Notes under the pieces: generated by a model
Told to the model about the DNA's origin: nothing
Databases searched by the model: none
The model's input: only the letters and a program-made list of their open reading frames with translations
Position numbers and translations under genes: made by a program
In this document: one piece after another, positions 1 to 14,669 of the stretch
Position numbering within the stretch: position 1 is the stretch's first letter
How the letters are laid out: the number at the start of each line of letters is the position of its first letter
Virus record (IMG/VR): IMGVR_UViG_2740892230_000033
DNA length: 14,669 nt
From: a virus
Taxonomy: Duplodnaviria > Heunggongvirae > Uroviricota > Caudoviricetes
Strand: one strand, 5' to 3'

Positions 1-339
1 ACAAAGCGACAGGTGATTCGTGATGCATGGCTGATACACCGACACAAAGGGACCATCAGCGCACTGCGCCGGGCCATTGAGCCGCTGGGATACCTCATTC
101 GTGTGTCTGAGTGGTGGGAGTTCGGCGGAGAACCGGGAACATTTACCGTTGAAGTCGGCACGCTGGACAGTGGCGTGACGGAGGAAATGTATCTGGAAAT
201 GGAGCGGTTGATTGCTGATGCCCGCCCGGTCAGCCGCCACATGACAGGGCTGAATATCATTCAGGAGATCCCGGGGGATATTTTCGCGGCGGCAGCAACT
301 TACGACGGTGAAGTCATTACCATTTATCCGGACGATTAA
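1..339 (+). CDS. P2 gpI-like baseplate/tail protein, C-terminal part; the frame is open to the window's 5' edge so the gene starts upstream
   Basis: ORF open from position 1, stop TAA at 337-339, lies immediately upstream of the tail fibre gene as in the P2 order I-H-G; family assignment is from position and recollection only. Confidence 0.55.
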   Translation, partial: TKRQVIRDAWLIHRHKGTISALRRAIEPLGYLIRVSEWWEFGGEPGTFTVEVGTLDSGVTEEMYLEMERLIADARPVSRHMTGLNIIQEIPGDIFAAAATYDGEVITIYPDD

Positions 340-341
340 GC

Positions 342-2373
342 ATGAGTACCACAACACGTAAATTTAAAACCATTATCACTGATACTGGTGCCAAAAAATT
401 AGCTCAGGCAGCCGCGCCAGATGGTAATCCTGTCCGCCTGACTCACATGGCCGTGGGCGACGGTGGCGGCACGTTGCCCACACCAGACAGTAAGCAGACC
501 CGTCTGGTGCATGAGGTGTGGCGACATACTGTTAATCGCGTCATCCTGGACGCAACACATCAGAACCGCATTATTGCGGAGCTGGTTATTCCTCCTGAAA
601 CGGGTGGATTCTGGATCCGGGAAATTGGTGTATTTGATGAGCACGGCGATTTAATCGCGGTGGGCAATACTGCCGAAAGTTACAAACCAACCGTTGCCGA
701 GGGGTCCGGACGTGCACAAACATTTCGCACCATTCTGACCGTATCCAGCACTGCCACCGTGGCGCTTACCGTGGATAACACCATGGTGATGGCCACAGTG
801 GATTACGTGAATGACAAACTGAAAGAACATGAACAGTCACGACGTCACCCGGACGCCTCGCTGACCGCAAAAGGCTTTGTTCAACTCAGTAGCGCCACTA
901 ACAGCACGTCTGAAGCACTGGCCGCAACGCCGAAAGCGGTCAAGACAGCCTATGACCTTGCTAACGGGAAATATACCGCNNNNNNNNNNTGCCACGACGG
1001 CACGAAAAGGAATAGCCCAGCTCAGTAGCGCCACCAACAGCGATTCAGAAACGCTGGCGGCAACACCAAAGGCGGTAAAGGCAGCCTATGACCTTGCTAA
1101 CGGGAAATATACCGCACAGGACGCCACGACGGCACAAAAAGGAATTGTCCAGCTCAGTAGTGCAACCAACAGCACATCTGAAACGCTTGCTGCAACACCG
1201 AAAGCAGTGAAAGCAGCTAATGACAATGCGAATGGTCGGGTACCTTCTGCCCGTAAGGTGAATGGTAAGGCGCTTTCGGCGGATATAACACTGACGCCGA
1301 AAGATATTGGTACGCTTAACTCAACAACAATGTCATTCAGCGGTGGTGCTGGTTGGTTCAAATTAGCAACGGTAACCATGCCACAGGCGAGTTCTGTTGT
1401 TTCAATTACGTTGATTGGTGGCGCTGGATTTAACGTCGGTTCACCTCAACAGGCAGGTATATCTGAACTTGTTTTGCGTGCAGGTAATGGTAATCCGAAG
1501 GGGATTACTGGTGCTTTATGGCAGCGCACATCGACAGGGTTTACAAATTTTGCCTGGGTCAATACATCTGGTGATACTTACGATATTTACGTTGCAATCG
1601 GAAATTATGCGACTGGTGTAAATATTCAATGGGATTATACCAGTAATGCCAGCGTGACGATTCATACGTCACCAGCATATTCTGCTAATAAGCCGGAAGG
1701 GTTAACGGACGGTACAGTTTATTCACTCTATACGCCATCAGAGCAGTTTTATCCGCCTGGCGCACCAATCCCGTGGCCATCGGATACCGTTCCGTCTGGT
1801 TATGCCCTGATGCAGGGGCAGACTTTTAACAAATCTGCCTACCCGAAACTTGCAGCCGCTTATCCGTCAGGCGTGATCCCTGATATGCGTGGCTGGACGA
1901 TTAAGGGCAAACCTGCCAGTGGTCGGGCCGTATTGTCTCAGGAACAGGACGGCATTAAATCGCATACCCACAGCGCCAGCGCATCCAGTACGGATTTGGG
2001 TACGAAAACCACATCGTCGTTTGATTACGGGACGAAAACAACCTCACTATTTGACTATGGGACCAAAACTACCAGTAACGACGGGAGTCACACGCATTCA
2101 ATACCAACATCAGATGGTGCAAACCAGGGGGGGAAAATTCCACTGACATCTGGGCGTCTGGCAACTCAATATACATCAGCAACAACAGGTTCCTCTGGCT
2201 CACATTCTCATACTGTAGGTATTGGTTCTCATCAGCACACTGTCGGTATTGGTGCACACACGCACTCCGTTGCGATTGGCTCACATGGACACACCATCAC
2301 CGTTAACGCTGCGGGTAACGCGGAAAACACCGTCAAAAACATCGCATTTAACTATATTGTGAGGCTTGCATAA
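342..2373 (+). CDS. H: P2 gpH-like tail fibre protein; the frame is broken by the N10 gap at 980-989 (track pieces 342..1028 and 877..2373)
   Basis: N-terminus [24 protein letters not shown] is typical of P2-type fibre N-termini; internal SSATNS[18 protein letters not shown] repeats; C-terminal HxH-rich segment ([33 protein letters not shown]); stop TAA 2371-2373 overlaps the start of the next gene. Confidence 0.85.
873..1240 (+). repeat. Three or more tandem coding repeats of about 100 bp in the tail fibre (unit encodes [32 protein letters not shown]); copy number is uncertain because the N gap falls inside the array
   Basis: Direct reading of the repeated nucleotide and peptide units at about 873-979, 1015-1116 and 1144-1236. 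Confidence 0.8.
980..989. other. N10 scaffold gap inside the tail fibre repeat array; shifts the reading frame
   Basis: Run of 10 N; flanking sequence belongs to the repeated SSATNS units. Confidence 0.95.
1999..2082 (+). repeat. About 2.5 copies of a 30-bp coding repeat (GTKTTSxFDY) in the distal tail fibre
   Basis: Peptide [25 protein letters not shown] and the matching nucleotide periodicity. Confidence 0.7.
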
Positions 2374-2951
2374 TGGCATTCAGAATGAGTGAACAATCAC
2401 GGACCATAAAAATTTATAATCTACTGACCGGAACCAATGAGTTTATTGGTGAAGGTGATGCATACATTCCACCTCATACAGGTCTGCCAGCAAACAGTAC
2501 CGATATTGCCCCGCCAGATATTCCGGCTGGCTTCGTGGCCGTTTTCAACAGTGATGAGGCATCGTGGCATCTCGTTGAAGACCATCGGGGTAAAACGGTT
2601 TATGACGTGGCATCAGGGGACTCGTTATTTATTTCTGAACTCGGTCCATTACCGGAAAATGTTACCTGGTTGTCGCCGTATGGAGAGTATCAGAAGTGGA
2701 ACGGCACATCCTGGGGGAAAGATGCAGAAGCAGAAAAACTGTTTCGGATAAGGGAGGCGGAAGAAACAAAAAACAGCCTGATGCAGGTAGCCAGTGAGCA
2801 TATTGCACCACTTCAGGATGCTATAGATTTAGATATTGCGACGGAGGAAGAGACATCGTTACTGGCTGCATGGAAGACATATCGAGTATTGTTGCATCGT
2901 GTTGATACAACAGTAGCAGCAGATATTGAGTGGCCAGTCGCCCCACAATAA
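2373..2951 (+). CDS. G: Tail fibre assembly chaperone (P2 gpG / Tfa family); the 3' end is duplicated after the N gap, second stop at 3097-3099
   Basis: 192 aa ORF, ATG overlaps the H stop (TAATG); N-terminus [34 protein letters not shown] resembles Tfa proteins; position directly after the fibre gene. Confidence 0.8.
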
Positions 2952-2959
2952 AAAGAAAA

Positions 2960-2969
2960 NNNNNNNNNN
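2960..2969. other. N10 scaffold gap; 2821-2959 is repeated at 2970-3108 with a few substitutions
   Basis: Direct comparison of flanks. Confidence 0.95.
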
Positions 2970-3103
2970 CGTAGATTTGGATATTGCGACGGAGGAAGAG
3001 GCATCGTTACTGGCTGCATGGAAGACATATCGGGTATTGTTGAATCGTGTTGATACAACAGTAGCAGAGGATGTTGAGTGGCCAGTCGCCCCACAATAAA
3101 AAG

Positions 3104-3135
3104 AAAAAGCCATCGATAGAAATATCGATGGCTTT
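3104..3135. terminator. Bidirectional rho-independent terminator between the convergent gpG and acetyltransferase genes
   Basis: AAAAA, then a perfect 10-bp stem GCCATCGATA / TATCGATGGC with loop GAAA, then TTT; A-tract and T-tract flank the hairpin so it can terminate on both strands. Confidence 0.8.
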
Positions 3136-3142
3136 ATGTACT

Positions 3143-3877
3143 CTATTTATACAATACAGCACCGCTCTTTTTAGTTATATATGTGCAGTTCGATGGTATA
3201 TCTTTATTTATAAAAGACATTGCACCTATTTTTACATTATCCCCAATTTTACGGGATAATCCAATGATGCAACAATTAGCTCCGATATCAACGTTGCTAC
3301 CAATTTTTACTCTTGAACCAGGTATGTCACCATCTATCTGTCCAATGGTCGTATTCTGTCGTAACACCAGATTTTCACCAGCATCAACAGCAAAATGAAC
3401 AACAATTCCAGCATNNNNNNNNNNACTACCAATTTTCACTCTTGAACCAGGCATGTCACCATCTATCTGTCCAATGGTAGTATTCTGTCGTAATACCAGA
3501 TTTTCACCCGCATCAACAGCAAAATGAACAACAATTCCAGCATGATGGGGAATTGTTAACCCTTTTCCAATATTTGCGCCCAATCCAATTTCGCAACCAA
3601 ATTTGTTAATTATTTTACTGTTTAACTTCTTGGCTGCTTTCTTATGTAATTTATTACCATTAATATACATTTCGTTAGCCAACCGCCACCAGAAAAGGAA
3701 ATTCCTGTTACGCTGCTTTTTCTCTCTTAAAAGCCTCCAGATATCCATACGTTTCCGCCGAATTACTTCATGTTTCCAGAAGTTTTTTAAATTAGTAGAG
3801 TTCCCAAATAAAACAAAGTGAATTGCCATTAGGTAAGACAGCACGATAATCTCCTTAATTATTATTTCAGACCACAC
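3143..3877 (-). CDS. Hexapeptide-repeat (left-handed beta-helix) O-acetyltransferase, WcaB/CysE-like; low-GC cargo gene. The true start is probably the internal GTG at 3844 (AAGGAG 6 nt upstream) or the ATG at 3829; the ORF is lengthened by the duplication around the N gap at 3415-3424
   Basis: Motifs GCEIGLGANIGKGLTIPHHAGIVVHFAVDAGENLVLRQNTTIGQIDG and NVDIGANCCIIGLSRKIGDNVKIGAMSF match the serine/colanic-acid acetyltransferase hexapeptide pattern; AT-rich relative to flanking phage genes. Confidence 0.7.
   Translation of the reverse strand: MWSEIIIKEIIVLSYLMAIHFVLFGNSTNLKNFWKHEVIRRKRMDIWRLLREKKQRNRNFLFWWRLANEMYINGNKLHKKAAKKLNSKIINKFGCEIGLGANIGKGLTIPHHAGIVVHFAVDAGENLVLRQNTTIGQIDGDMPGSRVKIGSXXXXAGIVVHFAVDAGENLVLRQNTTIGQIDGDIPGSRVKIGSNVDIGANCCIIGLSRKIGDNVKIGAMSFINKDIPSNCTYITKKSGAVLYK
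3415..3424. other. N10 scaffold gap; about 3297-3414 is repeated at about 3426-3543 with a few substitutions
   Basis: Direct comparison of flanks. Confidence 0.95.
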
Positions 3878-4000
3878 ATGTTATAAGGTTAAGAGATTAT
3901 AAAATCCTGTTGTTTATTATTCAAAAACAATTTTCTGAGAAGGACATACAACAGCAAGTCGCCAGTCACCTTCATCAGGAAATTGGCGACATACGTTAAA

Positions 4001-4495
4001 TCAGAGCAGCCCCTTAACTGAGCTGGCCGCGCTATTAAGGGATGATGTCACCTTATCTTTGAAGCCGGACAACATATCGCTGAACGATGAGGATTGCAGG
4101 CGCTCCCGCAAATCCTCATCACAGCGTTCAAGAGTCAGTGAAAATTCTATCTTTTTCGCCTTACCGTAGCGATCAAACTCGGAACGGGTCGTATTCGTTT
4201 CAGTCAGTACATACATGCCGTAAATCTGCCCGACACCATCAATCAGAGGCCAGGGCCGTCCTGTATATGCCTGCGTGGTCAGCAATGAAAGCGACACTTC
4301 GCCACCTGTAATTTCAGGATAAAGCACGCCGGAAAGCACAATGCGATCATCACCTGCACCGATATACTGCCAGCTTGCTGAACGGTTAACGCGTTCATTT
4401 TTCACATGCCGCCAGCTTTTGTTTTGCTGTAACTGCTGATGCGGCAATGTGCGCAGCTCAAAAACAAACATGCCGTAGATCATCATCATGACCAT
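4001..4495 (-). CDS. U: P2 gpU-like tail protein
   Basis: 164 aa; N-terminal FVFELRTLPHQQLQ and WPLIDGVGQIYGMYVL resemble the gpU family; sits immediately downstream of the tape measure gene on the minus strand. Confidence 0.8.
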   Translation of the reverse strand: MVMMMIYGMFVFELRTLPHQQLQQNKSWRHVKNERVNRSASWQYIGAGDDRIVLSGVLYPEITGGEVSLSLLTTQAYTGRPWPLIDGVGQIYGMYVLTETNTTRSEFDRYGKAKKIEFSLTLERCDEDLRERLQSSSFSDMLSGFKDKVTSSLNSAASSVKGLL

Positions 4496-4501
4496 GACTC
4501 C

Positions 4502-7500
4502 TCAATCTTTATCGTAAAAACTGCCACGTCCGGCACGGGCGCGCCGTTCCATCTCTGCCCTGACCATTTCACCGACCAGTTTCGCCAGTTCGCGGGGATT
4601 CTGCGTAACAACGTTATGCAGATGAACATGAATTTCACCACCAAATCCGGAGGCAACAGGCTCCCGGTTACGGGAAGTTGCAGGCACTGATGCTACTGGT
4701 GATCGTATGGCCTCCGCCACCGGGCGGGTGCTGGCCGCAACAACAGGGACCAGCGCCGGAGGCAGCGGAGCCGAGACCACGGGTGTGATATTAATTGCGG
4801 GGGCAGGCTTACTGACCTGCGCAATCTTCTGCTCCTGCCACTCCCCACGAACAGCAAGTGCGCGGGGCAGGTTCTTAAAGACAATATCGCCGGGGCCAAT
4901 GCGTTTTTTCGTCTCATCAACCAGCTTACCTGTGTTATCAGCAATTTTGCTGAGTCTGCGTAGCGTCCCGGTATTGCTGTCTGTGAGCGGTTTGTTGTCT
5001 TTGGGTTTATCACCTCCGGTGCCATTGCCATTTTCTACAGGCTTTGGCGGATTGATTTTCGCAATGTCTCCCTGAAACAGAGCAACCTTGTCCTGAAGAA
5101 TGGCCGCACGCTGTGCGTCTTCGATTTTCTTGCGCGCCCTTTCCGCTTCATCCGGAAGGACACCAAGTTTTTCAAGTATCCACGCCAGCGTATCCAGTAG
5201 CATTTTTGCAGGTGTCAGAACAAGTTGTAACGCACCGCCAAGAACGTTACCGAATACCTCGCCAGCACTGGTGCATTTATCCAGCGTTTCCTTGCTGGAC
5301 TCCATCGNNNNNNNNNNCACACCGAGTTTTTCAAGTATCCACGCCAGCGTATCCAGCAACATTTTTGCAGGCGTCAGAACAAGCTGTAACGCTCCACCAA
5401 GAACGTTACCGAATATCTCGCCAGCACTGGTACATTTATCCAGCGTTTCCTTGCTGGACTCCATCGGTGACAACAGCGATTTAAACCAGTTAAACACCAG
5501 GCTGATCCCGCTTCCGATTGCGTCAAAAACAGGGCCAAACCGTTCAAAGGTTTCACGCAACGGGGTCAGCCTTTCCATAATCCCGCTGAACACCCCGGCA
5601 AAAAATGCCCTGATGGGATCCCAGTATTTCCAGATAAGAACGGCAGCTCCGGCAAGCGCAGCAACGACAAGACCAACCGGACTGAACAACGCCCCGATAG
5701 CGCCTCCCAGTAAAGAAACGGAACCCGTCACCATTCCCCATAGCGCAGGCAACACCCTGACGACATTCATTGACCGGGTAAGAATGTCAAAACCAATACG
5801 CAAGGTGGCCAGCTTCCCGTAAAGCACCCCANNNNNNNNNNCACGATAAGACCAACCGGACTGAACAGCGCCCCGATAGCGCCACCCAGCAAAGAAACAG
5901 AACCCGTCACCATTCCCCACAGCGCAGGCAACACCCTGATGACATTCATTGACCGGGTAAGAATGTCGAAACCAAGACGCAAGGTGGCCAGCTTCCCGTA
6001 AAGCACCCCAATAACCAGCGACAACGAGCCAATCGTTGCAGTCATTGCCAGCAACGCACCGCCTGCTATCAGTAGCTGGCGCGTCAGTACCGGATGGGCC
6101 TGCGCCAGCGAGGTGATTTTTTCAAGCACCCGCGTGAGCCACTGCGTGACAGAACGCAGCGGACCGTCAACCAGATCACTGATGCGAATACGAAGACCTT
6201 CCCATGCGCTGTCGAGATTTTTCAGGTCTCCATCAAGATTATCGGCCATTACTTTTGCAACGCGATCGGCCTCTCCCCTTGCCCCCTGCAATTCTCTGGT
6301 CAGTTTTTGCAGTTCTCCTGAACCAGCCGCCGCAACAAGCGTCTGCAAACCAACGAACGCCTCTTCTCCGGCAATGTCCTTGAAGAAGGAGACCTGGTCC
6401 ACCTGTCCGTATTTTTGTGTCGCCTTATAGAGATCAAGCAGCACATCCTCCATCGGGCGCATTTTGCCTCTGGCGTCAGCAACTGACACCCCCAGCTCTT
6501 TCAGTGCATCAGCCGCAGCTTTTGGCGGTGATGCAAGGCGGGACAGACTTGCGCGCATGGCCGTACCAGCATCGCTTCCGCGAAGACCATTATTGGCAAG
6601 CATCCCGGCCATGGCCGCCGCTTCTTCAAGACTGATACCAAGTTTTGCGGCAACCGGACCGGTATACTTCATGGTTTCGCCCAGCGCGCGTAAATCAGTA
6701 TTGGTCCGGGTGAATGCTGCTGTCAGCGTATCGCCAACCCGGTCCATTTGATCGGCTGTCAGGTTGAACTGTGTGAGGATATTGGAGCCTATATCAGCCG
6801 TCTCGCCGAGTTCGACGCCACCTGCCAGCGCCATATTAAGAACACCGGGCAATGCGGCCTGAATGGCCTGCGGAGTAAAACCAGCCATTGCCAGAAAGCT
6901 CTGCCCACTGGCGGCATCACTCGCAGTAAACTGTGTTTCAGAACCAAGTTTTAACGCCTGCTCACGCAGCGCCTTAAACTGCGGGCTGTTTTTGTCGATT
7001 CGCGTCAGTGCCTGAACGCGGGACATCTCTTTGCCGAACCCGATCGCAGGCTGCAAAAAACGCCCGGCAGCATAGCCGCCAGCCGCTGCAGCACCAATTG
7101 CCAGCGCACCACCTGTTTTCAGTTTTCCCGCGGTTTCCTGCGCGCGCGAATACCGCTCACGCGCCCGCGTTACACGCGCAAGCGCCTGCCGTTCGCGTTC
7201 AAGCTGGTTGTTGTACTGTTCGGTGCGTCTGATGGCCTGCTGGATGGTGTTATCGCTGCCTGTCAGGGAAATGCCGTGGCGTTTCAGCTCTCCGCCAAGC
7301 TCCCGCATTTTCTGAATTTCCCGTGTGCGCGATTCATTCAGGCGTTCAAGCCGGGTGCTTAACTGCTGCATCAGCTTTTGTTGTTTTTCGCTGAGCACTG
7401 TACCCGTGCGTTGTAACTGATTAAGGGCGTTAAGCTGGCGTCGTGCTTTCACGATGCCAGCATCCGCTTTACTGACAGCGTCACGGGCGCGCTCAAATGA

Positions 7501-7656
7501 ACGCGCCTGACGCTCGAGATTTTTGATCGCCCCCTGCGTTCGCTGGATGGAGTCACCAAACTGCCCCATCAGGCGGCGGGCGTTTTCGGCAGGCCGGGTC
7601 AGCCTGTCAACGGCGCTGAAAGCGACCCGGATATCAAGAGTCTTCATTATCTGCAT
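4502..7656 (-). CDS. T: Tail tape measure protein (P2 gpT-like); reading frame broken twice by N gaps at 5308-5317 and 5832-5841 with duplicated flanks (track pieces 5767..7656 and 4502..5920)
   Basis: Long coiled-coil-rich N-terminal half, central glycine/alanine-rich hydrophobic segments and overall size typical of tape measure proteins; positioned between the E/E' chaperone and gpU. Confidence 0.85.
5308..5317. other. N10 scaffold gap; about 5159-5307 is repeated at about 5318-5466 with a few substitutions
   Basis: Direct comparison of flanks. Confidence 0.95.
5832..5841. other. N10 scaffold gap; about 5664-5831 is repeated at about 5842-6009 with a few substitutions
   Basis: Direct comparison of flanks. 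Confidence 0.95.
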
Positions 7657-8172
7657 TCCCGCTGCGAAGTGCCGCCCGCTCGCGCCAGCTAACCACTTCG
7701 CCGGGCGTCATCATGAAGATTTCGGCGGGCGACCAGTTAAAAATGGCGGCAATATCCGCCACCAGATCTTCGATGTGCTCAAAGCACACCAGGGTGATTA
7801 CGCTGCCGTCTCCTGCACGCTCTTCGCGCCAGAGTCTGGCTCGCTCATAAAATTTACAGCCACTGCGCACAACTGAATAAAATCGCGTGACGACATTTTT
7901 TTAATCATCACTTCATCCAGTCGTGGCGAGGTCACGCGAGGCAACAGCGTAAACATGGTATCCGCTTTCAGATTCAGCACATCAGACAGCGACAGACCAC
8001 GCAGGGATCCCGCCTGCTCAATAGCCCCGGTGATCTCCACATATGTGATTTTTTCGGCACCACGCTCAATTGGCCGGGAAAGTTTTACACCACGTTCGAC
8101 AGCCATATCCTCACCTGACGTCACATCATCCGCTACGGTGTTATTCCGGGTTTCAGTATCGATATCTTTCAT
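7634..8172 (-). CDS. E: Tail assembly chaperone gpE (7798..8172) and its -1 frameshift extension E' (frame of ORF 7634..7870), giving an E+E' fusion product
   Basis: Two overlapping minus-strand ORFs between the tube and tape measure genes; an A7 run at 7896-7902 in the E frame (ATT AAA AAA ATG) where a -1 slip enters exactly the frame of ORF 7634..7870. Confidence 0.7.
7896..7902 (-). other. Candidate programmed -1 ribosomal frameshift site (AAAAAAA) joining E to E'
   Basis: Frame arithmetic: E codons start at 7902 and 7899; shifting back one nucleotide gives codon starts congruent with the 7634..7870 ORF. Confidence 0.6.
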
Positions 8173-8227
8173 CAGTTGTCTCCTTTTCAGTCAGAGGCGA
8201 CGCACTGCGCCGCCTGCATATTACTTA

Positions 8228-8740
8228 TCAGCCAAGCCCAAGCGCGGAACGGATACGGTCAGGCACAATGTCCTTGCCGTCCTTCCGGTAGATGTGGTTC
8301 AACAGGTCGATTTCCCACAGCGGGCGATCGTTAACGCTCAGCTTGTAGTAGGTGTTTTTGACAGCGTAAGTGTGTGATGTGGCTTCGCCCTGTTTGGCTT
8401 CCCCCATATCAATTTCCGTCACACGCCCGCGCATCTCGATTTCATACAGATCGCTTTCTGCATCGGTGTAGTATTCACCCGCAAAACGCAGCAGCGTGCC
8501 GTCAATCGTGCCGCCATATTTAAGGAACAGCGCACGAACAGCTCCCCCCATGACAAAACTCGCATCAAGCGCGGAGTCGTCCAGACCGAGATCAATACTT
8601 ACCGCCCCCATCATGCCACCACCACGATAGCTGTCGGTTTTGCGCGTCAGTTTGGGCGGCGTGACGGATGTCACTTTACCCACTTCGTTTTCACCATCCA
8701 CAAACAACGTAAAAAAGCGAAGATGTTTTGGTACAGCCAT
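8228..8740 (-). CDS. FII: Major tail tube protein (P2 gpFII-like)
   Basis: 170 aa; PPKLTRKTDSYRGGGMMGAVSIDLGLDD and LRFAGEYY motifs match the P2 FII family as I recall it. Confidence 0.9.
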   Translation of the reverse strand: MAVPKHLRFFTLFVDGENEVGKVTSVTPPKLTRKTDSYRGGGMMGAVSIDLGLDDSALDASFVMGGAVRALFLKYGGTIDGTLLRFAGEYYTDAESDLYEIEMRGRVTEIDMGEAKQGEATSHTYAVKNTYYKLSVNDRPLWEIDLLNHIYRKDGKDIVPDRIRSALGLG

Positions 8741-10062
8741 CAGGCACCTCCCAGCACCGCAAATGCGGGACCAAAGAATTCATCAGTAAACGTCTGGTAA
8801 AGCTCCATGTCTTCCAGTGGCGGAACGGGCGTATATTTGTAGCGAATACGCACACGCCCCTGACGTAAATCCGTGGTGCTGTTATCCACCACGTCATACC
8901 AGCACTCCGCGCCTATCAGTTTCCCGGCAGTAACCAGTGAATCCAGCTTTGCCCTGATGGCACTGATTACATCCTTCACGTTCGCAGGCGTCAGTGGACT
9001 GTCGATGGTTTCAAACTGCGCTTCCGCAATTGAATCAGCCAGCACCTGTGCGGTTCGGGTATACACCTCAAAGATGTAGGCGTTCGTTTCCGGTGTGCGG
9101 TTGCCCCAGAAGCGGAACCCGTTGCGACGAATAATGGTCGTGATTTCTTTGTTGTTGAGGCTATTGGCATCGCTGTCTTCGGCCTGCAACGACCAGAACA
9201 CATGCCTGGACATTCCCAGCACATTTTTAACCGGAACGTTGGACAGCGATTTGTGCCAGCCCTGCTCATGGTCAATGCACGCACGAAGGCCGCACGCATA
9301 AGCAGGCGCGGGGAACGTTTCGTTTTTGCCACTTTNNNNNNNNNNCGACATCCCCAGCACATTTTTAACCGGAACGTTGGACAGTGATTTGTGCCATCCC
9401 TGCTCATGGTCAATGTACGCACGAAGGCCGCACGCATAGGCAGGCGCGGGGAACGTTTCGTTTTTGCCACTTTTCGGGTTGTAGGCGATGAAGTCCGGCC
9501 ATAAGAGCATCACCTCACGTTCGTTGAATTTCTGGCGGTAGGTAATCGCCTCAGCCATCGTGTTACAGCCGTGACATGAGGCATACACAAACGCGCGCAG
9601 TTTACCTGCAATCACGCACAGGGATTTTGTTACAGCCTCCGTGTCCAGCTCCGGCGCGGCCAGAATACGCGGACGGTATCCGATGCTTTCATCCTGCTCT
9701 GCAACAAGCAGCGCATACATCCCCGTATAGCTGCCGTCATCCTCAGAACCACCGATAACCAGTTGATCCTGCGTCTTTCCGTCTTCTTCTTTGTGTTCAG
9801 CCACGCGAACGACGATCACCTTTGTGCTCACCTGGTCTGCGATGGCCTTAAGCGCACGATAAAGCGTCCCCGTTGTCCCGCATTTTCCCAGCACGTCATT
9901 GACGCGGGTCAGCAGTGTGGGCTTATTCAGCGGGAACAGCTTCGCGTCCGCATCATCCGCCGTTGCCACGATACCGATAACGCTGGAATCAACATCGTTA
10001 ATCGCTGTTACCAGGTCGGTATTTTCCGTAACACGGGCACCATGAAAACGAGTTTCACTCAT
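8740..10062 (-). CDS. FI: Contractile tail sheath protein (P2 gpFI-like); lengthened by about 43 codons by the duplication around the N gap at 9336-9345
   Basis: Motifs FPLNKP, LRAFVYAS, EQGWHKSLSNV, RRNGFRFWGNRT and YKYTPVPPLE are characteristic of P2-type sheath proteins. Confidence 0.9.
   Translation of the reverse strand: MSETRFHGARVTENTDLVTAINDVDSSVIGIVATADDADAKLFPLNKPTLLTRVNDVLGKCGTTGTLYRALKAIADQVSTKVIVVRVAEHKEEDGKTQDQLVIGGSEDDGSYTGMYALLVAEQDESIGYRPRILAAPELDTEAVTKSLCVIAGKLRAFVYASCHGCNTMAEAITYRQKFNEREVMLLWPDFIAYNPKSGKNETFPAPAYACGLRAYIDHEQGWHKSLSNVPVKNVLGMSXXXXSGKNETFPAPAYACGLRACIDHEQGWHKSLSNVPVKNVLGMSRHVFWSLQAEDSDANSLNNKEITTIIRRNGFRFWGNRTPETNAYIFEVYTRTAQVLADSIAEAQFETIDSPLTPANVKDVISAIRAKLDSLVTAGKLIGAECWYDVVDNSTTDLRQGRVRIRYKYTPVPPLEDMELYQTFTDEFFGPAFAVLGGA
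9336..9345. other. N10 scaffold gap; about 9209-9335 is repeated at about 9346-9473 with a few substitutions
   Basis: Direct comparison of flanks. Confidence 0.95.
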
Positions 10063-10219
10063 AGCTTCAGCCCCTTGTATCCGTTAAATGATTCGGCAAC
10101 AATCATCACCCACCACGTGCGTAATCTCACCCCTGCGCCGTTCTCCCGCCACGGCGACAACAAAAAGCAGTAACCCCCTCCGCACGCACATGCGACCATG
10201 CCGCACAGGGAGGGAACAG

Positions 10220-11329
10220 ATGACCGATACCACCATGCAATTGCTCAGTCAGGGCACAGACCCCGTGAAAATGCCGGATTTTGATATTCTCGCGGAGGGT
10301 AAAACGCTGTCAGGCGTGGCAGAGCGCCTGATGAGCCTGTCACTGACCGACAACCGGGGATTTGAGGCGGACCAGCTCACCATCACGCTGGATGATGCGG
10401 ATGGTCAGTTGCAGCTACCGCCACGGGGCGCGCGCCTGACGGTTCTCATTGGCTGGAAAGGAGAACCGCTGACAGAAAAAGGCACTTACATTGTTGATGA
10501 AATCGCTCACGAAGGACCGCCGGACAGGCTGACTGTTTCAGCCAGAAGCGCAGATTTTCGGGATGAATTTAACGTTAAACGTGAGGTGTCCTGGCATGAT
10601 GTGACCGTTGAGCGCGTGGTATCTGCCATCGCTCATCGGTACGGTCTGAAACCGCAAATCAGCGAAATGCTGATGGATATCGAAATCGACCACGCCGACC
10701 AGACCGAAGAAAGCGATATGTCCTTCCTTACGCGCATGGCGGAAATGCTGGGCGCAATCACCACGGTAAAAAGCGGCAATCTGTTATTCATCATGCCAGG
10801 TGGTGGCGTGAACGCACAGGGCCAGCCGTTGCCCTCGTTCGCCATTACACGCAGCAGCGGCGATCGCCATCAGTTCCGTATTGCTGACCGCGAGGCGTAT
10901 ACGGGGGTACGCGCCTACTGGCTTGATCTTAATTACGGGAAAAAGAAAAAAGTCAGCGTGAAACGCCGTAAACCGCCAAAACCCAAAAAGGAGAAAAGCA
11001 GCAGCCGTGAAGGTGATTATATGGAAGGCGCGGAAGGCAATGTGTTTGTGTTACGCAAGACTTATCAGAACGAGCAGGCAGCAAGACGCGCAGCGGCGGC
11101 AAAGTGGCAGCAGCTACAACGCGGAGCCGCATCATTCTCCATCACGCTGGCATGTGGTCGTGCAGAACTCTACCCCGAAATGCATGGCACGGTAACAGGA
11201 TTTAAAAGCGAGATTGATAATCAGGACTGGATTATTGCAAAAGCCGAGCACACCATCGATAACAGCGGCTTTACCACGCAGCTTGAGCTTGAGGCAAAAA
11301 TCTCGGAATGGATAGCAGAAACAGAGTGA
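10220..11329 (+). CDS. D: P2 gpD-like tail protein (late control gene D family); transcribed divergently from the sheath gene
   Basis: ATG at 10220 preceded by GGAGGG; LSLTDNRGFEADQLTITLDDADGQLQLPPRGARLTVLIGW-type N-terminus resembles gpD family proteins; followed by ogr as in P2. Confidence 0.8.
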   Translation: MTDTTMQLLSQGTDPVKMPDFDILAEGKTLSGVAERLMSLSLTDNRGFEADQLTITLDDADGQLQLPPRGARLTVLIGWKGEPLTEKGTYIVDEIAHEGPPDRLTVSARSADFRDEFNVKREVSWHDVTVERVVSAIAHRYGLKPQISEMLMDIEIDHADQTEESDMSFLTRMAEMLGAITTVKSGNLLFIMPGGGVNAQGQPLPSFAITRSSGDRHQFRIADREAYTGVRAYWLDLNYGKKKKVSVKRRKPPKPKKEKSSSREGDYMEGAEGNVFVLRKTYQNEQAARRAAAAKWQQLQRGAASFSITLACGRAELYPEMHGTVTGFKSEIDNQDWIIAKAEHTIDNSGFTTQLELEAKISEWIAETE

Positions 11330-11371
11330 GCAACTTAGAATAGCAGCAGCACCACGTTAAGGGAGGTCGCT

Positions 11372-11731
11372 ATGTTCCGTTGTCCGCTTTGTGGCGCATC
11401 TGCCCGTATCCGCACCAGTCGTCCTGAAAATGATTCAAACACCGTGCGGCAAAAGTATTACCAGTGTAACAACCTGGAATGCGGCGTATGCTTCTCAACA
11501 CTGGAAGCTTTCCATAAATTCACATCAAAACACACCTCCGGCGTTCACTCTTCAGAAGGTATCCCGTGGCATGAGCTGCCAGCTTCACACAGGGGAAACA
11601 ATCAGATGANNNNNNNNNNTACATCGAAACACGCCTCCGGCGTTCACTCATCAGAAGGTATCCCATGGCATGATCTGCCAGCTTCACACAGGGGAAACAA
11701 TCAGATGAGTTTGCCTTTACCTCAGAATTAA
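11372..11731 (+). CDS. ogr: Ogr-type zinc-finger late transcription activator; about 30 codons are duplicated around the N gap at 11610-11619 (de-duplicated length about 86 aa)
   Basis: MFRCPLCGASARIRTSR...YYQCNNLECGVCF has the Cys-x2-Cys ... Cys-x4-Cys arrangement and N-terminal similarity to P2 Ogr; SD AAGGGAGG upstream. Confidence 0.85.
   Translation: MFRCPLCGASARIRTSRPENDSNTVRQKYYQCNNLECGVCFSTLEAFHKFTSKHTSGVHSSEGIPWHELPASHRGNNQMXXXXTSKHASGVHSSEGIPWHDLPASHRGNNQMSLPLPQN
11610..11619. other. N10 scaffold gap; about 11521-11609 is repeated at about 11620-11708 with a few substitutions
   Basis: Direct comparison of flanks. Confidence 0.95.
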
Positions 11732-11922
11732 CAGGCAGAATTGCCGGAGTAACAAAAAAGCGATAGATTACGCGCGGGTGCCTTTCGGCTGATGGTCGGA
11801 GGGAATACCCGAAGGCCAGATGTGGAAAGGCCCCGGAAAACATTTCTGTTTAACCGAGGCCCTAACATATCTACCTTAAGCAAGTGATAGGTTAGCGCCT
11901 CTCCAACAAAGGAGCAAGCGCT

Positions 11923-12055
11923 ATGTCGCAAAAATCGCTTACGGCCATCACGTTCTGCGTGACGGTAATCCTCATCATCTGGATGCTACACGGTTCGCTG
12001 TGTGAAATACGGATGAGCTTCTGGGGAGCGGAGTTTGCGGCGTTCTTACAGTGTA
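11923..12055 (+). CDS. Hok/Gef-family type I toxin homolog, copy 1; the 3' end runs into the N gap at 12056
   Basis: MSQKSLTAITFCVTVILIIWMLHGSLCEIRMSFWGAEFAAFLQC: transmembrane segment followed by the LCE[IL]R ... E[FI]AAF signature of Hok proteins; SD AAGGAG 8 nt upstream. Confidence 0.65.
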
Positions 12056-12065
12056 NNNNNNNNNN
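12056..12065. other. N10 scaffold gap between the two hok-like copies; here the flanks are paralog-level diverged, not near-identical
   Basis: Direct comparison of flanks. Confidence 0.95.
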
Positions 12066-12120
12066 CTTCTTACCTTCGCAAGTAGAAGGTTAGCGCCTCT
12101 CCTCTCAGGAGACAAGCGTT

Positions 12121-12261
12121 ATGACGCAAATTCCGTTAAAAACCCTGTTACTTTGCATAACTGCGGTAGCGATAATCTGGATCCTCCACACATCACCGTG
12201 CGAGTTACGATTCAGGTTTGCTGGCACGGAAATTGCGGCATTCTTACTATGTAATAAGTAA
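12121..12261 (+). CDS. Hok/Gef-family type I toxin homolog, copy 2 (46 aa, complete)
   Basis: MTQIPLKTLLLCITAVAIIWILHTSPCELRFRFAGTEIAAFLLCNK; SD AGGAGA 8 nt upstream; the leader GGTTAGCGCCTCTCC is conserved with copy 1. Confidence 0.7.
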   Translation: MTQIPLKTLLLCITAVAIIWILHTSPCELRFRFAGTEIAAFLLCNK

Positions 12262-12270
12262 GATAACCGC

Positions 12271-12292
12271 GACGGGGGAGTAATCCCCCGTC
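12271..12292 (+). other. Perfect 9-bp hairpin with GUAA tetraloop immediately 3' of hok-like copy 2; possible mRNA stability or fold-back element
   Basis: GACGGGGGA GTAA TCCCCCGTC read directly from the sequence. Confidence 0.6.
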
Positions 12293-12349
12293 AATCGGTT
12301 GCTAAGGTTGGTCGAAACGGCACCCTATCTCACAGACATGAACAACAAA

Positions 12350-12381
12350 CCCGCAGCGTAAAAACTGCGGGTTTTCTTTTT
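12350..12381 (+). terminator. Rho-independent terminator after the hok-like genes
   Basis: Stem CCCGCAG / CTGCGGG with 8-nt loop, followed by TTTTCTTTTT. Confidence 0.8.
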
Positions 12382-12428
12382 GCTACCCTCACAAATGAGG
12401 GCACCATACATGAGCAATAGGCATAACA

Positions 12429-12466
12429 GATCGATGCAATAAATCCGATCGATAAAAACGATCGAT
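12429..12466 (+). promoter_or_regulatory. Cluster of three GATC (Dam) sites, each within a GATCGAT heptamer, spaced 18 and 13 bp, about 45-80 bp upstream of the com-like gene
   Basis: GATC at 12429, 12447 and 12460 read directly; resembles the Dam-sensing GATC triad of the phage Mu mom promoter region. Confidence 0.6.
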
Positions 12467-12510
12467 TTGTTATCATATCGGCAGCAGTAACCACACAAGA
12501 GGTGCCGCAA

Positions 12511-12708
12511 ATGACGCAAAATGTACGATGCAAAAATTGCAACAAACTACTTGCCCGCGCCTCATTTCACTACATTGAAATAAAATGTCCGCGCTGCAAA
12601 ACACTTAACCAGATAACGAGAGCCATCGAGCACCCCACACACATGAGGAGTTATGACCGTGGGGATCGCAATCCAGCACCAACCAGCACATACACCGGAA
12701 CACACTAA
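12511..12708 (+). CDS. com: Com-like zinc-finger translational activator (phage Mu Com homolog)
   Basis: MTQNVRCKNCNKLLARASFHYIEIKCPRCKTL...EHPT closely matches the Mu Com pattern RCKNCNKLL...HIEIRCPRCK...EHPT; SD AAGAGG 9 nt upstream of the ATG at 12511; the 3' end overlaps the start of the next gene. Confidence 0.75.
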   Translation: MTQNVRCKNCNKLLARASFHYIEIKCPRCKTLNQITRAIEHPTHMRSYDRGDRNPAPTSTYTGTH

Positions 12709-13444
12709 GGTTTATCAGACTGACAATGCCACGCTCTGTCGTGGGAATGCGCTGGAAATATTGCCGCTGATTGAGCCAGAAAGCATTGATGCCTTAATCA
12801 CTGACCCGCCTTACAGTTCGGGTGCGACACACAAGGCCGGACGCACCAACCAGGGCAGCCATGCAAAATATCTGAACGGCGAGAACCTTCACCGCTTTGA
12901 TGGGTTCGCGGGTGAAAACATGGACGCCCGTTCGTGGGCTTACTGGACACAATTATGGATGGCACAGGCACACCGCGCAGTCAGGCCGGGCGGTTATGCC
13001 CTGGTATTTACTGACTGGCGACAACTACCAGCTTTAACCGATGCGTTTCAGGCCAGTGGCTTTACATGGCGCGGCATCATTGCGTGGAACAAGGGGAGGG
13101 GGTCACGAACACCACATACCGGGTATTTCCGGCATCAGTGCGAATACATCGTCTGGGGCAGCAAAGGCCATTTAGATAAATCGCCTTCGGGACCGTTCGA
13201 CGGCTGCATGACGTTCCCGGTTATCCCGTCAAAGAAAATGCACCCGACCGGAAAACCAGAAGAACTAATGGTGGAACTGGTCAGGACTGTGAATAGTGGC
13301 GGGACAATCCTCGATCCTTTTATGTGGTCAGGGACAACGGGTGTGGCTGCACTGAAAGCAGGACGCAAATTTATTGGTATAGAAACCAGTGATCATTATT
13401 TTGATGTAGCAACACAACGGCTCAAAACGGCGATCGAACCATAA
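12653..13444 (+). CDS. Beta-class amino (N6-adenine or N4-cytosine) DNA methyltransferase; the start may be the GTG at 12659 (GAGGAG 8 nt upstream) rather than the ATG at 12653
   Basis: DPPY (motif IV) near the N-terminus and DPFMWSGTTG (motif I, AdoMet binding) near the C-terminus; this order is typical of the beta subgroup. Confidence 0.85.
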   Translation: MTVGIAIQHQPAHTPEHTKVYQTDNATLCRGNALEILPLIEPESIDALITDPPYSSGATHKAGRTNQGSHAKYLNGENLHRFDGFAGENMDARSWAYWTQLWMAQAHRAVRPGGYALVFTDWRQLPALTDAFQASGFTWRGIIAWNKGRGSRTPHTGYFRHQCEYIVWGSKGHLDKSPSGPFDGCMTFPVIPSKKMHPTGKPEELMVELVRTVNSGGTILDPFMWSGTTGVAALKAGRKFIGIETSDHYFDVATQRLKTAIEP

Positions 13445-13450
13445 GACAAA

Positions 13451-13468
13451 GCCCGCAATGTTGCGGGC
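13451..13468 (+). terminator. Hairpin after the methyltransferase gene; weak T-tract, possible terminator
   Basis: GCCCGC AATGTT GCGGGC followed by TTACTCT. Confidence 0.45.
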
Positions 13469-13673
13469 TTACTCTACCTCTCGAAAATGTGGTCACTGCG
13501 TGGACATACGCTGATACAAATCCTTTTATATCAATAAATTAAATCTTTGTTTTTTTCATCAACAAGGATTTTCACGTTTGTGTTACCTGTATGAGACGAG
13601 AGTTAACCGGACAAGTGTGCCATAATCTCGCGGCCAGGCATACTTGCGAAGATTTCAGGTATAAGGATACGTA

Positions 13674-14669
13674 ATGATACAACCTATTTCCGGCCCTCCT
13701 CCTGGGCAACCACCAGGTCAGGGAGATAACCTGCCGTCTGGCGCGGGCAATCAGCCTTTATCCAGTCAGCAACGTACTTCGCTGGAAAGCTTAATGACGA
13801 AAGTGACCTCACTGACGCAACAGCAAAGAGCAGAACTGTGGGCGGGTATCAGGCACGATATTGGTCTGTCGGGAGATTCACCGCTGCTTTCGCGTCACTT
13901 CCCTGCCGCTGAGCATAACCTGGCGCAACGTCTGCTGGCCGCGCAAAAAAGCCATTCTGCCCGCCAGCTTTTAGCGCAATTAGGGGAGTATTTACGTCTG
14001 GGGAATAATCGTCAGGCGGTCACGGATTATATCCGTCATAACTTTGGTCAGACGCCGCTGAATCAGCTCTCACCGGAGCAATTAAAAACCATTCTCACCC
14101 TGTTGCAGGAAGGGAAGATGGTTATTCCGCAACCACAGCAGCGCGAGGCGACCGACCGTCCTTTATTACCGGCGGAGCACAATGCGCTAAAACAGCTGGT
14201 GACCAAACTTGCGGCGGCAACGGGGGAACCCAGCAAACAGATCTGGCAATCGATGCTGGAACTTTCCGGGGTGAAAGATGGCGAGTTAATTCCAGCGAAA
14301 CTGTTTAACCATCTGGTGACCTGGCTACAGGCGCGTCAGACGCTAAGCCAGCAAAATACGCCGACGCTGGAATCACTACAGATGACGCTAAAACAACCTT
14401 TAGATGCCAGTGAACTGGCGGCGTTATCGGCATATATCCAGCAAAAATATGGTCTTTCTGCGCAATCATCGCTTTCTTCTGCCCAGGCCGAGGATATTCT
14501 TAATCAGCTTTATCAACGGCGGGTTAAAGGGATTGATCCGCGTGTTATGCAACCGCTGCTTAATCCTTTTCCACCGATGATGGACACGTTGCAAAATATG
14601 GCAACGCGTCCCGCGCTGTGGATACTGTTAGTCGCGATTATCCTGATGCTGGTCTGGCTGGTTCGTTAA
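13674..14669 (+). CDS. flk: Host flagellar regulator Flk (C-tail-anchored membrane protein); marks chromosomal backbone
   Basis: 331 aa, Gln-rich, with a single C-terminal hydrophobic anchor (PALWILLVAIILMLVWLVR) and N-terminus MIQPISGPPPGQPPGQ consistent with enterobacterial Flk as I recall it; not phage-like. Confidence 0.75.
   Translation: MIQPISGPPPGQPPGQGDNLPSGAGNQPLSSQQRTSLESLMTKVTSLTQQQRAELWAGIRHDIGLSGDSPLLSRHFPAAEHNLAQRLLAAQKSHSARQLLAQLGEYLRLGNNRQAVTDYIRHNFGQTPLNQLSPEQLKTILTLLQEGKMVIPQPQQREATDRPLLPAEHNALKQLVTKLAAATGEPSKQIWQSMLELSGVKDGELIPAKLFNHLVTWLQARQTLSQQNTPTLESLQMTLKQPLDASELAALSAYIQQKYGLSAQSSLSSAQAEDILNQLYQRRVKGIDPRVMQPLLNPFPPMMDTLQNMATRPALWILLVAIILMLVWLVR

What the first reader, a model, noticed from the sequence alone, without database searches (positions are those of the whole stretch)
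3100..4000. Low-GC hexapeptide acetyltransferase as single-gene cargo at the P2 Z/fun position
Seen in sequence: one AT-rich gene on the opposite strand, convergent with gpG across a perfect bidirectional terminator and with its own AT-rich upstream region (3878-4000), encodes a WcaB/CysE-like left-handed beta-helix acetyltransferase. Established knowledge: the interval after gene G in P2-like phages is the Z/fun locus, a variable cargo site reported to carry anti-phage and lysogenic-conversion genes. Inference: this acetyltransferase is horizontally acquired cargo, plausibly modifying a surface polysaccharide (receptor masking or superinfection exclusion) or acting as a defence effector; a lone hexapeptide acetyltransferase in this slot is not a function I can assign.
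Basis: partly seen in the sequence, partly recalled or inferred. Interest (0 to 1): 0.65.

Follow-up and report, generated by a model that had tools for sequence, protein, structure and literature searches.

The report
Prophage acetyltransferase linked to tail-fibre cassette
A small, foreign-looking acetyltransferase gene sits alone between the tail-fibre and tail genes of a common P88-type (P2-like) E. coli prophage; it is widespread and annotated but untested, most likely acetylates an envelope sugar (LPS core is the best guess) rather than making cysteine, and it moves between phages attached to the tail-fibre assembly gene.

Summary
The gene is real: a low-GC (36%; GC3 30%) minus-strand ORF, convergent with gpG across a strong hairpin. 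The window is a scaffold, so the ORF carries an artefactual in-frame 129-nt duplication around an N-run. The true protein is 190 aa (E. coli 55989 WP_000954200; O157 Sakai Sp13 ECs_2638). The backbone is Xuanwuvirus (phage P88 group), where FI-U is inverted, so the far neighbour is gpU, not FI. The slot is variable: empty, an invertible tfa'/fibre/invertase switch, this gene, or a 37%-identical transferase. The gene occurs in about 10% of complete E. coli genomes and in P1-like phage-plasmids. About 99% of copies abut the same tfa. In P1-like JL22 the fibre tip, tfa and acetyltransferase form one 2.5-kb homologous block. The protein has a confident CysE-like fold and keeps the catalytic His/acid pair. 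It lacks the serine-binding residues, fails the CysE, WcaB and EpsC cut-offs, and has no PADLOC hit. One homologue lies inside an LPS-core waa operon, another in a polysaccharide cluster. Best reading: a lysogen-expressed glycan O-acetyltransferase moron, untested. It is a new member of a known kind, of moderate interest.

The parts
3143..3844 (-). Acetyltransferase CDS. It starts at the GTG at 3844..3842 and stops at the TAG at 3145..3143. As printed in the window it is 702 nt including an artefactual 129-nt duplication. The true gene is 573 nt / 190 aa.
   Evidence: ORF list. Collapse of the duplicate stays in frame. It matches the 573-nt CDS WP_000954200.1 in E. coli 55989 at 98-99%. Coordinates were checked. 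Family and fold.
3297..3425 (.). Scaffold-join artefact inside the CDS: the first copy of a 118-nt duplicate (96% identical to 3426-3543) plus a 10-nt N-run (3415-3424).
   Evidence: the repeat finder family D2. N-run positions and the in-frame 129-nt shift. E. coli 55989 has a single copy.
3851..3856 (-). Shine-Dalgarno AAGGAG, 6 nt upstream of the GTG start.
   Evidence: Read directly from the sequence. The start agrees with the RefSeq annotation of the 190-aa protein.
3896..3924 (-). Sigma-70 promoter-like site TTGAAT-17 nt-TATAAT, in the AT-rich 156-nt spacer between the gpU stop and the acetyltransferase start.
   Evidence: Consensus scan, 10/12 matches. 7% of mononucleotide shuffles of the 219 nt upstream of the start score as well. 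Function is not shown.
3106..3135 (.). Perfect 13-bp stem / 4-nt loop hairpin between the convergent gpG and acetyltransferase genes. It is a canonical intrinsic terminator for the minus (acetyltransferase) strand and lacks a proper U-tract on the plus strand.
   Evidence: Terminator scan called it on the minus strand only. Fold energies are -19.5/-18.8 kcal/mol, z -6.9/-6.5. Hairpins of different sequence recur between the acetyltransferase and tfa in divergent loci L084, L086, L090 and L093.
2373..2951 (+). gpG, the tail fibre assembly protein (tfa, 192 aa), which is the constant partner of the acetyltransferase. Its last 136 nt are repeated at 2972-3107 after an N-run (artefact). The second copy runs into the real intergenic hairpin.
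   Evidence: ORF. Annotated tfa in 55989. Duplicate D1. 572 of 575 acetyltransferase-bearing records have this tfa adjacent.
1305..3836 (.). Mobile block shared with a P1-like phage-plasmid: the C-terminal part of tail fibre H, then tfa, hairpin and acetyltransferase.
   Evidence: Continuous 87-97% blastn homology to Escherichia phage JL22 (Punavirus), ending at the acetyltransferase start. JL22 annotation.
877..2373 (+). Tail fibre gpH. The reading frame is broken near 980-989 by an N-run; the true gene starts at 342.
   Evidence: ORFs 342..1028 and 877..2373. The 55989 homologue is one 2016-nt 'phage tail protein'.
4001..4495 (-). gpU tail protein, the last gene of the inverted FI-FII-E-T-U tail operon. 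It is upstream of, and co-oriented with, the acetyltransferase.
   Evidence: ORF. Annotated 'phage tail protein' in 55989 and labelled GpU in PhiR44_2. Pfam Phage_P2_GpU on the gene at the same position (between tape measure and acetyltransferase) in L190. Homology to acetyltransferase-less prophages ends at its stop codon.

Best explanation
The gene is a moron: an autonomously transcribed passenger gene of a P88-type (Xuanwuvirus, P2-like) prophage. It encodes a 190-aa acetyl-CoA-dependent O-acetyltransferase built from a five-helix N-domain and a left-handed beta-helix, presumably a trimer like its relatives.

Proposed mechanism:
(1) The gene is transcribed in the lysogen from its own sigma-70-type promoter in the AT-rich spacer after gpU, and terminated at the hairpin it shares with gpG. 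This step is inferred.
(2) The enzyme uses the conserved His100 and Glu/Asp general-base pair, as CysE does. This step is inferred from homology.
(3) The acceptor is not L-serine. [quoted passage not shown] LPS core oligosaccharide is the best single guess; ECA, colanic acid or an O-unit are alternatives. This step is inferred from the contexts of homologues.
(4) The result is lysogenic conversion of the cell surface, which could change adsorption of phages that use that glycan and change immune recognition. This step is inferred.

The gene spreads by recombination through the conserved tfa gene, which is why it is found attached to tfa in different phage backbones. This is shown at the level of sequence homology.

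Graded confidence: acetyltransferase that is not a cysteine-pathway SAT ~0.8; envelope-glycan acceptor ~0.5; LPS core specifically ~0.3.
For: FOLD AND CHEMISTRY.
- The AF2 model has pLDDT 91.3 and pTM 0.87, with helices 2-82 followed by a beta-helix.
- All top 50 Foldseek PDB hits are serine acetyltransferases (TMq 0.5-0.69, 17-31% identity).
- In the HMMER alignments to CysE structures, the catalytic His aligns with the nearly invariant family residue H100. CysE's Asp in 'VDIHP' aligns with a conserved E/D.

NOT A SAT.
- CysE's 'DH' is 'PH' here, and that position is variable and non-acidic across the family.
- The 'DRHPK' loop is variable, with the His position gapped.
- Scores are cysE 61.8 vs cut-off 210.65, EpsC 75.8 vs 150, and WcaB 53-54 vs 195-196.
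- No cys genes neighbour any homologue whose neighbourhood was listed or annotated.

GLYCAN CONTEXT.
- In Leminorella grimontii a 46%-identical member is the last gene of waaP-waaB-waaI-waaY-waaZ, convergent with waaL. WaaP, WaaB, WaaI, WaaY and WaaL score above their NCBIfam cut-offs; WaaZ passes TIGR04437 (402 vs 200) but not PRK09822 (420 vs 473).
- In a neighbour-joining tree it groups with the tfa-adjacent phiNP gene (53% identity), nested among phage-borne members.
- A 42%-identical Pseudomonas member lies between a GT2 glycosyltransferase and a UDP-sugar dehydrogenase.

MORON FEATURES. GC is 36% against ~50-54% in the flanks. There is a promoter-like site, an SD and a terminator. Presence/absence varies in an otherwise 95-99% identical backbone.

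LINKAGE TO tfa.
- 572 of 575 records have the tfa adjacent.
- The block is shared with P1-like JL22.
- A convergent tfa lies 10-60 nt downstream in 10 of 16 informative 90%-identity clusters. These lie on all major branches of the family tree.
- The P0008-type slot has an 87-aa tfa remnant next to the gene.

PRECEDENT. NeuO is a prophage-encoded LbH O-acetyltransferase of the K1 capsule (PMC3046976). Prophage acetyltransferases have been proposed to modify capsule in Klebsiella (PMC13123978).
Against: - No experiment exists for this protein. The JL22 authors state that the reason for its presence is unknown (PMC9603915). ECs2638 appears in the searched literature only in a gene-loss table.
- The acceptor rests on two homologues at 42-46% identity. 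Acceptor specificity in LbH enzymes can change at that distance.
- Most other-genus homologues are orphans with uninformative neighbours.
- Acetyltransferase and fibre tip do not co-vary tightly. Mantel rho is 0.44 (p 0.03), with discordant pairs such as L009 (acetyltransferase 35%, tfa 77%, fibre tip 71%) and L084 (84%, 67%, 6%). The tfa linkage may therefore be purely positional, reflecting a hotspot plus a recombination handle, and not functional.
- Only ~7% of places with this tfa type carry the gene.
- Promoter evidence is a consensus match in AT-rich DNA. Comparable sites are not found upstream of all divergent members.
- E. coli LPS core O-acetylation is not something I can cite as known.
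- The genome count is inflated by the many O157:H7 genomes carrying Sp13 (rows).
Confidence: 0.5

Rival explanations
1. It is a genuine serine O-acetyltransferase, an auxiliary metabolic gene that raises O-acetylserine/cysteine supply or induces the CysB regulon in the lysogen or during infection, as the database name implies.
For: The closest solved structures and the best fold matches are all CysE enzymes. The catalytic His and acid are conserved. RefSeq names it 'serine (O-)acetyltransferase'.
Against: It scores far below the cysE equivalog cut-off (61.8 vs 210.65; 36.8 vs 397 for the long form). The Asp preceding the catalytic His, which binds the serine amino group in CysE (established knowledge of E. 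coli and H. influenzae SAT structures), is Pro here and non-acidic across the family. The Arg-His loop is not conserved. The protein ends ...AVLYK, without the C-terminal Ile tail that docks CysK (own knowledge). The N-domain is about half the CysE length. No homologue neighbours cys genes, while two sit in glycan loci.
Confidence: 0.1
2. It is an anti-phage defence effector of the Z/fun hotspot that acts inside the cell, for example by acetylating a phage or host component to abort infection.
For: The G-proximal slot of P2-like phages is a documented defence hotspot. The gene is a low-GC single-gene cargo with its own promoter-like site.
Against: There is no match to any of 5027 PADLOC models, even at E<=1. 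phrog_2154 has no assigned function. Known acetyltransferase toxins are GNAT-fold, not LbH (own knowledge). Family members reside in housekeeping glycan operons. The gene follows tfa into non-hotspot contexts such as the P1 C-segment.
Confidence: 0.1
3. It is a hitch-hiker. The gene persists because it lies within 50 nt of tfa, a recombination handle at the end of the late operon, and supplies a terminator. Its enzymatic activity is of little consequence to phage or host.
For: The coupling is positional rather than specificity-matched. A tfa remnant travels with it. Only ~7% of tfa places carry it. Other family members sit at other typical moron sites: a prophage end next to hok, next to an integrase, and on plasmids.
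Against: The ORF is intact and conserved from 99% down to 35% identity, with invariant catalytic and structural residues, across many backbones and genera. That indicates purifying selection on the protein. It is present in roughly one third of this prophage type.
Confidence: 0.1
4. It modifies the virion, acetylating the tail fibre or its chaperone during assembly to tune receptor binding, which would explain the constant tfa adjacency.
For: There is tight adjacency to tfa or the tail fibre in at least four backbones. The gene is co-oriented with the FI-U tail operon, so late read-through is possible.
Against: It is convergent with H-G, not co-transcribed with them. CysE-like LbH enzymes act on small molecules or sugars. 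Homologues function in loci without any phage genes. I know of no precedent for LbH acetylation of fibres.
Confidence: 0.04

Closest known systems
NeuO, polysialic-acid O-acetyltransferase of prophage CUS-3 (E. coli K1)
   Same: It is a prophage-encoded soluble left-handed beta-helix O-acetyltransferase carried as a single accessory gene. It modifies a surface polysaccharide of the lysogen (PMC3046976).
   Different: It belongs to a different LbH subfamily. No chain named as NeuO or as a polysialic-acid O-acetyltransferase appears among the 38 PDB sequence hits at E<=0.01 or the top 50 fold hits, which are all CysE-type. The gene here has no phase-variable heptanucleotide repeats. The backbone is P2-like, not P22-like. 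The acceptor is unknown.
CysE serine O-acetyltransferase
   Same: It is the best structural and sequence relative. It shares the N-terminal helical domain plus LbH architecture and the conserved catalytic His/acid pair.
   Different: The protein fails the equivalog cut-offs. The serine-binding Asp and the Arg-His loop are not conserved. The N-domain is shorter, there is no CysK-docking tail, and there is no cys context.
WcaB (colanic acid) and EpsC-type short CysE-like polysaccharide acetyltransferases
   Same: They are similar in size (160-190 aa), share the 'HH'-type motif in place of CysE's 'DH', and are used in lipid-linked glycan assembly. These are the best-scoring NCBIfam families after or alongside cysE.
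   Different: Scores are far below the cut-offs (WcaB 53-54 vs 195-196; EpsC 75.8 vs 150). The gene is not in a wca or eps cluster, so it is not an orthologue.
Classical seroconverting phage genes (Oac/OafA-type membrane acyltransferases, GtrABC)
   Same: These are prophage morons that chemically alter LPS and thereby change phage adsorption and antigenicity (reviewed in PMC12373910).
   Different: Those acetyltransferases are integral-membrane acyltransferase-3 proteins acting at the periplasmic side and usually lie next to int/att (own knowledge). This one is a soluble cytoplasmic LbH enzyme next to tfa.
Receptor-blocking genes linked to receptor-binding genes (T5 llp next to pb5; cor in phi80/N15-type phages)
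   Same: A small lysogen- or early-expressed gene sits beside the receptor-binding module and could protect against phages using the same receptor. This is an architecture-level analogy from my own knowledge.
   Different: Llp and Cor are lipoproteins or outer-membrane proteins that block FhuA, not enzymes. A matching of acetyltransferase type to fibre-tip type was tested here and is only weak.
P2 Z/fun hotspot cargo
   Same: It lies directly after gpG on the opposite strand, with variable occupancy among close relatives.
   Different: In this genus the far border is gpU, because FI-U is inverted. The commonest alternative content is an invertible tail-fibre switch rather than a defence gene.

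Membership tests
Left-handed beta-helix (hexapeptide) acyltransferase superfamily | Hexapeptide-repeat beta-helix fold | tested here: met
   The AF2 model (pLDDT 91.3) has short regularly spaced strands after residue 83. All top Foldseek PDB hits are LbH serine acetyltransferases. Pfam Hexapep alone is just below its gathering score (24.1 vs 27).
CysE serine O-acetyltransferase | Score above the curated equivalog cut-off (TIGR01172 / PRK11132) | tested here: not met
   61.8 vs 210.65 and 36.8 vs 397.
CysE serine O-acetyltransferase | Catalytic His and its partner Asp | tested here: met
   His aligns with the nearly invariant H100. The CysE Asp of 'VDIHP' aligns with a conserved E/D.
CysE serine O-acetyltransferase | Serine-binding residues (the Asp preceding the catalytic His; the Arg-His of 'DRHPK') | tested here: not met
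   'LDH' in CysE is 'IPH' here and variable and non-acidic in the family. The loop is variable, with the His position gapped. The roles of these residues are taken from established CysE structural work (own knowledge).
CysE serine O-acetyltransferase | Cysteine-pathway genomic context / CysK-docking C-terminal tail | tested here: not met
   No cys genes flank any homologue whose neighbourhood was listed or annotated. The C-terminus is ...AVLYK. The tail requirement is from my own knowledge.
WcaB colanic-acid acetyltransferase | Equivalog score and location in the wca cluster | tested here: not met
   53-53.7 vs cut-offs of 194.65/196. The gene is in a prophage, not in wca.
EpsC-type EPS acetyltransferase | Equivalog score | tested here: not met
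   75.8 vs 150.
phrog_2154 (phage protein family, function unknown) | Full-length profile match | tested here: met
   E 5.5e-87, residues 13-190 on profile positions 3-181 of 185.
NeuO-type prophage capsule O-acetyltransferase | Sequence or structure similarity to NeuO; phase-variable 5' heptanucleotide repeats | tested here: not met
   No chain named as NeuO or as a polysialic-acid O-acetyltransferase is listed among the PDB sequence hits or the top 50 fold hits. No tandem or direct repeats occur in 2400-4100 other than the two scaffold artefacts.
P2 Z/fun hotspot cargo | Lies immediately after gpG, opposite strand, with variable occupancy among close relatives | tested here: met
.
P2 Z/fun hotspot cargo | Bounded on the other side by FI (the P2 gene order) | tested here: not met
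   The neighbour is gpU. FI-FII-E-T-U are inverted, as in all Xuanwuvirus/P88-group genomes examined.
Known anti-phage defence systems (PADLOC-DB 2.0) | Match to any defence-system protein model | tested here: not met
   0 families at E<=1.
Lysogenic-conversion (surface-glycan modifying) enzyme | Demonstrated change of LPS, capsule or ECA chemistry, or of phage adsorption, in the lysogen | not testable with these tools
   Only indirect support: homologues in a waa operon and a polysaccharide cluster.
Xuanwuvirus (P88 group, Peduoviridae) prophage | Nucleotide identity and synteny of the tail module | tested here: met
   Window 4001-5300 is 94-96% identical to P88, P884B11, Shae_phiSM and PhiR44_2. 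The gene order is the same.

The most novel reading that the evidence does not exclude
The acetyltransferase and the tail-fibre tip/tfa form a portable two-part module, a receptor-binding tip plus a receptor-editing enzyme. The enzyme O-acetylates the LPS core (or another conserved envelope glycan) that this class of fibres binds. Any phage that acquires the cassette, whether P2-like, P1-like or other, then immediately makes its lysogen resistant to phages using the same receptor, and keeps its progeny from being lost on lysogen debris. This would also identify the first LPS-core O-acetyltransferase family in Enterobacterales.
Probability: 0.22. Interest if true: 0.7.

Novelty: new member of a known kind. 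Interest (0 to 1): 0.4.

Why it matters
The gene is one of the commoner uncharacterised prophage accessory genes in pathogenic E. coli (O157:H7 Sp13, O104:H4-lineage 55989, O55:H7, and P1-like phage-plasmids). It is probably mis-named in RefSeq as a cysteine-pathway enzyme. If it O-acetylates LPS core or another shared envelope glycan, it would be a widespread and overlooked source of surface variation. That variation could affect phage host range (relevant to phage therapy and typing), serology and innate immune recognition. It would also give a gene to the largely unassigned phenomenon of core O-acetylation. Its linkage to tfa shows how host-range cassettes carry passengers between unrelated phage backbones.

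Tried and rejected
(1) I checked whether the inverted FI-U block and the odd ORF length were one artefact. The inversion is real and typical of the genus. Only the 129-nt duplication is an artefact.

(2) The PADLOC scan for defence homology found nothing.

(3) I tested the idea that acetyltransferase type is matched to fibre-tip type. The correlation is weak (rho 0.28 for the tip, 0.44 for tfa) and there are clear discordant pairs, so a strict cognate-pair model was dropped in favour of positional coupling.

(4) I expected the tfa adjacency to hold family-wide. It does not. 13 members from other genera have no tfa nearby, and the 50-62% relatives sit by hok, by an integrase, or on plasmids.

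(5) A conserved promoter across divergent members was not found consistently.

(6) Literature searches for the locus tag, the protein accession, and combinations of prophage, hexapeptide, acetyltransferase and superinfection found no functional study.

I used P0001 (98% identical) instead.

Full report
1. WHAT IS IN THE SEQUENCE.

The window is the tail end of a P2-like prophage next to the host gene flk. Flk scores 505 bits against a cut-off of 353. The gene order is I, H, G on the plus strand; one minus-strand ORF (3143..3877); then U, T, E, FII, FI, all on the minus strand; then D and ogr on the plus strand.

The interval is strongly AT-rich. GC is 0.33-0.39 across 3151-3900, against 0.47-0.58 on either side. 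The CDS has GC 0.364 and GC3 0.304, whereas gpU and FII have GC3 0.545 and 0.585.

A perfect 13-bp hairpin (3106-3135) separates the ORF from the convergent gpG. It folds at -19.5/-18.8 kcal/mol (z about -6.5 to -6.9) on the two strands. Only the minus strand follows it with a U-tract, so it is a canonical terminator for the acetyltransferase and at best a weak one for G.

Upstream lie an SD (AAGGAG, 3856..3851), a GTG start (3844..3842) and a promoter-like TTGAAT-17-TATAAT site (3924..3896). All three sit in the 156-nt, 33% GC spacer after the gpU stop. The promoter call is a consensus match in AT-rich DNA and is not by itself evidence of function (6 sites found, 4.2 +/- 2.4 expected).

The window is a scaffold. 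It has eight 10-nt N-runs (980, 2960, 3415, 5308, 5832, 9336, 11610, 12056), and all eight interrupt reading frames (XXXX in the ORF translations). At the two I examined in detail, 118-136-nt direct duplicates of about 95% identity flank the N-run. At five more (5308, 5832, 9336, 11610, 12056), the 55989 coordinates of adjacent blastn pieces overlap in the same way.

One lies inside the acetyltransferase ORF (copies 3297-3414 and 3426-3543) and adds 129 in-frame nucleotides. Another duplicates the last 136 nt of gpG. Removing the duplicate gives a 201-aa ORF from the first GTG, or 190 aa from the SD-preceded GTG. That equals the 573-nt CDS annotated in E. coli 55989, to which this region is 98-99% identical with a single copy of each duplicated segment.

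3. BACKBONE AND SLOT.

The minus-strand orientation of FI-U is not an assembly error. It is present in E. coli 55989, in every sister prophage examined, and in the isolated phages P88, PhiR44_2 and Shae_phiSM. These are 94-96% identical to window 4001-5300 and belong to Xuanwuvirus, Peduoviridae. So the slot is 'after G', as in the P2 Z/fun hotspot, but it is bounded by gpU rather than FI. The cargo gene is co-oriented with the tail operon.

Occupancy varies, with at least five states:
- Empty (254 nt) in PhiR44_2.
- An alternative tfa', a tail-fibre C-terminal fragment and a DNA invertase in P88, Shae_phiSM and prophages of ST131, O145 and O15:H18 strains.
- This acetyltransferase.
- A 37%-identical 'transferase' in an O121 strain.
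- A 70%-identical acetyltransferase plus an 87-aa tfa remnant plus a SAM-methyltransferase.

In complete E. coli genomes, 495 records have the acetyltransferase and gpU together, out of about 1,400 with this gpU type. Homology to acetyltransferase-less prophages stops at the U stop codon. This supports 'horizontally acquired cargo in a variable slot'.

4. HOW COMMON IT IS.

The 901-nt interval is found in 530 of 5,426 complete E. coli genomes, 513 of them at >=80% coverage. It is annotated 'serine (O-)acetyltransferase'. The carriers include O157:H7 Sakai prophage Sp13 (ECs_2638), so the count is inflated by the many O157:H7 assemblies. The gene is also on 35 non-mobilizable E. coli plasmids, nearly all of ~70-100 kb, which is the size of P1-like phage-plasmids such as JL22.

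The protein cluster holds 1,530 member sequences, and relatives down to ~40% identity occur across Enterobacterales, Orbaceae and Pseudomonas. It belongs to phrog_2154, function unknown.

I found no functional study. The JL22 paper says that the reason for the gene's presence is unknown (PMC9603915). ECs2638 appears only in a gene-loss table.

5. THE GENE FOLLOWS tfa, NOT THE SLOT.

Of 575 E. coli records with the gene, 572 have the same tfa directly adjacent. The tfa type itself occurs at about 8,500 places, mostly in lambdoid cryptic prophages without the acetyltransferase.

In P1-like JL22, DNA homology to the window (87-97%) runs without a break from the C-terminal third of the tail fibre gene through tfa and the hairpin to the acetyltransferase start (window 1305-3836), and ends there. 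There the block sits inside the invertible C-segment. Citrobacter phage phiNP (45% identity) and Hafnia phage yong2 (35%) have the same convergent acetyltransferase|tfa arrangement.

I applied an HMM built from ten annotated tfa proteins to 80 viral contigs. Whenever sequence was available, a convergent tfa lay 10-60 nt downstream, for acetyltransferases from 99% down to 45% identity. After clustering at 90% identity, 10 of 16 informative clusters show it. These clusters lie on all major branches of a neighbour-joining tree of the family. A Buttiauxella member (67%) is convergent with a tail fibre gene at a prophage end.

The exceptions sit at other classic moron sites: after hok at a prophage end (57%), next to an integrase (62%), and on plasmids (50-53%). 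The 13 members sampled from other genera have no tfa nearby.

Co-divergence is only moderate. Spearman/Mantel rho is 0.44 (p 0.03) for acetyltransferase vs tfa and 0.28 for acetyltransferase vs fibre tip. There are discordant pairs such as L009 (acetyltransferase 35%, tfa 77%, tip 71%) and L084 (84%, 67%, 6%).

I therefore read the coupling as positional. The tfa-distal end of the late operon is a landing site, and tfa is a recombination handle; the tfa remnant is a footprint of this. A functional link to the receptor remains possible but is not demonstrated.

6. WHAT THE PROTEIN IS.

AlphaFold2, run with a 57-sequence alignment, gives a confident model (pLDDT 91.3, pTM 0.87) of five helices (residues 2-82) followed by a left-handed beta-helix. 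All of the top 50 Foldseek hits in the PDB are serine acetyltransferases (TMq 0.5-0.69, 17-31% identity). The best sequence matches are the same enzymes at E~1e-12, over the beta-helix and the last helices.

In those alignments the catalytic His of CysE aligns with the nearly invariant family residue H100, and the Asp of 'VDIHP' aligns with a conserved E/D. But the Asp that precedes the catalytic His ('LDH') is Pro here and variable and non-acidic in the family. The 'DRHPK' loop is also not conserved. From established CysE structural work, which I cite from my own knowledge, those are the residues that hold L-serine.

The protein scores far below the curated cut-offs for cysE (61.8/210.65), EpsC (75.8/150) and WcaB (53-54/195-196). 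It has no PADLOC match. So it works like a CysE/WcaB-type acetyl-CoA-dependent O-acetyltransferase but is not a member of any of those named families. The RefSeq name is probably wrong as a statement of function.

7. CLUES TO THE ACCEPTOR.

Two homologues sit in housekeeping glycan loci.

In Leminorella grimontii a 46%-identical, 190-aa member is the last gene of a Salmonella-type LPS core operon: waaP, waaB, waaI/O, waaY, waaZ, then the acetyltransferase, convergent with waaL. WaaP, WaaB, WaaI, WaaY and WaaL score above their NCBIfam cut-offs. WaaZ passes one of its two models (TIGR04437, 402 vs 200) but not PRK09822 (420 vs 473). This member groups with the tfa-adjacent phiNP gene (53% identity), inside the spread of phage-borne members.

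In a Pseudomonas species a 42%-identical member lies between a GT2 glycosyltransferase and a UDP-sugar dehydrogenase, with a second hexapeptide protein nearby.

No homologue neighbours cysteine genes.

[quoted passage not shown] Core O-acetyltransferases are unassigned even in Pseudomonas, where core O-acetylation is documented (PMC8005017). Fibres of the P2 H / Mu S / P1 S class commonly use LPS core as receptor (own knowledge). That makes an LPS-core acceptor attractive, but it is inference.

8. BEST EXPLANATION AND RIVALS.

The most likely reading is a moron expressed from the prophage that O-acetylates a lipid-linked envelope glycan and so converts the lysogen's surface. It spreads by recombination through tfa. 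My confidence is ~0.5 overall, ~0.8 that it is an acetyltransferase other than a SAT, and ~0.3 for LPS core specifically.

The rivals are:
- A true serine acetyltransferase (0.1).
- An intracellular defence effector (0.1).
- A selectively unimportant hitch-hiker of tfa (0.1).
- A virion- or fibre-modifying enzyme (0.04).

The remaining probability is for acceptors I have not thought of.

9. COMPARISON WITH KNOWN SYSTEMS, AND NOVELTY.

The closest characterised analogue in kind is NeuO, the CUS-3 prophage LbH O-acetyltransferase of the K1 capsule (PMC3046976). It is a different subfamily and is phase-variable, which this gene is not. Classical seroconverting acetyltransferases are membrane proteins next to int/att. 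A recent Klebsiella study reports acetyltransferases in 5-30% of prophages and suggests prophage-driven sugar modification, also untested (PMC13123978).

The gene is therefore a new, uncharacterised and probably mis-annotated member of a known kind.

The additions from this analysis are the tfa linkage across phage backbones, the exclusion of the SAT function on residue grounds, and the waa-operon homologue. Together they make a specific hypothesis directly testable.

Interest: 0.4.

Noticed in passing
window 980-989, 2960-2969, 3415-3424, 5308-5317, 5832-5841, 9336-9345, 11610-11619, 12056-12065: There are eight 10-nt N-runs. The two examined in detail (2960, 3415) are flanked by ~95%-identical direct duplicates of 118-136 nt, and coordinate overlaps against 55989 indicate the same at five more (5308, 5832, 9336, 11610, 12056). 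These are scaffold joins of overlapping, slightly different contigs. All eight put XXXX into ORFs: H, the region just past the G stop, the acetyltransferase, T (twice), FI, ogr and the hok region. Any ORF length in this window should be checked against a clean genome.
   Followed up: yes
window 4001-10062 (minus) vs 13-2951 and 10088-11731 (plus): The FI-FII-E-T-U tail operon is inverted relative to the P2 gene order, leaving FI and D divergent. This is real and shared by all P88-group (Xuanwuvirus) phages and prophages examined. How D and ogr are transcribed after the inversion was not examined.
   Followed up: partly
L006, L007, L008, L187 (P88), L189: the interval between gpG and gpU: In many sister phages the same slot holds a Mu-G/P1-C-like invertible host-range switch: an alternative tfa', a tail-fibre C-terminal fragment and a DNA invertase. 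The acetyltransferase and the invertible switch were never seen together in the eleven backbones whose slot I inspected.
   Followed up: partly
L190-L192 (P0008-type prophages), 4117-5105: A 70%-identical acetyltransferase is followed by an 87-aa tfa remnant and a 222-aa SAM-dependent methyltransferase (Pfam Methyltransf_12/25; no NCBIfam match), before the resident full-length tfa. This is possibly a second glycan-modifying passenger.
   Followed up: no
L107 (Leminorella grimontii ATCC 33999) 469-6815: The LPS core operon waaP-waaB-waaI-waaY-waaZ ends with a family member (46% identity), at the position where Salmonella and K-12 carry waaK/waaU (own knowledge), convergent with waaL. It is a candidate LPS-core O-acetyltransferase.
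   Followed up: partly
L018-L025 (P0039, 50% identity) and L196 (P0036, 53%): Family members occur on E. coli plasmid-type contigs among IS66 elements, an IpaB/EvcA-family chaperone gene, EspF fragments and psiA, or next to ProQ/FinO and ParA genes. The family is therefore not restricted to phages.
   Followed up: no
L001 (E. coli 55989 prophage) 5985-7865: A 626-aa DUF6645 protein gene is inserted between lysC and the tail-completion genes of the same prophage. This is another apparent cargo gene, outside the window.
   Followed up: no
window 11923-12093, 12653-13444, 13351-13650, 13674-14669: After ogr there is a hok/gef-family toxin gene, identified by 98.9% homology to the annotated hok of 55989 and interrupted here by an N-run. 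Next comes a 263-aa DNA methyltransferase (sub-threshold matches to adenine-methyltransferase models). Then there is a low-GC dip (0.41) that probably marks the prophage end, and then the host gene flk. Beyond ~12380 the window differs from the 55989 prophage, which is integrated elsewhere (next to tRNA genes).
   Followed up: partly
L002 (phage-plasmid JL22) 2456-9215: In JL22 the acetyltransferase lies inside the cin-invertible C-segment, between the two alternative tfa genes. Inversion would place it co-directionally downstream of the alternative fibre/tfa, so its transcription could depend on segment orientation.
   Followed up: no

Follow-up and report, generated by a model that had tools for sequence, protein, structure and literature searches.

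What set the sheath-to-gpU genes of this P2-family prophage against the late genes on either side of them, and how might a tail operon divided in this way be expressed? The window, by which we mean the whole stretch of 14,669 nucleotides analysed here, holds the tail end of an ordinary P2-family prophage, P88-like (Xuanwuvirus-type), which adjoins the host gene flk; about 13 kb of the prophage lies within the window, and the head, lysis and early regions lie outside. We consider it highly probable that the locus is best explained by a P88-like prophage with a single, old and fixed inversion and a shared Ogr-type site that drives two late promoters.

Gene content of the window

The plus strand opens with the 3' part of baseplate gene I (13–339), whose product is 100% identical to 'phage tail protein I' of the closed genome L001. 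It is followed by tail fibre gene H (342–2373), the reading frame of which is interrupted by an N gap at 980–989, and by tail fibre assembly gene G (2373–3099, ORF 2373–2951; Pfam Caudo_TAP, E 6e-40). An LbetaH (hexapeptide) acetyltransferase cargo gene (3143–3829, including an N gap and a duplicate at 3415) then lies on the minus strand, together with tail gene U (4001–4495; Phage_P2_GpU, E 5.5e-39), tape measure gene T (4502–7656; PhageMin_Tail, E 1.6e-56; two N gaps with duplicated ends), E and its −1 frame extension E' (7634–8172; E 7798–8172, E' to 7634), tail tube gene FII (8228–8740; Phage_tube, E 2e-45) and tail sheath gene FI (8740–10062; Pfam sheath domains; N gap and duplicate at 9336). 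The plus strand resumes with baseplate hub gene D (10220–11329; Phage_GPD), whose product is 99% identical to D of P88 and of L001, and an ogr-type late activator gene (11372–11731; Ogr_Delta, E 4e-14; N gap and duplicate at 11610). With Pfam matches beyond the curated cut-offs for the homologues of FI, FII, E/E', T, U, D and Ogr/Delta, this is a contractile tail module of the Peduoviridae. A −1 frameshift is predicted at the slippery heptamer A_AAT_TTT (7855–7849) in the E frame, from which the −1 frame runs on into the ORF with the Phage_P2_GpE match (7634–7870, minus strand). Pfam matches and ORFs agree on every strand that the earlier note had assigned to H, G, the acetyltransferase, the tail block, D and ogr, and the spacer that it marked between FI and D is exactly 10063–10219, 157 bp.

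The window consists of nine contigs linked by N10 runs, and six of the eight gaps are bordered by duplicated ends of 89–169 bp that are 5–7% divergent. Gene G, for example, has its last 138 bp duplicated beyond an N gap, so that its end falls at 2951 (left copy) and again at 3099 (right copy). Collapsing the N runs and duplicated ends restores whole ORFs for T (938 aa), FI (394 aa) and the acetyltransferase. These overlaps had been taken as a hint of two diverged copies; since several P88-like places within one genome are common among closed E. coli genomes, such copies are a plausible source of the mismatches, but they are irrelevant to orientation.

Orientation and ancestry of the tail block

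Are the strand switches real? The earlier note had offered a chimeric assembly as one reading, in which contigs of two related, opposite-facing P2-like prophages were joined and the switches do not exist. The nine-contig scaffold and the divergent overlaps, which suggest that the source genome has two or more related copies, could be read in this way. Both junctions do lie in uninterrupted sequence, as had been claimed, though the left one is carried by a single contig of just 445 bp (2970–3414) with a gap at either end. However, both junction contigs align end to end and without a break, at 97–98% identity, to the closed E. coli chromosome NZ_AP038980 and to phage P88, in both of which the same strands are annotated, and closed chromosomes as well as isolated phages are annotated with the identical order. 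Of the 5426 complete E. coli genomes, 1355, about one quarter, contain the FI/D junction, which is 100% identical in E. coli 55989; the G/acetyltransferase junction is present in 530; and FI is on the minus strand and D on the plus strand at all 80 IMG/VR loci. Moreover, the interrupted genes become intact once the overlaps are collapsed. We therefore hold a chimeric scaffold to be extremely improbable: assembly error is ruled out as the cause of the flipped block.

Instead, P88 and its relatives inherit the flipped block as their normal gene order, and it is no strain peculiarity; a single place in each of 31 closed genomes matches 80% or more of the whole window. The rarity implied by the earlier note does not hold, since the arrangement is the standard architecture of a whole Peduoviridae clade. 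The P88-type relatives share the inverted order, and collinear loci are seen only among more distant ones. Phages of the genera Reginaelenavirus, Reipivirus and Senquatrovirus share the inverted order too, which is annotated for SEN5. P88 is reported to be inducible and to lyse E. coli (PMC5285337), and PhiSM, a related phage of Citrobacter, is temperate and active (PMC6456863); the arrangement is compatible with a working phage. The tail genes of the scaffold are correctly and typically oriented, and the prophage is not disabled by the rearrangement. The arrangement is ordinary, is already present in public annotated genomes and would not surprise a P2 specialist. Our literature search, which included the P88 and PhiSM papers, found no explicit description of the inversion.

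Relative to P2, whose record gives a single F operon FI-FII-E-E'-T-U-D, the inversion proposed by the earlier note is genuine and uncouples D from FI-U. FI and D are divergent at all 61 Enterobacterales genome loci in which D is 61–98% identical, and collinear at all 14 resolvable loci in which D is at most 54% identical. P2 and Fels-2 belong to the collinear relatives at or below 54%, and the same holds for the outgroups Ralstonia RSA1, Mannheimia phiMhaA1 and Vibrio MAR. Because the inverted loci form one clade in neighbour-joining trees of D, FI, FII and U (trees without bootstrap support), one old inversion event is most likely. At the level of the clade, its boundary lies on the 3' side of U, at 3878–4000; a search for inverted repeats bordering the block, as footprints of recombination, found none.

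Could the inversion instead be recent and reversible, with a Gin/Cin-type invertase flipping the tail block as a switch at the strain level? The Gin, Cin and Hin segments of Mu, P1 and P2-like phages also place an inversion beside tail fibre genes, and P88 and Fels-2 encode a DNA invertase at exactly the cargo locus next to these genes. Those segments, however, are small, reversible, invertase-driven and bounded by crossover sites, whereas the rearrangement in the window spans 6 kb and is fixed. The window contains no invertase gene by ORF list or Pfam, no crossover repeats flank the block, and a single orientation is seen throughout the window, the 80 IMG/VR loci, the 61 genome loci and four phage genera. 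In P88, the inverted alternative fibre genes are confined to the fibre segment beside the invertase. The order has also been kept while the proteins on either side diverged to about 61% identity, which argues that the inversion is old and fixed. A switch of this kind is scarcely credible.

The left strand switch has a separate setting. The acetyltransferase does lie on the minus strand, as had been noted, but it goes with a cassette comprising the H C-terminus and G rather than with the inverted tail block. The contents of the locus between the fibre genes and the 3' end of U differ from phage to phage: P88 carries an invertase and alternative fibre segment, SEN5 carries nothing, and the window carries a fibre/chaperone/acetyltransferase cassette shared with P1-like phages. 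The C-terminal half of H, for example, is 91% identical to stf of the P1-like phage JL22. By sequence similarity, the G/acetyltransferase switch sits within this mobile cassette. The acetyltransferase gene is low in GC (35–40%); its Pfam Hexapep match falls below threshold (24.1 bits, cut-off 27), and closed genomes annotate it as an LbetaH or serine O-acetyltransferase. Between the convergent G and acetyltransferase genes lies a hairpin with a 13-bp stem (3106–3135; dG −19.5 kcal/mol on the plus and −18.8 on the minus strand, z −6.9 and −6.5) that has a U-run on the minus-strand transcript and is likely to be a bidirectional terminator. A consensus scan finds a sigma-70-like promoter, TTGAAT-17-TATAAT, 5' of the acetyltransferase (3896–3924, minus strand; 10 of 12 matches). 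Directly past the U stop codon, a further hairpin (3958–3990, minus strand; dG −22 kcal/mol, z −3.6) followed by UUGCUGUUGU might mark the end of the FI-U transcript.

The spacer between FI and D

How are the two divergent units transcribed? The earlier note had reasoned that each would need a promoter of its own, and spacer comparison provides evidence for both. Ogr-dependent promoters have the consensus TGT-N12-ACA (PMC3931495), and we looked for this dyad near −55, accompanied by a poor −35 and by a −10-like hexamer some 45 nt away from the centre of the site. An exact scan of the window for TGT-N12-ACA returned two matches in coding regions and none in the spacer. The candidate site, TCT-CCCGCCACGGCG-ACA at 10142–10159, differs in its left half-site from TGT by one change; it was revealed only by comparison with sister genera, in which TGT stands at this position. 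Its extended form, GTTCT-N12-ACAACAAAAAG, spans 10140–10168. A GTTCT-N12-ACAAC match within gene T (5224–5245, minus strand) is probably due to chance, as it is lost in the diverged duplicate across the gap.

Of 61 distinct related spacers, 57 have one T[GC]T-N12-ACA, always in the same place, and the remaining four do not contain the motif in this form. Conservation reaches at least 90% in the T.T and ACA columns, in part through shared ancestry, and the inner N12 is variable. Spacer length is constrained to 140–167 bp across the clade. The site centre lies 78.5–88.5 nt from the FI ATG (88.5 nt in the window) and 55.5–82.5 nt from the D ATG, the D start codons of related loci having been picked by a heuristic. 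In collinear relatives, including P2 with its annotated PF, the site is about 77–86 nt from the FI ATG. On the FI side, an nAnnAT hexamer starts exactly 35 nt past the site edge in 55 of the 57 spacers; on the D side, the hexamer has the same offset in 43 and is absent from that position in 14, and a TG upstream of it and a GC-rich block are conserved as well. The window has a −10-like hexamer at this offset on both sides: GATGAT (10102–10107, minus strand) for a predicted leftward FI promoter starting near 10095, and an extended −10, TGcGACCAT (10191–10199, plus strand), for a predicted rightward D promoter starting near 10206. About 111 nt separate these two predicted starts. The D-side −10 (GACCAT) is weak, and the predicted leader is just about 14 nt.

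Because the geometry of the spacer matches the shared PP/PO control region of P2, we infer that the one conserved site is a bidirectional late control region, at which Ogr would bind and set two start sites, with D and ogr co-transcribed. The P88 spacer between P and O carries the same extended motif, GTTCT-N12-ACAACAAAAG. Little else is common to it and the FI/D spacer, and we rejected the idea that one is a copy of the other, as their similarity is at the motif level only (z about 3.7).

Alternatively, the arrangement may be real and typical of the clade, but the shared site may serve FI only, D being transcribed from a promoter that is Ogr-independent or lies further upstream, antisense to FI. 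The weaker and less conserved D-side −10 and the more variable distance from the site to the D ATG are in keeping with this reading. Scanned for generic sigma-70 promoters, the spacer yielded no convincing candidate, no strong plus-strand one included, and there was no enrichment over shuffles; such a result is expected for activator-dependent promoters and is also uninformative about them. Against an FI-only site, the D-side hexamer has the same offset as its FI-side counterpart, together with the upstream TG and the GC-rich block; a symmetrical layout is likewise annotated for P2 PP/PO; and D is a structural baseplate protein required simultaneously with the FI-U products. We think it unlikely that the site serves FI only.

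We propose that one shared site acts on both units, and that the segment comprising the PF control region, FI, FII, E/E', T and U was flipped once, long ago, from the ancestral P2-type order and has since been fixed throughout a large Enterobacterales phage clade. The old PF activator site would have moved along with the block and would now adjoin D, so that a single spacer site could activate a leftward FI-FII-E/E'-T-U promoter and a rightward D-ogr promoter. This is suggested by the dyad symmetry of Ogr-type sites and by P2 PP and PO, which already share one. The far end of the block, the 3' end of U, faces the fibre genes head-on at the variable cargo locus. We lean towards the further view that this inversion, which would define a large Enterobacterales branch of the Peduoviridae, was tolerated because the dyad Ogr site of PF gave D a second bidirectional region of the PP/PO kind. 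If so, the late genes of P88-type phages run from two shared activator sites, between P and O and between FI and D, in place of the three sites and four promoters of P2, and D-ogr is a new late unit with feedback on Ogr. In the literature library searched, no paper was found on late control of P88-type phages from two shared sites. The locus would then exemplify an operon split by inversion and kept functional through a symmetric activator site.

Comparison with known systems

Phage P88 (NC_026014, Xuanwuvirus, Peduoviridae) has the same order and strands as the window from I to ogr, namely I-H-G, cargo, U-T-E'-E-FII-FI in reverse, and D-ogr. It matches 64% of the window (positions 1–12381) at 93.6% nucleotide identity; the genus level of Xuanwuvirus, about 70% or more, refers to entire genomes, and the window covers about 13 kb of the prophage. 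D and FI are 99–100% identical as proteins and the FI/D spacer differs by 1 nt. However, P88 has an invertible alternative fibre segment and DNA invertase where the window has the acetyltransferase, as well as a different H C-terminus and a different type of G (42% identical). Similarly, Senquatrovirus (Salmonella SEN4 and SEN5), Reginaelenavirus and Reipivirus (Klebsiella) share the inverted FI-U block, the divergent D and a spacer of 153–157 bp with a T[GC]T-N12-ACA site, although their D proteins are 63–73% identical, their hosts differ and SEN5 carries nothing between G and U. The orientation of FI relative to D is a simple and robust annotation marker that separates this P88/SEN4/Reginaelenavirus/Reipivirus clade from P2-, 186- and Fels-2-type phages. 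The Xenorhabdus xenorhabdicin (xnp1) tailocin was considered as a further case and rejected, as a variable region between its sheath and fibre genes indicates the collinear type.

The P2-type F operon, found in P2, Fels-2 and 500465-1, is absent from the window. Its genes are homologous to those of the window, with an unchanged internal order and a retained E/E' frameshift arrangement, and its activator site is similarly far 5' of FI (82.5 nt in P2, against 88.5 nt in the window and 80.5–88.5 nt across the clade), with the P2 hexamer GAAAAT beginning 36 nt past the site edge. In contrast to the window, where FI-U is inverted and D forms a separate divergent unit followed by ogr, the P2 operon is co-directional with V-G and includes D, the start of which abuts the end of U; the proteins are only 34–49% identical. 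Finally, P2 PP/PO resembles the FI/D spacer in having divergent late units about 155–175 bp apart and one central dyad-type site. The PP and PO starts (3016 and 3127) are annotated, about 55 nt to each side of that site and 111 nt apart, whereas those of the window are predicted. PP/PO controls genes other than sheath-to-U and D-ogr, for which we infer this kind of control here.

Orientation of the tail block in the window and in finished genomes

Is the opposite orientation of the tail block a property of the phage or a product of assembly? In the window, I, H and G lie on the plus strand, the acetyltransferase, U, T, E′/E, FII and FI on the minus strand, and D and ogr again on the plus strand. 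The gene identities and strands that the earlier note had read from the sequence agree with Pfam matches to G (plus; Caudo_TAP), U (minus; Phage_P2_GpU), T (minus; PhageMin_Tail), E′ (minus; Phage_P2_GpE), FII (minus; Phage_tube), FI (minus; sheath domains), D (plus; Phage_GPD) and ogr (plus; Ogr_Delta). E and E′ overlap at the canonical heptamer A_AAT_TTT (7855-7849, minus strand). The minus-strand acetyltransferase matches Hexapep below threshold (24.1 bits; cut-off 27) and has an LbetaH/serine O-acetyltransferase annotation in closed genomes. The 157-bp spacer between the divergent FI and D genes is confirmed at 10063-10219.

The G/acetyltransferase strand switch is spanned by a 445-bp contig whose whole length aligns to the closed chromosome NZ_AP038980 at 97.1%, while FI/D is spanned by a 2264-bp contig that aligns at ~98% over 9346-11331 in the same chromosome and over its full length, also at ~98%, in phage P88 (NC_026014). 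The deposited annotations of both records give the order and strands of the window. Furthermore, at least 80% of the window is matched at a single place in each of 31 complete E. coli genomes; of 5426 such genomes, 1355 contain a 1.1-kb probe across the FI/D junction, E. coli 55989 being one of those that carry it at 100% identity; and FI is opposite in strand to D in all 80 IMG/VR contigs whose D protein is at least 99% identical. We therefore reject the chimera of two oppositely oriented P2-like prophages that the earlier note had weighed, and the genuine inversion that it set beside the chimera is borne out. Induction yielded P88, which lyses E. coli (PMC5285337), and its Citrobacter relative PhiSM is active as a temperate phage (PMC6456863); thus, the inverted arrangement is compatible with a working phage.

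The contig overlaps had been taken as a hint of two diverged copies. The scaffold consists of nine contigs and eight runs of 10 N, and duplicated ends of 89-169 bp, differing by 5-7%, flank six of the eight gaps (2960, 3415, 5308, 5832, 9336 and 11610); each overlap closes with a stretch of at least ~30 identical bases (34-43 in the overlaps displayed). No overlap was detectable at the gaps at 980 and 12056. Deleting the N run and one overlap copy yields intact reading frames for the tape measure (938 aa), the sheath (394 aa) and the acetyltransferase. The duplicated ends look like those of contigs from two diverged copies of a P88-like prophage (or from strain variants) that the scaffolder left unmerged, and single closed genomes carry up to three FI/D junctions. 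The hint thus stands insofar as the mismatches probably stem from the presence of two or more related prophages in the source genome, but they touch fine-scale sequence only and not gene order.

The last gene of the window is host flk, so the prophage end lies within the window. Between ogr and flk are a hok/gef-type toxin ORF (11923-12093, interrupted by the gap at 12056), followed by a Com-like small regulator (12502-12708) overlapping a DNA methyltransferase (12653-13444), all annotated likewise in a closed E. coli O103:H2 genome; the latter pair resembles the com/mom-style pair of Mu. Strong hairpins lie at 12270-12293 and 12347-12374.

Distribution and breakpoints of the inversion

The P2 record contains a single F operon, FI-FII-E-E′-T-U-D, co-directional with V-G, in agreement with the earlier note, and Fels-2 and Escherichia phage 500465-1 (Wadgaonvirus) have the collinear order too. 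The inverted block occurs in three further genera: Senquatrovirus (Salmonella phage SEN5, an annotated record), Reginaelenavirus (Klebsiella phage Kp4871-3) and Reipivirus (Klebsiella phage Kp4847-1). We scanned a D-protein alignment against one genome per bacterial species and classified the FI/D orientation at each locus. FI is divergent from D in 61 of 61 loci with a D protein 61-98% identical to that of the window, in hosts that include Salmonella, Klebsiella, Enterobacter, Kosakonia, Serratia, Erwinia, Pantoea, Pectobacterium, Brenneria, Symbiopectobacterium, Edwardsiella, Xenorhabdus, Photorhabdus, Providencia, Morganella, Yersinia, Hafnia and others. Of the loci with D at most 54% identical, all 14 that could be resolved are collinear. 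In neighbor-joining trees of D, FI, FII and U, which carry no bootstrap support, the divergent loci form one group with no collinear locus inside it. Since distant phages (Ralstonia RSA1, Mannheimia phiMhaA1 and Vibrio MAR) are collinear, we take the collinear order to be ancestral and the inversion to be derived, most simply as one old event that became fixed in a single clade. The flanks of the FI-U block carry no inverted repeats, as expected of such an event. We regard the inverted arrangement and its assignment to one clade as virtually certain.

A Gin/Cin-type invertible segment was also considered and rejected, since the window lacks an invertase gene and crossover sites, and all loci examined in the clade share one orientation. 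Separately, a contig labelled as the Gram-positive Vagococcus sp. (NZ_JBQPOM010000071) carries a D gene 98% identical to that of the window and, with it, the entire inverted block; the probable cause is contamination or mislabelling of the assembly.

Where did the block break? In 15 of 17 collinear relatives' loci, a TGT-N12-[A/C]CA element lies ~77-86 nt upstream of the FI start, the annotated PF activator site of P2 being among them, and the spacers of the inverted clade have, with one exception, an equivalent element at a distance of 80.5-88.5 nt from the start of FI. The similarity of these distances argues that the PF control region moved with the block and that the breakpoint lay upstream of it. 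The second breakpoint was the U/D boundary. In collinear phages the end of U adjoins the start of D or overlaps it by 1-4 nt, and the first 12-18 residues of D (window 10220-10275 and related loci) cannot be aligned among clade members or with P2 D, a divergence that would fit a D start rebuilt after breakage at the old U/D overlap.

The strand switch at 3099-3142, which the earlier note had listed as one of two strand-switch junctions, is not a clade-level breakpoint; it falls within a fibre cassette shared with P1-like phages. Positions 1318-3836 (the H C-terminus, G and the acetyltransferase) are 91% identical to the stf-tfa and convergent acetyltransferase cassette of the P1-like phage JL22, and the H-tip/G/acetyltransferase cassette is 91-93% identical to those of JL22 and phage vB_EcoM-Ro157c2YLVW. 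The best matches of the 445-bp junction contig, at 98%, are on plasmid records of about 72-100 kb. This sharing with phages and plasmid records points to a mobile receptor-binding module carrying a low-GC acetyltransferase. Across relatives the G-U interval is a variable cargo site, holding an invertase and an alternative fibre segment in P88, nothing in SEN5 and the acetyltransferase (GC 35-40%) in the window. The acetyltransferase has its own sigma-70-like promoter-like site at 3924-3896, and the hairpin at 3106-3135 between it and G (dG ~-19 kcal/mol; z ~-6.5 to -6.9, on both strands) is likely a bidirectional terminator. The fibre tip, at the H C-terminus (1900-2373), contains histidine-rich tandem motifs and repeated DYGTKTTS units, and the N-terminal part of H has repeated collar motifs around the gap at 980.

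The FI-D spacer

As the earlier note reasoned, each divergent unit needs a promoter, and candidate elements are found on both sides of the spacer. The 61 distinct spacers are held to 140-167 bp, and in 57 of them T[G/C]T-N12-ACA occurs just once, at a position common to all. When the spacers were aligned blind to the motif, conservation was at least 90% in the columns of T.T and of ACA, while the 12 bases between them vary freely. Because the consensus of Ogr/Delta-family sites is TGT-N12-ACA (PMC3931495), this pattern is, at the level of sequence, the signature of such a site. Among the 57 site-anchored spacers, nAnnAT starts exactly 35 nt beyond the site edge in 55 on the FI side and in 43 on the D side, where a conserved TG precedes the hexamer. 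In the window, comparison of the spacers places the predicted activator site, TCT-CCCGCCACGGCG-ACA, at 10142-10159, a predicted FI-side -10 element, GATGAT, on the complement of 10102-10107 (minus strand) and a predicted D-side extended -10 element, TGcGACCAT, at 10191-10199 (plus strand). The start sites predicted near 10095 and 10206 are ~111 nt apart, which equals the spacing of the P2 PP and PO start sites (3016 and 3127), between which one activator site is annotated. The 154-bp spacer between the divergent terminase (P) and scaffold (O) genes of P88 contains the same extended motif, GTTCT-N12-ACAACAAAAG.

We propose that one shared site, which Ogr would bind, drives two divergent late promoters. 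The conserved single site, the -10-like hexamers on both sides and the PP/PO spacing make this the best-supported mechanism, and we consider it reasonably probable. D and ogr are 43 bp apart in the window (11329-11372), with no terminator predicted between them, and would be co-transcribed as a new late unit. In P88 the gap is likewise ~43 bp. In the closed O103:H2 genome (L001 13677-15144), D and ogr are separated by an inserted ParA-family gene that lies on the opposite strand; thus, their linkage is not universal within the genus.

A third exact GTTCT-N12-ACAAC lies inside T (5224-5245, minus strand) in the direction of transcription, where 0.06 matches are expected in the window, and may be an internal promoter for U; the matching position in P88 is 26603-26624. 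Its ACAAC half is missing from the diverged duplicate on the other side of the gap at 5308, and the motif is therefore probably a chance match.

Comparison with known systems

As judged from P88 positions 11932-12085, 16759-16895 and 17900-18000, this phage seemingly has only two Ogr-type sites outside coding sequence, in the terminase/scaffold (P-O) and FI-D spacers. No intergenic break or motif was found upstream of V in P88, unlike in P2, which has a separate PV promoter, and the P88 stretch from O to G (~13 kb) may be one late unit.

The inverted arrangement is already known as data, being present in public annotated phage genomes and in about a quarter of finished E. coli genomes, and is not unusual. 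The literature that could be searched yielded no paper that comments on the inversion or describes FI/D as a bidirectional promoter; we regard these as a modest point of comparative genomics rather than a surprise for specialists. Every feature of a P2-family tail module that we looked for is present except the single co-directional F operon. Finally, 64% of the window has a match in P88, at 93.6% nucleotide identity and with D and FI proteins 99-100% identical, and the window is typical of P88-like phages.

Follow-up and report, generated by a model that had tools for sequence, protein, structure and literature searches.

The window, by which we mean the whole 14,669-nt stretch of DNA analyzed here (IMG/VR record IMGVR_UViG_2740892230_000033, Caudoviricetes), carries two small Hok-family ORFs on the plus strand between ogr (from 11372) and the com-methyltransferase module (12502-13444). 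ORF 1, here called hok allele 1, runs from 11923 to 12055 and can be read for codons 1-44 before it is truncated by a run of ten N (12056-12065), one of eight identical N10 scaffold gaps in the window; ORF 2, hok allele 2, occupies 12121-12261 (46 aa) and is the copy that is physically contiguous with com, the methyltransferase, and flk. In profile searches, both ORFs exceed the gathering score of 22 for Pfam HOK_GEF (PF01848), at 30.3 and 33.8 bits, respectively, and both match PHROG family phrog_251, "MokW-like host killing" (E 2.5e-23 and 2.8e-13), in agreement with the two Hok-family ORFs claimed by the first-pass annotation. The Hok signature and membrane segment that it described are also present: both proteins fit the ~50-aa pattern of a hydrophobic N-terminal helix and a C..CE.R....E.AAF core, and alignment with R1 Hok finds C12, C27, E28, R30, E37, A39, A40, and F41 invariant. 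Likewise, the leaders that it had called similar and SD-bearing share a conserved AGGTTAGCGCCTC, with AAGGAG or CAGGAG as the SD. Judged from their sequences, both ORFs encode genuine Hok-family membrane toxins, their toxicity being predicted.

The two proteins are 48% identical, and their DNA aligns at 62-63% identity across 188 nt with no indels. Scores against NCBIfam HokA (NF007290), the best NCBIfam match, are 35.8 and 27.7 bits; because these fall far under the equivalog cut-off of 89, the gene is not an ortholog of any named chromosomal hok, although it belongs to the same Pfam family as E. coli K-12 hokA-E. Scores against the NCBIfam Hok subfamily (NF007279; 23.6 and 25.2 bits) are likewise far under the cut-off of 73, and the sole name that fits these scores is the generic "Hok/Gef family protein." In complete genomes, allele 1 is 46 aa at full length and ends in ...LQCKQ; its residues 1-44 are those of the E. 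coli UMNF18 hok ORF (annotated WP_000078920.1), while the allele 2 protein is identical to that of the E. coli 8479 hok ORF (annotated WP_032140709.1).

The hok transcript and its predicted fold

The predicted hok mRNA promoter lies on the plus strand at 11741-11769 (TTGCCG at 11741-46, a 17-nt spacer, and TAGATT at 11764-69) and would start transcription near 11776; six homologous loci show no variation in TAGATT or at the transcript start, and a sigma-70 consensus scan of 11650-12520 called no plus-strand hok promoter. The hok mRNA 5' leader (11776-11933, plus strand) occurs once and matches Rfam RF01794 over its full length at 47.9 bits (E 2.8e-8), which is below the gathering score of 59. 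RF01794 bears the name "sok antitoxin" and is modeled on the hok-sense strand, with the model end at the hok ATG; the R1-type control, an IncFII plasmid locus whose Hok is R1 Hok (L009, 232-403), scores 87.2 bits on the hok strand. Because the control shows the model to be hok-sense, the match in the window marks the hok mRNA leader, with Sok on the opposite strand, and we rejected it as evidence for Sok itself. Two further Rfam matches were seen in the window: one to Thr_leader at 12252-12381 (E 3.6), which we dismissed as chance, and one to IS009 at 2716-2914 (175.7 bits; gathering score 117), which lies inside the tail-fibre-assembly ORF at 2373-2951.

Within the leader, a tac-like 5' end (11776-11797), a ucb-like box (11825-11836), and a GAGG box (11856-59) in the target hairpin can be placed, all on the plus strand. 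The single-copy mRNA of 408 nt, from +1 near 11776 to the terminator, has a minimum free energy of -168 kcal/mol (z -8.7), and in this fold mRNA nucleotides 1-22 pair with an fbi-like element complementary to the 5' end (12304-12325, plus strand), just before the terminator, giving a predicted tac/fbi closure. In this closed form the ucb-like box pairs with the GAGG box region (11853-11860), whereas the consensus fold of the six homologues includes an alternative tac/ucb helix that joins the 5' end to 11825-11836. RNAalifold on the six loci returned a covariation term of ~0, the leader being too conserved for covariation to prove the structure; the tac, fbi, and ucb pairs are invariant or show one-sided changes only, and compensatory changes are confined to the target hairpin and the 3' GNRA hairpin.

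The latter hairpin, in the hok 3' UTR on the plus strand, corresponds to the one noticed earlier immediately after copy 2; our scan places it at 12270-12293, with 10 pairs and a GUAA loop. All six loci keep it, and in the Stx-phage homologue two of its pairs have changed in a compensatory way (pairs 338-345 and 339-344). The strong terminator reported downstream was also recovered, as the intrinsic terminator of the hok mRNA at 12347-12381 (plus strand), formed by a hairpin at 12347-12374 and the T run that follows it.

A putative Sok RNA would lie on the minus strand at 11819-11882 (~60 nt), with an allele-specific single-stranded 5' tail, a conserved long hairpin, and then UUU. Its putative -10 (TAACCT, the reverse complement of 11889-94) and -35 (TTGCTC, the reverse complement of 11912-17; TTGTCT in allele 2) are assigned by homology with R1, since they share model columns with TTGCGC-17-TATCCT of the R1-type locus, which we take to be the Sok promoter. 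The hexamers, the 17-nt spacer, and the hairpin with UUU are kept in all six homologous loci, and the predicted fold energies range from -22 to -30 kcal/mol. The minus-strand search for Sok that the first-pass annotation had proposed thus gave a divided result: the conserved elements are there, but the sigma-70 scan of 11650-12520 called no minus-strand Sok promoter, and the promoters given for both strands rest on R1 homology and conservation, not on the scan.

The search for an overlapping mok-like frame, proposed alongside it, was similarly split between the alleles. In the allele 2 arrangement, the ATG at 11820 opens a 78-codon mok-like frame that overlaps hok (L002, 12700-12936), but in allele 1 the same frame, MWKGPGKHFCLTEALTYLP (11820-11879, plus strand; stop at 11877-79), closes after 19 codons; allele 1 and four other homologues all have 15-24 codons in this frame and a stop upstream of hok. 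The site equivalent to the R1 mok start holds no start codon, although the GAGG box is conserved, and searches of NCBIfam and PHROGs with the 78-aa mok-like product matched no family. [quoted passage not shown]

Scaffold gaps and the origin of the second copy

The N10 gaps in the window start at 980, 2960, 3415, 5308, 5832, 9336, 11610, and 12056. At all eight, the sequence that runs up to the gap recurs, in register but diverged, as the sequence that follows it. The length L of these arms lies between 89 and 188 bases; six of the arm pairs are 93-95% identical, one is 79% identical, and the pair at the hok gap is 62% identical. At seven of the eight, the first position of the arms is a mismatch and their last 34 nt, neither more nor fewer, are identical. 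This pattern suggests the signature of a k=35 assembly graph: such arms would result if, in a k=35 de Bruijn graph, one branch of a bubble had stayed with the contig upstream and the other with the contig downstream before the two contigs were joined. In the coordinates of phage P88 and of the E. coli 8479 chromosome, consecutive contigs overlap by the exact arm lengths, including 188 nt at hok. Random or synthetic mutation as a source of the gap duplicates was rejected, both hok arms being found base for base in natural complete genomes and the 34-nt tails fitting a k-mer graph. Because overlapping alternative sequence is present at every N10 gap, the whole prophage region appears to have been in the sample in at least two diverged versions; a pair of similar P2-like prophages is a documented assembly problem in E. 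coli (PMC3032704).

The first hok copy sits on a short contig, c8 (11620-12055, plus strand), which consists of a second version of the ogr 3' end, the common hok leader, and hok allele 1. This contig matches two sequences at 99.5% identity, phage P88 and the second of the P2-like prophages in UMNF18, and over its first 89 nt it repeats, at 93%, the sequence with which the preceding contig ends. The following contig, c9, opens at the base where it first departs from allele 1 and begins with the final 55 nt of the allele 2 leader (12066-12120, plus strand). Copy 1 has a full 5' leader without a stop codon or 3' UTR, and copy 2 has a full 3' UTR with a leader that extends only those 55 nt back to the gap; the elements of the 5' leader (promoter, tac, and Sok hairpin) and of the 3' UTR (fbi and terminator) occur once each in the window.

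When placed on complete genomes with a single-copy locus, the two 188-nt arms fall on the same coordinates. Each arm, at 188/188 identity, is found in many complete E. coli genomes as the only hok between ogr and the prophage end, the allele 1 arm in single-copy genes annotated "Hok/Gef family protein," and among 1,526 complete E. coli genomes with a match, not one has the arms adjacent. Among the best-matching complete genomes listed, the equivalent of 11620-12700 spans 882 nt with a single Hok/Gef gene, 198 nt (188 + 10) shorter than in the window, and joining the preceding contig, the common leader (11709-11867), and the contig that follows yields a sequence colinear with a single-copy reference. 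A four-way alignment places allele 2 of E. coli 8479 (identical) and allele 1 of phage Chuche at the same position behind the same leader, and in UMNF18 the two alleles belong to separate P2-like prophages, which lie 1.8 Mb from each other. Across 18 comparison loci from phages, E. coli genomes, a plasmid, and GTDB representatives, each has one Hok signature; two are seen in the window alone.

The scan of GTDB species representatives contributed nine loci, all with a single hok. Several of these (L010, L011, L014, and L016-L018) are enterobacterial-type hok loci, some with R1-identical Hok motifs, on short contigs labeled Planococcaceae, Vagococcus, Xanthomonas, Streptomyces, Ferruginibacter, and Oscillibacter; such hok contigs under unrelated taxa are probably contaminants and were set aside from later analysis.

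Taken from the sequence comparisons above, the tandem arrangement is very probably an assembly artifact in which one hok locus has been doubled (probability about 0.9). The two ORFs of the tandem pair claimed earlier do exist, but the pair itself has one leader, one 3' UTR, and arms that overlap in the reference. The argument that the copies are diverged paralogs and hence a real pair fails, the ORFs being alleles that are each found singly at the same position in complete genomes; by contrast, the concern voiced with that argument, that the second copy might be an assembly artifact, came true by the overlap in reference coordinates. Because c8 also holds a second version of the ogr 3' end, we assign it to a fragment of a second P88-like element and not to an insert between ogr and com, and the same duplication implies at least two elements in the sample. 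The source of this 436-nt contig would be a second P88-like element in the same sample, either another prophage or another strain. The identical hok leader of the two elements would have collapsed in the assembly graph, and the scaffolder would have placed both branches in series with 10 N between them. The resident toxin gene would then be allele 2 (12121-12261), in the prophage integrated beside flk, and c8 would continue into AGCAGTAAGG... and a different attachment site.

A real tandem pair would require that an allele 1 cassette had been inserted upstream of allele 2 and that the missing stop, 3' UTR, promoter, and leader all lie inside the gap. Several observations lend it some color: neither ORF is interrupted within its readable part, both score above the Pfam threshold, and the identical leader and 92%-identical 3' flank could mediate unequal recombination. 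The hok junction also differs from the other seven, since its arms share 4 identical terminal bases instead of 34; it is therefore not a simple bubble closure, and its N10 could in principle conceal sequence. This last feature has another reading, as the last 34 nt of c8 are preceded, like those at the other junctions, by a polymorphic base, here 12021, which varies among natural allele 1-like genes; this suggests that c8 stopped where the graph branched toward a further hok copy. Moreover, the edges of the hok repeat unit coincide with the gap edges, as at the seven junctions that are clear overlaps; a hok insertion leaves the duplicate ogr end on c8 unexplained; and a real pair requires ~300 nt of unseen sequence where the doubled-locus explanation requires none. 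With the arrangement lacking from every matching complete genome and from all 18 fetched loci, we consider a real pair very improbable.

The sample could also have contained two strains, through contamination or as a population, with a single P2-like prophage at flk in each of them, and the artifact would then not stem from one genome with at least two P2-like prophages. Bubbles of 5-7% divergence run along the entire 14.7-kb window, and allelic prophages in a mixed culture would give the same pattern; on the other hand, 2-4 copies of the locus are common in complete genomes, and the UMNF18 chromosome alone holds both alleles. Furthermore, the allele 1 locus of UMNF18 and P88 has no com-methyltransferase downstream, which fits a different insertion site. 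A strain mixture is unlikely in our estimate, and under either source the tandem pair is not real.

The practical value of these findings is a warning on the gap-flanking sequence of this scaffold. Because alternative versions of the sequence overlap at every N10 gap, one should discount whatever appears beside such a gap as a "duplicate," a "tandem pair," or a lengthened ORF; gap-adjacent ORFs are inflated, as for ogr, which reads 119 aa here against 86 aa.

Relation to known hok loci and possible function

With the artifact removed, a single type I toxin-antitoxin locus of the hok/sok type remains, as far as sequence tells; it belongs to the accessory end of a prophage that is P2-like (Xuanwuvirus/P88-like) and sits beside flk. 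The gene is already known, as "MokW-like host killing" in phages and as "Hok/Gef family protein" in RefSeq. In P88-like phages (Xuanwuvirus) the same gene lies at the same position directly downstream of ogr, with the same leader and 3' UTR, and is annotated "MokW-like host killing" in P88 (SF19_gp52), P88_4B11 (gp32), and phage Chuche (CDS0012); there is no substantive difference, except that the gene is single there and two copies appear only in the scaffold. Of the complete E. coli genomes that match it, which number more than 1,500, many also have it annotated.

The locus closely resembles hok/sok (parB) of R1. The two have in common the Pfam family, an mRNA of ~400 nt with (here predicted) tac/fbi closure and an alternative tac/ucb pairing, a GAGG box closed off within a stem-loop that is complementary to the (here putative) Sok hairpin, promoter-like antisense hexamers in the same leader-model columns, and the 3' order of post-stop hairpin, fbi, and terminator. 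They differ in the length of the toxin (52 aa for R1 Hok against 46 aa here, at ~33% identity), in the leader score (87.2 bits for the R1-type control against 47.9 bits here, below the Rfam gathering cut-off), in the mok start, where the R1 site has no start codon here and a long overlapping frame exists in allele 2 only, and in residence, R1 hok/sok being plasmid-borne and the present locus prophage-borne. A 46-aa homologue also occurs in Stx-converting and lambdoid phages (Lyz12581Vzw and ~100 records of Stx-converting phages), with a shared leader (83%), a core 81% identical to allele 1, and a common 3' hairpin. HokW of Sp5/933W, by comparison, has 51 aa and a lambdoid, not P2-like, context; HokW-SokW of Sp5 is an experimentally shown type I toxin-antitoxin system with a role in phage release (PMC8621323).

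By analogy with R1, for which the mechanism, including tac/fbi closure, has been reviewed (PMC9841398), the stable full-length hok mRNA would be inert, closed by tac-fbi pairing before the terminator. Slow 3' trimming would open the mRNA, and the alternative tac/ucb pairing would free the GAGG box. An abundant and unstable Sok of ~60 nt, made from the minus strand over the leader, would pair with the leader and lead to its decay; if Sok synthesis stopped, for example upon prophage loss, the 46-aa Hok would be made, the membrane would be depolarized, and the cell would be killed. We infer this sequence of events; what the analysis shows is the family membership, the single leader and 3' UTR, the predicted fold-back, and the conservation of the antisense elements.

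The main role of hok could also be other than prophage addiction: the locus may serve phage release at induction or abortive infection against other phages, and its place among accessory genes at the prophage end, beside the com-methyltransferase module, would suit such roles. The sequence gives nothing to discriminate between these roles, however, and a survey of prophage enrichment of hok did not find hok enriched near defence systems (bioRxiv 10.1101/2025.08.07.668861); a main role of this kind is possible, although we lean against it. According to the same survey, hok is encoded by 9.3% of Escherichia phages. The biological importance of the present locus is small, prophage-borne hok genes having already been catalogued.

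Alignment of the two allelic loci (L002 against L003; the equivalent of window 11750-12381) shows a 5' flank identical at 118/118 positions, a 188-nt core at 62.8%, and a 3' flank at 92%. The core comprises the Sok 5' tail, the Sok target loop, and the toxin ORF, and the flanks carry the common tac, ucb, Sok-hairpin, and fbi elements. These sharp mosaic boundaries around the core suggest cassette exchange between prophages. On a tentative reading that we rate as somewhat improbable, the alleles might be interchangeable specificity cassettes whose core is swapped by recombination, with allele 1 representing a class without a long mok that uses a 15-24 codon leader ORF inside the Sok target. If this were so, co-resident P2-like and lambdoid prophages would each keep a hok/sok whose Sok spares the others.

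Downstream of the hok terminator, three GATCGAT motifs fall within 38 nt (12429-12466), just upstream of the com start at 12502. GATC is scarce in the window (36 against ~57 expected), and the cluster recalls the Dam/OxyR control of the Mu com-mom operon.

Follow-up and report, generated by a model that had tools for sequence, protein, structure and literature searches.

A Mu-type com control cassette with a DNA methyltransferase payload in a P2-like Escherichia coli prophage

A P2-like prophage of Escherichia coli carries, between ogr/hok and its attachment site, a com cassette and a DNA methyltransferase as cargo. We consider it likely that this is a self-contained Mu-type com cassette, in which a promoter controlled by OxyR and Dam and a translational gate operated by Com precede a methyltransferase payload. 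Judged by sequence, the module and the com-mom control region of phage Mu are truly homologous, beyond mere resemblance. The locus (Table 1) lies in a viral stretch of 14,669 nucleotides, hereafter called the window. In complete genomes the gene order is D, ogr, hok, com and methyltransferase, followed by flk, and in phage Chuche the same genes from D to the methyltransferase are placed 5' of attP/int. The predicted terminator of hok/gef, which is strong and lies outside the cassette, should shield the com module from upstream transcription, and the closing hairpin stands just ahead of the prophage/flk junction, with the flk ORF at 13674. Three GATCGAT heptamers, a com ORF and an overlapping methyltransferase gene had been described in the initial annotation of this DNA, and all of them are present where it placed them. 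No Rfam family covered the Com site or the start hairpin described below, the sole match being sok, upstream.

Table 1. Features of the com-methyltransferase locus, in window coordinates
Feature	Position	Strand	Basis or details
Intrinsic terminator of upstream hok/gef	12347..12381	+	10-11 bp G+C stem, then TTTTCTTTTT
Predicted Dam/OxyR operator, left edge of conserved cassette	12426..12466		GATC at 12429, 12447, 12460; spacing 18 + 13 bp
Predicted sigma-70 promoter	12449..12476	+	-35 TCGATA (12449-54), 16-bp spacer, TG (12468-69), -10 TATCAT (12471-76)
Shine-Dalgarno AAGAGGTG of com	12497..12504	+	Sequence reading; ends 6 nt 5' of ATG 12511
com, 65-aa zinc-ribbon RNA-binding translational activator (Com family)	12511..12708	+	PF10122, Mu Com similarity; Cys 7, 10, 26, 29
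Predicted Com-binding RNA site GAGAGCCAUCGAGCACCCC	12618..12636	+	GCC 12622-24, AUC, GAG 12628-30
Translation-inhibition hairpin	12633..12664	+	Outer arms CCCCAC / GUGGGG; predicted fold
Beta-class PF01555 DNA amino-methyltransferase	12659..13444	+	Profile match, motif order; DPPY 12800-12811, motif I 13313-13342
Private codon TGG (Trp), first Gly of FxGxG replaced	13325..13327	+	Comparison with other copies and homologues
Terminator-like hairpin closing module	13449..13470		Terminator scan, scored on - strand only

The com ORF, from its ATG to the stop at 12708, encodes a product containing RCKNCNKLL...IEIKCPRCK...EHPT. Its proposed resemblance to Mu Com was borne out by a match to the PF10122 profile (score 44.6 bits, curated cut-off 22.9; E = 9.5e-12) and by 60% identity to Mu Com over 42 residues, in the zinc-ribbon part. 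The zinc-ribbon cysteines are C7, C10, C26, and C29 here versus C6, C9, C26, and C29 in Mu Com, and residues R6, C7, C10, K12, L13, L14, E23, C26, R28, C29, and K30 were invariant in 21 Com homologues. Among solved structures, those resembling Com by sequence were weak eS27 zinc-ribbon matches only. The RefSeq name of the protein, "Com family DNA-binding transcriptional regulator", misdescribes an RNA-binding translational activator.

The predicted Com-binding site is identical at 14 of 19 positions to the Mu 19-mer GAAUGCCUGCGAGCAUCCC, the experimentally bound RNA. The SELEX motif for Com, CC(N)2-3GAG (PMC6483171), is kept in the window as CC-N3-GAG, and GCC-N2-3-GAG was found in 58 of 71 unique Com loci as opposed to 2.9 +/- 1.6 in shuffles. 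The 4-bp stem flanking the site covaries, with pairs 3 and 4 being paired in 45/54 and 49/54 distinct sites, against 33/108 and 20/108 in the shifted registers that served as a control; in the window-type stem, pair 3 is an A.A mismatch. In Haemophilus the motif falls in non-coding RNA, which places the constraint on the RNA.

Sequestration of the methyltransferase start had been put forward as something that RNA folding might reveal, and folding did return a predicted hairpin that buries this start and its Shine-Dalgarno sequence. The inner stem pairs AUG 12653, GGAG of the Shine-Dalgarno sits in a 4-nt loop, and GUG 12659 is also paired. The predicted stability is -17.5 kcal/mol (z = -2.9; 0/200 shuffles as stable). 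The hairpin arms are kept in Mu, in L010, L007, and L005 and in Sp18-type loci, across Mom, C5, and beta-class payloads, and they are invariant, which amounts to conservation with zero covariation signal. As in Mu, the methyltransferase start is predicted to be sequestered by the hairpin. Two Sp18-type prophages are 94-100% identical over the 400 nt up to GUGGGG and unrelated beyond it, where one encodes Mom and the other a C5 methyltransferase. Since they diverge directly after GUGGGG, the cassette ends at the hairpin, and its borders are sharp: the predicted OxyR/Dam operator on the left and the GUG in the hairpin on the right.

The methyltransferase ORF overlaps com by 56 nt when read from ATG 12653, or by 50 nt when read from GTG 12659. 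The latter, and not the ATG chosen by RefSeq, is probably the start of the payload. In Sp18-type prophages the mom and C5-methyltransferase payloads are annotated as starting at the GUG of GUGGG(G), and in Mu the equivalent GUG comes 10 codons into the annotated mom ORF. The length of Mu Mom, which we take to be 231 aa (UniProt), agrees with a start at that internal GUG. The protein matched PF01555 with 106 bits (cut-off 26.7), and DPPY (residue 50) stands N-terminal to DPFMWSGTTG (motif I, residues 221-230), which is the beta-class motif order. The PF02086 profile (Dam, alpha-class D12) gave no match to the payload, in which motif IV comes before motif I. The closest solved relatives were 5HEK, of the M1.HpyAVI/DpnA type (E = 1.7e-19), and CcrM. 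On profile and motif order the payload is thus a beta-class amino-methyltransferase and not a Dam orthologue, as had been claimed for this DPPY enzyme; its modification is probably of the N6-adenine type.

The tryptophan of DPFMWSGTTG, quoted in the initial annotation without a flag, is a private substitution. The AdoMet-binding loop of the window reads F-M-W-S-G, so that FxGxG is not intact (G225W). Glycine occupies position 225 in 12/12 other window-type copies, in 111/111 homologues with the motif, and in 5HEK and CcrM. The substitution belongs to a cluster of five private ones between 13272 and 13325. G225W is probably a disabling mutation and may leave the enzyme of this copy inactive.

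The 14.7-kb window contains exactly three GATCGAT heptamers, all of them on the + strand. Three GATC sites within 31 bp appeared in 309 of 2000 dinucleotide shuffles and are thus not rare by chance; the exact 18/13 spacing appeared in two of these shuffles and three GATCGAT in none. The same spacing separates Mu's three upstream sites (660/678/691 in the Mu sequence L002), and the GATC region is identical to Mu's at 30 of 39 positions. Matches to the OxyR tetramer consensus ATAGnTnnnAnCTAT-N7-ATAGnTnnnAnCTAT begin at 12417 and 12426; they are imperfect (15/20 each) and their half-site register is ambiguous. These were the top scores of the 37-mer in the window, where at least 13 was reached at only 12 of ~29,000 positions. 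The 13-bp GATC pair fits the OxyR half-site layout described for gtr.

Conservation of the triad upstream of com-methyltransferase pairs, on which the proposed Dam sensing had been staked, was indeed observed. The 61-nt regulatory stretch occurs in 173 genomes and is identical or nearly so in 111 records. In L210, the most divergent E. coli variant, spacer bases have changed together with 0 of the 12 GATC bases, the spacing is kept, and homology to the window type breaks just upstream of the operator. Only Com loci of the Enterobacterales type had a GATC triad or pair; one such locus comes from a record that bears the label Vagococcus. The pattern searched in IMG/VR, GATCG-N13-GATCG-N8-GATC, was too unspecific: among the matches listed, com lay downstream in 5/121 (four identical to the window type, one Mu-like), and the remaining ones were mostly G+C-rich chance hits. 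A terminator-like call at 12446-12464 (CGATCG-N7-CGATCG) was rejected as two palindromic CGATCG sites with a weak T-tail inside the predicted promoter.

Two other readings of the triad can be weighed on this evidence. It is very unlikely, in our view, that the triad is an inherited relic, or that it acts independently of OxyR, for instance because methylation directly affects RNA polymerase at the -35, or because SeqA binds the clustered GATCs when they are hemimethylated. This would accommodate the natural variant L004, which has lost two of the three GATC sites by deletion between repeats, and the placement of GATC2 within the -35 and of GATC3 within the spacer; the GATC spacing would also suit SeqA binding. 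Against it stand the strict conservation of the triad across 173 genomes and in a variant with diverged spacers, and a geometry matching that of the OxyR sites of agn43 and Mu, both described as defined by experiment. Still less credible, to the point of being hardly worth expecting, is that the methyltransferase recognizes GATCGAT (or ATCGAT, or CGATCG) as its target and would thereby feed back on its own promoter. All three heptamers are perfect in the window, whereas GATC suffices in Mu and agn43; however, site 3 of L210 reads GATCAAT, and similar triads or pairs lie 5' of Mom and C5-methyltransferase payloads.

The predicted extended -10 promoter matches the consensus and is the sole promoter-like site in 12100-13700. 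From it we infer a transcript start near 12483, relative to which the GATCs would lie at about -54, -36, and -23, so that promoter and operator overlap. The promoter sequence is invariant among window-type copies, and in Citrobacter L005 the hexamer at this offset is TATACT. Neither a promoter scan nor reading of the sequence found other promoters between the hok terminator and GATC1. A search of the whole window for TGT-N12-ACA, the dyad found near -55 in Ogr-dependent late promoters of P2, gave two matches only, at 2241 and 12586, the latter inside com, and none upstream of com. Alignment revealed the absence from the window, L005, and L087 of the ~33-nt block of the Mu C-activated late promoter, with its T-tract and TAAGAT. 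In Mu, Pmom has weak -35 and -10 hexamers separated by a 19-bp spacer, together with the T-tract and a site for the C activator. The stretch TAACCACAC, common to the window and the Mu -35 region, was rejected as a functional -35, as it sits 1 nt before the com Shine-Dalgarno.

These observations bear on the initial proposal that Dam sensing and Com jointly license late expression, restricting the methyltransferase to lytic growth as in Mu. By analogy, such timing would follow from mom being a late function of Mu (PMC3299994, PMC3378877), transcribed from the late promoter Pmom (described in general in PMC3378877), and the prophage-borne M.EcoGI and M.EcoGII are silent in normal growth (PMC5778455). 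But late timing in Mu is due to activation of a weak promoter by C, and here the corresponding block is missing, no Ogr-type dyad lies upstream, and read-through from ogr/hok would be blocked by the predicted terminator. In addition, binding of OxyR to Pmom DNA has been reported for the hemimethylated form too (title of reference 13 in PMC3378877), and fast replication should therefore repress rather than induce. Because the C-activated promoter is missing and the predicted promoter overlaps the operator, expression would not be tied to lytic growth, and we regard lytic-only expression as unlikely. The companion claim of a Com licence is overstated, given the gene order: as the first gene of the same transcript, com cannot carry independent information. 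Being co-transcribed with the methyltransferase, Com would act as a threshold rather than as an independent licence.

Homology and conservation were seen for every element of the self-contained cassette that we favor, and the steps of binding, transcription, and methylation that follow are predictions. Transcription would start from the extended -10 sigma-70 promoter, whose -35 and spacer are embedded in an operator of the OxyR type with three Dam sites. With the GATCs unmethylated or hemimethylated, OxyR would bind and occlude the promoter; with the GATCs fully methylated, OxyR would be excluded and the promoter open. Com would be the first product of the transcript, on which the methyltransferase start (GUG 12659, AUG 12653 and the Shine-Dalgarno) would be locked in the hairpin. 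By binding the CC-N3-GAG hairpin immediately 5' of the start hairpin, Com would open the latter. The enzyme would thus be made only after Com has built up, and this threshold would prevent a DNA modifier that may be harmful from being expressed through leakage. A possible objection is that, were the promoter simply open in dam+ cells, constitutive methylation would be expected in lysogens; in the methylome literature we found no report for or against this.

A refinement of the cassette explanation, which does not oppose it and which we regard as possible if tentative, is that its self-sufficient promoter is an agn43-type epigenetic phase switch. Heritable OFF cells, in which bound OxyR shields the GATCs from Dam, would coexist with ON cells, in which methylation excludes OxyR, and production of Com and the methyltransferase would be limited to the latter. 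The GATC geometry is near that of agn43 (19 + 13 versus 18 + 13 bp), with a pair 13 bp apart as in gtr, a phage-borne operon that phase-varies; an activator site is missing, the operator overlaps the -35 and spacer, and PMC2909390 leaves undecided whether mom itself phase-varies. On the other hand, such a switch requires a finely balanced OxyR affinity, which is beyond prediction from sequence, and the homologous site of Mu is not known to phase-vary. Slightly more doubtful is the full proposition that a Dam/OxyR phase switch controls, via the Com threshold, a second DNA methyltransferase. If it were true, the Dam mark would heritably decide, in each cell, whether a second methylation system is on. 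Lysogen subpopulations would then differ in their methylomes, and phage progeny in their resistance to restriction, and such switching would proceed without simple-sequence-repeat slippage. Should the operator act like that of agn43, a phase-variable orphan methyltransferase would be present in ~3% of complete E. coli genomes.

The com-methyltransferase pair was found in ~173 of 5,426 complete E. coli genomes. Methyltransferases make up the majority of payloads at Com loci from GTDB genomes, and a methyltransferase directly 3' of Com was the commonest arrangement among 80 Com loci. Com plus methyltransferase is thus the usual arrangement, and this locus adds a member to an already known pairing. 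The pairing has been published for FluMu, Pnm1, Hia5, and B3 (PMC3299994) and, with a PF01555 methyltransferase, for the P2-like phage KS5 (PMC3091744), and RefSeq/PGAP and the phage Chuche record already annotate the pair. The idea that Mu's regulatory logic had been attached to a methyltransferase consequently stands as homology to the Mu control region and falls as a novelty. In our literature searches no paper cited the RefSeq accessions of the pair, and none described the com-methyltransferase of the E. coli P2 type or the GATC triad that precedes it; methylome studies of ST131 and O145 are silent on it.

In Hin1523 (FluMu), Nma1821 (Pnm1), Hia5, and B3 ORF47/48, as here, a Com homologue adjoins a methyltransferase in the position of mom, and Com-type control has been proposed for these enzymes (PMC3299994). 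The payloads differ. The Com-linked DPPY~180 enzymes of L014 and L018 are D12/alpha-class (PF02086), unlike the beta-class window enzyme, and the FluMu-type L055 (H. influenzae) had no Pfam match; BLAST found no similarity between the window enzyme and the Com-linked DPPY~180 payloads, including L055. The Hia5 and Hin1523 methyltransferases are non-specific, and the window enzyme falls outside that D12-class group by sequence. Com loci of the Hia5/Hin1523 type have no GATC triad, unlike the window. In Burkholderia phage KS5, also P2-like, gp21 (Com translational regulator) and gp20 (N-4/N-6 DNA methylase) likewise form an overlapping pair of com and PF01555 cargo (PMC3091744). That pair lies between tail-fibre assembly and sheath genes, whereas the present one lies at ogr-att; the KS5 host is Burkholderia, and a Dam/OxyR operator is not described there.

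The operator resembles those of agn43 (flu) and P22 gtr, where clustered GATCs in an OxyR site overlap or abut a sigma-70 promoter with no other activator. Taking the 5' end of the annotated IsrC RNA as the flu transcript start, the GATCs of agn43 begin at that end and are thus downstream of the start, whereas those of the window are upstream of the inferred one. Compared with agn43 and gtr, a translational Com gate is added on top here. Sp18-type Mu-like E. coli prophages resemble the window in their short architecture upstream, and they too have the Com site, the hairpin with CCCCAC/GUGGGG arms, and a GUG start; they have two GATCs only (one 13-bp pair), no obvious -10, and Mom or a C5 cytosine methyltransferase as payload.

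With Mu com-mom itself the locus shares the Com zinc ribbon, the Com RNA target, the CCCAC/GUGGG hairpin, the 18 + 13 GATC triad, and a payload that begins at a GUG inside com. Unlike in Mu, the payload is an unrelated beta-class methyltransferase; the T-tract spacer, the -10 TAAGAT, and the leader of Mu are without counterpart; the distance between the third GATC and the com ATG is 51 nt, as opposed to 78 in Mu; and the C-dependent Pmom core is absent, the predicted extended -10 promoter overlapping the operator. This locus marks the com control unit of Mu as a portable cassette, which in enterobacterial phages has come to carry Mom, C5, and beta-class methyltransferases as payloads. To judge from its predicted elements, it can work without the Mu C activator and outside transposable phages, the carrier here being P2-like whereas Mu is transposable.

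The com-methyltransferase cassette is a real and conserved module and, judged by sequence homology, a genuine homologue of the com-mom control region of phage Mu. The three GATCGAT heptamers, the com ORF and the overlapping methyltransferase ORF were all found at the positions reported in the initial annotation. Its assignment of the small ORF to Com was confirmed by PF10122 (44.6 bits, cut-off 22.9) and by 60% identity to Mu Com across the zinc ribbon. The second product is likewise a beta-class enzyme and not Dam, as profile searches returned PF01555, with DPPY N-terminal to motif I, and no Dam-family match. A P2-like prophage of Escherichia coli carries the cassette at its right end. Complete E. 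coli chromosomes match the 1.2-kb region at 99.3% identity, and their RefSeq gene order is late control D, Ogr/Delta zinc finger, Hok/Gef, Com, DNA-methyltransferase, with the host gene flk following. In phage Chuche, whose copy is 95% identical, the pair sits between ogr/hok and attP-int-C-cox. The pair was already known, being annotated in RefSeq as "Com family DNA-binding transcriptional regulator" and "DNA-methyltransferase", and in Chuche as "gpCom control of modification" and "DNA methyltransferase". Among 5,426 complete E. coli genomes, 184 carried the methyltransferase and 173 a 61-nt regulatory stretch; com was directly upstream of the methyltransferase in the seven loci with annotation inspected (copies of this cassette in E. 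coli and phage Chuche). The RefSeq com name (WP_001353016.1 and relatives), "DNA-binding transcriptional regulator", is at odds with the experimental literature, in which Com binds RNA and activates translation (PMC6483171, PMC3299994).

The window was scaffolded from short contigs, since it contains eight 10-N runs, the last two of which are bordered by near-duplicates (the ogr 3' end twice and two hok genes). The source genome probably carried more than one P2-like prophage, and the seeming duplications of ogr and hok are artefacts of the assembly. The portion holding the cassette (12066-14669) is free of gaps. The Rfam sok match in the hok/sok-type locus scored 47.9 bits, under the gathering score of 59 (E = 3.9e-9). 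An inverted repeat between the hok terminator and the cassette, outside the conserved cassette, shows a compensatory double change in a Salmonella locus (L003, TCCTCA...TGAGGA); its arms are retained in L083, carry one mismatch in L004 and are absent from L085 and L210.

Features of the window and their positions
Feature	Position	Detail
Runs of exactly 10 N	980-989, 2960-2969, 3415-3424, 5308-5317, 5832-5841, 9336-9345, 11610-11619, 12056-12065	
hok/sok-type toxin-antitoxin locus	11776-11933 and 11923-12261	
Hok/Gef ORFs	11923-12093 and 12121-12261	after sok match; first interrupted by gap
Inverted repeat	12386-12401	CCCTCA-N4-TGAGGG
Predicted GATC operator	12426-12466	
Predicted promoter	12449-12476	TCGATA-16 bp-TGtTATCAT
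com	12511-12708	
Predicted Com site	12618-12636	GAGAGCCAUCGAGCACCCC
Predicted hairpin arms	12633-12638 and 12659-12664	CCCCAC and GUGGGG
(CA)4 tract	12636-12643	
Methyltransferase	ATG 12653 or GTG 12659 to 13444	
Private substitutions	13272-13325	A207V, one synonymous, V219I, one synonymous, G225W (motif I)

A cluster of three GATC sites is in itself unremarkable, as 309 of 2000 dinucleotide shuffles had one; only 2 of the 2000 reproduced the exact 18/13 spacing, and none had three GATCGAT. GATC is somewhat depleted across the window (36 sites versus 49.6 ± 6.7 expected, with at least 36 in 196 of 200 shuffles), so the local triad stands out further. The GATCs upstream of com in Mu (660, 678 and 691 of the Mu locus) have precisely this 18- and 13-bp spacing, and 30 of 39 positions of the stretch are identical. 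The spacing in agn43 is 19+13, and the phage P22 gtr operator has pairs of GATC 13 bp apart within OxyR half-sites. Scored on the 37-bp OxyR consensus, the best positions of the whole window (15/20) are those beginning at 12417 and 12426. Within the Com loci, GATC triads or pairs were restricted to Enterobacterales-type sequences, including one in a record labelled Vagococcus. In L210, the most divergent E. coli variant, homology begins just upstream of GATC1, and 12/12 GATC bases and their spacing are kept despite changed spacer bases. A 31-bp deletion between GATCGAT repeats (~51-130 nt upstream of com) left L004, from a record labelled Vagococcus sp. WN89Y, with a single GATC, making it a natural triad-less variant; its Vagococcus label probably reflects contamination, because its Com shares 92% identity with that of E. 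coli.

The transcriptional half appears as Mu's operator placed on a different promoter. The distance from the third GATC to the com ATG is 51 nt, compared with 78 in Mu, and alignment showed that a ~33-nt block with Mu's T-tract, -10 and leader is missing from copies of this cassette, from Citrobacter braakii (L005) and from the Sp18 type. This block belongs to the late promoter of Mu that depends on C, as outlined in PMC3378877. The sole promoter-like site in 12100-13700 would place GATC1, 2 and 3 at about -54, -36 and -23; the C-dependent promoter has apparently been lost, and the operator now overlies a predicted sigma-70 promoter. No Ogr-type dyad was found upstream of com by a TGT-N12-ACA search, and a strong terminator follows hok. 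With a promoter lacking any tie to the P2 late programme, the "probably lytic" expression proposed initially is unsupported.

The translational half is, from its predicted RNA elements, homologous to that of Mu and of the entire Com family. The RNA target of Mu Com is the 19-mer GAAUGCCUGCGAGCAUCCC, and the SELEX motif, CC(N)2-3GAG, lies in a small hairpin adjoining the translation-inhibition structure (PMC6483171). The predicted site in the window matches this 19-mer at 14/19 positions and retains CC-AUC-GAG. Eighty Com loci were fetched from GTDB genomes (71 unique), and GCC-N2-3-GAG was present 15-54 nt past the second CxxC in 58 of the 71, versus 2.9 ± 1.6 in shuffles. In the flanking 4-bp stem, both variable pairs show covariation (U-A, C-G, G-C, A-U) and are formed in 45/54 and 49/54 distinct sites, against 33/108 and 20/108 in shifted-register controls. 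The family-wide motif, GA-NNGC-C-N(1-3)-GA-GCNN-C, with this covarying stem and a near-invariant A...C pair (52/54), is the putative Com target hairpin; in the window it had no Rfam match. Its placement after the com stop codon in Haemophilus implies a constraint on RNA rather than protein, which accounts for the "EHPT" residues noticed earlier.

Directly 3' of the Com site, CCCCAC is predicted to pair with GUGGGG. Sequestration of the methyltransferase start, raised in the initial annotation, is seen in this fold: an inner stem pairs AUG 12653 and the SD GGAG lies in the loop (-17.5 kcal/mol, z = -2.9, with 0/200 shuffles equally stable). The arms are common to Mu (CCCAC/GUGGG), L010, L007, the Citrobacter locus and Sp18-type prophages, regardless of payload, i.e., the gene directly after com. 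In Mu the homologous GUG sits 10 codons within the annotated mom ORF, and a start there would yield Mom at its UniProt length of 231 aa; in Sp18-type loci the annotated payload start is the GUG of the 3' arm. Given this homology, GTG 12659 is the most likely start of the methyltransferase; it is spaced 8 nt from the preceding GAGGAG, compared with only 2 nt for ATG 12653. The first ~17 residues of the window enzyme are absent from homologues without com linkage. In E. coli D72 (L084, com 1630-1773), the CACACACA tract of the hairpin loop has lost one CA unit, so that the com frame runs into a stop overlapping the ATG of the methyltransferase (TTATGA) and an ATGA stop-start overlap arises; this Com has 47 aa, with zinc ribbon and EHPT intact. 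The (CA)4 tract of the window could be a slippage site.

Comparison of loci suggests a cassette with sharp borders and exchangeable payloads. Two E. coli Sp18-type Mu-like prophages (L086 and L087) are 94-100% identical over 400 nt up to GUGGGG and ~30% thereafter; the payload is Mom in one and a C5 cytosine methyltransferase (PF00145) in the other, and the breakpoint (locus position 2142) is a few nucleotides from the GUG start in the hairpin. The C. braakii payload is also a C5 enzyme, starting VGNK at GUGGGG. Payloads over the 80 loci were mostly D12/alpha-type methyltransferases (by DPPY position; two confirmed PF02086); the others were PF01555 enzymes (Pseudoalteromonas, Cellvibrionaceae), Mom, C5 enzymes and some unassigned. 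Com plus methyltransferase is therefore the rule, and this pairing, read in the initial annotation as a methyltransferase in place of Mom, is already published: FluMu Hin1523, Pnm1 Nma1821, Hia5 and B3 ORF47/48 (PMC3299994), while in the P2-like Burkholderia phage KS5 a "Com translational regulator" (gp21) overlaps the N-4/N-6 methylase gp20 (PMC3091744). At least 12 identical com plus D12-methyltransferase loci occur in the draft genome of Methylophaga thiooxydans DMS010 (L014, L021, L027-L036), many at contig ends, suggestive of a transposable Mu-like element in multiple copies or of a repeat at which the assembly broke.

The closest solved relatives of the window enzyme, M1.HpyAVI/DpnA-type (5HEK, E = 1.7e-19) and CcrM, point to an N6-adenine methyltransferase. 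Its gene carries five private substitutions inside 54 nt and a single further difference from copy L001 over the remainder, which is nearly identical to complete genomes. One of them, GGG to TGG, swaps the first glycine of the AdoMet loop (DPFMGSGTTG to DPFMWSGTTG), which is Gly in 12/12 other copies, 111/111 homologues with the motif, 5HEK and CcrM, so this payload may be inactive. The best complete E. coli match to the surrounding 86 nt (13260-13345) is only 95.3%; the cluster could be a draft-assembly or sequencing error, a recombination patch or a cluster of mutations.

In the mechanism we propose, OxyR on un- or hemimethylated GATCs would block an otherwise self-sufficient promoter, which would become accessible upon full Dam methylation. 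Binding of OxyR to hemimethylated Pmom DNA has been reported (in a reference cited in PMC3378877), so rapid replication should shut the promoter. Because com comes first on the same mRNA, Com would contribute delay and a threshold rather than the separate licence first envisaged. Beyond the annotated pair, this analysis adds the borders of the cassette, GTG as the likely methyltransferase start, a family-wide RNA motif for Com, the apparent loss of Mu's C-dependent promoter and the placement of the operator on a predicted sigma-70 promoter, and an allele that may be loss-of-function. Phase variation of mom itself was stated as open in PMC2909390. The cassette layout is nearer to agn43 or gtr than to Mu, which raises the possibility of heritable ON/OFF (phase-switch) expression in lysogens, a rather unlikely reading and, if true, a considerably more interesting one.
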